This document shows, one piece after another, positions 1 through 64,000 of a stretch of 64,000 nt of DNA (its first letter is position 1; each line of letters begins with the position of its first letter). The position numbers were made by a program, and so were the translations under genes. The stretch covers positions 11,414 through 75,413 of the forward strand of contig NZ_CALXSK010000012.1 in NCBI RefSeq assembly GCF_944391105.1. Reading direction: 5' to 3'. The notes beneath the pieces are model-generated. The model was not told where the DNA came from, did not search any database, and saw only the letters and a list, made by a program, of their open reading frames with translations. The stretch comes from an uncultured Victivallis sp. (GTDB lineage Bacteria > Verrucomicrobiota > Lentisphaeria > Victivallales > Victivallaceae).

Positions 1-2
1 TC

Positions 3-2411
3 CGCAAGGCGGAAGAAGCGCTCAAGGCGACCGAGATCGCCGGATTTGAAACGAATCTTCTGCTGCTGCGCGACGTCCTCGGCATGGCGCCGTTCCGCGA
101 GGGGCGGGCCGGGACCTGGCTGCTGAAGGAATATGTCTATTCTGCGCCGACGTTTGAAATTCTCTCCCCTGGAACGCAGACCACGGTGCAGGATTATCCC
201 GGCCGTCTCGGTTACTGGGCGGTCGGCGTTCCGCCGTCGGGGCCGATGGATGCGTACAGTTTCCGGCTGGCCAACCGGATCGTCGGGAACGCGCCGGAGG
301 CTCCGGGGCTGGAGATGACGCTTTCGGGCGCCTCGCTCCGTTTCAACACGGATGCGCTCTTCGCTCTGACCGGCGGAGAGTTTCCGGCGACCCTGAACGG
401 AACGGAGATTCCCCGGAATACACCGGTCTCTGCGAAGAGGGGCGATGTGCTCAAAGTCGGCACGACCCGCTGCGGGCAGCGCTGTTATTTCGCCGTTGCC
501 GGCGGAATCGACGTGCCGGAGTACCTCGGCAGCCGTTCGACGTTTACGCTCGGCCGGTTCGGCGGACACGGGGGGAGGGCGCTCGCCGCGGGCGACGTGC
601 TCCATATCGGCAACTGGAAGGTTTCCGAACCGCTGTCTCCGGCGGCAGCTGCCGTTCCGTCCATCGGGAACAGCTGGAAGATCGCCGTTCTTTACGGGCC
701 GCACGGCGCGCCCGACTACTTCACGGATGAAGACATCGAAGAGTTCTTCCGGGCGGAATGGGAGGTTCATTACAACTCCTCGCGCACCGGCGTCCGGCTG
801 GTCGGCCCCCGGCCGAAGTGGGCGCGTCCGGACGGCGGAGAGGCCGGACTGCATCCGTCCAATCTGCATGACAACGCCTACGCCGTCGGAACGATCGACT
901 TCACGGGCGACATGCCGGTGATTCTCGGCAAGGACGGGCCGAGCCTCGGCGGGTTCGTCTGTCCGGCGACGATCATCACGGCGGATCTCTGGAAAGTCGG
1001 GCAGCTCCGCAGCGGCGACAAGGTGAAGTTCGTCCCCGTCACTCCGGCGCAGGCCGCTGAACGTCGCGAGGCGCTCGAAGCGATTCTGGAGCACCCGGAA
1101 AAGGCGGATCATCCGGTCGCGGAACCTGTCGGCACGGTTCCCGGGTCGCCGGTTCTTGCGGAGTTTCATCGTGAGGACGCCATGTCGCACATCGTCTGCC
1201 GCCAGGACGGAGACGCGAATTTCCTGCTGGAGTTCGGGCCGCCGGTCATCGATTTGCGACTCCGCTTCACGGCGCACGCGTGGATGCTGAAACTCGAAGA
1301 GATGCACCTTCCGGCGATTCTCGACATCACGCCGGGAATCCGTTCGATTCAGATTCATTTCGATCCGGCGAAGATGACGCAGGAGGAACTTCTGAAGTTG
1401 ATCGCCGCTCTGGCGGAGAAACTCAAAACGGAGACGATCCGCTCGGTTCCGACCCGCACGGTCTATCTGCCGCTGAGCTGGGACGACCCGGCGACACGTC
1501 TCGCGATTCAGAAGTACGTCAGCACGGTTCGTCCGGACGCCCCCTGGTGCTGCCCGAACAACATCGAGTTCATCCGCCGGATCAACGGGCTCGACTCCGT
1601 CGAGGAGGTCGCAAAGATCGTGTTCGACGCGAATTACATCGTAATGGGTCTCGGAGACGTCTATCTCGGTGCGCCGGTGGCAACGCCGCTGGATCCGCGC
1701 CGCCGTCTGGTCACGACCAAGTACAACCCCGCCCGGACCTGGACGCCCGAAAACGCCGTCGGCATCGGCGGCGCGTACATGTGCGTTTACGGGATGGAGG
1801 GGCCCGGAGGCTACCAGTTCGTCGGACGGACGGTTCAGATGTGGAACCGCTTCAACGTCACACCGGAATTCGAGGAGGGCAAGCCTTATCTGCTCCGATT
1901 CTTCGACCAGGTCCGGTTCTTCCCGGTCGAGGCGGATGAACTGCTGAAAATCCGGCGCGACTTCATCGCGGGGAAATATCATATCCGCATGGAAGAGAGC
2001 GTGTTCGACATTCAGGAATATGAGAAGTTCCTCGAGGAGAACGCCGCTTCCATCGAGGCTTTCGAGACAAAGCGGAAACAGGCTTTTGAAGAGGAGAAGG
2101 CGCGCTGGATCGCCAACGGTCAGCTCACTTTCGAGAGCCATACGGTCGAAAGCGCCGCGCCCGCGGAGGAGGCCGAGTTGAAACCCGGTGAGAGCGGGGT
2201 TTACTCGCCGGTTGCCGGCAGTCTCTGGAAGCTGAACATAACCGAACCCGGCAAACGAGTGCGCGCAGGAGAGATTCTCGCAGTACTCGAGAGCATGAAA
2301 ACCGAAATTCCGGTAGCCGCGGAATCCGACTGTGAAATCGTCCGGATCTTCTGTGCCGCCGGAAACGAGGTCAAGAGCGGACAGTGTCTGTTCGCAGTGA
2401 AGACGAATTGA
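3..2411 (+). CDS. uca: Urea/guanidine carboxylase (biotin-dependent), 5' end outside the window
   Basis: Frame is open from base 3 (RKAEEALKATEIAGFETN, tail of the biotin carboxylase domain). Carboxyltransferase motifs PPSGPMD, GGHGGRAL, HPSNLHDNAY and GPGGYQFVGRT; C-terminal biotinyl domain LESMKTE; upstream of atzF. Confidence 0.93.
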   Translation, partial: RKAEEALKATEIAGFETNLLLLRDVLGMAPFREGRAGTWLLKEYVYSAPTFEILSPGTQTTVQDYPGRLGYWAVGVPPSGPMDAYSFRLANRIVGNAPEAPGLEMTLSGASLRFNTDALFALTGGEFPATLNGTEIPRNTPVSAKRGDVLKVGTTRCGQRCYFAVAGGIDVPEYLGSRSTFTLGRFGGHGGRALAAGDVLHIGNWKVSEPLSPAAAAVPSIGNSWKIAVLYGPHGAPDYFTDEDIEEFFRAEWEVHYNSSRTGVRLVGPRPKWARPDGGEAGLHPSNLHDNAYAVGTIDFTGDMPVILGKDGPSLGGFVCPATIITADLWKVGQLRSGDKVKFVPVTPAQAAERREALEAILEHPEKADHPVAEPVGTVPGSPVLAEFHREDAMSHIVCRQDGDANFLLEFGPPVIDLRLRFTAHAWMLKLEEMHLPAILDITPGIRSIQIHFDPAKMTQEELLKLIAALAEKLKTETIRSVPTRTVYLPLSWDDPATRLAIQKYVSTVRPDAPWCCPNNIEFIRRINGLDSVEEVAKIVFDANYIVMGLGDVYLGAPVATPLDPRRRLVTTKYNPARTWTPENAVGIGGAYMCVYGMEGPGGYQFVGRTVQMWNRFNVTPEFEEGKPYLLRFFDQVRFFPVEADELLKIRRDFIAGKYHIRMEESVFDIQEYEKFLEENAASIEAFETKRKQAFEEEKARWIANGQLTFESHTVESAAPAEEAELKPGESGVYSPVAGSLWKLNITEPGKRVRAGEILAVLESMKTEIPVAAESDCEIVRIFCAAGNEVKSGQCLFAVKTN

Positions 2412-2417
2412 ACCTCG

Positions 2418-2462
2418 TCCGCTCCGCGTTGCCACGCCGGCCGACGCGGAACGCGGAGCGGA
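2418..2462 (+). repeat. 13-bp perfect inverted repeat (hairpin) between uca and atzF
   Basis: tccgctccgcgtt (2418-2430) and aacgcggagcgga (2450-2462), 19-nt loop, no U-tract. Confidence 0.7.
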
Positions 2463-2485
2463 AAGAGGGAAAGGAGAGAGACACG

Positions 2486-4240
2486 ATGAGAAGTTGCGAA
2501 TTGTCGATTGCCGCACTCAGGCGGGCTTACCGGAGCGGTTCAAAGACCCCGCGCAGCGTTCTTACAGAACTGCTCGACGCATGTGCCGCCGCTCCGGACG
2601 GGATCTGGATTTCCCTGATCGGCCGGGGGCAGCTGGAGGGCTGGATCGCCAGACTTGAGGCATCTTCACCGGAGGAGCTTCCGCTCTACGGGATTCCATT
2701 TGCCGTGAAGGACAATATCGATGTGGCAGGATTGCCGACGACGGCGGGGTGTCCGGATTACCGTTATCGGCCGGAACGTTCCGCACGGGTGGTGGAACTC
2801 CTGATCGAAGCCGGAGCCGTTCCGCTCGGCAAGACGAACATGGATCAGTTCGCCACCGGTCTGGTCGGCGTCCGTTCTCCCTACGGGGCGGCGCCGAACC
2901 GTCTGGCGCCGGGATACGTCTCCGGCGGATCGAGCAGCGGATCGGCCGCGGCGCTGGCGTATGATCTGTGCAGTTTTTCTCTGGGAACCGATACGGCGGG
3001 GTCGGGCCGGGTTCCGGCGGCGTTCAATGAACTCGTCGGGGTGAAGCCGAGCCGGGGAGTTCTGAGCTGCCGCGGCGTGGTGCCGGCCTGCCGCTCGCTC
3101 GACTGCGTTTCGATCTTCGCCCGGAATCTCGAAGATGCCGGAATCCTGCTGGAAACGACCGCACGCTTCGACCCGGAGGATGCCTACAGCCGAATTCTGC
3201 CGGAACGCGATCCGCTGCCGCGCCACTGGAAATTCGGCGTTCCGCGGGAGGAGGATCTCGTGTTCTTCGGCCGGGAGGAGTACCGGGAGGCGTTTCGTCG
3301 CGCGGTACGGCGGATGCAGGATGCGGGGGGCGAAAAAGTGGAGATCGATTTCACCCCGTTTCTGACGGCGGCTCGGCTGCTCTACGAAGGCCCGTGGGTG
3401 TTTGAACGTTACGCGGCGGTCGGGGAATTCATTGAAAAGCATCCGGATTCGGTGCTGCCGGTGATCCGGTCGATCATCACGCCGGAGCAGACGCCGCATC
3501 CGTCGGAGGTGTTCCAGGCGATGTACCGTCTGCAGGAGTGCAGGGCGGCGGCGGACGCGCAGTTTGCGGCGGTGGATCTGATCCTCACGCCGACCGCCGG
3601 AACCATCTACCGGATCAACGAGGTCAAAGCCGATCCGATCCGGCTCAACAGCAATCTCGGATACTACACCAACTATATGAACCTGCTGGACTGTTCGGCG
3701 CTGGCCGTTCCGGCGGATCGCGCCGGAGATCTTCCATTCGGTATCACGCTGGTGGGGAAAGCGTTCGATGATTACAAACTTCTGGAAGCGGCCCGCCGTT
3801 TCCGGAGCGCGGGGCGGTTTCCGATCGCGGTCTGCGGCGCGCATCTCGCCGGAATGCCGCTGCACCCGGAGCTTGAGGCGCTCGGCGCGCGCTTTCTCGG
3901 CAGCGCGAAAACCGCTCCATGCTATCGGATGTACGAGTTGGAGGAGGGAGGCGCCCGCCCGGCTCTGCTGCGAACCGGCAAAGGGGGCGTGTCCTGCTAT
4001 GTGGAAATCTACGAGCTTGAAGCGGAGTCCTTCGCCGGATTCGTGGCAGGAATCCGTCCTCCGCTCGGGCTCGGCACTCTGGAGCTGGCGGATGGACGGC
4101 GGGTGCCGGGATTCATCGGGGAGGCGGTCATCGCGGAATATGCGCCGGACATCTCCGACGTCGCCGACTGGCGTGTCCGGGTGAAAGAACGGAAACGAAA
4201 ATCACATCGAGACTCCTCTCATGACAACACTCTATCGTAA
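2486..4240 (+). CDS. atzF: Allophanate hydrolase
   Basis: Amidase signature GIPFAVKDNID, GGSSSGS and LGTDTAGSGRVPA; C-terminal IAVCGAHL domain; AAGGAG RBS before ATG 2486. Confidence 0.93.
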   Translation: MRSCELSIAALRRAYRSGSKTPRSVLTELLDACAAAPDGIWISLIGRGQLEGWIARLEASSPEELPLYGIPFAVKDNIDVAGLPTTAGCPDYRYRPERSARVVELLIEAGAVPLGKTNMDQFATGLVGVRSPYGAAPNRLAPGYVSGGSSSGSAAALAYDLCSFSLGTDTAGSGRVPAAFNELVGVKPSRGVLSCRGVVPACRSLDCVSIFARNLEDAGILLETTARFDPEDAYSRILPERDPLPRHWKFGVPREEDLVFFGREEYREAFRRAVRRMQDAGGEKVEIDFTPFLTAARLLYEGPWVFERYAAVGEFIEKHPDSVLPVIRSIITPEQTPHPSEVFQAMYRLQECRAAADAQFAAVDLILTPTAGTIYRINEVKADPIRLNSNLGYYTNYMNLLDCSALAVPADRAGDLPFGITLVGKAFDDYKLLEAARRFRSAGRFPIAVCGAHLAGMPLHPELEALGARFLGSAKTAPCYRMYELEEGGARPALLRTGKGGVSCYVEIYELEAESFAGFVAGIRPPLGLGTLELADGRRVPGFIGEAVIAEYAPDISDVADWRVRVKERKRKSHRDSSHDNTLS

Positions 4241-5054
4241 CATTCGAACCCGCGAAGAACTTGACGCGGCTTACGACAATACACGCGCCGTCGCCGACTG
4301 TGCGCGGATTCTCGCCGGCTTCGAGGAGCGCAGCCGTCTCATCGCGGAACAGTACCCGGAGGAGCTGAATTTGCGCTTCGGATCGCGGGAGCGGCAGCGG
4401 ATTGATTTTTTCCGTGCCGGTTCTCCCGGCGCGCCGCTTCTGGTGTTCATCCACGGCGGCTACTGGCAGATGCGTCGCAAGGAGACCTTCCGGTTTCTGG
4501 CCGCGGGAGCGCTTCATCACGGAATTTCAGTGGCGCTGCCGGGGTATACGCTGGCGCCGGAACAGAATCTGGCCGGAATCGTTATGGAGATTCGCGATGC
4601 GCTGCGCTGGCTGCGGGAACACGCCGACGCTCTTGGATTCGACCGTTCCCGGATCGTCGTCGCCGGCTGGTCGGCGGGCGGACATCTCGCGGCCATGGCG
4701 GCCGACGAACCGGGCGTAACCGGGGTCCTTGCGATCAGCGGAATCTTCGATCTGGAGCCGATCCGTCTCTGCTATCTGAACGATAAACTTCAGCTGAAAC
4801 CGGAAGAGGTTGATTCCCTGAGTCCGCTTCGACTTCCCCTGTCGAAGAAAACACTGTTCGCGGTCTGCGGCTCGGACGAGCTGCCGGAACTGCAGCGCCA
4901 GAGCTGGGATTTCGCCCGGCATCGGGCCGCGGCGAAACTTCCCGGAGGCGCGTTCACGCTGGCCGGGCGCAACCACTTCACGATTCTTGAGGAGCTTGAG
5001 ACTCCCGGCGGAGTGATCACGACTCTGCTGCGGATGCTGCTTCCCTCGCTCTGA
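4221..5054 (+). CDS. Alpha/beta hydrolase (arylformamidase/kynurenine formamidase-like, HSL fold)
   Basis: FIHGGYW oxyanion motif and GWSAGGHL nucleophile elbow; overlaps the atzF end by 20 nt. Confidence 0.85.
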   Translation: MTTLYRNIRTREELDAAYDNTRAVADCARILAGFEERSRLIAEQYPEELNLRFGSRERQRIDFFRAGSPGAPLLVFIHGGYWQMRRKETFRFLAAGALHHGISVALPGYTLAPEQNLAGIVMEIRDALRWLREHADALGFDRSRIVVAGWSAGGHLAAMAADEPGVTGVLAISGIFDLEPIRLCYLNDKLQLKPEEVDSLSPLRLPLSKKTLFAVCGSDELPELQRQSWDFARHRAAAKLPGGAFTLAGRNHFTILEELETPGGVITTLLRMLLPSL

Positions 5055-5113
5055 CCGTTTCTCCTCCCGCAATGTACGAGATAAGCCTTTGTGGCTGTCC
5101 GGCTTGCGGGAGG

Positions 5114-5153
5114 ACAATTTTGTTAAACGAAGAGTTTTCTTTCACAATTTTGT
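5114..5153. promoter_or_regulatory. Two ACAATTTTGT palindromic boxes, 30-bp period: candidate enhancer (UAS) for a sigma54 activator
   Basis: Identical 10-mers at 5114-5123 and 5144-5153; same core and period as the boxes at 26630-26673. Confidence 0.65.
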
Positions 5154-5244
5154 CGCACGATTCGTTCTGAATCTGCGTTGAAACCGGAACCCCATCGCCG
5201 TTTTTTCCGGGAAAATTACGATTTTTCATCCTTTTTCCTCAAGT

Positions 5245-5260
5245 TGGCATTCTTTCTGCT
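5245..5260 (+). promoter_or_regulatory. Candidate sigma54 -24/-12 promoter of the secretin pair
   Basis: TGGCATTCTTTCTGCT, GG-N10-GC spacing. Shares AAGTTGGCA and TCTGCT with the glnA promoter. An overlapping extended -10 (TGCTATAAC) is an alternative reading. Confidence 0.6.
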
Positions 5261-5330
5261 ATAACACTGGTATCCGCGGCGTCCGATTCCGGGCGCCATT
5301 GGGTCAACCCGTAAACCAGGAGGTAGCCGA

Positions 5331-6752
5331 ATGAAATGCATCAACCCATGGAAGCTCGCGGCCCTGTTGTGCACGCTGCCCGCGCTGCTCTGCGCGGAAG
5401 AGGGCAATCAGCGGACCATCGTATTCAACGAGGATCGCAATCAGCACTACATGACCACCAAAGTCTACGAACTCAAAAACGTCCGGGCTCACGACCTGAT
5501 GCCGTTCGTACGCGGAGCGGTCAAACGATTCGACAGCCAGTCACGGGTCCAGAGCGTCGATTACGCCAGCGGCGGGAAGCAGTTTCTCGTCGTCTCCACC
5601 GGGAGCACGTTTCTCCCCTGGGTCGATGAAATGATCGCCACACTCGATTATCCATCCCCGAAAGTCGACGAATCCGGGGCGCGCATCGAGGGTGACGGCA
5701 TCAGCCGCTGGGTCTATGCGCCGGTTCATCGCGGCAGCGAAACGATGTACAAGGCGCTCGAACAGGTGTTCACCTCCGCCGGAGGGGAGGGGGCGTCTTT
5801 CTACGATGCACCGAGCAATCTGTTCTATTTCAAGAGTTCGAAATCCCAGGGGGAAGCGTATCTCTCGCTGTTGAAGACGCTCGATCGTCCGGTTCCGCAG
5901 CTTGAGGTGAAGTTCGATGTCTACGTCGTAAGTGACAACGACTTCCGCGAACTCGGGCTCGATTATCTCTCGTGGAAGAACGGACCCGGAGCGCAGCTGC
6001 TTTCGACCGGATTCAACTTCGCGGACCTCGATGCGGATTTCGATTCGCTTGGACCGGAGGCGTTTGAAAGCATTCTCGGTTTCCTGCCGAATTCCGTGAA
6101 CGGCGTCGGCGGCATTCTGGTTGCTCCGAACATCGATGCGACGTTTCTGCGGATGCTCGCCCAGAAGGGGAAGGCGTGGACCGCATCGTCCGGATCGCTT
6201 ACGCTGATCAACAGCTTCGATCCGGCGGCGAACGACACCGGGGAAGGGGTGTTCCGACTGGCATTTGCCCCGGAATTCCAGAACATCGTGAAGGACGAGA
6301 ATCAGACCATTGCGATCGGCGCACTGGCGGAATCGAGCTTTGAGTTCGAGTTTTACGCTCCGTCCATCAACTTCACCGCTGATCCATCGGAAGGGAAACT
6401 CACGCTCATGAGCAACTGGAGTCTGACGATCAACTCCCTGGCGGAAGTCGACAACGTCGGAAACGCCTCGATCGAAAGCAACCGCTTTTCCGGAAGTCTC
6501 ACACTCGACACCGGCGTGGAGAAACTCGTCGGCGCATTCGACAAGCATGTGATGGTCGAACAGTATATCGGCATGCCGTTCCTCGGAAGCATTCCGGTGC
6601 TGAAGTATCTGTTCGGTTCGGAAAGCAAGGTCGACAGCAAACTCAAGGTCTTCGTCACAATGACCGCCAAGCCGGTTGAGACGGAGAATCTTCCGGCCCC
6701 CGCCGCCGGAAAGGTGATCGACACATTGACCGCCATGAACAAGGCTGAATAA
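5331..6752 (+). CDS. Secretin-family outer-membrane protein, paralogue 1
   Basis: Signal peptide; N3-like repeat YELKNVRAHDL; secretin start LDRPVPQLEVKFDVYVV; C-terminal GMPFLGSIPVLKYLFG; AGGAGG RBS. Confidence 0.8.
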   Translation: MKCINPWKLAALLCTLPALLCAEEGNQRTIVFNEDRNQHYMTTKVYELKNVRAHDLMPFVRGAVKRFDSQSRVQSVDYASGGKQFLVVSTGSTFLPWVDEMIATLDYPSPKVDESGARIEGDGISRWVYAPVHRGSETMYKALEQVFTSAGGEGASFYDAPSNLFYFKSSKSQGEAYLSLLKTLDRPVPQLEVKFDVYVVSDNDFRELGLDYLSWKNGPGAQLLSTGFNFADLDADFDSLGPEAFESILGFLPNSVNGVGGILVAPNIDATFLRMLAQKGKAWTASSGSLTLINSFDPAANDTGEGVFRLAFAPEFQNIVKDENQTIAIGALAESSFEFEFYAPSINFTADPSEGKLTLMSNWSLTINSLAEVDNVGNASIESNRFSGSLTLDTGVEKLVGAFDKHVMVEQYIGMPFLGSIPVLKYLFGSESKVDSKLKVFVTMTAKPVETENLPAPAAGKVIDTLTAMNKAE

Positions 6753-6769
6753 GGAAAGGAGTAATTCAA

Positions 6770-8395
6770 ATGGTTTTCAATCCGAAACTTACATCGGGTG
6801 TTCTCGCCGCGTTTCTCGTTTCGGGGAAACTCTGTGCGGGAACCGTGGATATCCCGACTCCACCGGCGCTTCCGACCCAGGTTCAGCCGCAGCTGAACGT
6901 GTCGATCGACAAGTCGACCGACGAAATCACGTTCATCAATACGAACAACGATCCGTATGTCTATACGAAAGTGTATAAACTCAAGCATGCAGATCCCTAC
7001 GAGATCCGGCCGTATCTGATGTCGGCCATCCGGTCCCGGCGGATCGACACGAACGAGACGAAAGTAGAAGCGATCAAATATGTCGACGGCACCGGAATGG
7101 TGATCGTCTCGGCGGAACAGTACCGCTTTGAAAAACTCGACAACGGAATGACCATCGACCAGGTCGTCGAGATGCTGGATCGACCCGATCTCTCCGCACA
7201 GGCCGGACGCCGCTTCTTCGTCTACTATGCGAAATATTTCGATGCGACGACGCTGGCGAAACTGATTGAACAGGTCGGAATCATGCACGCCGACGATGCC
7301 GTCGAACTCGACGGAGTGGACACTGTTCGACCGGACAACGGCATGAACGCACTGCTGTTCTTCTGTACGCCGATTTCTCAGAAGAACATCGAAGCTCTGC
7401 TCGCGCAGTACGATACGCCGCTCTCGGAAGCGCTGTTCACCTATACGATCTATGAGATCGACAGCGAGAACGACGGCAATCTCGGAGTCGATTTCCAGGC
7501 GTGGAAGAACGGTCCCGGCGCTGATCTCTTCGCAGCGGGAGCAACCTATCTGAACGGATGGGATCCGCTGATCGGAACGATCGGCAACGCAACGGAAATG
7601 GTCAAGGATGCCCATGTGAACTACATCAACTTCAATCCGAAGTGGAACGCGAAGTATCTGGACTTTCTCGTCAGCAAAAGCAAGGCGAAAGTGCTGACCA
7701 GCGGAACGCTGAATGTCTGGAACAAGGCGGTGGGCACGGTCGAGAGCGTGACCCGTTTCCCCGTCATCGGTGATGGAGAGACGGAGATTGCGGAAACCGC
7801 AAACGACACATCCGAAATCACCATTTCGATTCCGGGTCAGAGCGAACCTTTGACGTTGACCACGAACAAACCCGGCGAAACCACCGTCACGACCGTGAAA
7901 GAGAGCCGGCTGCGCAAAACCAATAACGCGGAATTCGGCTTCCGGATGGAACTTCTGCCCGAAGTTTACGGTGAGTCGACAATCGTCCGGGTTGCGATGG
8001 AGAACACGAACCTGCTCGGATTCCACAGCGACGGGACTCCGCGCACCAGCCGAACCGAACTGGAGACCACGCTGCAGGTCAACAACAAGGGCAGCGTCTT
8101 CTACATCGGCGGGTTGGAGAAGTCCGATCTGGTCCGAAGCGTGAGCAAGGTTCCGTTTCTCGGGGATATTCCGGGACTCGGGTGGCTCTTTTCGGGAGAG
8201 AGCGAAACGGTTAAAAAGAGCCGGATCGTGGCGGTCCTGACCGTCAACCCGGGAACACCCACAACCCGGATTCCCGGAGAAATCGAAACGCTCTCCGGAC
8301 AGACGAAGCGGAAAATCGAGGAGTTTGGTCTTAAATCCCTCGATGAAAACGAGTATGGATTTGATCAGATCGGTCTTGATCCGGATCGGCGTTAA
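6770..8395 (+). CDS. Secretin-family outer-membrane protein, paralogue 2
   Basis: Signal peptide; YKLKHADPYEI repeat; YDTPLSEALFTYTIYEI; C-terminal KVPFLGDIPGLGWLF secretin motif; AAGGAG RBS. Confidence 0.85.
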   Translation: MVFNPKLTSGVLAAFLVSGKLCAGTVDIPTPPALPTQVQPQLNVSIDKSTDEITFINTNNDPYVYTKVYKLKHADPYEIRPYLMSAIRSRRIDTNETKVEAIKYVDGTGMVIVSAEQYRFEKLDNGMTIDQVVEMLDRPDLSAQAGRRFFVYYAKYFDATTLAKLIEQVGIMHADDAVELDGVDTVRPDNGMNALLFFCTPISQKNIEALLAQYDTPLSEALFTYTIYEIDSENDGNLGVDFQAWKNGPGADLFAAGATYLNGWDPLIGTIGNATEMVKDAHVNYINFNPKWNAKYLDFLVSKSKAKVLTSGTLNVWNKAVGTVESVTRFPVIGDGETEIAETANDTSEITISIPGQSEPLTLTTNKPGETTVTTVKESRLRKTNNAEFGFRMELLPEVYGESTIVRVAMENTNLLGFHSDGTPRTSRTELETTLQVNNKGSVFYIGGLEKSDLVRSVSKVPFLGDIPGLGWLFSGESETVKKSRIVAVLTVNPGTPTTRIPGEIETLSGQTKRKIEEFGLKSLDENEYGFDQIGLDPDRR

Positions 8396-8406
8396 AAAAA
8401 CAAAGC

Positions 8407-8443
8407 AAACTTCCCGGGGAGAGTCTTCTCCGGGAAGTTTTTT
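8407..8443 (+). terminator. Intrinsic terminator after the secretin pair, possibly bidirectional
   Basis: aaacttcccg...cgggaagttt stem with inner ggaga/tctcc pairing, followed by a T-run; convergent gene downstream. Confidence 0.8.
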
Positions 8444-8985
8444 CAGCTTCTTCTGCGGTTCGCGGCAAAACGAAGCCGCTGGATCCGCCGTTCCCGAAGT
8501 CGGAGTCGGACGGCGTAGACAAACAATCCGATGCCGAGAGCCATCCCGGCAAGAACCGCGACTCCACGAACCCAATAACGCGGGGGAATACCGCGGTCAA
8601 TGACCGCCTCCAGAGGTGACGTCGGATCGACATAGCAGTTGATCCGCTCCTTCGCGGGATATTGCCGAAGAAGCGGCTCGAGCAGCTGCGTTTTCCGGCG
8701 AAAGTCCTCTGAAAAGAATCCGTAACGGGTTGATCCGAAGACATTTCCTTCATATTCATATCGATAGTCGATCCGGAAAACACCCTCTCCGGTTCCCGGC
8801 AGAATGTCGATCCGGCTCGAAATCACCGTCGCAGGAACGACATCCCAGCTCCAGGCGCGGATCGCGTTCCGGCATGGTGCCCAGACGGTTTCCTTTCCCA
8901 GAAAAAGCGCAAAGACAAACAAAATCATGGCGAACGCGGTCAGCATTCGAAATCGATCACGACTTGTATTTTGATTGAGTTCCAT
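8443..8985 (-). CDS. DUF3592-like membrane protein
   Basis: Two hydrophobic segments flanking W..VPATVISS, YRYEYEG..FGS and CYVDP..P.EAV, the typical DUF3592 pattern. Confidence 0.7.
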   Translation of the reverse strand: MELNQNTSRDRFRMLTAFAMILFVFALFLGKETVWAPCRNAIRAWSWDVVPATVISSRIDILPGTGEGVFRIDYRYEYEGNVFGSTRYGFFSEDFRRKTQLLEPLLRQYPAKERINCYVDPTSPLEAVIDRGIPPRYWVRGVAVLAGMALGIGLFVYAVRLRLRERRIQRLRFAANRRRS

Positions 8986-9095
8986 ACGTTTACTATACCT
9001 CGTCAGATAAAAAAAGGCAAACGTCTTTGACTCGGCTTGCATCTTCCGGAAAACGGAGTACTGTATGGCGTAACAACCAATGCGGGGGATTTTTC

Positions 9096-10121
9096 ATGGA
9101 AAAACGGGCGATTTCGCTGGATCAGGTTCTGACCGACTCCTGGAAACGAATGGTGGGGCTGCTGTTCAAGCCGTTTGATTTCAAAAAATGGCTGATCCTC
9201 GGTTTCTGTGCATGGATGACAATCCTCATCTATGATCTGGCGAGTATTCAGCAGAGAATTCTCGAACCGGTGTTTCAGAATCTGGAGCAATCCGAATCGT
9301 TTAACCAGACGGTGCACAATATCTTCAAGGGAACGGAGGGAACCTTGTGGAGCCGGCTGCTGCAGGAACTCGAACCGTATACCGGAATCATCTGCCTGAT
9401 TGCGGCCCTCTACATCGGCTATCTGATTCTCTGTCTGGTTGTTTACTGGGTGCGTTGCCGATTTGAGTTTGTGCTCCTTGCCAATCTGCTTCGCGGGACG
9501 CAGGAAGTCAGGAATCCCTGGCGGGAATACCGGAAAATCGGAAATTCCTATTTTATCGGCAGTTTTCTGGTGAATTGTCTCGTATTCCTCTACTATATGG
9601 TGATTCTGGCCATCCTCATGCCCATGCTCATTGCCTACCTGACGGAACTGGCCGCCGGCGAGGTGTCTCTGCCGGGCCCCGGTATCTGGATCTGCTTGGG
9701 GATTTTGCTTGTGTCCGCAATCATTCTCGGCTACTACATGTGGTTCTTCTATCAGCTGCTGATTCCGATCATGTACCGGGACAAGCTCACGTTCAGACAG
9801 GGGCTCCGGGTGATGAACCGGCTTATCTGGAAACACTTCGGGATCTGCTTCCTGTATTATCTGGTCATCATGGTTGTCTGGTTCGGGTTTCTGATCGCAG
9901 TGCTGGCAGCTTCGGCGTTGACCTGCTGCATCTTCCTGCTGCTGTTGACCAGTGTGCCTTATATCCGGGCAGTCATTGTACTGCCGTTCTGGGTCTTTTT
10001 CCGCCTGCTCGGGTTCAGACTCCTGGAGGAGCTTGATCCGCGCGATCCGGAACCGGAATCCGGCAGCGGACCGTTGCCAGAACCGGAAAGTGTTCCGAAA
10101 GAAATTCCGGCCGAACCGTAA
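9096..10121 (+). CDS. Conserved multi-pass membrane protein of unknown function
   Basis: About 7 hydrophobic helices; Pro/Glu-rich C-terminal tail; start ATG 9096 chosen after GGGGG. Confidence 0.65.
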   Translation: MEKRAISLDQVLTDSWKRMVGLLFKPFDFKKWLILGFCAWMTILIYDLASIQQRILEPVFQNLEQSESFNQTVHNIFKGTEGTLWSRLLQELEPYTGIICLIAALYIGYLILCLVVYWVRCRFEFVLLANLLRGTQEVRNPWREYRKIGNSYFIGSFLVNCLVFLYYMVILAILMPMLIAYLTELAAGEVSLPGPGIWICLGILLVSAIILGYYMWFFYQLLIPIMYRDKLTFRQGLRVMNRLIWKHFGICFLYYLVIMVVWFGFLIAVLAASALTCCIFLLLLTSVPYIRAVIVLPFWVFFRLLGFRLLEELDPRDPEPESGSGPLPEPESVPKEIPAEP

Positions 10122-10130
10122 GCAAATCCC

Positions 10131-11066
10131 TCAACTGTTCCGCTGGCGTGGATCAAGCGCATCGCGCAGTGCATCCCCCAGGACATTCAGAGCGAGGACA
10201 AGTACGAACATGAAGCCGGTTGCCGCGACAATCTCCCACCAGATGCCGCGCCAGAGACGTTCCTGTCCATCAGAGATCATCACGCCCCAGCTGGGTGCGC
10301 CCTGTGCACCGAAGCCGAGATAGCTTACGATCACCTCCAGCATGATCGCTCCGGCGAACGAGAGTGTGAAGTAGATGATGACCAGATGAAATACATTCGG
10401 CAGAATATGGCGCAGCACAATAACCGGGCCGCTTACACCCGCGACTCGCGCTGCCGCAACGAACGGCATGTTTCGGAGTTTCATCGCCTCAGCCCGAACC
10501 ACCCGGCAGAGCGTGACCCATCCCGTGATGCCGATTGCGAGGTAAATTGCGAGCATCCCCGGCTCGGCCCGGAGGAGGCTCCCGATACCTTCGGCTATCA
10601 GCATCAGGCTGTCCGGCAGAAAGTTGCGCGAGACCAGCAACGCGAAGGCCAGAATGAACAACAAAGTCGGCATCGAAGCGAACGTACTGTACAGCCAGAC
10701 GACGATGTCATCGAATTTTCCGCCGAAAAATCCCGCGACGGCACCGAGCAACACGCCGATGACAGCGGAAATCAGACTTGCAATGACGCCGACCTTCACC
10801 GCAGTGGCGCTTCCCGCGATCGCCCGCAACAGCACGTCCCGCCCCTGATAATCCGTTCCGAGCCAGTGACCGGGGGAGGGGGGGGCGTACCGTGCCGCAT
10901 CATCCACAACGTTATAAATCGGAATGATTTTATGGTGTTCGCACCAGACCGTGTAAAGTTCGGTTCCGACTGCGGCAAGCACATACAGCAGAACAATCCC
11001 CAGCGAAATCATCGCAAGTTTACTGCGGCAGAGTCGCTTCCATGCAGTTGTTCCGGGACGGCTCAT
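10131..11066 (-). CDS. Peptide/nickel ABC transporter permease (OppC/DppC family)
   Basis: HWLGTDYQGRDVL, EAA loop (FVAAARVAG), HILPN and PSWGVMI motifs. Confidence 0.9.
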   Translation of the reverse strand: MSRPGTTAWKRLCRSKLAMISLGIVLLYVLAAVGTELYTVWCEHHKIIPIYNVVDDAARYAPPSPGHWLGTDYQGRDVLLRAIAGSATAVKVGVIASLISAVIGVLLGAVAGFFGGKFDDIVVWLYSTFASMPTLLFILAFALLVSRNFLPDSLMLIAEGIGSLLRAEPGMLAIYLAIGITGWVTLCRVVRAEAMKLRNMPFVAAARVAGVSGPVIVLRHILPNVFHLVIIYFTLSFAGAIMLEVIVSYLGFGAQGAPSWGVMISDGQERLWRGIWWEIVAATGFMFVLVLALNVLGDALRDALDPRQRNS

Positions 11067-12937
11067 GCTCCGGCATTCTCCCGGTTCCGGCGAACGATCG
11101 AAATCTGGAGCAACGCGATATCGGCGGGGGTCACGCCATCGATCCGTCCCGCCTGGGCGAGGGTGGTCGGGCGTACTTTGACCAGTTTGGAACGTGCTTC
11201 GTTGCTGAGCCCCTTCACCGTTTCATAGTCGAAATCAGCCGGCATTTCCAATGCTTCCAGTTTCCGCATCCGATTGATCTCCGCAACTTCGCGCTGCAGA
11301 TACCCGTCGTAACGAGCCTCCACCATGAGTTCACGCCAGATGCGCCGCCCGAGACGCCCCTCCGGAAACTCCGGCAGCAGGCCGGCGGGGAAGGGGAGGT
11401 GATCGTGCGCCTCCTCTCTGGAAACGGTGTCCGGAAGTTCCTTCAGATGAACGAGCAGCGGTTTCCCCGCTGATTTCGTATTGCGGAAACAGGTGACGAC
11501 GCGTTCCAGCTCCGCCCGGTAGGTTGCAAATTCGCGGTATTTCTCCTCGGGCAGAAGTCCGAGTTCATGTGCCTGTTCCGAGAGCCGCAGGTCGGCATTG
11601 TCCTGCCGCAGGGTCAAGCGATATTCGGCGCGGCTTGTGAAGAGTCGATAGGGTTCGATGATCTCCTTGGTACAGAGGTCATCGATCATGACCCCGATGT
11701 AGCTTTTTTCCCGTCCGAATTCGACAGTGCTCTTTCCGGCGGCCGTGCGTGCGGCATTGAGCCCGGCGACCAGCCCCTGACCGGCAGCCTCCTCATAGCC
11801 GCTCGTCCCGTTGATCTGGCCGGCGGTGAAGAGGTTGGGCCAGGATTTGACCCGCAGTGAACGCTCCAGCTGATCGGGATAAAGGAAATCATATTCGATC
11901 GCATAGGCGTAGCGTGAAATCACAGCCCGTTCCATCCCCGGGATCGAGTGAATCATCTGTCGCTGAACCTCGACCGGGAGACTCGTCGAGATGCCGTTGA
12001 TGTAGTATTCCCTGGTCTGGGCTCCCTCGGGTTCAAGATAAAGCAGATGGACCGGGTGTTGCGGGAAACGCACGACCTTATCTTCGAACGACGGACAATA
12101 GCGTGTACCAATTCCTTTGATAACACCTTGATACATGGGAGAATATTGAATATTTTCCCGAACGATCTCCGCCGTTTTCTCCGTCGAATAAACCATGTGA
12201 CAAGGCAGGTCGTGTTTCCGGGCGCGGGGAAGGGGGGGACGCAATGCCTCGCTCCAGTTGCAGAACTCCTCCTCCTGCCCTGCGGCTTCCTGGATGCGCA
12301 TGGCGGAGAAATCGATGGTTTTGGCAAGGATTCGCGGAGGCGTGCCGGTTTTGAGTCGTCCAATGCGGAGATTGAGCTGTTCCGCAAGGGCGCAGGAGAG
12401 CGCGTTCGACGGGAAATCGCCCGCTCGCCCGCCGGGAAAATTCCGCATTCCGTAATGGAGTTTGCCGTTCAGAAAAGTTCCGGTAGTGACGACGACGGCG
12501 CGGCAGCGGATCTGGTCTCCGAACTGATTCACAACGCCGGCAATCCCGCCGTTTTCCACCAGAAATCCGGTGACTTCCGCCTGAAGAAGGTCGATTCCCG
12601 GTGTCTCTTCGAGCAACAGTTTCATCCCGCGCTGATACACGACCTTGTCACATTGCGACCGAGGGGACCATACGGCCGGTCCCTTGGTCTGATTCAACAT
12701 CCGGAATTGGATGGATGCGGCATCGGTCACCATGCCCTGGGCTCCACCCATGGCATCAATTTCGCGCACGACCTGTCCTTTGGCGATTCCGCCGACTGCG
12801 GGATTGCAGCTCATCTGGGCGATGTGATCCAGATTCAGCGTAATGAGCATCACCGATGCGCCGACCCGGGCCGCGGCGAAAGCGGCTTCGCACCCGGCAT
12901 GACCGGCGCCGATTACAATAACATCATACTCTTTCAT
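11063..12937 (-). CDS. mnmG: tRNA uridine-5-carboxymethylaminomethyl(34) synthesis enzyme MnmG (GidA)
   Basis: YDVIVIGAGHAGCEAA, MSCNPAVGGIAKG, RYCPSFEDK, AGQINGTSGYEEAAGQG, PYRLFTSRAEYRL. Confidence 0.97.
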   Translation of the reverse strand: MKEYDVIVIGAGHAGCEAAFAAARVGASVMLITLNLDHIAQMSCNPAVGGIAKGQVVREIDAMGGAQGMVTDAASIQFRMLNQTKGPAVWSPRSQCDKVVYQRGMKLLLEETPGIDLLQAEVTGFLVENGGIAGVVNQFGDQIRCRAVVVTTGTFLNGKLHYGMRNFPGGRAGDFPSNALSCALAEQLNLRIGRLKTGTPPRILAKTIDFSAMRIQEAAGQEEEFCNWSEALRPPLPRARKHDLPCHMVYSTEKTAEIVRENIQYSPMYQGVIKGIGTRYCPSFEDKVVRFPQHPVHLLYLEPEGAQTREYYINGISTSLPVEVQRQMIHSIPGMERAVISRYAYAIEYDFLYPDQLERSLRVKSWPNLFTAGQINGTSGYEEAAGQGLVAGLNAARTAAGKSTVEFGREKSYIGVMIDDLCTKEIIEPYRLFTSRAEYRLTLRQDNADLRLSEQAHELGLLPEEKYREFATYRAELERVVTCFRNTKSAGKPLLVHLKELPDTVSREEAHDHLPFPAGLLPEFPEGRLGRRIWRELMVEARYDGYLQREVAEINRMRKLEALEMPADFDYETVKGLSNEARSKLVKVRPTTLAQAGRIDGVTPADIALLQISIVRRNRENAGA

Positions 12938-13101
12938 GTTTTCGCTTTCGTAGAACAACCATTTTTATAAGATACCTTCAAAGGTTGACATTATCAATCT
13001 ATATGGAGAGGATTTTTCCGGAAAATCCGGCGACTTTTCTCCGGACATCCCCTCCCCGGAAATCCTGGCTCGATACTTAACATAACGCACATTATGCGAC
13101 G

Positions 13102-13470
13102 TTATATATTGGCGCCGGAATCCCCCCTCTCGTCGAGAATCTTCTGCAAACGAACACGAAGCTCAGCATCATCGGCGGAATGCTGCAAGGCATCGCGGAT
13201 CAGATCGAGAAGATTTTGATGTTCGTTTTCTGCGGCGCGCTCTGCATCGATCGATAAAGCACGTTCCGAGGCACGTTTCCAATATCCGGGCATGTTTGGT
13301 TTCTCCTTGTTTTGAAGTTGACGATTGAGAATATCGGCGATTGCATCGGCAAGTGAAGAGCAAAAGTTTTCTCCCCATTCTTCCGAATCACTGAATTCTA
13401 TGCCGAAATGGATAGAATCCTGCAACTTGATCAGCCAGTTGCCTAACTTGTCATATAAAACGTAAACCAT
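13102..13470 (-). CDS. Hypothetical protein (122 aa) in a low-GC segment
   Basis: ORF with no recognised motif; ATG overlaps the stop of the upstream small ORF (TAATG). Confidence 0.5.
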   Translation of the reverse strand: MVYVLYDKLGNWLIKLQDSIHFGIEFSDSEEWGENFCSSLADAIADILNRQLQNKEKPNMPGYWKRASERALSIDAERAAENEHQNLLDLIRDALQHSADDAELRVRLQKILDERGDSGANI

Positions 13471-13622
13471 TACAACACCCCGACAGCGTCTTTATGGAAT
13501 TCAATTCCGCGCTTGAAAAGCAAACCGGAAGCTCGTTCGTAATCATCAATGGCGGCATAGTTCCGAAGCAAAGCCTTTTCCGCCGTGGTAAGTCTGCGGA
13601 ATCCATCGGCGATAATATCCAT
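13470..13622 (-). CDS. Small hypothetical ORF (50 aa), possibly the 3' remnant of a disrupted gene
   Basis: My translation: MDIIADGFRRLTTAEKALLRNYAAIDDYERASGLLFKRGIEFHKDAVGVL*. Frame stays open upstream to a TGA at 13698-13700. Not in the supplied ORF track. Confidence 0.4.
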   Translation of the reverse strand: MDIIADGFRRLTTAEKALLRNYAAIDDYERASGLLFKRGIEFHKDAVGVL

Positions 13623-14129
13623 GAACTTTTTTAACTCAGGCTGCGCCGCTCCCTCCGTAATGGCCTGATCAGAAAAACGATCCGCGGCCTGGTTCCGTCA
13701 ATAAAGTCCCCTGCCCCATCCGTTTTATTTTCCCGAAATCTGGAATGAACCGCAGGGAAAAAGAAAATATGCGGCGGGTTATACGCTTTCCTGATGCGGA
13801 TGAATTCGATATTCAGAAACGATGACAGAGAGAATAAGACAATAAAACTATCTTCGAGCGAAAGGAGAATACACCGGGAGGCCAAAACGAAATTGCAGTG
13901 GATCCGCCTCAAATATCGGATCGCTGCATCGAAAGACAACAAATGAGCAGCCGGAAGTAAGCAGAGCAATAAAACTCAAAAAAACACACGTTACCCCGAT
14001 GTTGCATTTCCTGCCGCAATCATGCACAGCAATTGCAACATTCCATCAACAATCATCGGGAAGGACTCCGGCCAACCACGACGCCAGCCAAAGCCCTCCC
14101 CTCCCCGATTTTCCGGTTGATGGCGGAAA

Positions 14130-14705
14130 TCACCAGTTCTCGGCAAGAACCTCGAAGTAAGCCTGCGGGTGAGCACAGGCCGGACAGACCGCCGGCGCTT
14201 CAAAGCCGACATGCAGATAACCGCAGTTCAGGCAGCGCCAGACAACCTCAGTCGATTTCTTGAAAACGGTGGAATTCTTCAGATTTTCCAGCAATCCACG
14301 ATAACGACGCTCATGCTGTTTTTCTGCGACACAGACGCGGTCCCACACCTCGGCAATTTCCGGAAACCCTTCCTTGCGGGCGACTTCCGCAAACGCCGGG
14401 TACATCGAACTCCACTCCTCGTACTCTCCGCCCGCGGCAGCAGTCAGGTTCGCGACCGTGTCCGAGATGACCCCGGCCGGGAAACTCGCGGTAATTTCAA
14501 GATCGCCGCCTTCAAGAAACTTGAAGAAACGTTTTGCATGCTCTTTTTCCTGATTTGCGGTCTCCTCGAAGATGTTCGCAATCTGAACATATCCCTCTTT
14601 GCGGGCGACGCCGGCAAAATAGGTGTAACGGTTGCGCGCCTGGGACTCCCCGGCGAAAGATTTCATGAGGTTCTTTTCGGTTTCGGTTCCCCGGATCGAT
14701 TTCAT
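14130..14705 (-). CDS. rbr: Rubrerythrin
   Basis: NLMKSFAGESQARNRY, EKEHAK and EKQHERRY di-iron motifs; C-terminal rubredoxin-like WRCLNCGY...CPAC. Confidence 0.95.
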   Translation of the reverse strand: MKSIRGTETEKNLMKSFAGESQARNRYTYFAGVARKEGYVQIANIFEETANQEKEHAKRFFKFLEGGDLEITASFPAGVISDTVANLTAAAGGEYEEWSSMYPAFAEVARKEGFPEIAEVWDRVCVAEKQHERRYRGLLENLKNSTVFKKSTEVVWRCLNCGYLHVGFEAPAVCPACAHPQAYFEVLAENW

Positions 14706-14878
14706 CTTTCTGTCCTCCATGTTTGCTTTGCAATTTTCCGCCGCGGTAAGACGGCGCTCCGACACCGCATTACATTAGCAGATTTCCCGGAAAAGTCAAG
14801 CAGAACCAACTCTCCCCTTGCATTCCGCCTCCACACATTTATATTATGAAGAAACCAATGATGAATCTGGGGGATACC

Positions 14879-16369
14879 ATGTCGAAAGAATTCAACATAT
14901 TGCTGGCGCAAGTTCATGAAATCCGTGACCTTGCTGCGACGCTCGCGCTTCTGGAGTGGGATATGCAGACTTATCTGCCGGCCGGCGCAGCCGACGGACG
15001 GGCCGCACAGATGGAGACTCTCGCAGGTGTCGTTCATGAAAAACTCACCTCCCGCGCATTCGCCCACGCACTGGAGAGTGCGGAAGCCGCAAAGTATGAA
15101 CCCGGCTCATTCGAAGCGGCGCTGCTGCGGAAACTCCGGAACAATTTCGAAAAAGAGCGAAAAATGCCCGCCCGGCTCGTGCGGGAGATCGGGGCGGCAA
15201 GTTCCGCCGCCTACGGAGCCTGGTTACGGGCGCGCGAGGAGCAGAAATTCTCATCCTTTGCGCCGCATCTGGAAAAACTCCTGAAACTGCGTCAGGAGCA
15301 GTCCGCGCTCTACACCCCGGCTGCTCATCCGCTCGATCCGCTGCTGGACGATTATGAGGAAGGGCTCACCGTCGCGGAAATCGATCCGGTCTTTGCCGTG
15401 CTTCGAAAAGAACAGACCGCGCTGGTCCGCGAAGCCGCCGACCGGAAGCAGCCGGATGATTCGTTCCTTCATGACCATCCGTTTTCGACGAAAAAGCAGC
15501 TTGAGCTTGCACGATTCGCGGCGAAGCGGATCGGTTACGACTTCCGGCGAGGCCGCATCGACCTGACGGAGCATCCATTCACAACGAGCTTCGGGCTCTC
15601 GGATGTGCGGATCACGACAAAGGCGTTTCCGCAACTGCCGCTCTCGTGCCTTTTCAGCACGATTCACGAGGCGGGGCACGCCATTTATGAGCAGGGAATC
15701 GATCGGAAGTTTGACCGCACCCCGCTGGCGGACGGTGCGTCGCTCGCGTTCCACGAATCGCAGTCGCGGCTCTGGGAGAATCAGGTCGGGCGCGGGCTGC
15801 CGTTCTGGCGCTGGTTCTACCCGTACATGCAGCGAAAATTCCCGGGGGAGCTCGGAACCATTTCGCTTGAACGCTTCTACGGAGCGATCAACCGGGTCGA
15901 GTGCTCGCTCGTGCGCATTGAGGCGGATGAAGCCACCTACAATCTGCACATTCTGCTGCGGTACGACCTCGAAAAGGCGCTGTTCGAAAATCGTCTCTCC
16001 GTCGAGGAACTCCCGGAGGCGTGGAACGAAAAGATGCGCCAATACCTCGGACTCGTTCCCCCGAACGACCTTGCGGGCGTTCTTCAGGACGTTCACTGGG
16101 CAGGCGGAAGTTTCGGTTACTTCCCGACTTACGCGCTCGGCAACCTGATTGCTGCGCAGGTGTGGAGCCTCGCACACAAGGAGATACCGGATCTTGATGA
16201 AGAAATCGCGTCCGGACGGTTTGCCGCATTTCGCGCGTTCCTGCGGGAAAAGGTTCATCACTTCGGCGCATCGCTCCCGCCAAGGGAACTGCTGCGGAAA
16301 TTGACCGGGACGGAGAAAATCAACCCCGCCCCGTTTCTCGCCTATCTGCGCGAAAAATATCTGCCGTAA
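14879..16369 (+). CDS. Carboxypeptidase Taq-like metallopeptidase (M32)
   Basis: HPF, IHEAGHAIYEQ (HEXXH), FHESQSRLWEN, LQDVHW and GYFPTYALG motifs. Confidence 0.93.
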   Translation: MSKEFNILLAQVHEIRDLAATLALLEWDMQTYLPAGAADGRAAQMETLAGVVHEKLTSRAFAHALESAEAAKYEPGSFEAALLRKLRNNFEKERKMPARLVREIGAASSAAYGAWLRAREEQKFSSFAPHLEKLLKLRQEQSALYTPAAHPLDPLLDDYEEGLTVAEIDPVFAVLRKEQTALVREAADRKQPDDSFLHDHPFSTKKQLELARFAAKRIGYDFRRGRIDLTEHPFTTSFGLSDVRITTKAFPQLPLSCLFSTIHEAGHAIYEQGIDRKFDRTPLADGASLAFHESQSRLWENQVGRGLPFWRWFYPYMQRKFPGELGTISLERFYGAINRVECSLVRIEADEATYNLHILLRYDLEKALFENRLSVEELPEAWNEKMRQYLGLVPPNDLAGVLQDVHWAGGSFGYFPTYALGNLIAAQVWSLAHKEIPDLDEEIASGRFAAFRAFLREKVHHFGASLPPRELLRKLTGTEKINPAPFLAYLREKYLP

Positions 16370-16382
16370 TTACCTGTGTTGT

Positions 16383-16943
16383 TCAACACAACAGAGCAAG
16401 CAGCTGACGCAGCCATTCGGGATGTGCAGGCCATGCCGGTGCAGTCACGATGTGGCCGTCAGTCACGGCGCCGGTCATCGGAAGATCGACGAATTCTCCT
16501 CCGGCAAGTTCGACCTCAGGTCGCACCGCCGGATAGGCGCTGATCCGTTTCCCGGCAATGACTCCGGCGGCAGCGAGCAGCTGCGGTCCGTGACAGACGG
16601 CTGCAATCGGCTTTCTGTGCCGGTCAAAGGCCCGGATCAGCTCGATGACCCGAACGTCGAGCCGCAGATATTCCGGAGAGCGTCCTCCCGGCAGGACAAG
16701 AGCATCGAAGTTCTTCTCCTCCACAAGGTTGAAGTCTCCGTTCAGCACAAAATTGTGGCCGCGCTTTTCGGAGTAGGTCATATCACCCTCGAAATCATGA
16801 ATCGCGGTTCGAATCACCTCCCCCGTCTTCTTCCCCGGTGCGACGGCTGTCACCTCGCTGCCGAAAATCTGAAGAGCCTGAAACGGAACCATCATCTCGT
16901 AATCTTCGACGTAATCGCCGGCAATCATCAAAATTTTCTTCAT
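16383..16943 (-). CDS. DJ-1/PfpI family protein
   Basis: [21 protein letters not shown] and AVCHGPQLL (catalytic Cys); AGGAGG RBS. Confidence 0.9.
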
Positions 16944-16970
16944 AACACAACCTCCTGATAACCAATCATT

Positions 16971-18506
16971 TCATTCTCCATCAACATACCACTCCGGAGT
17001 AATGCCGAGCCTGTTGATTTTATAATGAATCACACGCGGCGAAAGTCCGAGACTGCGAGCGGCCGCCGACATGTTGCCGGAGTTCCGCTTCAGGGCCTCC
17101 ACAATAAGCTCGCGTTCGTAGGAATCCACCAGAACGTTGAACGACGCCTTCCCGTCCGGCAGAAGCTGCGAGCCGGACTCCTTGCCGGTCTGCAGTGACG
17201 GCGGAAGATTGTAACCATGAATGCAATCGTCCTGTGCCGTGAGCACCGCCCGTTCGATGCAGTTCTCCAACTCCCGGACATTGCCGGGCCAGTGGTAGGC
17301 CATGAGCATGTTGATCGCGGGCGTCGAGAGACGTGACACCTTCTTGCCGTATTTCACATTCATCTTTTCGATGAAATGCTCCGCAAGCAATATGATGTCG
17401 CTCTTGCGCTTCGACAGATCCGGCATGACGATCGGAAAGATGTTCAGCCGGTAGTAGAGGTCTTCCCGGAAGAGTTTGCGGCTCATGAGATCCTCCAGAT
17501 TCCGACTCGTCGCCGCGAGAAACCGGACGTTCGACCGCAGCTCGACATTGCTGCCCACCCGCGAAAATGTGCGTTCCTGGATGAACCGCAACAGCTTTAC
17601 CTGCGTCTGAAGCGAAAGGTCGCCGATCTCATCGAGAAAGAGCGTTCCGCCGTCGGCAGCTTCGGCGCGTCCGATCCGACGGCCAACCGCCCCCGTGAAT
17701 GCGCCTTTTTCATGTCCGAAAAGTTCGCTTTCGACCAGGTTTTCCGGCAGCGCCGCGCAGTTCAGACAGACGAACGGCTTATCCTTCCGGCTGGAGAGAT
17801 TTACAATTGCGCGGGCGACGAGCTCCTTGCCGGTTCCGGAACTGCCGCGGATCAGCACGGTTGCATCGGACGGCGCGACCTGACGGATCAACTCGTACAC
17901 CTGCTGCATGGCGCGGCAGTTGCCGACCATTTCGCCGGGATTCTCCGAGAGCATCTCACGCAGTTTGCGGTTCTCTTCGAGCAGACTTTCGCGCTCTTCG
18001 TGCTCCTTCATAACGGCGGCGACGGCCTCGGCAGTGATATTGCCGATGATCTCAAGCAATGCCATGTCGTTCTCAAGATCGGTGTCCGGCGTGATAAGCC
18101 GGTCGATGCTCAAAGTTCCGATCACCTGTTCCAGGTGGATGATCGGCACGCAGATGAATGCGACCGGATCTTTGTAATCCCGTGATTTCGTGCGATTCAG
18201 AAAACGGTGGTCGCTGCGGATGTCGGGGATCAGATGCGGGCGGCCGGTTTCCGCGACGTGCCCGGTGATCCCCTCCCCCAGCCGATAGCGGCCAAGCTGT
18301 TTTTCCGTCGCGTCAAGTCCCTGTGACGCCTCAATGACGAGCATGTCGCCATGGCGCAGCGTGAAAGTCCCGCGCAACATTCCCATGCGGCGGTTCAACA
18401 CATCAAGCACCTTGTTGAGAACGGCATCGACGTTGCGCTCGTGCACAATCGCCGAACTGATCTCCTGCAGAACGGTGATTTCGGATTTTAATCGTTCATC
18501 CATCAT
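16971..18506 (-). CDS. NifA-like sigma54-dependent activator (GAF + AAA+ + Fis-type HTH)
   Basis: N-terminal GAF; Walker A GSSGTGKE; ESELFGHEKGAFTGA; LFLDEIGDL; FREDLYYRLN; WPGNVRELEN; C-terminal HTH AAARSLGLSPRVIHYKI. Confidence 0.93.
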   Translation of the reverse strand: MMDERLKSEITVLQEISSAIVHERNVDAVLNKVLDVLNRRMGMLRGTFTLRHGDMLVIEASQGLDATEKQLGRYRLGEGITGHVAETGRPHLIPDIRSDHRFLNRTKSRDYKDPVAFICVPIIHLEQVIGTLSIDRLITPDTDLENDMALLEIIGNITAEAVAAVMKEHEERESLLEENRKLREMLSENPGEMVGNCRAMQQVYELIRQVAPSDATVLIRGSSGTGKELVARAIVNLSSRKDKPFVCLNCAALPENLVESELFGHEKGAFTGAVGRRIGRAEAADGGTLFLDEIGDLSLQTQVKLLRFIQERTFSRVGSNVELRSNVRFLAATSRNLEDLMSRKLFREDLYYRLNIFPIVMPDLSKRKSDIILLAEHFIEKMNVKYGKKVSRLSTPAINMLMAYHWPGNVRELENCIERAVLTAQDDCIHGYNLPPSLQTGKESGSQLLPDGKASFNVLVDSYERELIVEALKRNSGNMSAAARSLGLSPRVIHYKINRLGITPEWYVDGE

Positions 18507-18538
18507 ACCGAATCATCTCCCCGGTCCGGCTGGTTGTT

Positions 18539-19780
18539 TCAGTCGAAAAGTGAGCTCGCGCAGATGCGCTCCACCGCTTCGACGGTGCGCTCCCGGTCTC
18601 CGAAAGCGGTCAGCCGGAAATATCCCTCTCCGCCCGGGCCGAATCCGACACCGGGGGTTCCGACCACACGGCATCGTTCCAGTAATGTATCAGCAAAACG
18701 CATGGAGTCAAGTCCTCCGGGAAGTTTCCACCAGATATATGGCGCATTTTCTCCGCCGAAGACGGTGTAACCCGCCTGCGAAAGCCCTTCACGGATGATC
18801 CGTGCATTCTCCATGTAATAATCGATCTGTTCGCGGATCTGCGGCTGCCCGGCCTCGGAATAAACCGCCTCAGCCGCCCGCTGAACAATATAGTTAACGC
18901 CGTTGAATTTCGTACACTGCCGCCGATTCCAGAGCGCATTCAGACTCTGGAGCGATCCATCGGAGGCGCGCCCCCGGAGCGCTTCCGGAACAACGGTGAA
19001 CGCACAGCGCACTCCCGTGAAACCCGCCGTTTTGGAGAACGATTTGAATTCGATCGCCACCTCCTTTGCTCCGGGAATTTCGTAGATGCTGTGCGGCAGT
19101 TCCGGATCACGGATGAAGGAGCTGTAAGCGCTGTCAAAGAGGATGATGCTCCCGTTCTCCTTCGCGTAAATGACCCATTTTGCCAGCTCCTCGCGCGGCA
19201 GAACCGTTCCGGTGGGGTTGTTCGGGCTGCAGAGATAGATGAGATCTACCGGCTGTTCCGGCAGCGCCGGGCGGAAACCGTTTTCCGCGGTGGCGGAGAG
19301 ATAGGTGATTCCCTCGAACCGTCCTGTCGCTCCGTCGAGTTCTCCGGAACGCCCGGCCATGACGTTTGTATCGAGATAGACCGGGTAAACGGGGTCTCCG
19401 ATCGCAACGCGGCTGCGGCCGTCGAAAATCTCCTGAATGTTCCCGACATCACATTTGGATCCATCGCTTACGAACACTTCATTTCGTTCAAGTTCAACGC
19501 CGCGCGGCGCATATTCGCCGCGGATGATCGCATCAATCAGGAAGTCGTACCCCTGTTCCGGTCCGTAACCGCGGAAGGTCTCGGGCGAAGCCATCTCGTC
19601 AACCGCGCGGTGCATCGCCTCGATGACGGCGGGGGCGAGCGGACGGGTCACGTCGCCGATTCCGAGCCGGATGATGTCGGCCTCGGGATGGGCGGCTTTA
19701 TAGGCGGCAACCTTCTTCGCCATCGCCGCAAAAAGATAGCTGCCGGGAAGTTTCAGATAATTCGAATTGATTTGCACCAT
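18539..19780 (-). CDS. dapL: LL-diaminopimelate aminotransferase
   Basis: [35 protein letters not shown] and [13 protein letters not shown] (PLP Lys). Confidence 0.95.
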
Positions 19781-19781
19781 T

Positions 19782-20612
19782 TCAGATCTTCTCCACAAGT
19801 TCTCCCCGGAACACCTCGACGGCGGGGCCGGTCATGTAAACGTGATTGTCCTCTTCGGAATACTCCACCTGAAGTTCGCCGCCGTCGAGCAGAACGGTCA
19901 CGCGCGAATCCGTGCGGCCGGAGAGCCGTCCCGCAACCGCCGTCGCGCAACTGCCGGTCCCGCAGGCGAGCGTGACGCCGCACCCCCGCTCCCAGACCCG
20001 CATCCGCACCATCTGCGGACCGCGGACCTCTGCGAATTCGACATTGATCCGCTCCGGAAATTGCGGATCGCACTCAAACAGCGGCCCCCACTGCTCCAGC
20101 TCGACGGTCCGGATATCAGGAACAAAAATGACCGCGTGCGGATTGCCCATCGAAACGCAGAACGCGGAAAATTCGCGTCCGCCGACATGCAGCTTCACGT
20201 CCCTGGCTTCCGATTCCGGGTTGCCGGTCACGGGGATCTCTCCGCGCCGCAACCGGGGTTCCCCCATGTCGACCCGCACCGTGCCGTTTTCGAGCACTTT
20301 CGGACGGACGATTCCCCCTTTCGTATGGAGTTCAAATTCGTTTCCGTGCGCGAGCATGCGTCGCTTGATGTAGAGACCGACGCAGCGGGTTGCGTTGCCG
20401 CACATCTCCGGTTCGGAGCCGTCGGCGTTGTAGATGCGCATCTCGAACGCATTGCCCGAGAGATGACGGATCGTCACGACGCCGTCTGCTCCGATGCCGA
20501 AATGACGGTCGCAGAGCCGCGCTGCTACACCGCGCATATCGAATGTGGAACTCTTCGGCAGCTCGGTCAGAATGAAATCATTGCCGAGCCCGTGCCACTT
20601 GGAGATTTTCAT
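19782..20612 (-). CDS. dapF: Diaminopimelate epimerase
   Basis: [34 protein letters not shown] and [19 protein letters not shown]. Confidence 0.96.
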
Positions 20613-22003
20613 AACGCACCTCCTGAAAGATAACGCTCCGCCTCCTGTGCGACGCTCCGTCCCGCCGCGATCGCCCGCACCACGAGCGACGCGCCGGAGG
20701 CGCAGTCACCGGCGCAGAAGATTCCACGTTCCGGAGCGGCCTGCACGCGCCCGCGCTCATCGACCTTGAGTCCGAGTTCCGCGGCGACTCCGTCGGCCGG
20801 AACGCCGATGAATCCCATTGCGAGCAACACGAGGTCGGCAGGAATGATCTCTTCCGACCCGGCCACCTCATGGAACCGGAGCGGTTTGCCGAGCGGAGAA
20901 AGTTCCCACTCAACCGTCACGGCCTCAATGCCGGTGACGTGCCCCTCATCATCGGAAAGGAACCGCTTCGATGCGAGATTCCACCGCCGTTCGCCTCCCT
21001 CCTTGTGGCTCGAACTCGTCCGGAGCATATAGGGCCACTGGGGCCACGGGGTCGAGGGGGAGCGGTTCACCGGCGGTTTCGGCATGATCTCGATCTGGAG
21101 GATCGATTCGGCGCCCTGCCGGATCGAGGTGCCGACACAGTCGCTGCCGGTGTCACCGCCGCCGATCACGACCACACGCTTCCCCGTCGCGCAGACCGGA
21201 AGATCCGCGCATTCGCGGCCGATAACGCGATTCTGCCCCTGGAGGAATTCGAGCGCAAAATGGATCCCTGCGGCCTCACGGCCCGGAATTTTCAAGTCGC
21301 GTGCCATCGGCGTGCCGATGGCGAGAACGACCGCGTCATTGCGGCGCGCAAGGTAATCGCCCGAGACGTCGCGCCCGACCTCGGTGTTGAGTTCAAACCG
21401 GATTCCGGCTTCACGCATGAGGTTGATCCGGCGGTCGATGATCTTTTTCGCAAGTTTGAAATCCGGAATGCCATAGCGCAGCAGACCGCCGGGAGAGGCG
21501 TTCTTTTCAAAAACCGTCACCTCGTGTCCCGCGAGATTCAGTGCCGCGGCGACGGCAAGCCCTGCGGGGCCCGCACCGATCACGGCCACGCGGCGGCCCG
21601 TACGTTTTGCCGGAATGAGAGGCTTTACGAAACCACTGCGGAATGCGGTTTCGGTCACGGCCTTCTCCAGCTGCCGGATCATGACCGGCTCGCTGTTGAT
21701 GCCATCCGTGCAGGACCCCTCGCACAAAGCGGGGCAGATCCGGCTGGTGAACTCGGGGAACGAACTCGTCGAGGAGAGGATATCCCACGCTTTCTCCCAG
21801 TTTCCGGCCCCCGCGGCCGCGTTGATCTCGGGGATCACATTGCCGAGCGGGCAGCCGGTTCCGTGGCAGAACGGGATGCCGCAGTTCATGCAGCGTTCCG
21901 CCTGCCCCTTGAGTTCATCGAACGAAAGAGTGCGTTCGACCTCATCAAAATCCCGGCGGCGCAATTCGACCGGGCGGTATATCTCCTGAATTCTCTGATT
22001 CAT
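20609..22003 (-). CDS. gltD: Glutamate synthase small subunit
   Basis: RCMNCGIPFCH, CPLGN, RICPALCEGSC, VAVIGAGPAG and VVIGGGDTGSDC. Confidence 0.95.
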   Translation of the reverse strand: MNQRIQEIYRPVELRRRDFDEVERTLSFDELKGQAERCMNCGIPFCHGTGCPLGNVIPEINAAAGAGNWEKAWDILSSTSSFPEFTSRICPALCEGSCTDGINSEPVMIRQLEKAVTETAFRSGFVKPLIPAKRTGRRVAVIGAGPAGLAVAAALNLAGHEVTVFEKNASPGGLLRYGIPDFKLAKKIIDRRINLMREAGIRFELNTEVGRDVSGDYLARRNDAVVLAIGTPMARDLKIPGREAAGIHFALEFLQGQNRVIGRECADLPVCATGKRVVVIGGGDTGSDCVGTSIRQGAESILQIEIMPKPPVNRSPSTPWPQWPYMLRTSSSHKEGGERRWNLASKRFLSDDEGHVTGIEAVTVEWELSPLGKPLRFHEVAGSEEIIPADLVLLAMGFIGVPADGVAAELGLKVDERGRVQAAPERGIFCAGDCASGASLVVRAIAAGRSVAQEAERYLSGGAL

Positions 22004-22031
22004 TGTCGTATCTCCTTACAGATTCCGCACT

Positions 22032-25000
22032 TCAATTGTCTTCCTTGCGGCGGTCGACCGCCTCGGCGTCCTCGCGTGCCATGCGTCCGAGCGCCTGGCG
22101 ATATTCCACCGGGAACACCTTTACGAACATCGGACGGGTGTTGACCCAGTCCGCGAGAACGGCGGCGGCCTTTTCGCTGCCGGTCGCGGCGGCATGTTCG
22201 CGCAGAAGTCCGAGCAGTTCGGCTTCGTCCTCGCTGCCGGGCTCGACCGTCTCGAGGTCGACGCTCCCGACGTTGCAACGCAGATCGAAGTCGCCCGACT
22301 CGTCATACACATATGCGATGCCGCCGGTCATGCCGGCCGCAAAGTTCACGCCGGTCGAACCGAGCACGACCACGCGCCCGCCGGTCATGTATTCGCAGCC
22401 GTGGTCGCCGACCCCTTCGGTGACGAGCGTCGCGCCGGAGTTGCGGATGGCGAACCGTTCGCCCGCCTGCCCCGCGAGGAAGATCTTCCCCGAGGTGGCG
22501 CCGTAACCGATCACGTTGCCGGCGATGACGTTGTCTGCCGCGCAGAACCGTGCCTCCGGAGCGGGACGGATCACAATGCAGCCGCCCGAAAGCCCTTTGC
22601 CGACGAAGTCGTTCGCCTCGCCTGCGAGTTCGAACGTGATGCCCGGCGCGAGAAATGCGCCGAAGCTCTGCCCCGCGCAACCAGTAAAGTGCACGCGGAT
22701 CGTCCCTTCCGGCAAACCATTCTCCCCGAAACGCTCCGTCACCTCGCCCGAAAGTTCCGTTCCGGCGGTGCGGTCGACGTTGCGGATCACGCACTCGAGT
22801 TCAGCGGGCTTGCCGCTCTTGAGACTTGCTGCGAGCTTCGGCAGAAGTTCGCGCCGGTCGAAGTTTACGAGCGGCTCGTGCGGGGCAGCCGCATCAAAGC
22901 GGATCGCAGCCCCGGCCGCCGGACGAAGCAGATTCGAGAAGTCGAGATTGCGCGCCTTGTAGAAGTCGATCGCGCGATTCATCTCAAGCAGGTCGCTGCG
23001 GCCGCATGCCTCGTCGAGACTGTGCAGTCCGAGGCGAGCGAGGTGTTCGCGCACCTCTTCGGCGATGAAGCGCAGGAAGTTGATGATATACTCCGGCTTG
23101 CCGGCGAAGCGCTTGCGCAGTTCCGGATCCTGGGTCGCGACGCCGACCGGGCAGGAGTTCTCATGGCATTTGCGCATCATCACACAGCCGAGACAGACAA
23201 GTACGGTCGTGGCGAATCCGAACTCCTCAGCGCCGAGCAGCGCGCCGATCACGACGTCGCGCCCGGTCTTGAGCTGGCCGTCGACCTGCACCTTCACACG
23301 ATTGCGCAAGTTGTTCAACACAAGGGTTTGCTGAGTTTCCGCAAGGCCGAGTTCCCACGGCAGTCCCGCATGCTTGATGCTGGTCAACGGCGAAGCGCCG
23401 GTCCCGCCGTCATGCCCGGCGACGAGCACCACGTCGGCATGCGCCTTGGCGACACCGGCGGCGATGGTTCCGACGCCGACTTCCGAAACAAGCTTGACCG
23501 AGACGCGCGCCTTCGGATTCGCGTTCCGCAGATCGTAGATGAGCTGCGCGAGATCCTCGATCGAATAGATGTCATGGTGCGGCGGCGGCGAGATCAGCGT
23601 CACATTCGGCATCGAATGGCGCAGTTTCGCAATGAAGCGGTCGACTTTGTGGCCGGGGAGCTGCCCCCCCTCGCCCGGCTTCGCGCCCTGCGCCATTTTG
23701 ATCTGGAGATCCTTCGCGTGGCGCAGATAGTCGATGGTCACGCCGAAACGGCCCGATGCGATCTGCTTGATCGCGCTCATCTTGCTGTCGCCTTCCGGAG
23801 TCGGCACGTAACGGGAGGAGTCTTCACCGCCCTCGCCGCAGTTGCTCATGCCGCCGAGCCGGTTCATGGCGATCGCAATGGTCTCATGCGCTTCCGGGCT
23901 GAGCGACCCGAGCGACATCGCACCGGAGACGAACCGTTTCACGATCGAGTCGACACTCTCGACCTCCTCGATCGGAATGCTCCTGGTCTCGACAAATCCG
24001 AAGAGGCCGCGCAATGTGCAGAGATGTCCGGCCTGGTCATCGATGAGTTTCGAATACTCCTTGAACTTCGCGTAGTCGCCGGTCTGCACCGCCTGGCGGA
24101 AGGCCGCGAGCGAAGCGGGGGTCCAGAGATGCTGTTCCCCGTCCTTGCGGAACCGGTAGGAGCCGCCGTCCGGCAGGAGCGGGCTTTCCTGCTGCGCGGC
24201 TGCGCGGCGGGTGTTCGCTTCTTCGGCGATTTCGGCAAGTCCGATGCCGCCGATGCGGCTGGCGGTTCCGGGCAGATATTCGTCGATGAGTTCACGCGAG
24301 AGCCCCACCGCCTCAAACACCTGGCCGGAACGATAGCTGCGCAGCGTAGAAATCCCCATCTTGGACATGACCTTCAAAAGGCCCTTGTCAACCGCATTGA
24401 TGTAATTTGTCGCCGCGGTCACCGGGTCGACGGAAACCGCGCCGGAACGGGCGAGCCCGGTCACGGTTTCGAGCGCGAGGTACGGATTCACCGCCGTCGC
24501 GCCGTAGCCGATCAGCAGTGCGAAGTGCATGATCTCGCGCACTTCACCGGACTCGACCACAACGCCGGTCTCGGGGCGAAGTCCCGCCGCCGAGAGTGCG
24601 CGGTTCACGGCAGCCGTCGCAAGCAGCGACGGAATCGGCGTCGTGCCGGGGGACGGATTCCGGTCCGAAAGGATCAGAATCCGGCAGTTCTCACGCACGG
24701 CGGCAATCGCGTCGGTGGCAAGCCGCTTCAAGGCCTTGTCGAGCTGTCGCCCGTCCCCGCCGGCCGGGAATTCCATCGGCAGTGTCTTTGACCGGAAATC
24801 GTTCGCTCCGATGTGGCGCAGCCGGGAAAGTTCATCGTCGGTCAGCACGGGACGTTGAAGTTTCACAAGCCGCGCATGCAGCGGAGTTTCTGCGAGGATA
24901 TTTCCCTTGTTTCCGATGTAGGTGAGCAGACTCATGACCAGCTCTTCGCGGATCGGGTCGATCGGCGGATTCGTCACCTGAGCAAAAAGCTGCTTGAAAT

Positions 25001-26522
25001 AATTGAAGAGCAGCTGCGGCTTCGTCGAGAGCACGGCGAGCGCCGCATCGTTGCCCATCGAGCCGACCGGTTCGTGACCGGTCGCGGCCATCGGGCCGAT
25101 CAGCATCTCGACATCTTCACGGGTGTAGCCGAAGAGCTTCTGCATATAGAGCAGATTGCCGGGAACCTCCGCAGGAGTGATTTCCGAAAAGAGTCCATGA
25201 ACCGGAATCTTGTTCTCCTCAACCCAGCGGCGATAGGGCTTCTGCCGCGCGACGCGGTTCTTGATTTCGCGGTCGGAGAGCAGCCGATGGTGTTCGAGAT
25301 CGAGATAGATCATCTCGCCCGGACGCAACCGCCCCTTGCGCACAACCTCGGCCGGATCGAGATCGAGCACGCCGGTTTCCGAAGCGAGAACAAAAAGTCC
25401 GTCCCGGCAGAGTGTGTAGCGGGCGGGGCGCAGTCCGTTTCGATCGAGGATCGCACAGGCGTTCACACCATCGCTCGCAGCGACCGCGGCGGGGCCGTCC
25501 CACGGCTCCATCAGAGCGGAGTGATATTCGAAGAATCCGCGCACGTCGCGTCCGAGATGGTAATTCTTGCCCCACGCCTGCGGCATGAGCATCAAAAGCG
25601 CGTGCGCAAGGTCACGACCCGCAGCCACGAGCAGTTCGAACATGTTGTCGAGCGAAGCCGAGTCGCTCTGCCCGGGCGCCACGAGCGGCAGGAGCTTGGC
25701 CATGTCGTCACCGAAGAGCTCCGAGGCGAGAAACGGCTCGCGGGCGCGCAGACTGTTCAAATTTCCGCGCAGAGTATTGATTTCTCCGTTGTGCGCGAGA
25801 TAGCGGAACGGGTGCGCGAGATTCCAGGTGGGAAACGTGTTCGTGCTGTACCGTTGATGCACAAGTGCGAGCGGCGACTGGAAGTCCGGGTCGCCGAGAT
25901 CGGGATAGAACGCCTCCAGCTGCGTCGCGAGCAGCAATCCCTTGTAGACGATGCTGCGGCTGGACATGCTGCAGATATACGCTTCGGGGATGGACTTCTC
26001 GATGAGACGCCGCATGACGAAGAGCTTGCGTTCGAACGCGGCGCGATCGGGATAATTTGCGCCGCCGATGAAGAGCTGACGGATCTCCGGACAGCTTTCG
26101 CGCGCTGCGCGACCGATCCGGTCAGGAACGGTCGGAACCTCGCGCCAGCAGAGGATTTCACCGCCCTCCCCCTTGACGATCGACTCGATTTCCGCCTCGT
26201 GCCCGGTTCCGCCGAAGATCATCGCGACACCGTAAGCGCCAGGTTCCGGAAGATTCGGAACCGTCTTGCGGAAAAACTTGTCCGGCATCGACAGAAGCAG
26301 CCCGGCGCCGTCACCGGTGTTCGGATCACCGCCGGAAGCGCCACGGTGCATGAGCCGCTTCAGCACGGTCAGACCCATTGTTACAATTTTGTGAGACGGC
26401 ACATTGTTGAGGTCGGCTACCATGCCGACACCGCATGCGTCATGTTCGTTGGCGAAGCGGTAGAGGCCGTTCTCCGCCACGGGAGGGCGGTCAAACCGCC
26501 GTTGCTGTCGTTGCTTTTCCAT
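22032..26522 (-). CDS. gltB: Glutamate synthase large subunit
   Basis: EHDACGVG (Ntn Cys), HQRYSTNT, HNGEINT, IKMAQGAKPGEGGQLPG, CVMMRKCHENSCPVGVATQ and GCEYMTGG. Confidence 0.97.
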   Translation of the reverse strand: MEKQRQQRRFDRPPVAENGLYRFANEHDACGVGMVADLNNVPSHKIVTMGLTVLKRLMHRGASGGDPNTGDGAGLLLSMPDKFFRKTVPNLPEPGAYGVAMIFGGTGHEAEIESIVKGEGGEILCWREVPTVPDRIGRAARESCPEIRQLFIGGANYPDRAAFERKLFVMRRLIEKSIPEAYICSMSSRSIVYKGLLLATQLEAFYPDLGDPDFQSPLALVHQRYSTNTFPTWNLAHPFRYLAHNGEINTLRGNLNSLRAREPFLASELFGDDMAKLLPLVAPGQSDSASLDNMFELLVAAGRDLAHALLMLMPQAWGKNYHLGRDVRGFFEYHSALMEPWDGPAAVAASDGVNACAILDRNGLRPARYTLCRDGLFVLASETGVLDLDPAEVVRKGRLRPGEMIYLDLEHHRLLSDREIKNRVARQKPYRRWVEENKIPVHGLFSEITPAEVPGNLLYMQKLFGYTREDVEMLIGPMAATGHEPVGSMGNDAALAVLSTKPQLLFNYFKQLFAQVTNPPIDPIREELVMSLLTYIGNKGNILAETPLHARLVKLQRPVLTDDELSRLRHIGANDFRSKTLPMEFPAGGDGRQLDKALKRLATDAIAAVRENCRILILSDRNPSPGTTPIPSLLATAAVNRALSAAGLRPETGVVVESGEVREIMHFALLIGYGATAVNPYLALETVTGLARSGAVSVDPVTAATNYINAVDKGLLKVMSKMGISTLRSYRSGQVFEAVGLSRELIDEYLPGTASRIGGIGLAEIAEEANTRRAAAQQESPLLPDGGSYRFRKDGEQHLWTPASLAAFRQAVQTGDYAKFKEYSKLIDDQAGHLCTLRGLFGFVETRSIPIEEVESVDSIVKRFVSGAMSLGSLSPEAHETIAIAMNRLGGMSNCGEGGEDSSRYVPTPEGDSKMSAIKQIASGRFGVTIDYLRHAKDLQIKMAQGAKPGEGGQLPGHKVDRFIAKLRHSMPNVTLISPPPHHDIYSIEDLAQLIYDLRNANPKARVSVKLVSEVGVGTIAAGVAKAHADVVLVAGHDGGTGASPLTSIKHAGLPWELGLAETQQTLVLNNLRNRVKVQVDGQLKTGRDVVIGALLGAEEFGFATTVLVCLGCVMMRKCHENSCPVGVATQDPELRKRFAGKPEYIINFLRFIAEEVREHLARLGLHSLDEACGRSDLLEMNRAIDFYKARNLDFSNLLRPAAGAAIRFDAAAPHEPLVNFDRRELLPKLAASLKSGKPAELECVIRNVDRTAGTELSGEVTERFGENGLPEGTIRVHFTGCAGQSFGAFLAPGITFELAGEANDFVGKGLSGGCIVIRPAPEARFCAADNVIAGNVIGYGATSGKIFLAGQAGERFAIRNSGATLVTEGVGDHGCEYMTGGRVVVLGSTGVNFAAGMTGGIAYVYDESGDFDLRCNVGSVDLETVEPGSEDEAELLGLLREHAAATGSEKAAAVLADWVNTRPMFVKVFPVEYRQALGRMAREDAEAVDRRKEDN

Positions 26523-26569
26523 AAAATTCAGTGCTCCTTTCTGAATTGTTAATTTTTTTAAAGGATATA

Positions 26570-26585
26570 AGCAATTATCGTGCCA
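26570..26585 (-). promoter_or_regulatory. sigma54 -24/-12 promoter of the gltB operon
   Basis: Minus strand reads TGGCACGATAATTGCT, a full match to TGGCACG-N4-TTGCW; AAAGGAG RBS downstream. Confidence 0.9.
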
Positions 26586-26629
26586 GCTCTGTTATGAGCG
26601 GAGAACGGGCCTTTCTGTACCGCCATATC

Positions 26630-26673
26630 TTACAAAAATGTAAAATCCCGCCATGACTCTTACATTTTTGTAA
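26630..26673. promoter_or_regulatory. Two TTACA-N4-TGTAA palindromes (30-bp period): shared enhancer of the divergent gltB and glnA promoters
   Basis: ttacaaaaatgtaa (26630-26643) and ttacatttttgtaa (26660-26673) are exact reverse complements of each other, centred between the two sigma54 promoters. Confidence 0.8.
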
Positions 26674-26717
26674 AACATTATCGGAAGAAACGGCCCCCTT
26701 TGTGCTCAAAACAAAGT

Positions 26718-26733
26718 TGGCACGCAATCTGCT
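26718..26733 (+). promoter_or_regulatory. sigma54 -24/-12 promoter of the glnA operon
   Basis: TGGCACGCAATCTGCT, GG-N10-GC; AGGAGG RBS before ATG 26781. Confidence 0.87.
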
Positions 26734-26780
26734 GGACATGAAGCAGCAAAAATCCCAACCGAACCACAGGAGGAAGCATC

Positions 26781-28913
26781 ATGAGCAATCTGAACCGAAT
26801 GAAGGCCGTTGACGCGGTGGCGGAACTCCGCGGAGGCGAACCGATGCCGGCCAAGCCGGTCAATCTCGACTGCTATGCCGAGGACGTGTTCAACATCGAC
26901 TGCATGCGGGAATATCTCTCGAAGTCCGTCTGCGAAAAGCTGCTCGCGACGATCACCAAGGGCGAACCGCTCGACCCGGACATCGCCGGCGACGTCGCCC
27001 ACGCGATGAAGCACTGGGCGCTGGAACGCGGCGCGACCCACTACACGCACTGGTTCCAGCCGCTGACCGGCTCCACCGCCGAGAAGCACGACGCGTTCCT
27101 CGAACCGGACGGAGCGAAGGCGATCATGAGCTTCTCCGGAAAAAACCTCATTGTCGGCGAGCCCGATGCGTCGAGCTTCCCATCCGGCGGGCTGCGCTCC
27201 ACCTTCGAGGCGCGCGGTTATACGGCCTGGGACCCGACCAGCCCGGCTTTCATCAAACGTCATGCGAACGGCGCGACGCTCTGCATTCCGACCGCGTTCT
27301 GCAGTTACACCGGCGAGGCGCTCGACAAGAAGACTCCGCTGCTGCGCTCCATGCAGGCTCTCTCAGTCTCCACAAAACGACTGATGAAGTGCTTCGGACT
27401 GCCCGAGGAGCGGGTCACGATCACGCTTGGACCTGAACAGGAGTACTTCCTCGTGGACAAGCACTTCTATTTGCAGCGCCCCGACCTCGTCCAGACCGGG
27501 CGCACCGTCTTCGGCGCGCCGCCGCCGAAACATCAGCAGCTGGAAGACCACTACTTCGGCTCCATCAAGAACCGCATTCTCTCGTTCATGACCGAGGTCG
27601 AGCAGGAGCTCTGGAAACTCGGAATTCCGGCCAAGACCCGTCACAACGAGGTTGCGCCCGCCCAGTTCGAGCTCGCGCCGATGTTCGAGGAGCTGAATCT
27701 CGCCTGCGACCACAACATGCTCGTCATGGAAGTGCTCCGCCAGGTTGCCGACCGCAACGGACTGGTCTGCCTGCTGCATGAAAAGCCGTTCGCAGGAATC
27801 AACGGCTCCGGCAAGCACAACAACTGGTCGGTCGCCTACGGCAAGCGCAATCTGCTCAATCCGGGTACGGATCCGCATCAGAACGCGATCTTCCTGACCG
27901 TGCTTACGGCGATCATCGAAGCGGTCGACATGCACGGAGATCTGCTGCGGGCCTCCGTCACCGGCGCGGGCAACGACCACCGGCTCGGAGCGAACGAAGC
28001 GCCCCCGGCGATCATCTCGATGTATCTCGGCGACCAGCTCGCGGATGTGATCGACCAGCTCGAAAAGGGAACCCCCACGTCGAGCCGCCATCCTGGCGCG
28101 ATGCGAATCGGAGCGGACACGCTCCCGCCGCTGCCGCGCGATGCGACCGATCGCAACCGGACCAGCCCCTTCGCCTTCACCGGCAACAAGTTCGAATTCC
28201 GGGCCCCGGGTTCGAGCCAGTCCTGCTCCGGTCCGAACACGATCCTCAACACGATCGTTGCCGAGGCGTTCGACCGCATGAGCGATGTGCTTGAGAAACT
28301 CAGCAAGGAAGAGTTTCACGCCGGGCTTCAGAAGCATCTGCAGCAGGTCATCAAGGCGCACAAGCGGATCATCTTCAACGGCGACGGCTACACCGAAGAG
28401 TGGCTCAAGGAGGCCGAAAAGCGCGGTCTGCCGAATGCCCGGACCACGATGGAGGCGCTGCGCTGCCTGACCGCTCCGGCGAACGTCGCGATGCTCGAAA
28501 AGTACGGCGTCTACAACCGCCGCGAACTCGAATCGCGGTTTGAGGTCTTCCTTGAGGAGTACCATCGCCGGATCCGCATCGAAGGTGAGATCGCGCTTGA
28601 GATCGCGACCAGCATGATCACGCCGGTCGTCACCGCTGAATACGGCAAAGTCGCGAAATCCCTCGCCGCGGCAAAAGAGGCCGGACTCACTGCCGGACTC
28701 GCTGCGATGGAGAGCTCCGCAGCCGCCCTCGGCGCCGGACTCGACGATCTCGCGCAGAAGTGTGCGGAACTCAAGACCGCTCTCGGCGGACTCCATGAAG
28801 AGATCCTCGAAGCGATGGCGAATTTGCGCGGAACGGTCGACTCGCTCGAACGGCTCGTCGCCGATGAGTGCTGGCCGCTGCCGAAGTACCGCGAAATGCT
28901 CTTCGTCTACTAA
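26781..28913 (+). CDS. glnA: Glutamine synthetase type III
   Basis: 710 aa; GATHYTHWFQPLTG, EPDASSFPSGG, HNEVAPAQFE, HEKPFAGINGSGKH, DRNRTSPFAFTGNKFEFRA. Confidence 0.96.
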   Translation: MSNLNRMKAVDAVAELRGGEPMPAKPVNLDCYAEDVFNIDCMREYLSKSVCEKLLATITKGEPLDPDIAGDVAHAMKHWALERGATHYTHWFQPLTGSTAEKHDAFLEPDGAKAIMSFSGKNLIVGEPDASSFPSGGLRSTFEARGYTAWDPTSPAFIKRHANGATLCIPTAFCSYTGEALDKKTPLLRSMQALSVSTKRLMKCFGLPEERVTITLGPEQEYFLVDKHFYLQRPDLVQTGRTVFGAPPPKHQQLEDHYFGSIKNRILSFMTEVEQELWKLGIPAKTRHNEVAPAQFELAPMFEELNLACDHNMLVMEVLRQVADRNGLVCLLHEKPFAGINGSGKHNNWSVAYGKRNLLNPGTDPHQNAIFLTVLTAIIEAVDMHGDLLRASVTGAGNDHRLGANEAPPAIISMYLGDQLADVIDQLEKGTPTSSRHPGAMRIGADTLPPLPRDATDRNRTSPFAFTGNKFEFRAPGSSQSCSGPNTILNTIVAEAFDRMSDVLEKLSKEEFHAGLQKHLQQVIKAHKRIIFNGDGYTEEWLKEAEKRGLPNARTTMEALRCLTAPANVAMLEKYGVYNRRELESRFEVFLEEYHRRIRIEGEIALEIATSMITPVVTAEYGKVAKSLAAAKEAGLTAGLAAMESSAAALGAGLDDLAQKCAELKTALGGLHEEILEAMANLRGTVDSLERLVADECWPLPKYREMLFVY

Positions 28914-28931
28914 AAAGAAAGGAGTGGCGGC

Positions 28932-30698
28932 ATGTCCGATTCGATTCAACACGAGTGTGCGGTCAGCATGTTGCGGCTCCGCCGCAACATCGCCCACTAT
29001 GTCCGCAAGTACGGAACGCCGTTCTACGGGTACGAACACCTCGCGCTTCTGCTCGAAAAACAGCACAACCGCGGGCAGGACGGCGCGGGTATCGGCTGCG
29101 TCCGGCTCGACCCCGTTCCCGGCGAACCGTGTTTCTCGCTCGAAAAGTCGAACCGGAACATGCCGCTTGCCGACCTGCTTGAGCGGATCGGCAAGACGAT
29201 CCCGCAGGGGGAGGATCCCCGCTCCGCCTCGGAACGGCGGAATCACCCCTTCTGCGGAGAGCTCTACCTCGGGCATCTGCGGTACGGCACCTTCGGACGG
29301 GGCGGGCTCGACGCCTGTCATCCCTTTGTCCGCCCGAATTCCTGCCTGAACCGCACGCTGCTGCTCGCGGGAAACTTCAACCTGACCGATACGCGGGAAC
29401 TGTTTGCAAAACTCATTGCGACCGGCCACCACCCGGCGAGCCGTGCGGACGGGTATCTGATTCTGCAGATGATCGGCCACTGCCTGGAAAAGGCGCTCGA
29501 CCGGAATCCGCACGGCGCGGATCTCGCGGCGGTACTGCGCGAGGCATGCGGCGATTTCGACGGAGCGTTCACCCTCTGCGGGCTGCTTGGAGACGGAACC
29601 GGATTCGCGATTCGCGATGCAGCCGGAATCCGCCCGGGTTATTTCTATTTCGATGATGAAGTCGCCGTCGTAAGCTCCGAACGTCCGGCCATTCAGGCCG
29701 CGTTCGACTGCACGACCGCCGAAGTCTCCGAACTTCCTCCGGGGGAAGCTCTGATCATCGGCCGGGACGGCAACGTTGAATTCCGCCCCTGTCTCGATCC
29801 GAAGCCGCTGCGCCGCTGTGTGTTTGAGCGCATCTACTTCTCGCGCCCGAACGACGCGGACATCCACCGCGAACGGCGCGCGCTCGGCCGCAAACTCGTG
29901 CCTGCCGTGCTGCACGAAGTGGAGGAGGATTTTGAAAACACGCTCTTCTCCTACATTCCGAACACCGCCCAGGCGAGTTTCCACGGCCTGCTCGACACCT
30001 TGAACCACATCGCCTGCGAGGCGGGGCGCACCGTCCGGTTCGGCCAGATCGCGATCAAGGACGCGAAGTTCCGCACCTTCATCGCCGACGCGGCCAGCCG
30101 GAAGGAGTTCTACATGCACATTTATGACGTGACCTACGGGCTGGTCCGGCCCGGTTCGGACACGCTCGTCGCGCTCGACGATTCGATCGTGCGCGGCAAT
30201 ACGCTCAGAAACGCGATTCTTCCGATCTTCGACCGGCTCTCACCGAAGAAGATCGTCATTGCCTCGGCCGCGCCGCCGATCAAATATCCCGACTGTTACG
30301 GCATCGACATGGCCAGCCTGAAAGAACTTGTCGCCTTCGAAGCCGCCGTCGATCTGCTGCGCGAACGCGGAAACCTCGCACTGCTCCAGCAGTGCTACGA
30401 AAATGCAAAACGACAGCTCGAAGGCCCCGCCGACGAGATGACCAACTGTGTACGCCCGGTCTATGACGAGATTTCCGACGCGGATCTCAGCCGTGCGATC
30501 GCCGCACGATTGAAACCGGAGGGAATGCGCGCGGAGTTTGCAGTCATCTTCCAGAGCTGCGAAGATCTCGCCGAGTGCTGTCCGGAACACACCGGCAACT
30601 GGTATTTCACCGGAGATTATCCGACTCCGGGCGGGTTCCGCGTCGTGAACCGCGCCCTCGTGAACTATATCGAACACATCGACGCAAGAGCTTACTGA
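28932..30698 (+). CDS. purF: Amidophosphoribosyltransferase-like protein (class II glutamine amidotransferase + PRTase, Bacteroidetes-type PurF)
   Basis: MSDSIQHECA (Ntn Cys after a short propeptide), QHNRGQDGAG, GHLRYGT, CVFERIYFSR and PRPP-binding DDSIVRGNT. Confidence 0.85.
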   Translation: MSDSIQHECAVSMLRLRRNIAHYVRKYGTPFYGYEHLALLLEKQHNRGQDGAGIGCVRLDPVPGEPCFSLEKSNRNMPLADLLERIGKTIPQGEDPRSASERRNHPFCGELYLGHLRYGTFGRGGLDACHPFVRPNSCLNRTLLLAGNFNLTDTRELFAKLIATGHHPASRADGYLILQMIGHCLEKALDRNPHGADLAAVLREACGDFDGAFTLCGLLGDGTGFAIRDAAGIRPGYFYFDDEVAVVSSERPAIQAAFDCTTAEVSELPPGEALIIGRDGNVEFRPCLDPKPLRRCVFERIYFSRPNDADIHRERRALGRKLVPAVLHEVEEDFENTLFSYIPNTAQASFHGLLDTLNHIACEAGRTVRFGQIAIKDAKFRTFIADAASRKEFYMHIYDVTYGLVRPGSDTLVALDDSIVRGNTLRNAILPIFDRLSPKKIVIASAAPPIKYPDCYGIDMASLKELVAFEAAVDLLRERGNLALLQQCYENAKRQLEGPADEMTNCVRPVYDEISDADLSRAIAARLKPEGMRAEFAVIFQSCEDLAECCPEHTGNWYFTGDYPTPGGFRVVNRALVNYIEHIDARAY

Positions 30699-30741
30699 AA
30701 CGAAACATGGAACATCAAACATACTGATAAGGAGCACAGAT

Positions 30742-31842
30742 ATGTTACATTGGAAAGAGCGGCGCGAACGGGCCGCATTCCTCGCGCTCGCGAACGGGGC
30801 GATATTCCGGGGCTGGAGCTTCGGCGCCCCCGTCGACACGGTCGGGGAAGCGGTGTTCAACACCGGCATGAGCGGGTATCAGGAGATTGTGACGGATCCC
30901 TCCTACGCAGGGCAGTTCGTCACGTTGACCGCCCCCGAAATTGGAAATTACGGCTGCAATCCGCAGGACGAGGAGTCCCGCGGATTGTTTCTGAACGGGC
31001 TCGTGATCCACGAACTCAATGAGCCCTCGAACTTCCGCTCCGAGGAGTCGCTTGCGGACTACCTCAAGCGGAACGGCAAACCCGGCATCGCCGGGGTCGA
31101 TACGCGCCGTCTCACGCTCATGCTGCGCGACGAAGGCAGTCAGAAGGCGTATCTGCACACAAGTGCCGAGCCGCTCACGGAAGCCGAGGCGGTCGAACGC
31201 GCCCGCGCCTGGGAGGGACTTGACGGACAGGATTACGCCGCCCGGGTCACGACCGGGAAGCCTTACGAATGGAATTCCGAGGGAGAGTTCCACGTCGTCG
31301 CGTTCGACTTCGGGATCAAATACAACATTCTGCGCGGACTTGCCGCAAACAACATGCGCGTAACCGTCCTGCCCGCCGCAGCGACGGCGGAAGACGCACT
31401 TGCGCGGAATCCCGACGGAGTGTTCCTCTCGAACGGCCCGGCCGACCCGGCCGCCGTCGGCTATGCGATCCGGACGATCCGGGAGCTCATCGGCAAGGTG
31501 CCGCTCTTCGGGATCTGCCTCGGGCATCAGCTTTTCGGGCTCGCCTCCGGAGCGGAGTGCGGAAGATTGAAATTCGGCCACCACGGCTGCAACCACCCGG
31601 TCCGGAATCTGCTGACGAACCGGGTAGAGATCACCTCCCAGAATCACAACTTCGCGCTGAAAGCCGGGGCGCTGCCCGCGACGCTCGAAGTCACGCACAT
31701 CAACTTGAACGACAATACGATCGAGGGTGTCCGCCACCGCACGGAGCCCGCCGCGTCGGTGCAGTTCCATCCGGAAGCCGCGCCGGGTCCGCACGATTCG
31801 TTTTCGCTTTTCCAGGAATTCCGGAAACTCATGGAGCGCTGA
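30742..31842 (+). CDS. carA: Carbamoyl-phosphate synthase small subunit
   Basis: GEAVFNTGMSGYQE, FLSNGPADP, GICLGHQ and QFHPEAAPGPHD. Confidence 0.96.
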   Translation: MLHWKERRERAAFLALANGAIFRGWSFGAPVDTVGEAVFNTGMSGYQEIVTDPSYAGQFVTLTAPEIGNYGCNPQDEESRGLFLNGLVIHELNEPSNFRSEESLADYLKRNGKPGIAGVDTRRLTLMLRDEGSQKAYLHTSAEPLTEAEAVERARAWEGLDGQDYAARVTTGKPYEWNSEGEFHVVAFDFGIKYNILRGLAANNMRVTVLPAAATAEDALARNPDGVFLSNGPADPAAVGYAIRTIRELIGKVPLFGICLGHQLFGLASGAECGRLKFGHHGCNHPVRNLLTNRVEITSQNHNFALKAGALPATLEVTHINLNDNTIEGVRHRTEPAASVQFHPEAAPGPHDSFSLFQEFRKLMER

Positions 31843-31848
31843 AATATC

Positions 31849-33459
31849 ATGACCAGACACATCTTCATTACCGGCGGGGTCGTTTCGAGCCTCGGCAAAG
31901 GCATCACGGGCGCGGCGCTCGCGATGCTGCTTGCGAAACGGGGTTATCGCGTCGCCATGCAGAAGCTCGATCCCTATCTGAACGTCGACCCCGGCACCAT
32001 GAGCCCCTACCAGCACGGCGAGGTGTTCGTGACCGACGACGGCGCCGAGACGGACCTCGACCTCGGCCACTATGAACGCATCGCCGGAGTCGTATGCACG
32101 AAGGCGAGCAACTATACGAGCGGCAAAATCTACAGCAACGTCATCAACCGCGAACGTTCCGGCGGCTATCTCGGCGGAACCGTGCAGGTCGTTCCTCACA
32201 TCACCGACGAGATCAAGCGCGCGATGCAGTCACTGCACCGACCGCAGGTCGACATCGCGATCACCGAGATCGGAGGAACGGCGGGAGACATCGAAAGTCT
32301 CCCGTTCCTTGAAGCTGCGCGGCAGTTCAAACTCGCGGCGCGGCGCGACGAGGTGATCTTTGTGCACCTCACGCTCGTTCCCTACATCCGCGCGGCGAAG
32401 GAGCTCAAGACCAAGCCGTCTCAGCACTCGGTCTCGACGCTTCAGAGCATCGGCATCGCGCCGGACATCCTCGTCTGCCGCACGGAGATCCCGATGGAGG
32501 AGGAGCATTTCAAGAAGCTCTCGATGTTCTGCAACGTCCCGCGCGACTGCGTGATCGAGGAGCTCGACGTGAAAAACTCGATCTACGAAGTTCCGCTCGA
32601 ACTCGCGCGGCAGGGACTCGACCTCAAGGTGCTTGAACTCCTGCGGCTTGAGCCGGGCGAACTCGATCTGGACGACTACCGCGTCTGGCTCGACGGCGTG
32701 CTGCATCCGGAAACGGAGTGCACCGTCGCCGTGGTCGGAAAATACATCCGCCACCAGGACGCCTACAAGAGCATCTACGAAGCGCTCAGCCACGCTGGAA
32801 TCCACCACCATGCGAAAGTCCATTTTCTGCCGGTCGAAGCCGAGGAGCTCGAGACCGGCGACGCGGCAGAGATCCTCGGGAAAGCGGACGCGATCCTCGT
32901 CCCCGGCGGCTTCGGCGAACGCGGTGTGCCCGGCAAGATCAAGGCGGTCGAATACGCCAGAACGCACAAGATCCCGTTCCTCGGCATCTGCCTCGGCATG
33001 CAGTGCGCGGTCATTGAATTCGCACGCGACGTGGTCGGCTGGGGAGATGCGAACAGCACCGAGTTCGACAGTGCGACGACGCACCCGGTCATCGACCTCA
33101 TGGAGGAGCAGCGCTCCGTCACAGCCAAGGGCGGCACGATGCGGCTCGGCGCCTATCCGTGCGTTCTCGTTCCGGGGAGCCGCAGTGCGAAACTCTACAA
33201 CGCCTCCGAAATCAGTGAACGTCATCGCCACCGTTACGAGTTCAATCCGGCGTTCAAGCGCGAACTTGAAGCGGCCGGGCTCAAAGTCGCTGGCGCGAGC
33301 CCCGATGGACAGCTCGCAGAGATCGTGGAACTCGAAGCGGGACATCCGTTCTTCATCGGCTGCCAGTTCCATCCTGAATTCAAATCCCGCCCCCGGCAGC
33401 CCCATCCGCTCTTCGACGGACTGATCGCGGCGGCGCTTCAGCAGCGGAAAGGAAATTGA
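31849..33459 (+). CDS. pyrG: CTP synthase
   Basis: [46 protein letters not shown] and QFHPEFKS. Confidence 0.97.
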
Positions 33460-33461
33460 TT

Positions 33462-36400
33462 ATGCCGAAACGCGACGATATCAGAAAAATCATGTTGATC
33501 GGCTCCGGCCCGATCGTCATCGGCCAGGGGTGCGAATTTGACTACTCCGGCGTACAGGCGTGCAAGGCGCTGAAGCGCGAGGGATTCGAGGTTGTGCTCG
33601 TAAACAGCAATCCGGCCACGATCATGACGGATCCGGAGTTCGCCGACCGCACCTACATCGAACCGTTGACGGCGGACATTCTGCACGAGATCATCCGGCG
33701 GGAACGGCCCGACGCGCTGCTGCCGACCCTCGGCGGTCAGACCGCGCTGAACCTCGCGATGGAACTCGAAAAACGGGGCATTCTCGAACGCTATCAGGTC
33801 GAACTCATCGGCGCGACCGCCGAAGCGATCGAACGCGCCGAGGACCGGCAGCTCTTCAAACAGTGCATGCTCGGGATCGGCCTCGATCTGCCGCGCTCCG
33901 GATCGGCCCATTCGATGGCCGAAGCGCAGGCGGTCGCCTCGACGATCGGCAGCTGGCCGCTCATCATACGGCCCGGCTTCACGCTCGGCGGCACCGGCGG
34001 CGGCATCGCCCGGGATCAGAAGGAGTTCGAAGAGATCGTCCGGCGCGGACTTGACGCGAGCATGAACTCCGAAGTGCTCATTGAGGAGTCACTGCTCGGC
34101 TGGAAGGAGTTCGAGATGGAGGTCATGCGCGACAAGGCCGGCAACGCGGTCATCGTCTGCTCGATCGAAAACCTCGATCCGATGGGCGTCCACACGGGCG
34201 ACTCGATCACGATTGCGCCGATCCAGACTCTCACCGACCGCGAATATCAGGCCATGCGCGACGATTCGCTCGCAGTCATGGCGGCGATCGGCGTCGAAAC
34301 CGGCGGCTCGAACGTCCAGTGGGCCGTGAATCCGGAAACCGGACGGCGGATCATCATCGAGATGAATCCGCGCGTGTCGCGGTCAAGCGCCCTCGCCTCC
34401 AAGGCGACCGGTTTTCCGATCGCGAAGATCGCCGCCCTGCTGGCGGTCGGCTACACGCTCGATGAACTGCGCAACGATATCACCGGCAGCACGCCGAGCT
34501 GTTTCGAGCCGTCGCTCGACTATGTGGTGACGAAAGTTCCGCGCTTCACGTTCGAGAAGTTCCCGATGGCCGACTCGACGCTCGGCACTCAGATGAAGTC
34601 GGTCGGGGAAGCCATGGCGATCGGACGCAACCTCAAGCAGTCGCTGCAGAAGGCGCTGCGCTCGCTCGAGACCGGACGGGCCGGATTCGGCGCCGACGGC
34701 AAAGACGGCAAATTCGAATCGATGGACGACGAGACGCTCAAAGCCGAACTCATCCGCCCGAACGCGGAGCGGATCTTCGTCATCCGCGCCGCACTGAAGC
34801 GCGGCTGGAACGTCGAAACGCTCAACGAACTCACCGGAATCGACCCGTATTTTCTGCGCCATCTCGCGGAACTTGCGGCTTTTGAGGAGGAGATCCGCTC
34901 GGCCGGAACGCTCGCGGGACTCGAAGCCGACCGGCCGCTCTTCCTGCAGGCCAAGGAGCTCGGGTACAGCGACCGCCAGATCGCGTTCCTGCTCGGAACG
35001 ACGGAACTTGAGGTGCGCGCCGCACGGCGCCGCATCGGGCTCGAACCGTTCTACGGGACCGTCGACACCTGCGCCGGAGAGTTCGAGGCGATCACGCCCT
35101 ACTACTACTCGGCCTGGGGCGAAGGGGGCGAACCGGTCCGCGATCACGGCGGCCGCAAAACGATCATGGTGCTCGGCGGCGGTCCGAACCGCATCGGTCA
35201 GGGGATCGAATTCGACTACTGCTGCTGCCACGCCGCTTTCGCGCTGCACAAAGCCGGTTACGAGGTGGTCATGGTCAACAGCAATCCGGAAACCGTCTCG
35301 ACCGACTACGATACGAGCGACAAACTCTATTTCGAGCCGCTCACTCTTGAGGATGTCATGCACATCTACGAGCGGGAGTCGTGTTCGGGGGTGATCGTGC
35401 AGTTCGGCGGCCAGACGCCGCTGAATCTCGCGCAGCAGCTCCGCGCCGCGGGAGCGAACGTGATCGGCACGTCGCCGGACGACATCGACGCGGCCGAGGA
35501 CCGCGACTTCTTCAAACAGCTCGCCTCCCGGATCGGCATCCGTCAGCCCGAGAGCGGCATTGCGCACAGCGTCGACGAAGCGGTCGCCATCGCGGAGAAG
35601 ATCGGCTACCCGCTGCTGGTGCGTCCATCGTTCGTGCTCGGCGGGCGCGGCATGGTCATCGTCTACAAGGAGAAGTATCTGCGTAAATTCGTCGAGGAGG
35701 CCGCCGCTGTCGCGGAAGGGAAACCGATTCTGATCGACCGTTTCCTCGAGGATGCGACCGAACTCGACGTCGACTGCATCTCGGACGGGAAAACCACGGT
35801 GATCGGCGCGATTCTCGAACACGTCGAACCGGCGGGGATCCACTCCGGCGACTCGGCCAGCGTGATTCCGCCGATGACGCTTTCAAAGGAGATTCAGGAG
35901 CAGGTGCGCGAATATGCCCGGGCGTTCGCCCGCGAACTTCACGTCTGCGGACTCATGAACATGCAGCTTGCGGTCAAGGACGGAGAAATCTACATCATCG
36001 AAGTCAATCCGCGCGCCTCGCGGACGGTGCCTTTCGTGAGCAAGGCGACCGGGGTGCCGCTGGCGGCGCTCGCGGCGCGCTGCATGGCGGGAGAAACGCT
36101 TGAATCGCTCGGCTTCACGCAGGAGGTGCACATTCCGTACACCGCCGTGAAAGAGGCGGTCTTCCCGTTCGTGAAGTTCCCGGGGGTGGACATCGTGCTT
36201 TCGCCGGAGATGAAATCCACGGGCGAGGTCATGAGTCTCGATGCGGAACGGGGGCTGGCATATCTGAAGAGCCAGCTTGCGGCGGGGAACAAGCTGCCTC
36301 CTGCGGGGAACGTCTTCATCTCGCTGCGCGACCAGGACAAGCCCAAGGCGGTGAAACTCGCGGAAAAGCTTGTAAAGCTCGGGTACAACCTTTACGCGAC

Positions 36401-36716
36401 GCTCGGGACTTCGACGCTGCTCTACAATGCGGGAATCAAGACCAAAGCGGTCTTCCGAATCTCGCGTGGACGGCCGAACATCCTCGACCTGATCCGGGAG
36501 AAGGAGATCCAGTGGATCATCAACTCCTCGGAATCCGGCGCAGAGGCGATGGTCGACGAGATCCGTATGCGCTCCGGCGCGGTTGTCTCAGGGATACCGA
36601 TCACGACCACGATCGCGGGGCTGACCGCCGCCATCGAGGGGCTCGCAGACAAGGCGGACTTCGGCCGTTTCGAAGTGTGCAGCCTCCAGGAGTACCACCG
36701 GCATATTCACCGCTGA
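33462..36716 (+). CDS. carB: Carbamoyl-phosphate synthase large subunit
   Basis: [58 protein letters not shown] and [16 protein letters not shown]. Confidence 0.97.
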
Positions 36717-36732
36717 TGTTGATTCTGCGGGT

Positions 36733-36761
36733 GGGGAGAACGTTTCTCCTCCCCTTTTTTT
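36733..36761 (+). terminator. Intrinsic terminator after carB
   Basis: ggggagaa-cgt-ttctcctcccc hairpin followed by T7. Confidence 0.7.
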
Positions 36762-36777
36762 GCCCCGTTTACCGAAA

Positions 36778-36793
36778 AAAATGTTAACATTTT
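36778..36793. promoter_or_regulatory. Perfect 16-bp palindrome AAAATGTTAACATTTT, candidate operator
   Basis: Read directly; lies 12 bp upstream of a sigma70-like -35. Confidence 0.6.
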
Positions 36794-36805
36794 AAAGAAA
36801 AGTCC

Positions 36806-36834
36806 TTGCCGGAGCTTCAGAGCCATGCTATCTT
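36806..36834 (+). promoter_or_regulatory. sigma70-like promoter
   Basis: TTGCCG-N17-TATCTT with TG extension. Confidence 0.55.
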
Positions 36835-36880
36835 AATGACAGAACAGCCAAGGCAACGCTTAATCAAGGAGAACGTTTTG

Positions 36881-38716
36881 ATGCGCCTGGGATTTTTCTC
36901 GTTGCTGTTACTGGGAGTAACAACAACGTTCTCTCTGGATGCCAATCCTCTGTTTCTGCCGGAGTATGAACGCGAAGTAAAACTCACCTTCCCCTCGGAA
37001 GAAGCGGCAGAAACGGCGAAACTCGAACTGCTCCCTCTGCCGGAAGGAAAAGTGTTCGCCTTTTCGACCCGATGGGACGACAGCAATCCCAAACACGTCC
37101 GAATGGCTGAACTTCTCGCGAAACATGGATTCAAGGCGACCTTCTTCCTCTGTGCCGCCAATCAGAAGTTCTATGATGACACATTGCCGCAGCTGATCCG
37201 GCGAGGACATTCGATCGGCAATCACACACTGAACCATCCGAATCTCGCGACTTTGATTCCGAACGAAGTCGCTCGACAGATCCTGCGGAACCGGGTCGAA
37301 TATGAATCCCGTACCGACCAGACGATCAATTCATTCGTGCTGCCCTACTGCGCCTACAAGAACGCAACGGACAGCCTCTGTCCATTGCGGATCGGCGAAG
37401 CACTCCATCGTTCCGGAGAACTGGGCTCACCCGAATATTTTCAGGAGCTCGAAAAGGAGTACGGCATGCCGGAAGGGAGCTGGGGAACGAGCCGCCTCTT
37501 CGGCATCGATGACCGCCACCCCTCCGCGGAAGCATTCGACCGGGCGATTGTCGAACGGACGAAAAACATGAAGCCAGGGGAAGTCCGCCATGCCACGCTC
37601 GGACTCCACACCTGGCAGGATGATGCCGGATTCGAGACCCTCGACAAGATCTTCACGAAATACGCAAACCGCCCAGACTGGTGGTACTGCAACGAAAACG
37701 AATACAACGCCTACCGCTACGCACAGCGGCACACCCGCGTGGAAAAACGCGTTGACGGCAGAAATGCCGTGTTCAAGCTGACCGGTCCGACCCCTGCGGC
37801 GCTCGGCTCGAATACGCCGCTCTGGGCGAAAGTCTCTCCCGCCACGGCCGATGGCCGGACAATGGTCAAACTGCCGCATACATTGCCGTTGCCGGAAAAG
37901 ATCGACATGATCGTAAGCGATGGCGCCTCCGTGGTTCCGTCGAAGGAGTTCCCGTTTCTCGCAGCCTCGCTTGTGATGAATGTGGAAGAGGATTCCAGTA
38001 TCGTTCTTACGCTTGCGAACCGCAGCAAACGTCCGCTGACGAATGTGACCGTGGCGTTCCGGCTGCCGTTGCTTTTCACCGGCGAAGAGCGTGTTCCCCG
38101 CAACGATCTTGAGATGATCAATCCGGAAGTCACGCGAACGGTTTCCCACTATTTCCCGGAACATCGCCGCACGGCGCTCTATCAGTGCGGTCCTCTCTTC
38201 GCCGCGGCGGAAGTGAATTTTGAAGTTGACGGCAGACCGCAACGGCTGTGGGTTTGCGCCCAGTCGGAGATTCCACAGTTTGCGGAGGCGGTTCCGCGTG
38301 ACACGGCGCTCGCGCTCGGCCCCCTCCCCCCGGGGCAGCTTACGGAAAAGTTGCTCGCCGCCGCGTCGAATCCGGACGAAACACTCTCAGGATGGTCGCA
38401 GCTTCAGCCGGGCAAGTGGGTTCTGCCCTACATCGTACGGCTGCCGAAAAAGGCCGGGGAAGAAGTCGCCGTAGCACTGACATTTCGTGCCGATGCCGTC
38501 ATCGACAGCTGGAAACTCCACGTTCCGAAAAACAACGTCAAAGGAGTCTTTCTGAACGGGAAAAAAATGGAAAACCTGACAATTCCGACTCCGATCGTCA
38601 CCCGCAAAGGATTGAACCGCGTCGTTGTTCTGTACAACGCCAACGGCGGCGATCAGATGATCTCCGTCACCAGAGGAAGCAACCCGAATCTGCCGGTTGA
38701 ATTCGTCCGCGAATGA
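36881..38716 (+). CDS. Secreted polysaccharide deacetylase (NodB/CE4-like) with long uncharacterised C-terminal region
   Basis: Signal peptide; FSTRWDD, GFKATFFL, GHSIGNHTLNHPNL and FVLPYC motifs. Confidence 0.8.
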   Translation: MRLGFFSLLLLGVTTTFSLDANPLFLPEYEREVKLTFPSEEAAETAKLELLPLPEGKVFAFSTRWDDSNPKHVRMAELLAKHGFKATFFLCAANQKFYDDTLPQLIRRGHSIGNHTLNHPNLATLIPNEVARQILRNRVEYESRTDQTINSFVLPYCAYKNATDSLCPLRIGEALHRSGELGSPEYFQELEKEYGMPEGSWGTSRLFGIDDRHPSAEAFDRAIVERTKNMKPGEVRHATLGLHTWQDDAGFETLDKIFTKYANRPDWWYCNENEYNAYRYAQRHTRVEKRVDGRNAVFKLTGPTPAALGSNTPLWAKVSPATADGRTMVKLPHTLPLPEKIDMIVSDGASVVPSKEFPFLAASLVMNVEEDSSIVLTLANRSKRPLTNVTVAFRLPLLFTGEERVPRNDLEMINPEVTRTVSHYFPEHRRTALYQCGPLFAAAEVNFEVDGRPQRLWVCAQSEIPQFAEAVPRDTALALGPLPPGQLTEKLLAAASNPDETLSGWSQLQPGKWVLPYIVRLPKKAGEEVAVALTFRADAVIDSWKLHVPKNNVKGVFLNGKKMENLTIPTPIVTRKGLNRVVVLYNANGGDQMISVTRGSNPNLPVEFVRE

Positions 38717-38745
38717 CCTTAAAAAGAAAGGAAGGAAGGAAGATC

Positions 38746-39096
38746 ATGTTTTGTCCGAAATGTGGAAATCAGATGGATGAGGGAAGCAAGTTCTGCCCGA
38801 AATGCGGAAATCAGATGGGATCTGCGCAAACGGTGGCGGTAGACGACAGCAGCGGACTGGGTATTCTGATCCCGCGCAACACGCTGGCGCTCTGGGCCTA
38901 CTACCTCGGAATCTTCTCCCTGCTCTGCGGAATCACTGCGATTCCGGCACTGATCACCGGAATTCTCGGGCTGCGCTATGCGAAACAGCACCCGGAGGCC
39001 AGAGGCGCCATCCACGCATGGGTGGGAATCATCATCGGCGGAATCGCACTTCTGCTGTTTTTGTTCATTCTCATCATATCAATCCTGCATGGATAA
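38746..39096 (+). CDS. Double zinc-ribbon + DUF4190-like membrane protein
   Basis: FCPKCGNQM twice; ALWAYYLGIFSLLCG...GILGL...AIHAWVGIIIG. Confidence 0.75.
   Translation: MFCPKCGNQMDEGSKFCPKCGNQMGSAQTVAVDDSSGLGILIPRNTLALWAYYLGIFSLLCGITAIPALITGILGLRYAKQHPEARGAIHAWVGIIIGGIALLLFLFILIISILHG
38749..38818 (+). repeat. 28-bp direct repeat, 42-bp period, encoding the duplicated zinc knuckle
   Basis: ttttgtccgaaatgtggaaatcagatgg / ttctgcccgaaatgcggaaatcagatgg. Confidence 0.8.
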
Positions 39097-39173
39097 TGTT
39101 GCAAACGTAAAAGAATCATTCTTTTCTTTCACAGCAATCATTCCCCAAAACCGAATAAGGAAAGGAGTCGCTC

Positions 39174-39536
39174 ATGTTCTGTCCGAAGTGTGGAAAAGAG
39201 GTCCAGGAAGGTACAACGTTCTGCCCGAACTGCGGTAATTCGTTCGCTGCTGGCGGAACCCAGGCCGCCCAGCCTCCGATGCAGACGAAAGTTATCAGTT
39301 CCGGCCTTGTTCCGGCGATTCTGGTGACGCTGTTCTGCTGCCTGCCGTTCGGTATTGTTTCGATCGTCTATGCGGCCAAAGTCAGTGGTTTGGTCGCTGC
39401 GGGCAACATCGCGGAAGCGGAAAGAGCGGCAAAGAACGCCAAGACCTGGGCTCTGGTGGGAGCGATCTGCGGTATCGTCGGCAGCCTCCTGTATTTTCTT
39501 GTCATGGCACTTGGTGCTGCAGCAAGTGAAATGTAA
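39174..39536 (+). CDS. Zinc-ribbon + CD225/dispanin family membrane protein
   Basis: FCPKCG...FCPNCG; ILVTLFCCLPFGIVSIVYAAKV...AERAAKNAKTW dispanin signature. Confidence 0.85.
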   Translation: MFCPKCGKEVQEGTTFCPNCGNSFAAGGTQAAQPPMQTKVISSGLVPAILVTLFCCLPFGIVSIVYAAKVSGLVAAGNIAEAERAAKNAKTWALVGAICGIVGSLLYFLVMALGAAASEM

Positions 39537-39553
39537 TTTCCGGCGCAAAACAC

Positions 39554-39590
39554 AAAGCTGTCCTGTTTCATGCAGGGCAGCTTTTTTTAT
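39554..39590 (+). terminator. Intrinsic terminator
   Basis: aaagctgtcctg-loop-cagggcagcttt followed by a T-run. Confidence 0.8.
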
Positions 39591-39594
39591 TCCG

Positions 39595-40080
39595 TTACAC
39601 GTTCTCGTGCGCAATATTGCTCTTGCCGGAGATGGTTTCGGCAACGAGCCGCAGGATCGCGGTACGCTCAAGCATCGGCTCGGGGTAATCGAATGAGCCG
39701 GGGGCGCCGCAGTGATTCATCAGGCAGTCGAGCGCGCGTCTCTTCGCTTCCGGCGCGGTGACGAATTCGATCCGCCCGGTCGCGATCACGCTCTCATAGC
39801 GGCAGGTCGAGCGGCAGACGGGAGTCCCGAGCTCGATCCGGTTGTCACCGACGGCGCAGAGCGAAACCCGCGAATCCTCGCGCAGACAGTCGATCTTGTG
39901 CCCCTCGACCGCCGAGTGGAAGTAGAAGACAAAACGCCCGCCCTCCTGCCGGAATCCGAATGAAACCGGCACCAGGGCAGGCATTCCGCCGTCGAGAAAC
40001 GCGAGTACAGCATAGTCCGCCCGGCCGAGAATCCCGGCCAGAGCAGCCGCATCCGTGATCTCCCGTTCCGCGCGACGCAT
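39595..40080 (-). CDS. Pyridoxamine 5'-phosphate oxidase-like FMN-binding protein (NimA/DUF-type)
   Basis: MRRAEREITD, P.LVPVSFG, YFHSA.EGHKID and YESVIATGRIEFV. Confidence 0.85.
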   Translation of the reverse strand: MRRAEREITDAAALAGILGRADYAVLAFLDGGMPALVPVSFGFRQEGGRFVFYFHSAVEGHKIDCLREDSRVSLCAVGDNRIELGTPVCRSTCRYESVIATGRIEFVTAPEAKRRALDCLMNHCGAPGSFDYPEPMLERTAILRLVAETISGKSNIAHENV

Positions 40081-40081
40081 G

Positions 40082-41245
40082 TCAGAAGGAGTTCCCCATG
40101 TCGACGATGGCGGCCTTGACCTCACGTTTCTTGTACTTCGAATTCTTGATGAGCTCATGCAGCATCGCATCGAATTTTTCGGTATCCATCGGAATGGAAA
40201 CTTCCTCGCCCTTGAGCCCGGAATAGAGCATCGCGTTGCCGAATTCAACCGAGCGGATCCCCTCTTCGCCGCGGGCGACGAGTTCCGCTTTCGGATCGAG
40301 CACCGCTTTCACGAACGCCTCGATCACATCCTGGTGTTCGTGACCGGTGTCCTTGCGGGTCGGAACAACAATTTCCCACGTATCCATGCTCGGGAACGAC
40401 TCCGGGGTCGTGCGGCAGAACTCGTTCACATCGACCTCGGTCCGCTTGAAACGGATCACGCCGTCCTCAAACACCATGCGACCGCGCGTACCGGAGATCT
40501 CCAGACGGTTGGTACCGGGGAATTCACCGGTCGAGGTGATGAAGTTGCCCGTCGAGCCGTCGGCAAATTCGCAATAGGTGTTCACGTCGTCCTCGACTTC
40601 GATGTCGTGATACTTGCCGATCGAAATCGAGCTGCGAACTTTGACCGGCAAACCGAAGAACCACTGGAAAAGATCAAGGTGATGCGGGCACTGATTCAGC
40701 AACACGCCGCCGCCCTCCCCGGCCCAGGTTGCCCGCCAGGAACCACTGTCATAGTAACTCTGCGAACGAAACCAGTCCGTCACCGTCCAGTTCACGCGCA
40801 CGATCTTGCCGAATTCACCGTTGTCGATCATCTGTTTGATCTTCTTGTGCGCCTGCCGCGTACGCTGGTTGAACATCAGCGCAAACCGCAGTTCAGGGTG
40901 TTCCGCATGAGCATCGATCATCTTCTGCGCGAGGCTCTTGGTCACGGCAACCGGCTTCTCGCAAAGGACATGCACGCCCTTCTCGAACGCCTGAATCGCA
41001 ATCGGCGTATGGTCATAGTGCGGCACCGAAATGATGACCGCGTCAACCGTGCCGGAATTCAGCAGATCATCCACGGAATAAAACACCCGGCAATCCTTCG
41101 GCGCATTCTTCGCCATTCTGTCGGCACGCTCCTTGTCGCGGTCGCAGATGGCGGCCAGCACCGCCTCCGGAACATTCTGTACGTTCGTGATGTGCGCCGA
41201 ACCCATATTGCCGACGCCGATGATGCCGATCCTGACCTTTTCCAT
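40082..41245 (-). CDS. Gfo/Idh/MocA family oxidoreductase
   Basis: IGIIGVGNMG, HVLCEKPVA, GEGGGVLLNQCPHHLD. Confidence 0.92.
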   Translation of the reverse strand: MEKVRIGIIGVGNMGSAHITNVQNVPEAVLAAICDRDKERADRMAKNAPKDCRVFYSVDDLLNSGTVDAVIISVPHYDHTPIAIQAFEKGVHVLCEKPVAVTKSLAQKMIDAHAEHPELRFALMFNQRTRQAHKKIKQMIDNGEFGKIVRVNWTVTDWFRSQSYYDSGSWRATWAGEGGGVLLNQCPHHLDLFQWFFGLPVKVRSSISIGKYHDIEVEDDVNTYCEFADGSTGNFITSTGEFPGTNRLEISGTRGRMVFEDGVIRFKRTEVDVNEFCRTTPESFPSMDTWEIVVPTRKDTGHEHQDVIEAFVKAVLDPKAELVARGEEGIRSVEFGNAMLYSGLKGEEVSIPMDTEKFDAMLHELIKNSKYKKREVKAAIVDMGNSF

Positions 41246-41391
41246 AGTTGACGCGCCTCCGCTACTTTGTTAATCGGGTTAACTTATTATAAAATACCAC
41301 CCTTTCAGCCGGATTGCAAGGTTTGAAATTCGATTTTTTTGTTTCCTGTGCTATATTAATCGGAATATCAACCAAGAAAAGGAATGTTCCC

Positions 41392-42372
41392 GTGCTGAAC
41401 TCGATCATAGAAAATGCTTACAAAGTGCTGGACGGCGGAATTCTCACCCGCGAAGAGGCGCTCGAAATCGCCGAAAAGATCAATGGCGAAGATATTCTCG
41501 ACCTGATTTCGCTGGCGAACAAGGTACGCCGGAAGTTCGCGCGCGAGATCGCTCCGTGTTCGATTCTGAACGCCAAATCCGGAGTCTGTTCGCAGAACTG
41601 CCGATTCTGCGCGCAGAGCGGACACCACAACACCGGAATTGAAACCTACGATCTGCTTCCGGCGGAACAGGTGCTTGAGGCCGCGCGCCGCGCGTATGAA
41701 AACGGTGTGCGCGCATTCGGATACGTCACAAGCGGTTTCGGCTACAAAACACCGACCCCGGAATTTCAGAAGATCCTCGATACGCTCGATCTGCTGCATC
41801 GGGAGCTGCCGGATCTGAAGATCTGCGTATCGATCGGCATCCTCTCGCGCGAAACCGCAAAACTGCTCGCCGAACACCATGCTTGGAGATACAACATGAA
41901 TCTCCAGACCAGCCCGAAACGCTATGCGGAACTGATCTCCGACACCCACACGATCGAAGAGAAAATCGCGACGATCCGTTACCTTCAGGAGTTTGGCGTG
42001 ACCAACTGCACCGGAGGAATTCTCGGACTCGGGGAAACCTGGGAGGACCGCATCGACATGGCGTTTGCGATCCGCGACCTCGACGTCGAGGGAACGCCTT
42101 TGAACGTGCTTCTGCCGATCAAGGGAACGCCGCTCGAGGGGCGCGAAATCATGGCTCCGGCTGATGTGGCGAAAGCGTTTGCGATTTTCCGTCTCGTGAA
42201 TCCGACCAAGATGATCAAATTCGCTGCCGGACGCGAAACGGTCATGAAGGATTTCCAGGGACTTCTGATGCTCTCCGGACTCAACAGCATGATCACCGGC
42301 GGCTACCTCACAACCCGCGGCCGCAGCGTCGAGGATGATGTGAAATTCATCGAACAGCTGAACCGGTTCTGA
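41392..42372 (+). CDS. bioB: Biotin synthase (type II-like sequence)
   Basis: Radical SAM motif CSQNCRFC, NAKSG, CTGGILGLGE and AAGRE; GTG start inferred from the AAGGAA RBS. Confidence 0.92.
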   Translation: MLNSIIENAYKVLDGGILTREEALEIAEKINGEDILDLISLANKVRRKFAREIAPCSILNAKSGVCSQNCRFCAQSGHHNTGIETYDLLPAEQVLEAARRAYENGVRAFGYVTSGFGYKTPTPEFQKILDTLDLLHRELPDLKICVSIGILSRETAKLLAEHHAWRYNMNLQTSPKRYAELISDTHTIEEKIATIRYLQEFGVTNCTGGILGLGETWEDRIDMAFAIRDLDVEGTPLNVLLPIKGTPLEGREIMAPADVAKAFAIFRLVNPTKMIKFAAGRETVMKDFQGLLMLSGLNSMITGGYLTTRGRSVEDDVKFIEQLNRF

Positions 42373-42378
42373 GGAGGA

Positions 42379-43539
42379 ATGAAGATGGGATTCCGGGAAG
42401 AACTCGCCGCCGACGCGGCGGAACTTGAGGCCGGCGGCCGACTGCGACTGCTGCGGGAAATCACGCCGGAAGGAGACGGTCTCTGCCGGTGCAACGGCAG
42501 AACGTTCTGGAATTTTTCGAGCAACGACTACATGGGCATCGCGGCGGATGCGAAGCTGAGGAGAAGATTCTATGCGGAGTATCCGGACACGGCCACGCCG
42601 GAGCTTGCGCTTTCGAGCGCCTCCAGCCGGCTGCTGACGGGGAACACACCAGCCTATACGCGGCTCGAAGCGAAACTCTCGGAGCTCTACGGAAACCGTG
42701 CCGCGCTCGTGTTCAACAGCGGCTACCATGCGAACATCGGGATATTGCCCGCACTCTCGTCGAACCGCGACCTGATTCTCTCGGACAAGCTCAATCACGC
42801 AAGCATCATCGACGGGATGCGTCTTGCGGAGGCGGAATTCCGCCGCTATCCCCATCTCGACTGCGACCGTCTGGAAGCGATTCTCAGGCAGAAACGGGCG
42901 GCTTACCGGAGAGTTTTCCTCGTGACCGAATCGGTCTTCAGCATGGATGGAGACGCGGCCGACCTGCGCCGGCTCGTCGAACTGAAGAAACAGTACGACT
43001 GCATCCTCGTGGTGGACGAAGCCCATTCGGTCGGTGTGCGTGGTCCGAAAGGAACCGGGCTTGCGGCCGAACTAGGGATCGCGAATGACGTCGATGTGCT
43101 TATCGGCACCTTCGGCAAGGCGTTCGGTTCGACCGGGGCTTATGCGATTATGGAGTCGGAGACGCGGAACTATCTGATCAATCACATGCGGCCGCTCATC
43201 TTCACGACCGGGCTGCCGCCGGCGGTGCTGAACTGGAGCTGTTTCGTGCTCGACCGCTGTGCGGAAATGGATGAAGAACGTGCGAGATTGCGCCGCATGG
43301 GGGAAGTGTTGCGCACAGCCTTCGGGAAGAACACGGTCGCGGGCGATTCGCAGATCGTCCCATTTCTGATCGGAGGAGATCAGGAGGCGGTCGACAAGGC
43401 GGCCTACTTCCAGGAGAACGGGATTCTCGTCTTTGCGATCCGCCCGCCGACGGTTCCCCCGAACGGAGCGCGGCTGCGTTTTTCGCTCTCGGCAGGATTG
43501 CCGGAAGAGGCGGTGGAACAACTCCGGAGGCTGGTTTGA
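42379..43539 (+). CDS. bioF: 8-amino-7-oxononanoate synthase
   Basis: NFSSNDYMG, FNSGYHAN, DKLNHASIIDG, ESVFSMDGD, DEAHS and GTFGKAFG. Confidence 0.95.
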   Translation: MKMGFREELAADAAELEAGGRLRLLREITPEGDGLCRCNGRTFWNFSSNDYMGIAADAKLRRRFYAEYPDTATPELALSSASSRLLTGNTPAYTRLEAKLSELYGNRAALVFNSGYHANIGILPALSSNRDLILSDKLNHASIIDGMRLAEAEFRRYPHLDCDRLEAILRQKRAAYRRVFLVTESVFSMDGDAADLRRLVELKKQYDCILVVDEAHSVGVRGPKGTGLAAELGIANDVDVLIGTFGKAFGSTGAYAIMESETRNYLINHMRPLIFTTGLPPAVLNWSCFVLDRCAEMDEERARLRRMGEVLRTAFGKNTVAGDSQIVPFLIGGDQEAVDKAAYFQENGILVFAIRPPTVPPNGARLRFSLSAGLPEEAVEQLRRLV

Positions 43540-44192
43540 AAATCGAACTGCTCCACCGCGCCGGAAACGGAACCAGACTCCTGCTCTTCTTCAACGGCTG
43601 GAGCATGGACGGCACACTCTTCAAAGACTGGAAGAAACCGGACTTCGACATCATGGCCGTCTGCGACTACACCACGCTTGAACCATTACCGGAACTCTCT
43701 CATTACAAAGAACTTCATCTCGCGGCATGGTCGCTCGGGGTGCGGGTCGCGGCGGAACTGCTCGAAGGTCTTCCATACCACTTCATAACGGCAACCGCTT
43801 TCAACGGCACACTGCGCCCGATCGACGCAGAGTTCGGAATCGACCCGGCGGTGTTCTCCGGAACAGCGGCCAACTGGGGGGATGAACGTGCACGCGCCCG
43901 CTTCTACCGGCGGCTCGCCGGCAGTACGGAGTTCCGTCTGCCGGAGCGTACGCCGGAGTCGCAGCAGGCGGAACTCATTTCCCTGCAAAAACATATCGAA
44001 TCTGCCAAGGTTCCGTGCAATCCATTCCGGCGGGCGTGGATCGGAGGACGGGACCGGATCATTCCGGCGGCGGCGCAACGGAAGTTCTGGGCGGAAGAGT
44101 CCGTCTCCGTGCGGGAAGAGGCAGACGCACCGCACTACCCCTTCGGGGCCGTTCACTCTTTCGAGGAGATCATCGATGTCGGACGTGATTGA
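43536..44192 (+). CDS. DUF452 / BioG-like pimeloyl-ACP methyl ester esterase
   Basis: LLLFFNGW, AWSLGV and AFNGTLRPIDAEFGI motifs; position between bioF and bioC; TTG start overlapping the bioF stop. Confidence 0.8.
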   Translation: MKIELLHRAGNGTRLLLFFNGWSMDGTLFKDWKKPDFDIMAVCDYTTLEPLPELSHYKELHLAAWSLGVRVAAELLEGLPYHFITATAFNGTLRPIDAEFGIDPAVFSGTAANWGDERARARFYRRLAGSTEFRLPERTPESQQAELISLQKHIESAKVPCNPFRRAWIGGRDRIIPAAAQRKFWAEESVSVREEADAPHYPFGAVHSFEEIIDVGRD

Positions 44193-44946
44193 CAAGAACG
44201 CGGTCCGGCAACGTTTCCGGCGGAGCCTCGAAACCTACAGCCGTTCTGCGACAATCCAGCGCGACATGGCCGAAACACTGCTCGACCTCCTTACTTCGGC
44301 CACACTCGAACGGCAGTTCGAAACCATCACGGAACTTGGATGCGGAGCGGGAATTCTGACTGGCCGCATCGTGGAACGGTTCGATTTTGCGAACCTCACG
44401 CTCATCGACCTTGTGCCGGAGTGTGAAGCGTTCTATCGCGGTCTGACCGGAGCGCATTTTCTCTGCGGGGACATCGAAGAGATCGAGCTGCCGGAGTCGG
44501 ATCTCTTTCTCTCGAACGCTGTTTTTCAGTGGCTCAACGATCCGGCAACATTTTTCGGGCGGCTTGCAATGAAGTTGCGCAAGGGCGGTTTTCTCGCCTT
44601 CACGACCTTCGGCCCGGAGACGCTGCGCGAAATCTCAGCATTGACTGGAAACGGATTGACGTATCAGACCGTGAAAGAACTGGTCAACATTCTGGAATCG
44701 AACGGCTTCGAAGTTCTCGCATCCCGGGAGGAACTCATCACGCAGGAGTTCGATTCACCGCTGGCGGCACTGCGCAGTTTGAAGGAAACCGGCGTAACCG
44801 CCGTTGCGCCGGCCCGGCCATGGAGCCGGCGCCGCCTTGCGGAATTCAGTGACGCCTATACCGGCCGCTTCCGCCTTCCGAACGGAAACGTGCCGCTGAC
44901 CTATCATCCGATCGCCCTTGTGGCGGGAAAGAAGCTGACAAAATGA
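44176..44946 (+). CDS. bioC: Malonyl-ACP O-methyltransferase
   Basis: VRQRFRRSLETY, ELGCGAG, SNAVFQW, FTTFGPETLRE, LTYHP. Confidence 0.9.
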   Translation: MSDVIDKNAVRQRFRRSLETYSRSATIQRDMAETLLDLLTSATLERQFETITELGCGAGILTGRIVERFDFANLTLIDLVPECEAFYRGLTGAHFLCGDIEEIELPESDLFLSNAVFQWLNDPATFFGRLAMKLRKGGFLAFTTFGPETLREISALTGNGLTYQTVKELVNILESNGFEVLASREELITQEFDSPLAALRSLKETGVTAVAPARPWSRRRLAEFSDAYTGRFRLPNGNVPLTYHPIALVAGKKLTK

Positions 44947-45632
44947 GCGTATATTTCATTTCAGGAATCGACACCGACATCGGCAAAAGCGTCGCTGTCG
45001 GCATGATGGCGCGCGACCTCCATTTGCGCGGGAAGCGGGTCATTACCATGAAACTTGTGCAGACCGGCAACGACGGTTTTTCCGAGGATCTCGACAAGCA
45101 CCGCGCGATGATGAACGTCCCCCGGTTTCCGGAGGACGAGGCGGGGCTGACCGCGCCGCAGATCTTCCGCTTCCCCTCTTCGCCCCATCTCGCGGCGAAA
45201 CTCGAAGGACGCGAACTTGATCTCGACGCGATCCGCCGCGCCGTCGCGGAGGTGTCGAATCACTATGAGTTCGTGCTGCTGGAAGGAGCCGGGGGACTCG
45301 CGGTTCCGTTGACCGAGGATCTTTTGACCATCGACTTCGCGGCGGAACTCGGATGCCCGCTGATTCTCGTGACCTCGGGGAGGCTCGGAAGCCTGAACCA
45401 TACGATCCTCTCGATCGAGGCGGCGGCGAACCGCGACATGCGCATCGCCGGAGTCGTCTACAACCGCTATCCGAAAGCTGATCCGATCATCGATGAAGAT
45501 TCTCCGCGCATGATCCGCAAATACTTGAAACGGAACGGAATGCCGGAAACTCTCGTCGATCTGCCCGAAGTGCGCGAACCGCTGCCCCGGGTTGATTTCT
45601 CCGCGATCTTCACCCCGGAGGCGTCGAAATGA
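44943..45632 (+). CDS. bioD: Dethiobiotin synthase
   Basis: FISGIDTDIGKS, KLVQTG, PSSPHLAA, LEGAGGLAVPL, LGSLNHT. Confidence 0.95.
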   Translation: MSVYFISGIDTDIGKSVAVGMMARDLHLRGKRVITMKLVQTGNDGFSEDLDKHRAMMNVPRFPEDEAGLTAPQIFRFPSSPHLAAKLEGRELDLDAIRRAVAEVSNHYEFVLLEGAGGLAVPLTEDLLTIDFAAELGCPLILVTSGRLGSLNHTILSIEAAANRDMRIAGVVYNRYPKADPIIDEDSPRMIRKYLKRNGMPETLVDLPEVREPLPRVDFSAIFTPEASK

Positions 45633-46897
45633 ACCGCGAAGAACTGCTTGCCGTCGATCGCAATCACCTCTGGCACCCCTATGCGTCGATTTCCGCTCCG
45701 CCGCCGGTGAATCTCGCGGTTGCGGCGAAGGGAACGCACATCCGGCTCGACGACGGGCTGGAACTCATCGACGGAATCTCAAGCTGGTGGTGCATGGCGC
45801 ACGGCCACAACCATCCGGCCATCGTCGCGGCGATCCGCGCACAGGCCGAAAAGTTCGCGCAGGTCATGTTCGCGGGTTTCACGCACGAACCGGCCATCGA
45901 ACTTGCCTCCGAGCTCGTCAAACACACCCCGGCGGGCGTGAACAAGATTTTCTTCGCCGACTCCGGTTCCGTCGCGGTCGAATGCGCCGCCAAGATGGCT
46001 GTGCAGTACCAGTTCGCGGCGGGACGTCCGCGACGCTGCCGGCTCGCGGCGCTGCGCGGCGGATACCACGGCGACACCGCCGGAGCGATGGCGCTCTGCG
46101 ACCCGGAGGGGATGCACCAGGTGTTTCACGGTTATCTGCAGCAGAATTTCTTCCTGCCGAAACCACGCATTCCATTCGACGGTGCGTGGGATGAGTCGGA
46201 GTTCAAGCCGATGGAGGAGCTGCTTGACCGCCACGGCGACGAGATCGCGGCGGTCTTCATCGAACCGGTCTTTCAGGGCGGAAACGCGATGTGGTTCTAC
46301 CACCCGATGTATATGAAGAAACTGCGCGAAGCGTGCAGCGAACGCGGAATTTTGCTCGTGATCGACGAAATTGCAACCGGATTTGGACGAATCGGCCGTT
46401 ACTTCGCGTGCGAGTACGCAGGAGTCACGCCGGACATCATGTGCGTCGGGAAAGGGTTGACCGGCGGCTCGATCACGCTCGCGGCGGCGATCGCCTCCGA
46501 AGAGGTTGCCGAAACCATCTGCGCGACACCGCCCGGCAAATTCATGCATGGACCGACCTTCATGGCCAATCCGATCGCCTGCGCGGCGGGCGTCGCCTCG
46601 CTGCGGCTCTTCGATTCGTATGACTGGAAAGCGAAGGTCGACGCGATCGAGTCACAGCTCAAGCGTGAACTCGCCCCGTACGGGGAACACCCGAACGTCA
46701 CGGACGTGCGCGTGCTCGGCGCAATCGGAGTCGTTGAACTCAAGACGCCCCCCTCCCCCGAACGGGTCCAGAAACTCGTGCGCGAAACCGGCGTCTGGCT
46801 GCGGCCGTTCGGACCGTGGCTCTATACGATGCCGCCCTTCGTCACGCCGCCGGAGGAGATCTCCATCATCGTCGACGCGATGGGGAAGATGCTTTAA
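45629..46897 (+). CDS. bioA: Adenosylmethionine-8-amino-7-oxononanoate aminotransferase
   Basis: HLWHPY, DGISSWW, DSGSVAVE, GYHGDT, DEIATGFGR, GKGLTGG and HGPTFMANP. Confidence 0.96.
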   Translation: MNREELLAVDRNHLWHPYASISAPPPVNLAVAAKGTHIRLDDGLELIDGISSWWCMAHGHNHPAIVAAIRAQAEKFAQVMFAGFTHEPAIELASELVKHTPAGVNKIFFADSGSVAVECAAKMAVQYQFAAGRPRRCRLAALRGGYHGDTAGAMALCDPEGMHQVFHGYLQQNFFLPKPRIPFDGAWDESEFKPMEELLDRHGDEIAAVFIEPVFQGGNAMWFYHPMYMKKLREACSERGILLVIDEIATGFGRIGRYFACEYAGVTPDIMCVGKGLTGGSITLAAAIASEEVAETICATPPGKFMHGPTFMANPIACAAGVASLRLFDSYDWKAKVDAIESQLKRELAPYGEHPNVTDVRVLGAIGVVELKTPPSPERVQKLVRETGVWLRPFGPWLYTMPPFVTPPEEISIIVDAMGKML

Positions 46898-46900
46898 CAA

Positions 46901-47905
46901 TCAGGGGAGCAGAAACTTCAGCGCTTTCCCGTCCAGCGTCGGACGGCGATGGGAAAGCGTTTCGAGCCGGAAGCGCGGCAGAATCGCGTCGACACTCAAC
47001 TCCTCGCCGAACTCGGCCCAGCCGCCCCAGAAGGCGAGGAGTCCGAGAATCCGCTCCGGCGGCACTCCGGCCGAGAAGAGCGCGTCGAGCGTAAGCCCGC
47101 CGGTCCGTTTCGCAAGCCGCTTTCCGTCGGAATCGACCACGACCGGCAGATGACAGTACTCCGGCAGCGGCCGCTCCGGCGCGAGCGCTTTCCACAGCAG
47201 GATCTGCCACGGCGTGCAGGCGAGCAGATCTCCGCCGCGCACGATCTGCGTCACCTCCATGTCGATGTCATCCGCCACGACCGCAAGCTGGTAGCCGATG
47301 CCGTCCGGATGGCGCGCGACCGGGAAGTCTCCATAGGTCTCCGCGAGATTCACGCGCTGTTCACCACAGAGCCGGTCCCGGAACACGATTTCCCCCTCCG
47401 GAACCCGGAACCTCCACGCGGGGAGCCGCCCGCTCCCCTCAAGCACCCGCCTCGCCTCATCATAAGAGCGGAAGCGTCCGCGGCAGCGACCGTCATAGGG
47501 ATGGAAATCCCCCGCATGCGGCGCCGCCCCCATGCGCTGCACGTCGCGTCGGGAACAGACGCACGGATAGACGAGCTTCTGTTCGAGCAGCCGGTCGAGT
47601 GAAATGCGGTACAGCGCACTGCGCCCGCTCTGGCGGTAAGGTTCGTGCGGGCCGCCGACACCGTACCCCTCGTCCCAGTCGAGGCCGAGGCGGCGCAGAT
47701 CGCGGCAGTTGCCGTCGATCACGGCGGGATCCCGCCCGTGTCCCTCGATATCCTCGATCCGCATGAGAATCCGCCCGCCCCGGCTGCGCACGCAGAGCCA
47801 CGCGACCAGAAACGTCATCGCGTTTCCAAGATGCAGCGGCCCGGTCGGACTGGGTGCAAACCGTCCGAGGAGGCGGCGTTGAACAGGATTCGTTTTCATA
47901 TCCAT
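46901..47905 (-). CDS. gluQ: Glutamyl-Q tRNA(Asp) synthetase
   Basis: GRFAPSPTGPLHLGN, YPCVCSR, YQLAVVADD, VRGGDL and RLAKR; short length with no anticodon-binding domain. Confidence 0.88.
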   Translation of the reverse strand: MDMKTNPVQRRLLGRFAPSPTGPLHLGNAMTFLVAWLCVRSRGGRILMRIEDIEGHGRDPAVIDGNCRDLRRLGLDWDEGYGVGGPHEPYRQSGRSALYRISLDRLLEQKLVYPCVCSRRDVQRMGAAPHAGDFHPYDGRCRGRFRSYDEARRVLEGSGRLPAWRFRVPEGEIVFRDRLCGEQRVNLAETYGDFPVARHPDGIGYQLAVVADDIDMEVTQIVRGGDLLACTPWQILLWKALAPERPLPEYCHLPVVVDSDGKRLAKRTGGLTLDALFSAGVPPERILGLLAFWGGWAEFGEELSVDAILPRFRLETLSHRRPTLDGKALKFLLP

Positions 47906-47915
47906 CAGGGCATCC

Positions 47916-50144
47916 TCACAACAGCGACTGTGCGTCGACATCGACGTAGACGTCGATCCCTTTCGGGACGGGGCGGTGCAATGCGAGCACGCGCAGCGCC
48001 TGCTTCAGAATCTTCATCTTCCGTCCGCGAATCACGAGCATGTAACGGAATTTCCCCTTGATCCGCTCGATCGGGGAGGGCGACGGCCCGGCAATGCGGA
48101 TCTCGTCATGGACGTATTTGCGCACCTCACCCGAAAACGCGGTGGCGTAATCCGCGAGCTTCGACTCATCCTCGCCTCGAAAGAAAACCGTAATCAGATG
48201 CGTGTAAGGCGGATAGTCCAGCAATTCCCGGAACTCAAGGTCGAATTTCGAAAATCCGTCGAAATCGCGGTTTGCGGCATAGAGGATCGTCTCATTCTCC
48301 GGGTTGTGGGTCTGAATGATGACCTCCCCCCGGATGTCGCCGCGCCCGGCCCGGCCGGCCACCTGCGTAATCAGCTGAAATGTCCGCTCATTCGCGCGGA
48401 AATCCGGCATCGAGAGTCCGAGATCGGCGTTGATGATTCCGACGAGCGTCACGTTCGGGAAGTGCAACCCCTTGGCAATCATCTGGGTACCGATGAGAAT
48501 ATCGAGTTCGCCGCGGCGGAACCGTTCAAGCACGATCTCATAGTCGTCAGCGCCGCGCATCGTGTCGGAATCCATGCGCGCTATCCGGGCCGGATAAAAC
48601 ACCGCTCCGGCCGCCGCCTCGATCTTCTCCGTCCCGACACCGGCATAGCGGATCTTCTCCGACCCGCACTGCGGACACTCTCTGTAGGCAGGAATCACCC
48701 CGCCGCACAAGTGGCAGCTCAACAGCTCGCGCTGTTTCGAATAGGTGTAACTCACGGAACAATCCGGGCAGCGCGCTTCGAACCCGCACTCCCCGCAGAT
48801 CATGATCCGCGCATAACCGCGCCGGTTCAGAAAGAGAATACTCTGCTCCCCCCGGTTCATCCGGTCGCGCACCGCCTCGATCAGCATGCGCGAGAAAAAT
48901 GTGCTCTTGCCCGGCTCCGGCGGCCCGTCGAGCCGCTGATCGACGATGCGGATGTGCGGCGGAAGTTTGTTGTCCACCTGCGCCGCCATGCGCGCGAGCA
49001 GAAATTTTCCGGTTTCCGCGTTGTACATGCTTTCCGCCGAAGGAGTTGCCGAACCCAGAATCACAACCGCCCCCTCGAGCTTGCCGCGCATGACCGCGAC
49101 GTCGCGCGCTGAATAGCGCGGGGCTTCGGACTGCTTGTAGCTCGACTCGTGCTCCTCGTCGACGATGATGAGCCCGAGATCGCGGAACGGCGCAAACAAC
49201 GCCGACCGCGCGCCGACCGCAATTTTCACTTCTCCATCGTTGATCCGGTTCCACTCGTCGAACCGCTCCCCGTCGGAGAGGCGGCTGTGCAGAATGCTCA
49301 ATGCATCACCGAAACGCGCCCGAAAGCGACGCACGGTCTGCGGCGTGAGCGAGATCTCCGGGACGAGTACGATCGAGGATTTTCCGCGCTCAAGCGCCAT
49401 CGCAATCGATTGCAGATAAACTTCGGTCTTTCCGGAGTTGGTCACGCCGAGCAGCAGCAGCACATGGCTGGAGGTCTCGCCGTCAAGCATCTTCCGGATC
49501 GTCGAAAGCGCCTTCTTCTGATCGGGCGACGGTTCGAGCGGCTTCGTCGGGATCACCTGTCCCTCCCCGAACACGTCGCGCCGGACAAGCTCCTCGACCG
49601 TCTCGACCAGCCCCTTCCGAACCAGCGTCTGCAGCGAAGAATTTGAAAATGCCGGGACAGATACCTTCAACGATTCGATCGGCTGCGCACCGTCCGACAA
49701 CAGGGATTTGAGCAGATCGACCCGCAACGCGGCCGATGGCTTCGCAGCGTTGACCGCCACGAAATCCGAGGCCGCCTCGCGATCCGCTATCCGGTAGAGT
49801 CTGCGTTTCTTCGGCTTCACTTTGCCGCTGCGCACAGCCGCGGGCAGCAGGGTGCGGATCGCCTGCTCCTGACTGCAGCAGTAGTAGTCGGCCATCCAGC
49901 GGCCGAGCGTCACAAGCTGCTCGGGAACATGGGCGCGATCCCCGCAGATTCCGAGAATCGGTTTGATCTTCCCGGCGTAATCGCTCGTTTCAGCCAGGCT
50001 GAGCACATAACCGTCCCTCCGGGAGCTGCCGAAAGGGACCGACACCATCGTGCCGACTTTGACGCGGCCTTCAAGTTCCGCCGGAATCGCGTAGTCGAAC
50101 TCCTTGTCGAGCGCAAGATCAACGATCACTTTCGCAACAGCCAT
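47916..50144 (-). CDS. priA: Primosomal protein N'
   Basis: GVTNSGKTEVY, LVPEISLTPQ, DEEHESSYKQ, two CxxC zinc pairs, GTQMIAKGLHFP and QVAGRAGR. Confidence 0.96.
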   Translation of the reverse strand: MAVAKVIVDLALDKEFDYAIPAELEGRVKVGTMVSVPFGSSRRDGYVLSLAETSDYAGKIKPILGICGDRAHVPEQLVTLGRWMADYYCCSQEQAIRTLLPAAVRSGKVKPKKRRLYRIADREAASDFVAVNAAKPSAALRVDLLKSLLSDGAQPIESLKVSVPAFSNSSLQTLVRKGLVETVEELVRRDVFGEGQVIPTKPLEPSPDQKKALSTIRKMLDGETSSHVLLLLGVTNSGKTEVYLQSIAMALERGKSSIVLVPEISLTPQTVRRFRARFGDALSILHSRLSDGERFDEWNRINDGEVKIAVGARSALFAPFRDLGLIIVDEEHESSYKQSEAPRYSARDVAVMRGKLEGAVVILGSATPSAESMYNAETGKFLLARMAAQVDNKLPPHIRIVDQRLDGPPEPGKSTFFSRMLIEAVRDRMNRGEQSILFLNRRGYARIMICGECGFEARCPDCSVSYTYSKQRELLSCHLCGGVIPAYRECPQCGSEKIRYAGVGTEKIEAAAGAVFYPARIARMDSDTMRGADDYEIVLERFRRGELDILIGTQMIAKGLHFPNVTLVGIINADLGLSMPDFRANERTFQLITQVAGRAGRGDIRGEVIIQTHNPENETILYAANRDFDGFSKFDLEFRELLDYPPYTHLITVFFRGEDESKLADYATAFSGEVRKYVHDEIRIAGPSPSPIERIKGKFRYMLVIRGRKMKILKQALRVLALHRPVPKGIDVYVDVDAQSLL

Positions 50145-50212
50145 ACCGGTTTTCTCTCCTTCTCTCCCGAAATCGTGGTAATATACCGGGTATTCCGCCC
50201 GAATGCAACCGC

Positions 50213-50245
50213 GAAAAATAAAAAACCGCCCTCCGAAGAGAGCGG
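50213..50245 (-). terminator. Intrinsic terminator after the lipoprotein pair
   Basis: Minus strand ccgctctc-TTCG-gagggcgg followed by ttttttattttt. Confidence 0.88.
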
Positions 50246-50269
50246 CTCCATGTCCGGTATTCCGGCGTC

Positions 50270-50650
50270 TTACTTCACAGCGTTCGCAGAGACATTGATC
50301 GAACGGGTGTAGAAGATGAACCCGCCGACCGAATACTGCGACGCGAGGTCGAGCGTCCGGCTCGCCTTGAGTTCATTGCTCTTGGCCGTGACCATCGGAA
50401 TCATCGACTCGACATTCACCGTATCCTCCAGCACGGCAATGTTGCCCGGACTCGTGGTCGAACCCGTCAAAAGCGGAATGGTAAAGAGATAAATCCCCCA
50501 GTTCTGCGCATTCAGATGCGCGACCGGCGTTCCGGAAAGCGAAACCCGCTGACCATTCAAGTTCGGATTCTGAACTGCTTCAACGCTGGCGCAACCCGCG
50601 AACAGCAGAGCAACGGCAGCAACAGAAAGGAAAAGTGCAATCTTTTTCAT
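50270..50650 (-). CDS. Small lipoprotein of unknown function, paralogue 2
   Basis: MKK signal peptide with LFAGC lipobox. Confidence 0.8.
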   Translation of the reverse strand: MKKIALFLSVAAVALLFAGCASVEAVQNPNLNGQRVSLSGTPVAHLNAQNWGIYLFTIPLLTGSTTSPGNIAVLEDTVNVESMIPMVTAKSNELKASRTLDLASQYSVGGFIFYTRSINVSANAVK

Positions 50651-50694
50651 GAGTACATTCCTGTAAATTAAATGTTATGCATGCCGGAGAGCGC

Positions 50695-51096
50695 TTACTT
50701 CACCGCATTGCCGGAAACCGTGACCGTCTTCACATAGAACAGGAACGGGAACGGAATCGGAATATTGGTGCTGCCTGCCGAAGAGACGAGATCCACCGTC
50801 TCGGAAGCGTTCATCGCCTTCGCCTGTCCCGTGACCATCTTCGTCACCGCGGTGACGTTGCAGGAATCCTCGCCGAACGCAATCGTGCCCGGCGCCTCGG
50901 TCGAACCGACAATCAGAGGAATCCACAACAGGTAAAGCCCGCTGCTGTAACCCGAAATGTGGGCGACTCCAGTGCCGGAAGCGGTGATCTTCTGCCCATT
51001 GAATTTCGACGAATCTGCCGTTTGCAGCGACGAGCAGCCGGCAAACAGAACGGCCACACCTGCCAGAGCAAACAGAAACGCGATTTTTTTCTTCAT
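50695..51096 (-). CDS. Small lipoprotein of unknown function, paralogue 1
   Basis: MKKK signal peptide with LFAGC lipobox; aligns with the neighbour over its whole length. Confidence 0.8.
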   Translation of the reverse strand: MKKKIAFLFALAGVAVLFAGCSSLQTADSSKFNGQKITASGTGVAHISGYSSGLYLLWIPLIVGSTEAPGTIAFGEDSCNVTAVTKMVTGQAKAMNASETVDLVSSAGSTNIPIPFPFLFYVKTVTVSGNAVK

Positions 51097-51185
51097 TTCC
51101 TTGATCCTTCTTTTGCTTGTAAACCGGAAACCGCGAATCTCACCCCACCCGGGCAAAACCCATGCGGACTCCACATCCTGCGCTG

Positions 51186-51214
51186 AATATACCATAATGC
51201 TCTTGAAAATACAA
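51186..51214 (-). promoter_or_regulatory. sigma70-like promoter of the lipoprotein pair
   Basis: Minus strand TTGTAT-N17-TATATT. Confidence 0.6.
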
Positions 51215-51249
51215 GCGGCCCGCAAACAGAATCAATCGAAAAACGGAAT

Positions 51250-54120
51250 TTACTTCTCCGGCTCGAGATATGCTTTCAGATACCGCCCGGTATGGGAACG
51301 TTTCACCTTCGCGACCTCCTCGGGAGTCCCCTTCGCAATGACCCGTCCTCCGTGATTGCCCCCTTCCGGCCCCATGTCGATGATGTAATCAGCCGTCTTG
51401 ATGACATCAAGATTATGTTCGATCACAATGACCGTGTTGCCCATGTCACGCAACCGGCAGAGCACTTTAAGCAACTGATCGATGTCGGCAAGATGCAGTC
51501 CCGTCGTCGGCTCATCGAGGATGTAGACCGTGTGGCCGCGCGGAATGCGCGCAAGTTCCGCGGCAAGTTTGACCCGCTGCGCCTCTCCGCCCGAAAGTGT
51601 CGTTGCCGGCTGCCCCAGCGTGATATAGCCGAGCCCGACCTCCTGCAGCGTCTTGAACTTTCGCGCAAGAGACGGAACCGCACGGAAGAACTCCACCGCC
51701 TGATTCACCGTCATATCGAGCACATCAGCGATGTTTTTCTTCTTGTAATGGACGCCGAGCGTCTCCTTGTTGAACCGACGCCCCCCACAGGCGGAACACT
51801 CCACGTAGACGTCCGAAAGGAACTGCATTTCGATCTTCTTGATGCCGTCGCCGCGACACTCCTCACAGCGCCCGCCTTTCACATTGAAGCTGAACCGCCC
51901 CGGTCCGTAGCCGCGCACCTTCGACTCGGGCAGCTCGGAAAAGAGCTTGCGGATCGCGCCGAACGCGTCTGTGTAGGTGGCCGGATTCGAGCGCGGCGTG
52001 CGCCCGATCGGACTCTGATCGATCACAATCGCCTTGTCCACATATTCAAGGCCTTCGATCGCGGTATGCTTCCCGGGGGGCAGATCCTGAATCCCCTGAT
52101 GCGCGTTCAGAGCCCGCACGAGGATCCCGTTGATGAGCGAACTCTTGCCGGAACCCGAAACCCCGGTCACACAGGTGAAGGTTCCGAGCGGAATCTCGAC
52201 ATCGACCTTCTTCAGATTGTTCAGCGCCGCGCCGAGAATGCGCAACTTCTTACCGTTCCCTGGATTGCGCGTCTCCGGAACCGCGATCTCGCGGCGTCCG
52301 GCGAGAAAATCCCCGGTCAGGGAACGAGGAAATGCCGGAATCTCTTCCGGCTTTCCGTAAGCGACAAGTTCCCCGCCGTGCACACCCGCTCCGGGGCCCA
52401 GGTCGAGAACGTAGTCAGCCCTCCGGATCGTGTCGAGATCGTGTTCGACCACAAGCACTGTGTTGCCGATGTCGCGCAGTTTTTCAAGGGTGTCGAGCAG
52501 CCGGTCATTGTCTCGCTGATGCAATCCGATCGACGGTTCGTCGAGAATGTAGAGCACTCCGACCAGCCCGCAGCCGAGCTGGGTCGCGAGACGGATCCGC
52601 TGCGCCTCGCCTCCCGAAAGCGTACTTGAAACACGGTTCAGCGTCAAATAATTCAACCCTACGTCGGAAAGGAATGCAAGGCGGCTGCGAATCTCCTTGA
52701 GGATATCCCCGGCAATCGCCGCCTGCTCCCCCTCAAGCTTCAGATTCGTCACGAAATCCCGCGCCGCCTCCACCGAAAGCGCGTTGAACTCGTGCAGTCC
52801 GAGTCCTCCGACCGTCACGGCCAGACTGACCGGATTGAGACGCGCGCCATGGCAGACCGGACACTCCTGCGGACTCAGATATTCGCCGAGACGTTCGCGC
52901 ACGGAGTCCGACTCCGTCTCCTCCATGCGGCGGCGCAGATTATCAAGCACCCCCTCGAACGGCTTGCTCCAGTGGTATTTGCGACCGTGCATCCAGTAGT
53001 CGAATTCGAGCGGTTCCTTCCCGCTGCCGTAGAGAATGACCTGCCTGACCCTTTCCGGAAGCTCTCCGAACGGTGTCGTCAACATCGCGGGTTCCTTCAA
53101 CCACTCGGCGAGTTTGCGCAGCAGCAGATTGTAGTAGATAATCAGATGACGCGGGCCGCGACGCCATCCTGGAATTGCCCCGTTTTTGATCGAGAGCGAT
53201 GGATCCGGAATCACCTTCGCAGGATCCATCACCTGCTGAATCCCGAGCCCGTTGCAGTGCGGACACGCTCCGTACGGGGAGTTGAATGAAAAGTTGCGTG
53301 GCAGCAGCTCCCCGTAGGAGACGCCACAGTGGACGCAGGCGAGGTTTTCGCTGAACGACTCCTCCGTGAACTCCGGTGCTTCCTCTGCCGAAGCGGGCGC
53401 CTCGAGCAGTACGGTCAGTGTTCCACCGCCGTGACGCAATGCGAGCTCCACCGAATCGGTCAGACGGGACGCGTCGGTTTTCCCGGTGATGAGCCGGTCG
53501 ACAACCGCCTCGATCGTATGGCGTTTCGTCTTTTCGAGCGCGGGAGGCTCCTCCTCGTCGAGGGAGACGATCTTCCCGTCGACGCGGGCGCGGACGAACC
53601 CCTCCGAACGAATCGACTCGAACACGTCGCGATGCTCCCCCTTCTTGCCGCTGACGAACGGAGCGAGGATCATCATCCGGTTTCCTGGACGCAACGCAAG
53701 CAACTGTGTTGCAATCGCTTCCGCAGACTGAGACGCAAGAACTCTCCCGCAGTGCGGACAGTGCGGCACTCCGACGTGCGCATAGAGAAGCCGGAGATAG
53801 TCATAGATCTCCGTCACCGTTGCAACGGTCGAACGCGGCGTTCCTCCGGCCGTGCGCTGTTCAATCGCAATCGCCGGTGAAAGTCCTTCGATGTGTTCGA
53901 CTTTCGGCTTTTGCATGCGATCGAGGAACTGCCGCGCATAAGCGGAGAGACTCTCAACATAGCGCCGCTGCCCCTCGGCGTAAAGCGTATCGAACGCGAG
54001 TGACGATTTTCCCGAACCGGAGAGCCCGGTGATGACGACAAGCTGATTGCGCGGAATCGTCACATCGACGTTCTTCAGATTATGCTGTGACGCGCCGCGA
54101 ATTTCGATTTTTTCGAACAT
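51250..54120 (-). CDS. uvrA: Excinuclease ABC subunit A
   Basis: Two ABC modules (GLSGSGKSSL, LSGGEAQRI, GVSGSGKSSL, LDEPTTGLH), zinc fingers and FSFNSPYGAC. Confidence 0.97.
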   Translation of the reverse strand: MFEKIEIRGASQHNLKNVDVTIPRNQLVVITGLSGSGKSSLAFDTLYAEGQRRYVESLSAYARQFLDRMQKPKVEHIEGLSPAIAIEQRTAGGTPRSTVATVTEIYDYLRLLYAHVGVPHCPHCGRVLASQSAEAIATQLLALRPGNRMMILAPFVSGKKGEHRDVFESIRSEGFVRARVDGKIVSLDEEEPPALEKTKRHTIEAVVDRLITGKTDASRLTDSVELALRHGGGTLTVLLEAPASAEEAPEFTEESFSENLACVHCGVSYGELLPRNFSFNSPYGACPHCNGLGIQQVMDPAKVIPDPSLSIKNGAIPGWRRGPRHLIIYYNLLLRKLAEWLKEPAMLTTPFGELPERVRQVILYGSGKEPLEFDYWMHGRKYHWSKPFEGVLDNLRRRMEETESDSVRERLGEYLSPQECPVCHGARLNPVSLAVTVGGLGLHEFNALSVEAARDFVTNLKLEGEQAAIAGDILKEIRSRLAFLSDVGLNYLTLNRVSSTLSGGEAQRIRLATQLGCGLVGVLYILDEPSIGLHQRDNDRLLDTLEKLRDIGNTVLVVEHDLDTIRRADYVLDLGPGAGVHGGELVAYGKPEEIPAFPRSLTGDFLAGRREIAVPETRNPGNGKKLRILGAALNNLKKVDVEIPLGTFTCVTGVSGSGKSSLINGILVRALNAHQGIQDLPPGKHTAIEGLEYVDKAIVIDQSPIGRTPRSNPATYTDAFGAIRKLFSELPESKVRGYGPGRFSFNVKGGRCEECRGDGIKKIEMQFLSDVYVECSACGGRRFNKETLGVHYKKKNIADVLDMTVNQAVEFFRAVPSLARKFKTLQEVGLGYITLGQPATTLSGGEAQRVKLAAELARIPRGHTVYILDEPTTGLHLADIDQLLKVLCRLRDMGNTVIVIEHNLDVIKTADYIIDMGPEGGNHGGRVIAKGTPEEVAKVKRSHTGRYLKAYLEPEK

Positions 54121-54188
54121 ACGATGCGATCCTTTCTTCGATCCTTATAATATAATGCCAAATCGAAGAAAAGTATACCGCGATCCGC

Positions 54189-54217
54189 AAAAAACCGGCA
54201 GGAAAAACGTCCCGGTT
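54189..54217 (-). terminator. Putative intrinsic terminator after the GH5 gene
   Basis: Minus strand aaccgg...ccggtt stem followed by a T-run. Confidence 0.5.
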
Positions 54218-55752
54218 CAAAAGCGATTCCGCTTCATGTATTTCAACAGCACCCGGCGGCGCGGAGTGTCGCCGATCTTGCGGGGATCGCTTTTGACGGA
54301 ACCACGCTCCGCGTCCCACCCCTCGTACTCCCGGAACGCGTGATACGTCCAGTCCCAGCCGTACTTTTCAAAGATCGAAATCACATCCTCAAGCCACTGT
54401 TCCGCTCCGGGCGACCAGCGTGCGACACCGAATTCACCGACATAAATCGGAACCTGGTATTTCCGCTGAAATGCGATCACCGGAGCCATCTCCCGCTCAA
54501 GCATCTCGCGATTCCAGAGCTTGCCCGCGATCACGCCCGGGTAGACGACGTTCTCCGGACGGTTGTAGATGCCCTGATGGGTGTATTCCGCCGGATTGTA
54601 GATGTGGAAGCTGTAAACCACATTCGGCACGTCGATTGGAATGAGATTCTCAAACCCGGCTGCGCTTCCCCACTGTGCGGACTCCACGATGATCGGCGTA
54701 TCGGGGTCGACCTCACGGATCGCCCTGGCCACCTTCTCCGCCAACCGGTTCCAATCGAGTCCGCCCTCCGGCGTATAGACATAGTTCTCCTCACGCGGTT
54801 CATTCAGGAGGTCGTATCCCCAGATGACGGGTTCATCCCGGTATTTTGCGGCAATCTCCCGCCAGACGTCGGCAAGGAGCTGCTGCATTTCCGGTTCCCA
54901 GCTCAACTTGTTGCTGAGCAACTCATTCAGGCTTGTGCCGGGACCGACGTGCATGTCGATCAGCAACCGGATGCCGTACTGCCGGACGATCGGAATAACC
55001 GCATCGAGCTCCTTCAAATTGCGTTCGATGATTTTTCGAAATCCCGCCGGGGTCGTGTGATCTTCGCCACGCAGGCGCTTGATCTGATAACGCATGAGAT
55101 TCGCATTCCACACTTCGCGCAGCTCACGGAACGCCTCGGGCGAAAGGTCGCCGCCCGACATCACGCCGCGGAACTTCGTCTCCTTCTGAAGCGGGGCGGA
55201 GTTCCGGGAGGCCGGAGCCGGCGGAGTCGGAGCCGGAACGAGCGAAACTTTCACATCGTCGACCCAAACTTTCCCCGTGCATCCCTGCAGACCGATACAG
55301 AGTTCCACCTTCTGCGCCGAGTGCGGAATCCGGGCAAACACGGTGAATTTCCGCCAGTCGTAACTTCCGAACGCCTTCTCCTGATCGGGATGATTCTTCC
55401 CTCCATCACGCCCGGTGACGGCCAGCATAAGTTTCGGCCCGAGGTAGGAGAGTTCGGGGCGTCCGACCTCTTCGGCCTTCATCCAGCCCTCAACCAGAAC
55501 GGCACGCCCCTGAAGTTTCTCCACCTCGAGCGGAATCGCGGCGAGCGAACTCTGATCCTTGCGCGTATTCTCAAACAACACGCAGCCTGAATCCGCAATG
55601 CCGCCTTGCGCCTCGTACCGCATGGTCGGCGGCCGATTCCAGCCGTCGAGCGAGCCGAGAGTGTTGAAATCATTCCGAAAGACCACCTCTTCCGCCAGAG
55701 AAAGCACGGCGGTGGCCGAAAGCAGCACGGCAGACAGGAAAACTCTCATCAT
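54217..55752 (-). CDS. Secreted glycoside hydrolase family 5 with N-terminal carbohydrate-binding-module-like domain
   Basis: Signal peptide; LLIDMH, WGYDLLNEP (acid/base), YSFHIY and IYVGEFG (nucleophile). Confidence 0.88.
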   Translation of the reverse strand: MMRVFLSAVLLSATAVLSLAEEVVFRNDFNTLGSLDGWNRPPTMRYEAQGGIADSGCVLFENTRKDQSSLAAIPLEVEKLQGRAVLVEGWMKAEEVGRPELSYLGPKLMLAVTGRDGGKNHPDQEKAFGSYDWRKFTVFARIPHSAQKVELCIGLQGCTGKVWVDDVKVSLVPAPTPPAPASRNSAPLQKETKFRGVMSGGDLSPEAFRELREVWNANLMRYQIKRLRGEDHTTPAGFRKIIERNLKELDAVIPIVRQYGIRLLIDMHVGPGTSLNELLSNKLSWEPEMQQLLADVWREIAAKYRDEPVIWGYDLLNEPREENYVYTPEGGLDWNRLAEKVARAIREVDPDTPIIVESAQWGSAAGFENLIPIDVPNVVYSFHIYNPAEYTHQGIYNRPENVVYPGVIAGKLWNREMLEREMAPVIAFQRKYQVPIYVGEFGVARWSPGAEQWLEDVISIFEKYGWDWTYHAFREYEGWDAERGSVKSDPRKIGDTPRRRVLLKYMKRNRF

Positions 55753-55762
55753 CGCAATCCTC

Positions 55763-56467
55763 TCAACGGTCGTAAAGATTATTCCATTTCATATCCCAGC
55801 GCAGCGGATGCCAGTGCGTCGTCTCGACATGTCCATCGAAAAAGGTGACGTTGGCATAGGAGTTTCCACCGTGACGGAAAGCGACGGGAGAAGTGCTCGG
55901 ATCCGTATTCTCCTCCCCGTGATAGTTGCCGAATTCAGCGGTCCACTGCGCAATCATCCAGTCGATGCCGTCCGCAAAGGCGACCGACAGCGACGGCTGC
56001 GCCAGACGCGATATCTTGATCGGAACCGCAAGACTCGGCCGCGGATCAAGTTTGTTGTGAAAATCGTAGTTCATTCCGTAACTCGCTTCGAGATGTTCCC
56101 ATTTCGCGCTGTCCCCCACCTTCAGAAACGCTCGCGACATCGGGCAGAGCATCCCCGAAGCGATTCTTTCATCGCAGTGATTCAATGCGGGATTTTCATA
56201 AACGATGCCGCCGAGGAGGCGTCGATAGGCAAGGTTCTGGTACCATGCTTTGCCTCCCTGACCGCAAAGCATAGGTACCCAGCAACCGTCGTAACTGTCG
56301 GCATACATGATTCCAGCCAGACCCATCTGCTTCAAATTGCCGGAGCATTTGATCTGCTTTGCGCGATCGCGCGCACCGTTCAATGCCGGCAGCAGCATTC
56401 CGGCCAGAATCGTGATAATCGCAATAACAACGAGAAGCTCAATCAATGTAAAGTGTTGCCGTTTCAT
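55763..56467 (-). CDS. Prepilin-type N-terminal cleavage/methylation protein (DUF1559 / H-X9-DG-like)
   Basis: [31 protein letters not shown] and C-terminal RH...[10 protein letters not shown]. Confidence 0.92.
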
Positions 56468-57500
56468 GTTTTACACTCCTGTTATTTTCCGGTGAATCCG
56501 CGAAGACAATTTCATGAGAAACGGGCAGACGACGCGCAAGACGAGGCATGCGTTCCGCCCCGAGTTCCAGAAGGTCGACCACTTCCGGAGCAATCCGTTC
56601 GAGATGGGTGTGAACCCGCAAACCATTGAAGTGCCATTTCCGGTCGATCCAGAGGTCGTCACAAGCGATCAGACAGCGATTGAGTTCCGGATGTCGCCGG
56701 ATCGCCTCGGGAAATCCGATCGCCTTGCAGTTGAAGATGATACCTTCAGGAGGACAACCAAGTGCGACCATCCGGTCCAGCTCCTGTTCCGACTCCCGGT
56801 CCGGCCCGAGAACGCATCCGGCAGGAAACGTTATCCCCGCCTCTGCGCAGGCGCGTTCAACTCCGACAACCGCTTCCGGATGATCGCCCGACATCACAAG
56901 AGCAAGCCGTCTGGCGCCATTCGAAATCATCCATCCGGCGATCTCGTAATTCTCTTCCTCGAAATCATAGTAGTAACAGTCAAACCCCGGAATCCGGCCG
57001 CTCAAAACCACGACCGGAATCGTCTCGGCGATGCGCTGCATATCGGGGATCACCTTCTCTTCCCCCACCCACCAGCAGATGCCGGAAAGCATTGAAAGTT
57101 CCGGGAACCGCTCCTGCTGAGTTTCACCCATCGTTATAAGTTTCAACAAGTTGTGATTGTCCCGCGCAAGCAGTTCTTCCCCGATGCATCCGGCCATGTG
57201 GAATGCGTCGCGACTCAAAAATGCCCAGCGACCGTCCCCGAAGACGATTCCCCAGATCTTGCCCTCTCTCGTCGCAAGTTTGCCCGGATTGCTGAACAAT
57301 CCCACTCCCGGGCGGTTCGTCAAATACTCCTCTTTCACCAGTTCCTGAAGCGCACGAACCACCGTCGGCTGGCTGACGCCGAACTTTTCCGCGAGGTCCC
57401 GGCTCGACGGCAGACGCGTAACCGACCCCCTGCTCGCAGCAAGCCAGTCGAACACATAGTGCCGAATCCGCATGAACGATGCCAGCGCCTGATTTTTCAT
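56439..57500 (-). CDS. GntR-family HTH regulator with LacI-like sensor domain
   Basis: [25 protein letters not shown]...PGVGLF winged HTH plus about 280 aa C-terminal domain. Confidence 0.82.
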
Positions 57501-57529
57501 CCCTTCTCCGCATTCTACTGAACAAAGGA

Positions 57530-57559
57530 GATTCACTACATGAATCACCAGTTATCACC
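57530..57559. promoter_or_regulatory. Candidate operator: GATTCA-N5-TGAATC palindrome plus ATCACC direct repeat
   Basis: Palindrome 57530-57546; ATCACC at 57544 and 57554; just downstream of the promoter. Confidence 0.45.
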
Positions 57560-57567
57560 TGGCATAT

Positions 57568-57596
57568 ATTATGACTCAAATCACAGAAAATGTCAA
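57568..57596 (-). promoter_or_regulatory. sigma70 promoter of the regulator-pilin-GH5 operon
   Basis: Minus strand TTGACA-N17-CATAAT. Confidence 0.8.
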
Positions 57597-57607
57597 GACG
57601 TATTTTG

Positions 57608-57648
57608 AAAAAAAACAAAAAAACGGCTGCCTGACGGAAAGCAGCCGT
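57608..57648 (-). terminator. Intrinsic terminator
   Basis: acggctgc/gcagccgt stem followed on the minus strand by a long T-run. Confidence 0.8.
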
Positions 57649-57684
57649 CGCCGGCTGACAAAAGCCGGAAATACAGGGGGATTA

Positions 57685-58752
57685 TTATTTGCGGAAGGAG
57701 GCGATGAAGTCACGCAACTCCCCTTCCCGGCCGGCCGGAACCGAATCACGGATCATGAAAAGTTCAGGGCGGCCGATCTCCTCGATCAACTGTGCCGCCT
57801 CCCGGAAGTTACCTCCGGGAGAGATCCAGATTTTCCTGCCGGCATCCGCGATTTGTCGATAAACGTCAACCCAGTCGAGCAACGACCCGCCCCCGGCGCC
57901 ATAAACCCATTGAACACCATCAAGTTCTTTGATCGAAAGGATTTGCTGCAGATGCGGCAACTCGCCCTTTCCGTCCAGATGGTAGAAACAGCGCTCCAGT
58001 TTCCGGCAGCTCCGGCGCAACTCCGGCAAAACGAATTCCCCGAACATCTCCGGAGAAATCATGTAGCAGAAATCGCATTGCAGCATGTAGAACGGGCGGG
58101 CCGAAAGCGTTCCATCCCAGGCGCTGAATCCGTGATTCTCCGGCAAAATTCCACTGAAATAGTCAAACGCCTCAAACCACGCCTCGTGAACTTCCCCGGC
58201 AATGCGCTTGATCTCCTCCGGGCAGTCGTACAGCGCATAGAGAAGTTCTTCCCCCGGAATGAGCGAACTGACCACATCGAGCGTTCCCCCCAGATCCGTG
58301 CAGCCGACGTGAAAACGGCCGTTCCTCCCACGAGCCGCCAGCAGAAACTCCTCCACCCGGCGGAACCACGGAGAATTCCGGTCGAGGCGCGGATGAATCT
58401 CTCCGGGCGTTTTCCCGCCCCATCTTCCCGGAGTGAACCAGACCGTCTCCTCCCCGTTGTGCCCTTCCCCGCCGACCATCGCTGCCAGCACACCGGGACC
58501 GAAATTCAACCAGACTGACGGATAGGATTCTCCGACGTAGACACACTGCTCCAGATACATTTCGATCTCGTCGAGAATCCGCTCCGCCGGAATCGAAAAA
58601 TCGTATTGCGAAAGATAGGAATGCGGCTTGATTGCACTCCCGTCCGGCGGAACCACGGAAACATGAAACACCGGGCCGGAAAACTCGCCACGATGCCAGG
58701 CCTCCCACCGCGAACAAACGCCTTCCCAGTCAAATTGTTCCAACCTGTCCAC
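57685..58752 (-). CDS. Uroporphyrinogen decarboxylase / corrinoid methyltransferase-like TIM-barrel protein
   Basis: NFGPGVLAA, TDLGGTLD, MLQCDFCYMISPEMFGEFVLPEL, YHLDG and VQWVYGAG; GTG start. Confidence 0.7.
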   Translation of the reverse strand: MDRLEQFDWEGVCSRWEAWHRGEFSGPVFHVSVVPPDGSAIKPHSYLSQYDFSIPAERILDEIEMYLEQCVYVGESYPSVWLNFGPGVLAAMVGGEGHNGEETVWFTPGRWGGKTPGEIHPRLDRNSPWFRRVEEFLLAARGRNGRFHVGCTDLGGTLDVVSSLIPGEELLYALYDCPEEIKRIAGEVHEAWFEAFDYFSGILPENHGFSAWDGTLSARPFYMLQCDFCYMISPEMFGEFVLPELRRSCRKLERCFYHLDGKGELPHLQQILSIKELDGVQWVYGAGGGSLLDWVDVYRQIADAGRKIWISPGGNFREAAQLIEEIGRPELFMIRDSVPAGREGELRDFIASFRK

Positions 58753-58795
58753 ACTCTCCTCCCCGGCTTATTTTTTCACAAGCCCTGCCGCCGGA

Positions 58796-62884
<4,089 letters not shown>

Positions 62885-62980
62885 GAAACAAATTGCGCGG
62901 GAAAGAGTTGAACGCTCTCCCGCGCCGACTTCAGCTCCGCCTTCCTCTATCGGGGAGACGGGGCTTTTCTTTCTCAGGAA

Positions 62981-64000
62981 CTAAATGATTTCCAATCCGT
63001 TGCGATCAGGCAGCGCCGGAAACGGCCGATGCGGTTCGCTCTGATAGAAGTAAGCAACCGACGAAATGTCATCCTGCAACGGCAGATACCGGCCGCCCGA
63101 CCTCCAGCCGATCGCCTGAATCGTCACCTTCAAGCGTTCGTGGAAGTGAATCGGATCAGGCATGTGGAAGCGATAAAGAGTGTGACGCGCCCCGGTCCGG
63201 TTCTCTCCCCCGAACGGATACCCGAGAAACGGAGACGTGAAAGTCTTGCCGAAGCACCACGCGCCACCGAAGTAATCCTCCGTCCCGGTTCCGCAGAAGG
63301 TGGGAAACTCCCCGTCGCCATCGAGGAACATCTTAACCTCGCCTTCTCCCCACCAACCGTCGTTGTTCTGCTGCCAGGTGAGGTAACAACCGGCGAAGTT
63401 CCCCCTCCCCTCAACGCCGTCGAGAATCACATAATCCTCCCCGGAAACAAGCGGATTTGTGCGGTTGAAACGCGCATGAAAACAGGTGTTGCCGACCGGT
63501 TCGTCCAGTTCCTCAAAGGAGATCGCATAATAGAATCCCCCAACAGCTTCCGGCAGAAGATTTTCAATGGTGATCTCCGCATGACTGGAAAACGGCATCG
63601 GGAAATAGCAGTTCATGCCGTTGGTCGGGTTGACGTTGATCGGGATCGCCCTGACCTCCGCTGTGTGCTTGAAGGCGTTGCAGAAGAAATCTCCGAGTGG
63701 AACTTCCACACTGGGAAGAGGTTCGCCGTTCCAGTACATCCGCAGCACAAGATCGCGCAGATACTTCTCATTCACAGTGATCCAGATGTGCCGGATGCAG
63801 CCGGGACCATCCACATCCATCAGTTTCGTCACCGATTCCGGTGCAAGCGTGATGCAGGGACGCACCTTCCATTTCTGTCCGAGTTCTCGTGCGCAGCGGT
63901 TGTTTTCCCAGCGCTGCCCGATCCGGACAACATCCGGCTGCGGCGTATCGCTGACGTCGGCCATTCCGCCATGTCCCGGTTTGCCGTAAACATTCTCCGC
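62981..64000 (-). CDS. DUF2961 / GH172-like protein, 5' end beyond the window
   Basis: Frame open to the window edge (AENVYGKPGHGGMA); GPGCIRHIW, VEVPLGDFF, WWGEGE and GTGTEDYFGGAW. Confidence 0.88.
   Translation of the reverse strand, partial: AENVYGKPGHGGMADVSDTPQPDVVRIGQRWENNRCARELGQKWKVRPCITLAPESVTKLMDVDGPGCIRHIWITVNEKYLRDLVLRMYWNGEPLPSVEVPLGDFFCNAFKHTAEVRAIPINVNPTNGMNCYFPMPFSSHAEITIENLLPEAVGGFYYAISFEELDEPVGNTCFHARFNRTNPLVSGEDYVILDGVEGRGNFAGCYLTWQQNNDGWWGEGEVKMFLDGDGEFPTFCGTGTEDYFGGAWCFGKTFTSPFLGYPFGGENRTGARHTLYRFHMPDPIHFHERLKVTIQAIGWRSGGRYLPLQDDISSVAYFYQSEPHRPFPALPDRNGLEII

What the first reader, a model, noticed from the sequence alone, without database searches (positions are those of the whole stretch)
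5114..5260. Secretin operon carries the same enhancer/sigma54 design as glnA and gltB: a predicted nitrogen-regulated secretin system
Seen: two identical ACAATTTTGT boxes (5114, 5144; 30-bp period), then AAGTTGGCATTCTTTCTGCT with GG-N10-GC spacing. The gltB/glnA intergenic region 21 kb away has two ACA-N4-TGT boxes with exactly the same period (26632, 26662), and the glnA promoter reads AAGTTGGCACGCAATCTGCT. Rough chance estimate for ACAWWWWTGT at 60% GC is about 0.25 copies per 64 kb. I noticed six, four of them in 30-bp pairs before sigma54-like elements. Established: sigma54 promoters need an AAA+ activator bound to paired upstream sites. Inference: the secretins belong to the nitrogen-assimilation regulon, probably of the NifA-like gene at 16971-18506. 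I do not know of a stand-alone secretin pair wired into nitrogen control.
Basis: partly seen in the sequence, partly recalled or inferred. Interest (0 to 1): 0.85.

Follow-up and report, generated by a model that had tools for sequence, protein, structure and literature searches.

The report
Nitrogen-controlled secretin pair in Victivallis
In this gut Victivallis bacterium, two outer-membrane secretin genes sit behind the same sigma-54 promoter and paired enhancer boxes as the core nitrogen-assimilation genes, a link also seen across the phylum (sometimes beside the ammonium transporter genes), so the secretin channel is probably switched on by nitrogen starvation.

Summary
ACAATTTTGT lies at 5114 and 5144, 30 bp apart. 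TGGCATTCTTTCTGCT (GG-N10-GC) lies at 5245-5260, 71 nt before a two-gene secretin operon (5331-8395).

The window comes from an uncultured Victivallis sp. (Lentisphaerota). In its 3.7 Mb genome the box plus sigma-54 design occurs at six promoters:
- glnA-III
- gltBD
- glnK-amtB
- gdhA
- a urea-type ABC / urea carboxylase operon
- this secretin pair

The sigma-54 element is invariant in 10 of 11 orthologous Victivallis promoters. The TATAAC "-10" is not conserved.

TTACA-N4-TGTAA pairs flanked by sigma-54 promoters are conserved upstream of glnA across Victivallales. In V. vadensis DSM 14823 (5.2 Mb) the perfect 14-mer occurs only at glnA/gltB, gdhA and the secretin pair.

Among 80 Lentisphaerota secretin-pair loci, about 25 carry sigma-54 with boxes. 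Seven lie directly beside amtB-glnK, either on the same strand or divergent with a shared enhancer.

The likely activator is a GAF-AAA+-HTH protein, and this family stays linked to glnA/gltB across the order. A 62%-identical paralogue cannot be excluded.

No expression data could be obtained. I rate this a new variant of a known regulatory kind with an unexpected target.

The parts
5114..5123 (.). Distal enhancer (UAS) box ACAATTTTGT, centred about -152 from the predicted transcription start
   Evidence: Identical in the G011, G005 and G008 orthologous promoters although the flanks have diverged. Matrix score 14.9.
5144..5153 (.). Proximal enhancer (UAS) box ACAATTTTGT, 30 bp (about 3 helical turns) from the distal box and centred about -122
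   Evidence: Matrix score 16.3.
5201..5237 (+). Phased A/T tracts (T6 at 5201, A4TT at 5212, T5 at 5223, T5 at 5233), a possible intrinsic bend between enhancer and promoter
   Evidence: Read directly from the sequence. The bending role is an inference.
5245..5260 (+). Sigma-54 (-24/-12) promoter TGGCATTCTTTCTGCT, with a predicted transcription start near 5271
   Evidence: TTGGCA-N7-TGCT is invariant in 10 of 11 orthologous promoters. rpoN is present. No sigma-70-like promoter was found in 4900-8700.
5278..5297 (+). 8-bp hairpin in the 5' untranslated leader
   Evidence: Substitutions in G008 keep the pairing. The fold is not significant against shuffles (z = -1.1).
5331..6752 (+). Secretin A (473 aa, Sec signal peptide, two N-terminal ring-type domains plus a divergent secretin domain)
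   Evidence: Pfam Secretin E = 8.6e-7. The family profile matches pIV, PilQ and GspD. AlphaFold model pLDDT 70; top Foldseek hits are GspD, InvG and PilQ, E down to 9e-15.
6770..8395 (+). Secretin B (541 aa), 23% identical to secretin A; both carry WKNGPGA and the C-terminal PFLG.IP.L..LF motif
   Evidence: Pfam Secretin E = 2.3e-20. PDB GspD E = 4e-13. Pairwise comparison.
8408..8443 (.). Bidirectional intrinsic terminator (about 11-bp GC-rich stem, A-run before and T6 after) that closes the two-gene operon
   Evidence: Read from the sequence.
3..5054 (+). Upstream on the same strand: urea carboxylase (C-terminal part), allophanate hydrolase and an alpha/beta hydrolase. This is the tail of an operon starting with a box plus sigma-54 promoter 6.3 kb before the window (G000 C12:5052/5110)
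16971..18506 (-). GAF-AAA+(GAFTGA)-HTH_8 enhancer-binding protein, last gene of the gltB-gltD-dapF-aminotransferase run; candidate activator
   Evidence: Synteny with glnA/gltB across Victivallales.
18539..26522 (-). gltB, gltD, dapF and an aminotransferase, tightly spaced, driven by the minus-strand sigma-54 promoter
26570..26585 (-). Sigma-54 promoter of gltB (TGGCACGATAATTGCT)
   Evidence: Conserved across genomes.
26632..26671 (.). Two TTACA-N4-TGTAA boxes (26632-26641 and 26662-26671) shared by the divergent gltB and glnA promoters
   Evidence: Consensus over 14 genomes is TTTTACAAAATTGTAAAA-N13-TTTTACAATTTTGTAAAA.
26718..26733 (+). Sigma-54 promoter of glnA (type III glutamine synthetase, 26781-28913)

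Best explanation
The secretin A/B operon (5331-8395) is transcribed from a sigma-54 promoter (5245-5260, start near 5271). That promoter needs an AAA+ enhancer-binding protein, assembled on the two palindromic boxes at 5114 and 5144.

The boxes sit on the same face of the helix, 30 bp apart, about -152 and -122 from the start. The intervening phased A/T tracts probably loop the DNA.

The same enhancer motif (consensus TTACA-N4-TGTAA, core ACA-N4-TGT) and the same promoter class drive glnA-III, gltBD, glnK-amtB, gdhA and a urea-type ABC / urea carboxylase operon. The secretin pair is therefore a member of the nitrogen-limitation regulon of this Victivallis.

The activator is most likely a receiver-less GAF-AAA+-HTH protein. 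The best candidate is the one at 16971-18506, at the end of the gltBD operon, which would make it positively autoregulated. It presumably reads nitrogen status through its GAF domain (2-oxoglutarate and/or PII), as NifA-type proteins do.

Basis of each step:
- Shown by sequence, statistics and comparative analysis: the elements, their non-random co-occurrence, their conservation, the regulon membership pattern, and the genomic linkage of secretin pairs to amtB-glnK.
- Inferred: binding by this particular activator, induction by nitrogen limitation, and what the secretins do.

My best guess for function is an outer-membrane conduit used for nitrogen scavenging. It could import nitrogen sources towards AmtB and the ABC transporter, or export scavenging proteins through one of the genome's many separately encoded T2SS/T4P-like machines.
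For: Elements and their statistics:
- The elements are present, with 6 boxes against 0.2 expected.
- Genome-wide, 8 of 33 boxes lie 60-200 nt upstream of 6 of roughly a dozen strong intergenic sigma-54 promoters.
- The genes downstream of those promoters are a periplasmic binding protein that opens a urea carboxylase cluster, the secretins, glnA-III, gltB, PII followed by AmtB, and GdhA.
- rpoN is present. There are five true activators, two of them GAF type with GAFTGA.

Conservation at the secretin promoter:
- TTGGCA-N7-TGCT is invariant in 10 of 11 Victivallis orthologous promoters, although the proteins are down to 56% identical.
- The TATAAC is lost even in 97-98% identical relatives.
- Both boxes are intact in 4 genomes whose flanks have diverged.

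Conservation of the enhancer at glnA:
- The boxes and both flanking sigma-54 promoters are conserved in 14 genomes spanning several families.

V. vadensis DSM 14823:
- Perfect TTACAWWWWTGTAA sites occur only at glnA/gltB (2), gdhA (2, plus one with one mismatch at +30) and the secretin pair (1).

The 80 Lentisphaerota secretin-pair loci:
- 23 of 75 loci with enough upstream sequence have a box within 500 nt. The background rate predicts about 0.7 (19 boxes in 966 kb).
- 18 loci have sigma-54 plus a box. Several have 30-bp pairs or triplets.
- amtB and glnK lie next to the pair in 7 different assembled genomes. Four are on the same strand behind a box plus sigma-54 promoter. Three are divergent; L081 has two boxes between two outward-facing sigma-54 promoters.
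- These features fall in at least 5 clades of the secretin A tree and are more clustered than any of 500 label shuffles.

Regulator:
- The GAF-type activator is 8.3 kb from glnA, at the end of the gltBD operon, throughout the family.
- It lies immediately next to glnA in G036, G040, G029, G033 and G037.
- The only receiver-type activator is an orphan between RNase G and yebC.
Against: - There is no transcript, 5'-end or binding data.
- The secretin boxes have perfect cores but weak flanks (GGACA..TGTTA and TCACA..TGTCG). With a glnA-trained matrix they score 14.9 and 16.3, against 28 for glnA. About 1.5% of AT-rich 240-nt control segments reach 14.9.
- Among Victivallis orthologues, only 5 of 10 sigma-54 promoters have a strong box. 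G002, G006, G007, G010 and G017 have only half-site-like matches.
- A second GAF-type activator (C59, 62% identical, nearly the same recognition helix) exists. The activator fragment lying divergent from a boxed secretin pair in L059 resembles that paralogue more closely: 60% against 50%.
- A single similar palindrome lies upstream of the paralogue's own operon in G000 and in V. vadensis.
- Adjacency to the urea genes holds only in the closest relatives.
- About half of the secretin-pair loci in the phylum lack the design altogether, so it belongs to some subfamilies, not to all pairs.
Confidence: 0.72

Rival explanations
1. The sigma-54 promoter is real, but the secretin boxes are read by a different activator that carries a different signal, for example envelope or heat stress. 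The second GAF-type paralogue (C59:1744-3273) is the obvious candidate. On this view the resemblance to the glnA enhancer reflects related DNA-binding domains, not a shared regulon.
For: - The two paralogues have almost identical recognition helices.
- The flanks of the secretin boxes differ from the TTACA/TGTAA of the nitrogen genes.
- A separate sigma-54 heat-shock set (dnaK, clpB, hsp20) uses a related GGGACA-N3-TGTCCC palindrome.
- The activator fragment in L059 is closer to the C59 type.
Against: - The spacing is N4 with a 30-bp pair, as at glnA and gdhA. It is not the N3 of the heat-shock sites.
- In more distant lineages the secretin boxes are full TTACA-N4-TGTAA.
- In those lineages the boxes are shared with, or in series with, amtB-glnK.
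- In V. vadensis the secretin site is a perfect 14-mer, one of only five in the genome.
Confidence: 0.13
2. The boxes are operators for a regulator that is not an enhancer-binding protein, such as a global nitrogen repressor or activator of another family. It would act at the same promoters, while the sigma-54 activator binds elsewhere or acts from solution. The secretins would still be under nitrogen control, but by a different mechanism.
For: - The 14-bp palindrome is shorter than classical NtrC or NifA sites.
- A single similar palindrome lies about 45 nt before the start of the aminotransferase-activator operon on C59, where I found no sigma-54 promoter.
- That arrangement looks like an operator.
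Against: - The boxes are almost exclusively tied to sigma-54 promoters, at distances of 60-200 nt.
- They occur in same-face pairs, and midway between divergent sigma-54 promoters. This is the classical enhancer geometry.
- NtrC likewise represses sigma-70 promoters through the sites it uses for activation (established knowledge).
Confidence: 0.08
3. The boxes and the GG-N10-GC are chance features of an AT-rich intergenic region. The operon would then be transcribed from a sigma-70 promoter (TATAAC) or by read-through from the urea carboxylase operon.
For: - The intergenic region is AT-rich.
- TATAAC overlaps the -12 element.
- The upstream operon is on the same strand and has no canonical terminator before 5114.
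Against: - None of 100 shuffles reached the observed number of boxes.
- TATAAC is not conserved among relatives whose secretin A is 97-98% identical, whereas the sigma-54 element is invariant.
- No sigma-70-like promoter was found in 4900-8700.
- The design recurs in distant lineages.
- Read-through would in any case start at another box plus sigma-54 promoter.
Confidence: 0.03

Closest known systems
NtrC-dependent glnAp2 promoter of enteric bacteria (sigma-54 with two upstream NtrC sites)
   Same: - A -24/-12 promoter with two dyad-symmetric activator sites about three helical turns apart, 100-150 bp upstream.
- The regulon covers glnA, amtB-glnK and nitrogen-scavenging transporters.
- The activator gene is linked to glnA and probably autoregulated.
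   Different: - The site is TTACA-N4-TGTAA, not TGCACC-N5-GGTGCA.
- The candidate activator has a GAF domain instead of a phospho-receiver, and no NtrB-like partner is evident.
- gltBD and glnA share one enhancer between divergent promoters.
- The regulon contains a secretin pair.
NifA (GAF-AAA+-HTH activator of nif genes)
   Same: - The candidate regulator has the same domain architecture and the GAFTGA motif.
- Its GAF domain is a plausible sensor of 2-oxoglutarate or PII.
   Different: - The genome has no nifH.
- The enhancer is ACA-N4-TGT, not TGT-N10-ACA.
- The targets are assimilation and scavenging genes.
Secretins of T2SS, T4P, T3SS and filamentous phage (GspD, PilQ, InvG, pIV)
   Same: - A C-terminal secretin domain and N-terminal ring-type domains.
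- The fold matches GspD, InvG, PilQ and pIV.
   Different: - The genes are encoded as a stand-alone tandem pair of 23%-identical paralogues, with no adjacent ATPase, platform or pilin genes.
- The family has many paralogous pairs per genome in Lentisphaerota.
- One subfamily is wired to nitrogen control and linked to amtB-glnK.
Sigma-54-controlled secretion and pilus genes elsewhere (e.g. PilR/RpoN type IV pilus genes; predicted sigma-54 promoters at T2SS genes including COG1450 in Myxococcia, PMC12316311)
   Same: Sigma-54 promoters in front of cell-envelope export components. This fits the view that sigma-54 controls the bacterial exterior (PMC3162934).
   Different: Those systems answer to dedicated two-component regulators and are not part of the nitrogen-assimilation regulon. 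Neither paper's main text mentions Lentisphaerota.

Membership tests
Sigma-54 (-24/-12) promoter | GG and GC dinucleotides separated by exactly 10 nt, within a TGGCAC-N5-TTGCW-like context | tested here: met
   TGGCATTCTTTCTGCT at 5245-5260.
Sigma-54 (-24/-12) promoter | The organism encodes RpoN and at least one enhancer-binding protein with GAFTGA | tested here: met
   Sigma54_DBD hit at C32:27563-28039, 198 bits. Five activators, with GAFTGA in the window's protein.
Sigma-54 (-24/-12) promoter | The element is conserved at orthologous promoters while the surrounding sequence drifts | tested here: met
   Present in 10 of 11 Victivallis genomes. Recurs in distant Lentisphaerota.
Sigma-54 (-24/-12) promoter | Transcription starts about 12 nt downstream of the GC and depends on rpoN | not testable with these tools
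Nitrogen (Ntr-type) regulon member | Carries the same upstream activator sites as glnA and other nitrogen-assimilation genes in the same genome | tested here: met
   ACA-N4-TGT boxes lie upstream of the sigma-54 promoters of glnA, gltB, glnK-amtB, gdhA, the urea-type ABC operon and the secretins. The flank match at the secretins is weaker.
Nitrogen (Ntr-type) regulon member | Membership is conserved in related genomes | tested here: inconclusive
   - Strong boxes in 5 of 10 Victivallis orthologous promoters.
- A perfect site in the V. vadensis type strain.
- Robust pairs and amtB-glnK linkage in other lineages.
- About half of all secretin-pair loci lack the design.
Nitrogen (Ntr-type) regulon member | Induced under nitrogen limitation; the activator binds the sites | not testable with these tools
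   Needs RNA-seq and EMSA or DAP-seq.
NifA family (the candidate regulator) | GAF + sigma-54 interaction AAA+ domain + Fis-type HTH, with no receiver domain | tested here: met
   Pfam: GAF_2, Sigma54_activat, AAA_lid_14 and HTH_8.
NifA family (the candidate regulator) | Acts at TGT-N10-ACA enhancers upstream of nif genes | tested here: not met
   The enhancer is ACA-N4-TGT. No nifH over the cut-off in the genome. The protein therefore shares the NifA architecture and may work like NifA, but it should not be filed as NifA.
NtrC family (the candidate regulator) | N-terminal phospho-receiver domain with a cognate NtrB kinase | tested here: not met
   The glnA-linked activator has a GAF domain. 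The only receiver-type activator (C7:93426-94862) is an orphan between RNase G and yebC.
Secretin family | C-terminal secretin beta-barrel domain preceded by ring-building N-domains and a signal peptide | tested here: met
   Pfam, PDB profile and sequence hits, model and Foldseek.
Secretin family | Encoded with its cognate T2SS, T4P or T3SS inner-membrane machinery | tested here: not met
   The operon has two genes and is closed by a terminator. None of the 11 T2SSE-type ATPase matches, from at least 8 genes, is on contig C12. Neighbouring genes vary between genomes.

The most novel reading that the evidence does not exclude
The nitrogen-regulated secretin pair is not an export gate. On this reading it is a starvation-induced outer-membrane entry pore, possibly a hetero-oligomer of A and B.

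It would feed ammonium, urea or other nitrogen sources to AmtB and the ABC transporters. Lentisphaerota would then have repurposed secretins as regulated nutrient channels, with different paralogous pairs serving different nutrients. One example is the pair at C2:92239-95359, which is followed by an amino-acid permease.
Probability: 0.2. Interest if true: 0.85.

Novelty: new variant of a known kind. Interest (0 to 1): 0.62.

Why it matters
Nitrogen control in Lentisphaerota, and in the PVC bacteria generally, is essentially undescribed. My literature searches found no paper linking Victivallis to sigma-54 and none describing a nitrogen-controlled secretin.

This locus defines three things:
- a compact, conserved sigma-54 regulon;
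- a new enhancer motif, TTACA-N4-TGTAA;
- a probable activator of GAF type with no receiver domain.

It also places an unexpected target in that regulon. Secretins are known as gated export channels for pili, phage and folded proteins. I know of no case where one is co-regulated with, or sits in an operon with, ammonium transport.

If the link holds, it assigns a physiological context to the many orphan secretin pairs of Lentisphaerota. It also opens the question of how these bacteria move nitrogen sources, or scavenging enzymes, across their outer membrane.

The hypothesis can be tested directly, because V. vadensis DSM 14823 is cultured and carries the same design.

Tried and rejected
- **First alignment of orthologous promoters.** It was meaningless, because genome-search loci are not re-oriented for minus-strand matches. 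I repeated it correctly.
- **Sigma-70 alternative (TGCTATAAC).** Rejected. It is not conserved and has no -35 partner.
- **Urea-gene adjacency as a conserved feature.** Rejected. It is present only where the secretin A orthologue is 97-98% identical, L031 and L032.
- **A common gene neighbourhood around boxed secretin pairs.** Nothing is consistent apart from amtB-glnK.
- **A known RNA element in the leader.** No Rfam match in the window's leader or in the long leaders of distant homologues.
- **The boxes at 16747 and 26383 as regulatory sites.** Rejected as intragenic. The box at 26383 is the H-K-I-V codons of gltB.
- **C42:27840 with 'TGGCAGGAGGCATGCT'.** Judged to be chance, because the promoter-like string lies inside a coding sequence.
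- **Deciding between the two GAF-type paralogues.** Not resolved. Synteny favours the window's gene; one distant locus favours the other.
- **Reading a gating state from the structure.** The monomer model (pLDDT 70, low confidence over residues 212-266, which include WKNGPG) is too weak to say whether the pore is gated.
Full report
**1. The observation**

The sequence is as described.
- ACAATTTTGT occupies 5114-5123 and 5144-5153.
- AAGTTGGCATTCTTTCTGCT occupies 5241-5260, with GG at 5246-5247 and GC at 5258-5259. This is a correct sigma-54 -24/-12 spacing.
- The first ATG of a 473-aa ORF is at 5331.
- The gltB/glnA intergenic region has ACAAAAATGT at 26632 and ACATTTTTGT at 26662, followed by AAGTTGGCACGCAATCTGCT.

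ACAWWWWTGT occurs six times in the window against 0.20 expected, and none of 100 shuffles reached six.

TGGCACGATAATTGCT lies on the minus strand at 26585-26570 and faces gltB. The two glnA boxes therefore lie midway between divergent sigma-54 promoters.

The two unpaired boxes are intragenic.
- The box at 26383 is the H-K-I-V codons of gltB. It is conserved in relatives for that reason.
- The box at 16747 lies in a DJ-1/PfpI gene.

**2. What the genes are**

The two ORFs downstream of the promoter are both secretins (Pfam).
- Secretin A (5331-6752) is the more divergent. A profile of its family matches phage pIV, PilQ and GspD.
- An AlphaFold model of A (pLDDT 70) finds GspD, InvG, PilQ and pIV by Foldseek.
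- Secretin B (6770-8395) matches GspD directly.
- A and B are 23% identical over their whole length.

A strong bidirectional terminator at 8408-8443 closes the operon.

Upstream on the same strand lie urea carboxylase, allophanate hydrolase and an alpha/beta hydrolase. Reading the contig beyond the window shows that these form the tail of a larger cluster. That cluster runs from an ABC transporter through two urea-carboxylase-associated proteins to urea carboxylase. It starts with its own box plus sigma-54 promoter.

The titles of near-identical public contigs identify the organism as an uncultured Victivallis sp., in Lentisphaerota, Victivallales.

**3. The regulon in this genome**

The assembly is 3.72 Mb with 58.5% G+C. 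It has 33 ACAWWWWTGT boxes and 45 TGGCA-N7-TGCW strings.

Eight boxes lie 60-200 nt upstream of six strong intergenic sigma-54 promoters. The genes behind these promoters are:
- the urea-type binding protein that opens the urea cluster;
- the secretin pair;
- glnA-III;
- gltB;
- a PII gene followed by amtB;
- gdhA.

Position alone would put about 0.1 boxes in such places.

The other strong sigma-54 promoters have no such boxes. dnaK, clpB and hsp20 carry GGGACA-N3-TGTCCC-like palindromes instead. A divergent promoter pair beside another activator on C42 has none.

The genome encodes RpoN and five true enhancer-binding proteins:
- two GAF-AAA+-HTH paralogues, 62% identical;
- one orphan receiver-type protein;
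- two atypical proteins.

The genome has no nifH.

**4. Conservation at the secretin promoter**

In 11 Victivallis genomes with an orthologous pair (56-98% protein identity), TTGGCA-N7-TGCT is invariant in 10, while the rest of the region is barely alignable.
- TATAAC is already lost in relatives whose secretin A is 97-98% identical.
- Both boxes are intact in four genomes, including G008, whose flanks differ.
- No sigma-70-like promoter is detectable in 4900-8700.

A matrix trained on glnA sites gives the following scores:

| Site | Score |
|---|---|
| Secretin boxes, this window | 16.3 and 14.9 |
| V. vadensis secretin site | 21.2 |
| glnA boxes | about 28 |
| AT-rich control segments, 99th percentile | 15.9 |

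Five genomes have only half-site-like matches. The promoter is therefore clearly conserved. The enhancer is conserved in part of the genus and is of moderate quality in this window.

**5. Conservation of the enhancer at glnA**

In 14 genomes from several genera and families the glnA upstream region reads TTTTACAAAATTGTAAAA-N13-TTTTACAATTTTGTAAAA. It sits between a reversed and a forward sigma-54 promoter. The motif is thus the nitrogen enhancer of Victivallales.

In the cultured type strain V. vadensis DSM 14823 (5.2 Mb), perfect TTACAWWWWTGTAA sites occur at only three loci:
- glnA/gltB, two sites;
- gdhA, two sites plus a third with one mismatch at +30;
- the secretin pair, one site 225 nt upstream.

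**6. The wider family**

Secretin pairs are a multi-copy family in the order, with several pairs per genome. I examined 80 loci from public Lentisphaerota genomes.
- 23 of 75 loci with enough upstream sequence have a box within 500 nt. Background predicts about 0.7.
- 18 loci combine a box with a sigma-54 element.
- Many have 30-bp pairs or triplets, for example L052, L059, L086, L098 and L099.

Seven loci from seven different assemblies place amtB and glnK directly beside the pair.
- In L091, L066, L048 and L047 the order runs from box and sigma-54 promoter, through amtB and glnK in either order, to secretin A and B.
- In L081, L050 and L052 amtB, with glnK where the contig extends far enough (not in L052), diverges from the pair.
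- In L081 (secretin A 60% identical to the window's) two boxes lie between two outward-facing sigma-54 promoters. This is the gltB/glnA design again.

About 0.2 such adjacencies would be expected by chance.

On a maximum-likelihood tree of secretin A, these features fall in at least five clades. They are more clustered than in any of 500 label shuffles. About half of the loci, including this genome's other two pairs, lack the design.

**7. The regulator**

The window's GAF-type protein ends the tightly spaced gltB-gltD-dapF-aminotransferase run.
- Its orthologues keep this position, 8.3 kb from glnA, throughout the family.
- In other families a member of the same protein family lies immediately beside glnA: G036, G040, G029, G033 and G037.

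Against certainty:
- The paralogue on C59 has a nearly identical recognition helix.
- One distant locus (L059) has a C59-like activator fragment lying divergent from a boxed secretin pair.
- A similar single palindrome lies before the paralogue's own operon in two genomes.

I put the window's gene at about 60%, the paralogue at about 25%, and other proteins at the remainder.

**8. Mechanism**

*Shown here:*
- the cis-elements, their geometry, their statistics and their conservation;
- the gene content of the regulon;
- the linkage of the pair to amtB-glnK.

*From established knowledge:*
- Sigma-54 holoenzyme forms closed complexes and needs ATP hydrolysis by an upstream-bound AAA+ hexamer.
- Paired same-face sites nucleate that hexamer.
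- GAF domains of NifA-type proteins sense 2-oxoglutarate or PII.

*Inferred:*
- Nitrogen limitation activates the GAF-type protein.
- That protein binds 5114 and 5144, loops over the phased A/T tracts (5201-5237) and opens the promoter at 5245-5260.
- The weaker flanks of the secretin sites suggest lower affinity, so induction may come only under stronger limitation. This is speculation.

*Function of the secretins:* unknown.
- The amtB/urea linkage, and an amino-acid permease behind a paralogous pair, point to nitrogen scavenging across the outer membrane.
- The direction could be import. It could equally be export through one of at least eight separately encoded T2SS/T4P-type machines.

**9. 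Comparison and novelty**

The design works like enteric glnAp2 with NtrC. It differs in three ways:
- a different site;
- a receiver-less GAF-type activator, which has the NifA architecture but not NifA's site or targets;
- a secretin pair as a target.

The literature I searched has sigma-54 promoters predicted at T2SS genes in Myxococcia (PMC12316311) and sigma-54 described as a controller of the cell exterior (PMC3162934). I found nothing on Lentisphaerota and nothing on a nitrogen-controlled secretin.

Verdict: real, non-random and conserved. This is a new variant of a known regulatory kind with an unexpected and testable target. Expression and binding remain unproven.

Noticed in passing
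G000 C10:37400-37620, C33:13900-14250 (minus), C32:2250-2450 (outside the window): dnaK, clpB and an hsp20 gene have strong sigma-54 promoters preceded by GGGACA-N3-TGTCCC-like palindromes. This looks like a separate sigma-54 heat-shock regulon. The second GAF-type activator is a candidate regulator. It fits the sigma-54 chaperone enrichment reported for Planctomycetota and Bacteroidota in PMC12316311.
   Followed up: partly
L090, L095, L098, L099, L064 (upstream of secretin A): In these distant homologues the sigma-54 promoter reads TGGCATGATAAAAGCT. It is followed by a leader of about 250 nt containing a conserved 5-11 codon ORF that begins M(M)RQ(Q) and has its own ribosome-binding site. 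No Rfam family matches. It could be a glutamine-codon leader peptide.
   Followed up: partly
G000 C2:92239-96969: A paralogous secretin pair without nitrogen boxes is followed on the same strand by an APC-type amino-acid permease. This is a second case of a secretin pair next to an inner-membrane nutrient transporter.
   Followed up: no
G000 C59:431-440 and G015 C26:5350-5363: A single palindrome (GTGACAAATTTGTCAAC in G000, TGACAAAATTGTAA in G015) lies upstream of the aminotransferase + second GAF-type activator operon in both genomes. In G000 it is about 45 nt before the start, and I saw no sigma-54 promoter there. It may be an autoregulatory operator.
   Followed up: partly
G000 C55:16600-17400: An array of at least nine short palindromes centred on CAAAATTG, at intervals of roughly 30-40 bp, in an apparently non-coding stretch. 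It accounts for several of the genome's ACAWWWWTGT hits. Its nature is unknown.
   Followed up: no
window 26383-26392: ACAATTTTGT inside gltB is the reverse complement of the codons for H-K-I-V. It is conserved in relatives about 250 nt from the real enhancer. It is a coding coincidence that inflates the box count.
   Followed up: yes
window 5063-5113: A 10-bp inverted repeat, CCTCCCGCAA ... TTGCGGGAGG, with a 31-nt loop. It lies between the stop codon of the alpha/beta hydrolase gene and the first box. It may be a weak terminator or insulator between the urea operon and the secretin promoter.
   Followed up: no
G000 C42:480-2241: Two divergent sigma-54 promoters (C42:505 minus, C42:651 plus) lie next to an activator with an unfamiliar N-terminal domain of about 200 aa. 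No nitrogen boxes are present.
   Followed up: no
L086:5554-7976: In one Victivallaceae genome the boxed secretin promoter is divergent from a gene whose product begins with the MCGIVGY motif typical of GlmS, the glutamine-consuming glucosamine-6-phosphate synthase. I did not confirm this with a family search.
   Followed up: no

Follow-up and report, generated by a model that had tools for sequence, protein, structure and literature searches.

An obligately paired secretin module of Victivallis and its relatives as a possible nutrient-regulated outer-membrane channel

Background

In the textbook view, secretins are gates for export, built as homo-oligomers and dependent on a machine in the inner membrane; members of the superfamily form 12-16-mer rings in the outer membrane. 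A genome of a Victivallis species (Lentisphaerota) carries two adjacent, diverged secretin genes, here called A and B, that lie apart from any secretion or pilus genes, which raises the question of what two secretins encoded side by side might do where no such machine is encoded with them. We addressed this question in a stretch of 64,000 nucleotides from this genome (the window) and in related genomes. The A-then-B arrangement occurs three times in the genome.

Organization of the window locus

Secretin A (5331..6752, + strand, 473 aa) and secretin B (6770..8395, + strand, 541 aa) are open reading frames exactly as given in the first-pass annotation, which had also described a two-gene operon closed by a terminator and N-terminal signal peptides ending in LCA; all of this was borne out. 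The spacer between the two genes (6753..6769, + strand) has only 17 nt and contains the ribosome site GGAAAGGAG, while the ribosome-binding site of A, AGGAGG (5318..5323, + strand), was read from the sequence 7 nt before the ATG. The N-termini of both translations are hydrophobic and have the LCA end. Downstream of B, an intrinsic terminator (8407..8445, + strand) consists of a 15-bp stem, a GUCU loop and a U-run. It was missed by a simple terminator scan and was revealed by folding of the spacer (-25.3 kcal/mol, z -3.7; 0 of 200 shuffles folded equally well), and an A-run upstream of the stem makes it usable from both strands.

Upstream of A, on the same strand, are genes for a urea-type carboxylase of 1200 aa (3-2411; its C-terminal 802 aa are in the window), an allophanate hydrolase (2384-4240) and an alpha/beta-hydrolase esterase (4221-5054). 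The array occupies positions 5109-16467 of the contig (C12, in its own numbering); its start, which precedes the window, encodes an ABC importer and three DUF1989 proteins. Besides these three genes, the neighbors within approximately 8 kb of the pair encode DUF3592, DUF7544, an ABC permease and MnmG. As previously noted, no ATPase, platform, pilin or pilotin gene is found within this distance, and neither are gspC, gspE, gspF or gspG-K; phage genes near the window pair were also not found.

A and B are predicted secretins without the N0 docking domain

The identification of both proteins as secretins, made before any profile search, was supported by the Pfam model PF00263, which A and B matched with 29.1 and 73.3 bits, respectively (gathering cut-off 27.5), A weakly and in its C-terminal half only. 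The members of the other two pairs in the genome also score above this cut-off. A and B are paralogues, with 23% identity over nearly the full length (BLASTP, E 2e-22). All four motifs that had been described as private to the two proteins were located where they had been reported, i.e., YMTTKVYELK in A and YVYTKVYKLK in B, LGLDYLSWKNGPGAQL and LGVDFQAWKNGPGADL (with the W encoded at 5973 and 7502), KGKAWTASSGSLTLIN and KSKAKVLTSGTLNVWN, and PFLGSIPVLKYLF and PFLGDIPGLGWLF. Both proteins contain the invariant WKNGPGA motif where the barrel domain begins.

AlphaFold2 models (pLDDT 75 for A and 68 for B, with low confidence in the lip/cap region, i.e., residues 214-271 of A and 250-289 and 339-379 of B) predict a secretin fold for both proteins. 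In A, a signal peptide (aa 1-22) would be followed by two N1/N3-type ring domains (aa 41-105 and 125-184), the secretin barrel (aa 190-448) and a C-terminal helix (aa 457-472); in B, the corresponding segments are the signal peptide (aa 1-23), ring domains (aa 64-136 and 148-214), barrel (aa 220-495) and helix (aa 503-517), and a conserved C-terminal motif, N-x-YGF-x-Q-x-x-LD, is located at aa 527-537. All four N-terminal domains of the two models are beta-alpha-beta-beta-alpha. Foldseek comparisons against GspD, InvG, PilQ and pIV chains reached E values of 5e-20 for A and 2.7e-17 for B; TM-scores were low (0.3-0.6), as the relative placement of the domains differs in the monomer models. None of the long barrel strands is missing from the A model, which also contains the conserved PFLG-IP-L-YLF element.

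Neither protein reached the cut-off of the T2SS or the type IV pilus secretin model. Scores against TIGR02517 (GspD of type II secretion systems, T2SS) were 88.8 bits for B and 26.2 bits for A (cut-off 351.35), and those against TIGR02515 (PilQ of type IV pili) were 51.9 and 26.9 bits, respectively (cut-off 284). The proteins had initially been thought to lack both the N0 and the N1 domain; the first half of this statement stands, while the second does not, as N1-type domains are present and each protein has two ring domains. Matches to PF03958 in A and B were below threshold, and a Pfam profile search gave no match of A or B to an N0 family at E <= 1. N0 is absent from all three pairs of the genome, whereas the genome's canonical GspD (778 aa) matches the N0 model PF21305; the absence of N0 removes the usual docking surface. 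Overall, homology and structure models indicate that A and B are Sec-type exported proteins of predicted secretin fold, with two putative periplasmic ring domains and without the N0 docking domain.

A and B are obligately paired across the order

Of 45 genomes sampled from the order to which Victivallis belongs, 39 contain the A-B pair, with 1 to 5 copies each; it was absent from the 106 other sampled genomes of the phylum. Among 88 A hits in the 39 genomes, B was located directly downstream of A in 87, and the reverse order, B then A, was never seen. Only two unpaired hits were obtained, both of them short fragments, such that neither gene was found complete without its partner. When 80 loci were selected via B alone, A was directly upstream wherever the contig permitted. 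As the B-profile homologue search returned only near-identical V. vadensis clusters, the diversity of B was taken from the related-loci search. An orthologous pair is encoded by Victivallis vadensis DSM 14823, a named strain for which a genome record exists.

The gap between the two genes has a median of 19 nt and ranges from -4 to 40 nt in 69 of 72 loci. Trees of A and B are congruent (r 0.96; 39 of 42 strongly supported B splits also appear in the A tree), and the pair duplicates as a unit. A and B thus form an obligately paired, anciently diverged module that is always arranged as A then B across this order, and the separate occurrence of the paralogues that would have refuted the first-pass proposal was not seen. 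The further proposal that the two proteins may form a hetero-oligomeric channel gains indirect support from the strict pairing and order, the tight gap, the unit duplication and the congruent trees.

The module is not linked to secretion or pilus machinery

When neighboring genes were clustered in 23 and then in 80 loci, no family occurred in more than about one fourth of the loci; the most common families were DUF1559, ABC ATPases, FeoA/B and Pst. No T2SS, type IV pilus or Tad gene was a conserved neighbor in approximately 100 related loci, so that the pairs do not appear as routine members of such systems in relatives. Dedicated secretins exist elsewhere in the genome, for the T2SS (contig C6), for one Tad locus (C3) and in a pilM operon (C20), and the genome has a canonical gspD-E-F locus separate from the A-B pairs. 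The only pilM operon has two large secretins of its own; tpiA and secG lie between this operon and the nearest A-B pair, upstream of that pair and on the other strand. Machinery without a secretin in cis comprises a PilB-PilB-PilC cluster, whose contig (C7) encodes no secretin, and a secretin-less Tad locus.

The first-pass annotation had also suggested that the pair could work in trans with DUF1559 pseudopilins. Of 80 loci, 22 do have DUF1559 genes at most 10 kb away from the pair, in variable positions, but the genome contains approximately 119 such prepilin-like genes, or roughly one per 31 kb, and this proximity is therefore not an enrichment. A DUF1559 or pilus link was thus rejected as the main reading, since proximity was no higher than the background gene density.

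Subfamilies of the module are located beside nutrient importers

Several subfamilies lie as a whole in operon-like arrays together with importer genes. In 12 loci the pair has feoA-feoB as its immediate neighbors, with two different gene orders, and all of these loci fell inside one B clade of 19 rows (support 100). In 7 loci pstS-C-A-B-phoU was directly downstream of the pair, and one more locus had pst 2.9 kb upstream; the 7 loci fall into two clades that the deepest split of the midpoint-rooted B tree separates. Amino-acid ABC transporter and Na:Ala symporter genes lie beside the pairs of another B clade, and in the genome studied here an APC permease gene begins 60 nt after the pair on contig C2. 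Adjacency to importer operons, a trait of nutrient-specific channels, is thus found in the feoAB-, pstSCAB-phoU- and amino-acid-transporter-linked subfamilies. About half of the loci have neighbors unrelated to transport (tpiA-secG, RRF, GT2 glycosyltransferases, PFK, regulators), and the pst and feo operons of the present genome adjoin no A-B pair. For the window copy, the link to the ABC-importer/carboxylase array consists of adjacency only, the pair having its own promoter, and adjacency to the urea cluster is kept only in the closest relatives of this pair.

As other outer-membrane entry routes, we considered TonB-dependent receptors and porins. The genome gave no match to PF00593, PF07396 or PF13609; this screen covered three families, and other porins may exist. 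TonB-dependent receptors were present in 0 of 45 genomes of the order as compared to 91 of 106 phylum genomes outside it, a complementarity with the A-B pair that represents a single clade-level event. Neither TonB-dependent receptors nor OprO/P porins were found in ten genomes that contain pairs linked to pst, feo or amino-acid transporter genes. ExbB, the energiser of the TonB system, is absent from the Lentisphaerae strains WC36 and zth2 (PMC11361711). Because no TonB-dependent receptors, OprO/P or Porin_4 porins are detectable by sequence in this lineage, outer-membrane channels formed by A-B would close a genuine gap.

The window copy has a predicted sigma54 promoter

A sigma54-type promoter, TGGCATTCTTTCTGCT (5245..5260, + strand; -24 GG, -12 GC), was predicted upstream of A by pattern match, and further upstream two ACAATTTTGT boxes (5114..5153, + strand; 5114-5123 and 5144-5153), 30 bp apart, are putative enhancers to which a sigma54 activator could bind. 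The 64-kb window contains 3 matches to the pattern TGGCAY-N5-YTGCW as compared to 0.13 expected by chance; besides the match upstream of A, these are the promoters of gltB and glnA. ACA[AT]4TGT occurs only 6 times in the window, and a second box pair, likewise 30 bp apart, is located between glnA and gltB (26632 and 26662). Within the clade of the window pair, 10 of 13 loci have the sigma54 motif upstream of A, and two of the 3 motif-negative loci are cut at or within 150 nt of the A start; the motif recurs in orthologues of the window pair with differing neighbors. The spaced -24/-12 promoter and the upstream boxes indicate that the A-B operon of the window is, by prediction, sigma54-dependent. 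An earlier suggestion that this pair serves the uptake of nitrogen compounds is supported, as a lead, by a promoter and boxes like those of glnA and gltB, by the importer/carboxylase array and by the importer-linked sister subfamilies, with uptake as its conjectural part.

Comparison with known systems

GspD of the T2SS (PulD, EpsD, XcpQ; TIGR02517; PDB 5wq8, 6i1y, 6hcg) belongs to the same superfamily and has the same fold as A and B. The alignment of B with EpsD/GspD starts at the N3-type domain and extends across the secretin domain, VPxLGDIPxLGxLF included, and a Sec signal peptide and N1/N3-type ring domains are found in GspD and in A-B alike. Unlike GspD, however, A and B have no N0 and only two ring domains, lack gspC-O neighbors, score far below the equivalog cut-off, and represent two different subunits that are always encoded together. 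In their small size, A and B resemble filamentous-phage pIV (PDB 7ofh) and other compact secretins; pIV was the only PDB sequence hit of A (E 7.8e-7) and gave the highest target-normalised TM-scores for the A and B models (0.60 and 0.58, respectively). Phage pIV has an N0 domain and is a homo-oligomer, and the A-B pair differs from it in being chromosomal, multi-copy and conserved order-wide, without phage genes nearby. An origin from phage pIV was rejected given the missing phage context and the conservation of the module across the order.

Nutrient-specific porins such as OprP/OprO, or PhoE with pst, are encoded with importers and share their starvation control. They resemble the A-B module in that a channel gene lies beside an importer operon, but this is a functional analogy only, as their fold is unrelated (a monomeric or trimeric barrel of 16-18 strands as compared to a predicted multimeric secretin). 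HxcQ of Pseudomonas aeruginosa is one protein within a complete phosphate-regulated Hxc T2SS that exports a phosphatase; like HxcQ, the pst-linked pairs may be secretins under nutrient-starvation control that are tied to phosphate acquisition, but they occur without T2SS machinery. The nearest published hint of a secretin with two paralogues that we found is mitochondrial GspD and GspDL of some protists, two diverged, co-occurring secretin C-domain paralogues that were read as a pore elaboration (PMC8134430). In contrast to A-B, these are eukaryotic, occur beside other retained T2SS parts and have no importer link, and a heteromer was not demonstrated.

Discussion

The reading that we favor, tentatively and at somewhat less than even confidence, is that A and B constitute an obligate two-subunit, machine-independent secretin that acts as an outer-membrane channel under nutrient regulation; both the mixed ring and the import role are inferred. 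A and B would co-assemble into one mixed outer-membrane ring, and with no inner-membrane platform to open this ring for a pilus or a folded protein, the ring would be a regulated channel. It may admit small nutrients to the periplasm for dedicated inner-membrane importers, with subfamilies specialised for, or co-regulated by, particular nutrients (i.e., the feoAB-, pstSCAB-phoU- and amino-acid-transporter-linked forms). The window copy would belong to a sigma54 subfamily that is switched on together with glnA and gltB under nitrogen limitation. As this copy ends an array of ABC-importer and urea(/guanidine)-carboxylase genes, its likeliest job would be outer-membrane entry of small nitrogen compounds. 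To our knowledge, every characterised secretin exports or passes a filament, such that small-solute import would be a new role, and a vestibule of secretin size would need gating or narrowing for it.

The only established role of secretins would instead be preserved if the pairs served in trans as outer-membrane gates of type IV filament machines whose genes lie elsewhere, candidates being the PilB-PilB-PilC cluster, the secretin-less Tad locus and a machine assembling the approximately 119 DUF1559 proteins. We consider this unlikely. The genome does have machinery without a cis secretin and very many prepilin-like genes, some of them near pairs, but that proximity does not exceed the gene-density expectation, no type IV filament gene is a conserved neighbor in approximately 100 loci, and the pilM operon is already provided with secretins. 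Moreover, A and B lack N0, the domain that contacts GspC, PilP or inner rings, and neither the 1 to 5 pairs per genome nor the subfamily-specific importer synteny fits one gate per machine. The linkage to feoAB, pst and amino-acid importers, along with the nitrogen-type promoter, would also be left unexplained if the pair exported a polymer or surface material, e.g., exopolysaccharide or slime. Secretin nozzles have been reported for cyanobacteria and myxobacteria, where PilQ/GspD-family secretins are slime nozzles required for slime secretion (PMC12475490), and one B clade has GT2 glycosyltransferases downstream and another a PMT_2 glycosyltransferase upstream. These are, however, a minority of loci, and polymer export appears very improbable.

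Two other alternatives dispense with a mixed ring. B alone could form the ring, with A as a diverged secretin-like accessory (helping assembly, forming a periplasmic ring or cap, or regulating the gate), as might be expected from the difference between their secretin HMM scores (29 bits for A, confined to the C-terminal half, and 73 for B). Accessory belts, caps or plugs do occur on known secretins (PMC10828601, PMC13392014). The complete barrel strands and PFLG-IP-L-YLF element of the A model, its match to whole secretin chains and the WKNGPGA motif common to both barrel starts argue against this role for A, which we regard as improbable. Alternatively, A and B could be two separate homo-oligomeric secretins that merely share an operon, in line with the PDB hits, as all solved secretins are homo-oligomeric. 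Independent pores would not need strict pairing, fixed order, tight coupling and congruent trees, however, and neither gene was found complete alone (the two unpaired hits being fragments), which makes this explanation quite improbable.

If the preferred reading of a two-subunit import channel is extended to the whole lineage, Victivallales may have swapped TonB-dependent receptors and classical specific porins for secretins that are hetero-oligomeric and independent of a machine, each pair building a mixed ring for import under starvation control, with paralogous pairs tied to the iron (feoAB), phosphate (pst), amino-acid and nitrogen (sigma54) regulons, the window copy being the nitrogen-limitation channel. 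We put this forward as a possibility that is somewhat less likely than not. The idea is directly testable, as V. vadensis DSM 14823 has an orthologous pair and the genes are small enough for expression in E. coli. In the literature that we searched, neither hetero-oligomeric secretins of bacteria nor secretins acting as nutrient channels were described. If the reading is true, A-B would be the first secretin made of two subunits and also the first with small-nutrient uptake as its normal role, which would extend the secretin family in two ways, to hetero-oligomers and to import, and would help explain how nutrients cross the outer membrane in gut and sediment Lentisphaerota that have no TonB-dependent receptors.

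Architecture of the two secretin genes

The two-gene layout described in the first-pass annotation was recovered: the first secretin gene (A, 5331-6752, 473 aa) and the second (B, 6770-8395, 541 aa) both lie on the plus strand, with an AGGAGG ribosome site 5' of A, a 17-nt A-B spacer carrying GGAAAGGAG ahead of B and, closing the unit as had been claimed, a terminator at 8407-8445 (15-bp hairpin plus U-run; -25.3 kcal/mol, z -3.7). A and B share 23% identity over an alignment spanning nearly their full length (E 2e-22), and every one of the motifs quoted earlier as shared was found in both proteins. The proposed secretin identity held in the HMM search, as both proteins passed the Pfam gathering score for PF00263 (Secretin), B clearly (73.3 bits) and A narrowly (29.1 bits). 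By sequence, A and B are thus part of the known secretin superfamily; their closest database proteins, from uncultured Victivallis and V. vadensis, are labeled "hypothetical" or "type II/III secretion system protein".

AlphaFold2 models built from 95 (A) and 70 (B) homologues reached pLDDT values of 75 and 68, respectively. Each protein shows a signal peptide followed by a pair of predicted ring-building domains of the beta-alpha-beta-beta-alpha type (residues 41-105 and 125-184 in A, 64-136 and 148-214 in B), then a secretin barrel with long strands (190-448 in A, 220-495 in B) and a helix at the C-terminus. For both A (E 5e-20) and B (E 2.7e-17), Foldseek matches lay among secretins of T2SS, T3SS, T4P and phages. 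By sequence, B can be aligned to EpsD/GspD of the T2SS from the N3-type domain onward, while the sole PDB sequence match of A was phage pIV; both scored far under the cut-offs of the GspD, PilQ, SctC and MshL equivalog models. In Pfam profile searches neither protein matched N0 families at E <= 1, and the canonical 778-aa GspD of the same genome did match the N0 family PF21305. The earlier suggestion that both N0 and N1 are missing was therefore correct for N0 and wrong for N1-type domains, of which each protein has two. The B family also has a conserved extreme C-terminus, N-x-YGF-x-Q-x-x-LD, beyond the C-terminal helix (8348-8380; B residues 527-537), with no equivalent in A; this tail might have a partner- or wall-binding role.

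Pairing of A and B in the order of Victivallis

Among 151 genomes surveyed across the phylum, A and B were present in 39, with 1-5 pairs apiece, and all of these fell within the 45 genomes of the order that holds Victivallis; none were found in the 106 genomes sampled outside it. A belongs to a small family: among 1.84 billion representatives, no more than 44 clusters (50% identity) reached E 1e-30. B was located directly 3' of A on the same strand for 87 of 88 A matches, the order B-then-A never occurred, and the exceptions to pairing were short fragments. Consistent with the co-occurrence of the paralogues, in 80 further loci retrieved by the B profile alone, among them loci from V. vadensis DSM 14823 and from strain zth2, whose genome is complete, A was directly 5' of B wherever the contig reaches. 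The median gap was 19 nt (-4 to 40 nt in 69 of 72 loci). Trees of A and B from the same 73 loci were almost identical (path-distance r 0.96; 39 of 42 strongly supported B-tree splits found again in the A tree), so each pair duplicated as a whole and diverged as one. Overall, A and B constitute a conserved, stand-alone two-gene secretin module without N0, and its pairing, gene order, gap and congruent trees are what would be predicted, from sequence, for an obligate two-subunit complex. A small conserved protein (140-160 aa) with no Pfam match adjoins the pair directly 3' of B in three loci (L088, L099 and L111) and directly 5' of A in another (L112).

The assembly containing the window (3.7 Mb, 95% complete; window at contig C12:11414-75413) has 11 secretin genes. 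Six of these form the three A-B pairs (the window pair on C12, C2:92239-95359 and C20:27428-30776); single secretins are encoded in a gspD-E-F locus on C6, within a Tad locus on C3 (537 aa) and on C1 (511 aa). The remaining two are tandem secretins of another kind (840 and 864 aa), on the minus strand at C20:15091-20233 (loci L119 and L120); in each, the N-terminal region is TPR/ARM-like and a Secretin domain is present, and a fusion of PilM and PilN (606 aa) lies 5' of them together with two unknown genes. Secretin doubling may be more widespread in this lineage.

Importers and a sigma54-type promoter beside the pairs

Inner-membrane importers recur directly adjacent to the pairs and on the same strand. 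feoA-feoB adjoined the pair in 12 loci, as A-B-feoA-feoB in 8 (some of these contigs stop short of feoB) and 5' of A in 4, while pstS-pstC-pstA-pstB-phoU began 72-252 nt past B in 7 loci, with pst 2.9 kb upstream of the pair in one additional locus. Other pairs adjoined two SBP_bac_3 binding proteins with an ABC ATPase and a Na:Ala symporter, or other ABC permease and ATPase genes; an APC amino-acid permease lies 60 nt 3' of the C2 pair. In the midpoint-rooted B tree, feo-linked pairs all fell inside one 19-row clade (support 100), amino-acid-ABC pairs formed a separate clade, and pst-linked pairs formed two clades, on either side of the deepest split. A-B thus comprises multi-copy subfamilies with conserved importer synteny. 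C20-type pairs adjoin tpiA-secG, and approximately half of the loci have non-transport neighbours (RRF, GT2 and PMT_2 glycosyltransferases, PFK, regulators); in the window's own genome, neither the single pst operon nor any of the three feoB genes adjoins a pair.

The window pair and its terminator lie, beyond a 277-nt spacer, at the end of a same-strand array whose preceding part (C12:5109-16467, plus strand, locus L121, running into window 3-5054) holds, in order, a NitT/TauT-type ABC importer (NMT1_2 binding protein, permease and ATPase), three paralogous DUF1989 genes, a 1200-aa urea-type carboxylase, allophanate hydrolase and an esterase. Carboxylase and DUF1989 clusters of this kind serve urea or guanidine degradation; the substrate here may be guanidine rather than urea. 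The spacer carries a predicted sigma54-type promoter (TGGCATTCTTTCTGCT, 5245-5260). Its pattern, TGGCAY-N5-YTGCW, matches 3 sites across the 64-kb window as compared to 0.13 expected; besides this one, they are the divergent gltB and glnA promoters. Two ACAATTTTGT boxes, starting at 5114 and 5144 and 30 bp apart, are located approximately 100-130 nt 5' of the A-B -24 element; the glnA-gltB spacer (26570-26733) likewise has two ACA[AT]4TGT boxes spaced exactly 30 bp (26632 and 26662), and among the six such boxes in the window those at 16747 and 26383 are unpaired. Within the clade of the window pair, the sigma54 motif was found 5' of A in 10 of 13 loci, where motif-negative L042 and L046 have little or no upstream DNA (contig cut at or <=150 nt from the A start) and the sole match in L037 is at +1 of the called ORF; it was absent upstream of pst-, C2- and C20-type pairs. 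As the motif is kept in species with quite different flanking genes, and adjacency to the urea cluster is limited to the closest relatives, sigma54 control appears to be a property of the subfamily, which carries, as judged from the motif, a nitrogen-type sigma54 promoter. The proposals of a hetero-oligomeric channel and of nitrogen uptake both gained comparative support, the first from pairing and the second from importer synteny and this promoter, with the nitrogen-cluster context confined to those relatives.

Possible functions of the pair

It seems unlikely that A-B acts in trans as the gate of a type IV filament machine. Contig C7, which has no secretin gene, encodes two PilB/GspE-like ATPases together with a PilC-like platform at C7:37363-41516 (minus strand). 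As previously noted, no ATPase, platform, pilin or pilotin gene was found within approximately 8 kb of the window pair, which is flanked by the carboxylase, allophanate hydrolase and esterase upstream and by DUF3592, DUF7544, ABC permease and MnmG genes downstream; clustering of neighbour genes across 23 and then 80 loci revealed no recurrent T2SS, T4P or Tad neighbour. The suggested link to DUF1559 pseudopilins was not upheld: of 80 loci, 22 had prepilin-like DUF1559 genes <=10 kb from the pair, in no fixed position, and this is not an enrichment given approximately 119 such ORFs in the genome, about one per 31 kb. One of them, at 55763-56467, has a prepilin-type N-terminus and lies in a minus-strand triad (54217-57548; LacI regulator, DUF1559 prepilin-like, GH42/DUF4832-like) with gene sizes (511, 234 and 369 aa) equal to those of an annotated copy at C2:85577-88926 (L013:577-3926).

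It is improbable that A is an accessory to a ring made of B, each protein having its own predicted barrel and ring-building domains, and similarly improbable, next to the near-constant pairing, that A and B form two separate homo-oligomers. Polymer export, for which glycosyltransferase neighbours could be cited, appears the most doubtful. We found no description in the literature of a hetero-oligomeric bacterial secretin or a secretin nutrient channel; the nearest published parallels are GspD and GspDL, which co-occur in mitochondrial T2SS relics (PMC8134430), and the secretins of which the slime nozzles of cyanobacteria and myxobacteria are made (PMC12475490).

Searches of the window's own genome for TonB-dependent receptor barrels, OprO/P porins and Porin_4 (the missing ALTERNATIVES) gave no match. 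TonB-dependent receptors were found in 0 of 45 genomes of the order as compared to 91 of the 106 sampled from the rest of the phylum, and ten genomes with pst-, feo- or amino-acid-linked pairs had neither these receptors nor OprO/P porins; the TonB-system energiser ExbB is absent in two Lentisphaerae isolates (PMC11361711). As a single clade-level contrast, with three families searched, this absence is only suggestive of a channel role for A-B. Overall, A and B probably co-assemble in one ring, and it is plausible, if tentative, that such a ring would let small nutrients enter through a channel regulated by starvation; the full picture, combining both proposals, is put forward more tentatively still.

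What the first reader, a model, noticed from the sequence alone, without database searches (positions are those of the whole stretch)
26570..26733. Symmetric bidirectional sigma54 promoter with a non-canonical central enhancer
Seen: the -24 GG of gltB (26583-26584) and of glnA (26719-26720) are each exactly 68 bp from the centre (26651.5) of two TTACA-N4-TGTAA palindromes. The palindromes are mutual reverse complements and also part of a direct repeat (cgccat..tcttaca....tgtaaaa). Established: NifA sites are TGT-N10-ACA and NtrC sites TGCAC-N7-GTGCA; this motif matches neither. Inference: one activator assembly fires both GS and GOGAT operons from a shared site with a distinct recognition sequence.
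Basis: partly seen in the sequence, partly recalled or inferred. Interest (0 to 1): 0.62.

Follow-up and report, generated by a model that had tools for sequence, protein, structure and literature searches.

The report
Shared nitrogen enhancer between glnA and gltB
The gap between the glutamine synthetase and glutamate synthase genes of this Victivallis-like gut bacterium holds two outward-facing sigma-54 promoters and, midway between them, two conserved docking sites, most likely for a NifA-like nitrogen-sensing activator; this is a sound new example of a known kind of switch.

Summary
Two consensus sigma-54 promoters face outwards, towards gltB (26570-26585, minus) and type III glnA (26718-26733, plus). 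Each -24 GG lies exactly 68 bp from the midpoint of two TTACA-N4-TGTAA palindromes, which are the only exact copies in the 3.7 Mb genome.

The design is conserved. In 12 members of the genus both promoters and both boxes (consensus TTTTACA-N4-TGTAAAA, 29-32 bp apart) are kept while the rest of the spacer drifts, and the nearer box stays 52-55 bp from each -24 element. Similar boxes precede sigma-54 promoters of glnK-amtB, gdhA, a urea-carboxylase operon and a secretin pair, so this looks like a nitrogen regulon.

No NifA, NtrC, NtcA, GlnR, CRP or FNR consensus is present.

The likeliest binder is the NifA-like GAF/AAA+/HTH activator at the end of the gltBD operon (16971-18506), or its paralogue. 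Its gene stays linked to glnA or gltB across the order, and three relatives that lack it also lack boxes and sigma-54 promoter at glnA. Binding, start sites and the sensed signal are inferred, not shown.

The same scan saw this layout before (e1-5273604 on this window; e1-4998125 and e1-2651174 on other DNA). Verdict: real, apparently undescribed motif, known kind of switch.

The parts
26570..26585 (-). sigma-54 (-24/-12) promoter of the gltB operon, TGGCAC-N5-TTGCT, 0 mismatches; predicted start near 26559
   Evidence: invariant AGCA...TGCCA columns in 12 genus members
26718..26733 (+). sigma-54 (-24/-12) promoter of type III glnA, TGGCAC-N5-CTGCT, 1 mismatch; predicted start near 26744
   Evidence: TTGGCACG....TGCT invariant in 12 genus members
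26628..26645 (.). enhancer box 1 (TCTTACAaaaaTGTAAAA). It is proximal to the gltB promoter (53 bp to its GG) and distal to the glnA promoter (83 bp).
26658..26675 (.). enhancer box 2 (TCTTACAttttTGTAAAA), centred 30 bp from box 1. It is proximal to the glnA promoter (53 bp) and distal to the gltB promoter (83 bp).
26595..26601 (-). conserved CCGCTCA element 9 bp upstream of the gltB -24 hexamer; role unknown
26702..26708 (+). conserved (C)CGCTCA-type element (here GTGCTCA) 9 bp upstream of the glnA -24 hexamer; role unknown
   Evidence: G192-A196 nearly invariant or invariant
26381..26394 (.). third box-like site inside gltB (TTACAATTTTGTGA). It is built from rare codons AAA-ATT-GTA that are invariant in six species.
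22032..26522 (-). gltB, glutamate synthase large subunit (1496 aa)
20609..22003 (-). gltD-type small subunit
18539..20612 (-). dapF and LL-diaminopimelate aminotransferase, tightly packed behind gltD
16971..18506 (-). NifA-like GAF/AAA+(GAFTGA)/Fis-HTH enhancer-binding protein, last gene of the gltB run; candidate binder of the boxes
26781..28913 (+). glnA, type III glutamine synthetase (710 aa)
28932..36716 (+). genes packed behind glnA: a class-II amidotransferase-like gene, carA, pyrG, carB (glutamine users)
   Evidence: no convincing intergenic terminator
5114..5260 (+). second copy of the design in the window: two degenerate boxes (ACA-N4-TGT cores 30 bp apart) and TGGCAT-N5-CTGCT before the secretin pair

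Best explanation
The two TTTTACA-N4-TGTAAAA palindromes are a shared upstream activating sequence (enhancer) for two divergent sigma-54 promoters.

Proposed mechanism: dimers of a NifA-like one-component activator sit on the two boxes, which lie about three helical turns apart and so on one face of the DNA. The activator is the GAF/AAA+/HTH protein encoded at 16971-18506, possibly together with its 62%-identical paralogue on contig C59. When its GAF domain reports nitrogen limitation, the activator assembles into an ATPase ring. Short DNA loops then let the ring open the sigma-54 closed complex at either promoter. The box centres lie 53 and 83 bp from each -24 element, about 5 and 8 turns.

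Output: the gltB-gltD-dapF-dapL-activator operon, which would give positive autoregulation, and the glnA-carA-pyrG-carB operon. The same boxes tie glnK-amtB, gdhA, a urea-carboxylase operon and a secretin pair into one nitrogen regulon.

Shown: the sequence elements, their conservation, their recurrence and the gene linkage. Inferred: who binds, the signal (2-oxoglutarate by analogy with NifA, from my own knowledge), the ring assembly, the start sites and the operon extents.
For: - The elements sit at the stated coordinates and the two boxes are unique in the genome.
- rpoN is present once.
- In 12 genus members the only conserved blocks of the spacer are the two promoters, the two boxes and a CCGCTCA element.
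- Box spacing is 29-32.5 bp and the proximal box lies 52-55 bp from GG on both sides.
- A weight matrix trained on the relatives only finds, in this genome, sigma-54 promoters of a urea-carboxylase operon, glnK-amtB, gdhA and the secretin pair.
- The genome has five sigma-54 activators. Only three have an HTH, and two of those are the GAF paralogues.
- The GAF activator gene lies within about 10 kb of glnA/gltB or directly beside glnA across the order.
- Relatives G012, G023 and G026 (96-99% complete) have no GAF activator. They have neither boxes nor a sigma-54 promoter before glnA, although G012 and G023 keep a receiver-type activator.
- A Syntrophaceae-labelled MAG has the same paired boxes and a sigma-54 promoter before amtB-glnK. 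It also has a 53%-identical GAF activator with a similar recognition helix, SIRIINYKI against SPRVIHYKI.
- The activator aligns end to end with NifA (PDB 9qq6_C, E 9e-103), HTH included.
Against: - No binding or expression data exist.
- The RNA contigs cover both coding regions thinly and leave the spacer empty, so they say nothing about start sites.
- G021 (88% complete) has boxes and a sigma-54 promoter before glnA, but no GAF activator was found in its assembly.
- G028 and G034 have the activator but a box-less glnA; that gene may be the second paralogue.
- The same paired boxes plus a sigma-54 promoter occur in Robertmurraya and Bacillus coreaensis next to a PAS-type activator whose HTH is different. 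The box is therefore not diagnostic of one HTH type.
- The two GAF paralogues cannot be told apart as binders.
- The 5-N4-5 geometry also fits CRP/FNR-type dimers.
Confidence: 0.7

Rival explanations
1. The boxes are an enhancer, but for a different activator: the receiver-type (NtrC-like) REC/AAA+/HTH protein on contig C7, working with an unlinked kinase.
For: It is the only other activator with an HTH. Its helix (SRRTLHRKL) resembles that of the Robertmurraya PAS activator, which sits beside identical boxes. G021 has boxes but only a receiver-type activator was found in it.
Against: It lies behind an RNase G gene; no kinase gene was called on its upstream side and the ORF just downstream was not annotated. 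It shows no linkage to nitrogen genes. G012 and G023 keep such a protein yet have no boxes or sigma-54 promoter at glnA. No NtrC-type consensus is present in the spacer; the best match has 5 mismatches.
Confidence: 0.14
2. The boxes bind a non-activator dimer with CRP/FNR-like 5-N4-5 geometry. This could be a nitrogen repressor or an architectural co-factor. The sigma-54 activator would then act from another site, perhaps the CCGCTCA elements, or from solution.
For: TTACA-N4-TGTAA has the same half-site geometry as FNR-type sites (my own knowledge). A second conserved element, CCGCTCA, lies 9-10 bp upstream of each -24 hexamer and is unexplained. Thalassobellus has paired boxes with no sigma-54 promoter nearby.
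Against: Boxes come in pairs three turns apart, upstream of sigma-54 promoters in six operons, which is the classic enhancer layout. CCGCTCA is missing from the glnK and secretin promoters. It lies at about -40, where an activator ring could hardly loop. No CRP or FNR consensus is present.
Confidence: 0.1
3. The palindromes are chance A+T-rich sequence in a promoter-rich spacer and have no function.
For: The spacer is A+T-rich, 40-45% G+C against about 62% in the genes. Single boxes with one mismatch are no commoner than a reversed control genome-wide.
Against: They are the only two exact copies in 3.7 Mb, 30 bp apart. The pair is conserved in position and sequence across the genus and family while the flanks diverge. 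The paired pattern is found in 13 of 41 genomes against 0 for the control.
Confidence: 0.01

Closest known systems
NtrC-dependent glnAp2 enhancer of enteric bacteria
   Same: A sigma-54 promoter of a glutamine synthetase gene is activated from two dyad sites about three helical turns apart, on which an AAA+ ring assembles. It forms the hub of a nitrogen regulon that includes amtB-glnK (my own knowledge; PMC8743547 for the regulon).
   Different: The recognition sequence differs: no TGCACC-N5-GGTGCA is present. The sites are closer, about -78 and -108 instead of -108 and -140. They serve two promoters. The GS is type III. The likely activator is a GAF one-component protein, not a phosphorylated receiver protein. 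No GlnD was found over cut-off.
NifA and its TGT-N10-ACA upstream activating sequence
   Same: The activator has the same GAF/AAA+/Fis-HTH architecture and aligns over its full length with NifA (PDB 9qq6_C). The recognition helix has the same frame, SPRVIHYKI against TPRQIAYRI.
   Different: It scores below the NifA equivalog cut-off (465 against 529 bits) and the C-terminal part of that model is not matched. No nifH is in the genome. No TGT-N10-ACA is in this spacer or in 16 orthologous spacers. The ACA/TGT triplets face inwards with N4 between them instead of outwards with N10.
Aquifex aeolicus NifA-like homologues Nlh1 and Nlh2
   Same: They are GAF-regulated sigma-54 activators in an organism without nitrogenase. 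Their GAF domains match residues 4-178 of this protein (PDB 4g3k, 4g3v).
   Different: Similarity is low (E 1e-17 to 6e-13). As far as I know, their targets and DNA sites are not established.
Leptospira EbpA-RpoN pathway
   Same: A GAF-type, kinase-independent activator drives a sigma-54 promoter of amtB and is needed under nitrogen limitation (review PMC12655853).
   Different: EbpA has two GAF domains and is FhlA-like. Its regulon has three genes and does not include GS/GOGAT as shown targets. I could not read its binding site because the primary paper is not held.
Divergent sigma-54 units sharing one spacer in E. coli (zraP/zraSR; hyc/hyp from my own knowledge)
   Same: Two outward-facing sigma-54 promoters have activator sites between them (PMC8743547 lists zraP<>zraSR as a bidirectional spacer bound by the RpoN holoenzyme).
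   Different: The activators, motifs and functions are different. Here the geometry is mirror-symmetric and kept within about 2 bp across a genus.

Membership tests
sigma-54 (-24/-12) promoter | GG and GC dinucleotides 10 bp apart within TGGCAC-N5-TTGCW | tested here: met
   0 mismatches on the gltB side and 1 on the glnA side
sigma-54 (-24/-12) promoter | the organism encodes sigma-54 and activators with GAFTGA | tested here: met
   one rpoN; five PF00158 proteins; GAFTGA seen in the alignment of the two GAF paralogues
sigma-54 (-24/-12) promoter | transcription starts about 12 nt downstream of the GC | tested here: inconclusive
   RNA-run contigs cover both genes thinly, give zero depth over 26470-26804 in run X1, and show no start pile-ups
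sigma-54 (-24/-12) promoter | conserved at the same place in orthologous regions | tested here: met
   both promoters present in all 16 orthologous spacers examined
bacterial enhancer (UAS) for an AAA+ activator | two or more dyad-symmetric sites in helical phase, roughly 70-150 bp upstream of the promoter | tested here: met
   18-bp palindromes 29-32.5 bp apart, centred about -78 and -108 for each promoter
bacterial enhancer (UAS) for an AAA+ activator | the same site type recurs at other sigma-54 promoters of one regulon | tested here: met
   urea-carboxylase operon, glnK-amtB, gdhA and secretin pair
bacterial enhancer (UAS) for an AAA+ activator | bound by the activator and required for activation | not testable with these tools
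   needs a gel-shift (EMSA) or footprinting assay and reporter mutants
NtrC sites / NtrBC system | TGCACC-N5-GGTGCA dyads | tested here: not met
   the best match in the spacer has 5 of 12 positions wrong
NtrC sites / NtrBC system | receiver-domain activator paired with an NtrB kinase, GlnD and PII upstream | tested here: not met
   the one REC-type activator has no kinase called on its upstream side, and the downstream ORF was not annotated; GlnD is below cut-off; there is a single PII, glnK
NifA UAS / NifA equivalog | TGT-N10-ACA upstream of the promoter | tested here: not met
   none in this spacer or in 16 orthologous spacers
NifA UAS / NifA equivalog | protein scores over the TIGR01817 cut-off and nif genes are present | tested here: not met
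   464.8 bits against a cut-off of 528.85; no nifH (genome 94.9% complete)
NifA-like (GAF/AAA+/Fis-HTH) activator family in the broad sense | GAF, sigma-54 interaction and HTH_8 domains in that order, with full-length similarity to NifA | tested here: met
   Pfam; PDB 9qq6_C aligned 10-502 to 22-517

The most novel reading that the evidence does not exclude
A NifA-family, kinase-independent sensor has taken over the role of NtrBC as master nitrogen regulator in Lentisphaerota, and apparently in some other little-studied lineages such as a Syntrophaceae MAG. It would use an undescribed TTTTACA-N4-TGTAAAA code. The mirror-symmetric enhancer, fixed within about 2 bp, would make GS and GOGAT promoters compete for or alternate on a single activator ring and so balance the two halves of the GS-GOGAT cycle. 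A third site written in rare codons inside gltB would fine-tune this.
Probability: 0.3. Interest if true: 0.6.

Novelty: new member of a known kind. Interest (0 to 1): 0.42.

Why it matters
Nitrogen control in the Lentisphaerota and their relatives is essentially unstudied; I found no paper on it in the held library. This locus gives three things:
- a concrete DNA code;
- a short list of target operons (GS, GOGAT, AmtB/GlnK, GDH, urea carboxylase, a secretin pair);
- a candidate one-component sensor.

All of it is testable in the cultivable Victivallis vadensis type strain, which carries the same design (L061). It also adds a case where a NifA-type protein governs assimilation rather than nitrogenase, and a clean natural model for how one enhancer serves two sigma-54 promoters. 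It does not change how sigma-54 control is understood.

Tried and rejected
- RNA evidence for the start sites. Four RNA-labelled runs hold only short contigs, the spacer is uncovered in the true RNA run, and there are no start pile-ups. Uninformative.
- Counting single boxes with one mismatch in genomes with and without the GAF activator. Counts equal the reversed control in both groups, so the test has no power.
- Using the Robertmurraya / Bacillus coreaensis loci as independent support for an HTH-to-box link. Rejected, because their PAS-type activator has a different recognition helix.
- Treating records labelled Akkermansiaceae, Thermoguttaceae, Fibrobacter and Agathobacter as cross-phylum evidence. 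Rejected for now. Their GS, GOGAT and activator are 59-74% identical to the window's, which overlaps the 54-74% range of same-order relatives. The 'Agathobacter' contig has 64% G+C. Mis-binning or transfer cannot be excluded.
- Taking the 'cgccat' direct repeat as part of the site. It is not conserved.
- Canonical NifA, NtrC, NtcA, GlnR/TnrA, CRP and FNR motifs. Absent.
- Reading the Leptospira EbpA primary paper for its site. The paper is not held.
- Finding the GnfM consensus in the Geobacter paper. It is given only as a figure.

Full report
**1. What is there**

The 258-bp spacer 26523-26780 separates gltB from glnA.
- gltB is the glutamate synthase large subunit, 22032-26522 on the minus strand, 1496 aa.
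- glnA is a type III glutamine synthetase, 26781-28913 on the plus strand, 710 aa.

The minus strand carries TGGCAC-gataa-TTGCT at 26570-26585. The plus strand carries TGGCAC-gcaat-CTGCT at 26718-26733. Between them lie TTACAaaaaTGTAA (26630-26643) and TTACAttttTGTAA (26660-26673). These two are exact reverse complements of each other. Their common midpoint, 26651.5, is 68.0 bp from the centre of each -24 GG.

**2. More than chance**

- The two boxes are the only exact TTACA-N4-TGTAA matches in the 3.72 Mb assembly.
- In the window, 5 matches with up to one mismatch were found against 0.12 expected.
- A strict paired pattern occurs once in each of 13 of 41 related genomes. 11 of the 13 matches lie in a glnA-gltB spacer. 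The reversed control pattern occurs in none.

**3. Conservation**

The organism belongs to Victivallis or a close relative. Earlier scan notes name it so. V. vadensis DSM 14823 and several Victivallis MAGs carry GS and GOGAT 75-85% identical, with the same design.

The divergent gltB/glnA arrangement is kept in 16 relatives for which I recovered the spacer. In an alignment of 12 genus members the mean column identity is 59%. The invariant columns fall in the two -24/-12 elements, the two boxes and a short GCTCA block. The box consensus is TTTTACA-N4-TGTAAAA with an A/T spacer.

Geometry:
- Box centres are 29-32.5 bp apart.
- In the genus, the box nearer each promoter is 52-55 bp from that promoter's GG, on both sides. 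The mirror symmetry is therefore itself conserved within about 2 bp.
- Outside the genus the distances vary from 40 to 98 bp.

**4. A regulon**

I trained a weight matrix on the relatives' boxes only and combined it with a sigma-54 promoter scan of this genome. Besides gltB and glnA it recovers four promoters:
- an ABC-transporter/urea-carboxylase operon (C12:5110, box 55 bp from GG);
- glnK-amtB (C43:34334, two boxes);
- gdhA (C57:12960, four box-like sites);
- the secretin pair in this window (boxes at 5114-5153 with ACA-N4-TGT cores 30 bp apart, promoter at 5245-5260).

This is a coherent nitrogen-scavenging set. The genome has one rpoN and one PII, the glnK in this regulon. No GlnD scored over cut-off and there is no nifH.

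**5. Not a known site**

The spacer has no TGT-N10-ACA (NifA), GTA-N8-TAC (NtcA), TGTNA-N7-TNACA (GlnR/TnrA), CRP or FNR consensus. The best NtrC-type match has 5 of 12 positions wrong. None of the 16 orthologous spacers has TGT-N10-ACA. I found no description of the motif, or of nitrogen control in Lentisphaerota, in the held literature. That library is incomplete.

**6. Who binds**

Five proteins carry the sigma-54 interaction domain. Two lack an HTH. One is a receiver-type protein behind an RNase G gene. Two are GAF/AAA+/HTH paralogues, 62% identical.

The first GAF paralogue (16971-18506) ends the tightly packed gltB-gltD-dapF-dapL run. The gaps there are -17 to 32 bp and there is no convincing terminator. 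If the run is one operon, the activator would be induced by its own enhancer.

Evidence that this family is the binder:
- Its orthologues lie about 8-10 kb from glnA in most genus members. In more distant relatives they lie directly beside glnA (G036, G037, G040, G029, and the second glnA of G033). This comes from comparing.
- Three relatives without such a protein (G012, G023, G026; 96-99% complete) have neither boxes nor a sigma-54 promoter before glnA. G012 and G023 nevertheless keep a receiver-type activator.
- A Syntrophaceae-labelled MAG has the same paired boxes and a sigma-54 promoter ahead of amtB-glnK. It also has a 53%-identical GAF activator with a similar helix.

Evidence against, or limiting it:
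- G021 (88% complete) has boxes but no GAF activator was found there.
- Related genomes are not independent observations.
- Identical boxes sit beside a PAS-type activator with a different helix in Robertmurraya.

I therefore put 0.7 on the GAF family as binder, and I cannot separate the two paralogues.

**7. Family placement of the activator**

The best NCBIfam model is NifA, but the score of 465 bits is under the cut-off of 529 and the C-terminal part of the model is not matched. The best solved structure is a NifA (9qq6_C), aligned 10-502 to 22-517. The helix reads SPRVIHYKI against TPRQIAYRI in NifA. The GAF domains of Aquifex Nlh1 and Nlh2 also match. So it is a NifA-like protein in the broad sense, but not a NifA equivalog.

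**8. Mechanism proposed**

Two dimers sit on boxes three turns apart. On a nitrogen-limitation signal at the GAF domain they assemble into a ring. The signal would be 2-oxoglutarate by analogy with NifA (my own knowledge, untested here). The ring then contacts sigma-54 at either promoter through a short loop. The box centres are about 5 and 8 turns from each -24 element, so they face the same side.

One ring can engage only one promoter at a time, so the two operons would share, and perhaps compete for, the same assembly. This last point is inference.

**9. Comparison**

- The layout works like glnAp2/NtrC but fails the NtrC membership tests.
- The protein resembles NifA but fails the NifA site and equivalog tests.
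- Divergent sigma-54 units sharing a spacer are known (zraP/zraSR, PMC8743547).
- A GAF-type activator controlling amtB is known in Leptospira (PMC12655853).

Hence my placement: a new member of a known kind.

**10. Earlier scan notes**

- e1-5273604 (this window): the secretin promoter shares the design. I re-checked this and agree.
- e1-5273607: the activator as assimilation regulator. I agree.
- e1-4998125 and e1-2651174 describe the same back-to-back layout and paired TTTACA/TGTAAA palindromes on other DNA. I did not check those records.

**11. Unexplained**

- The CCGCTCA element lies 9-10 bp upstream of both -24 hexamers.
- The box-like site inside gltB is written in rare codons. In five genes of this window AAA makes up 29% of Lys codons, ATT 16% of Ile codons and GTA 4% of Val codons. 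These three codons are invariant in six species whose neighbouring third positions vary.

Noticed in passing
window 26381-26394 (inside gltB, codons for H-K-I-V): A third box-like site, TTACAATTTTGTGA, is formed by the rare codons AAA, ATT and GTA (29%, 16% and 4% usage). These codons are invariant in six species while neighbouring third positions vary. The site is lost where the peptide becomes HRIVE. It may be a DNA-level site about 170 bp downstream of the gltB start.
   Followed up: partly
window 26595-26601 and 26702-26708: A conserved CCGCTCA element lies 9-10 bp upstream of the -24 hexamer of both gltB and glnA promoters across the genus. It is absent from the glnK and secretin promoters. 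Its function is unknown.
   Followed up: partly
window 26781-36716: glnA is followed, with gaps of 43 bp or less, by an amidotransferase-like gene, carA, pyrG and carB. The sigma-54 promoter may therefore drive a whole operon of glutamine-consuming enzymes. carB also follows glnA in locus L065.
   Followed up: partly
L031 (G000:C59) 420-445 and 480-3273: A second GAF activator, 62% identical, sits behind a different aminotransferase. A single TGTGACAAATTTGTCAAC palindrome lies just upstream, with no sigma-54 promoter visible. It could be an operator for the paralogue.
   Followed up: partly
L037 / G000:C57:12780-12975: The gdhA sigma-54 promoter has four box-like sites at 75, 89, 121 and 176 bp from GG, out of phase with the 53/83 pattern. 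The control logic may differ here; Geobacter GnfM represses gdhA (PMC2995071).
   Followed up: no
L040, L043, L044, L045, L064 (Robertmurraya spp., Bacillus coreaensis, a Bacillaceae MAG): Identical paired TTTACA-N4-TGTAAA boxes lie 42-43 bp from a TGGCAC-N5-TTGCA promoter, between a PAS/AAA+/HTH activator and an aldehyde dehydrogenase (a GabR/RocR-like system). The activator's HTH is unlike the Victivallis one.
   Followed up: partly
L038 (record labelled Agathobacter rectalis): This contig has 64% G+C and carries gltB, gltD and type III GS 56-72% identical to the window's, with the same boxes. It is almost certainly a mis-binned Victivallales contig.
   Followed up: no
L046 (Thalassobellus citreus) 4586-4631: Perfect paired boxes lie about 260 bp upstream of a GAF activator (43% identical) whose HTH is different. 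No sigma-54 promoter was found nearby.
   Followed up: no
L035 / G000:C12:4900-10400 (just outside the window): The strongest box in the genome (score 27.9) precedes a sigma-54 promoter of an ABC binding protein. ORFs resembling two DUF1989-type proteins and a biotin carboxylase follow, judged by eye from their N-terminal sequences and not run against Pfam; this would be a urea carboxylase route under the same control.
   Followed up: partly
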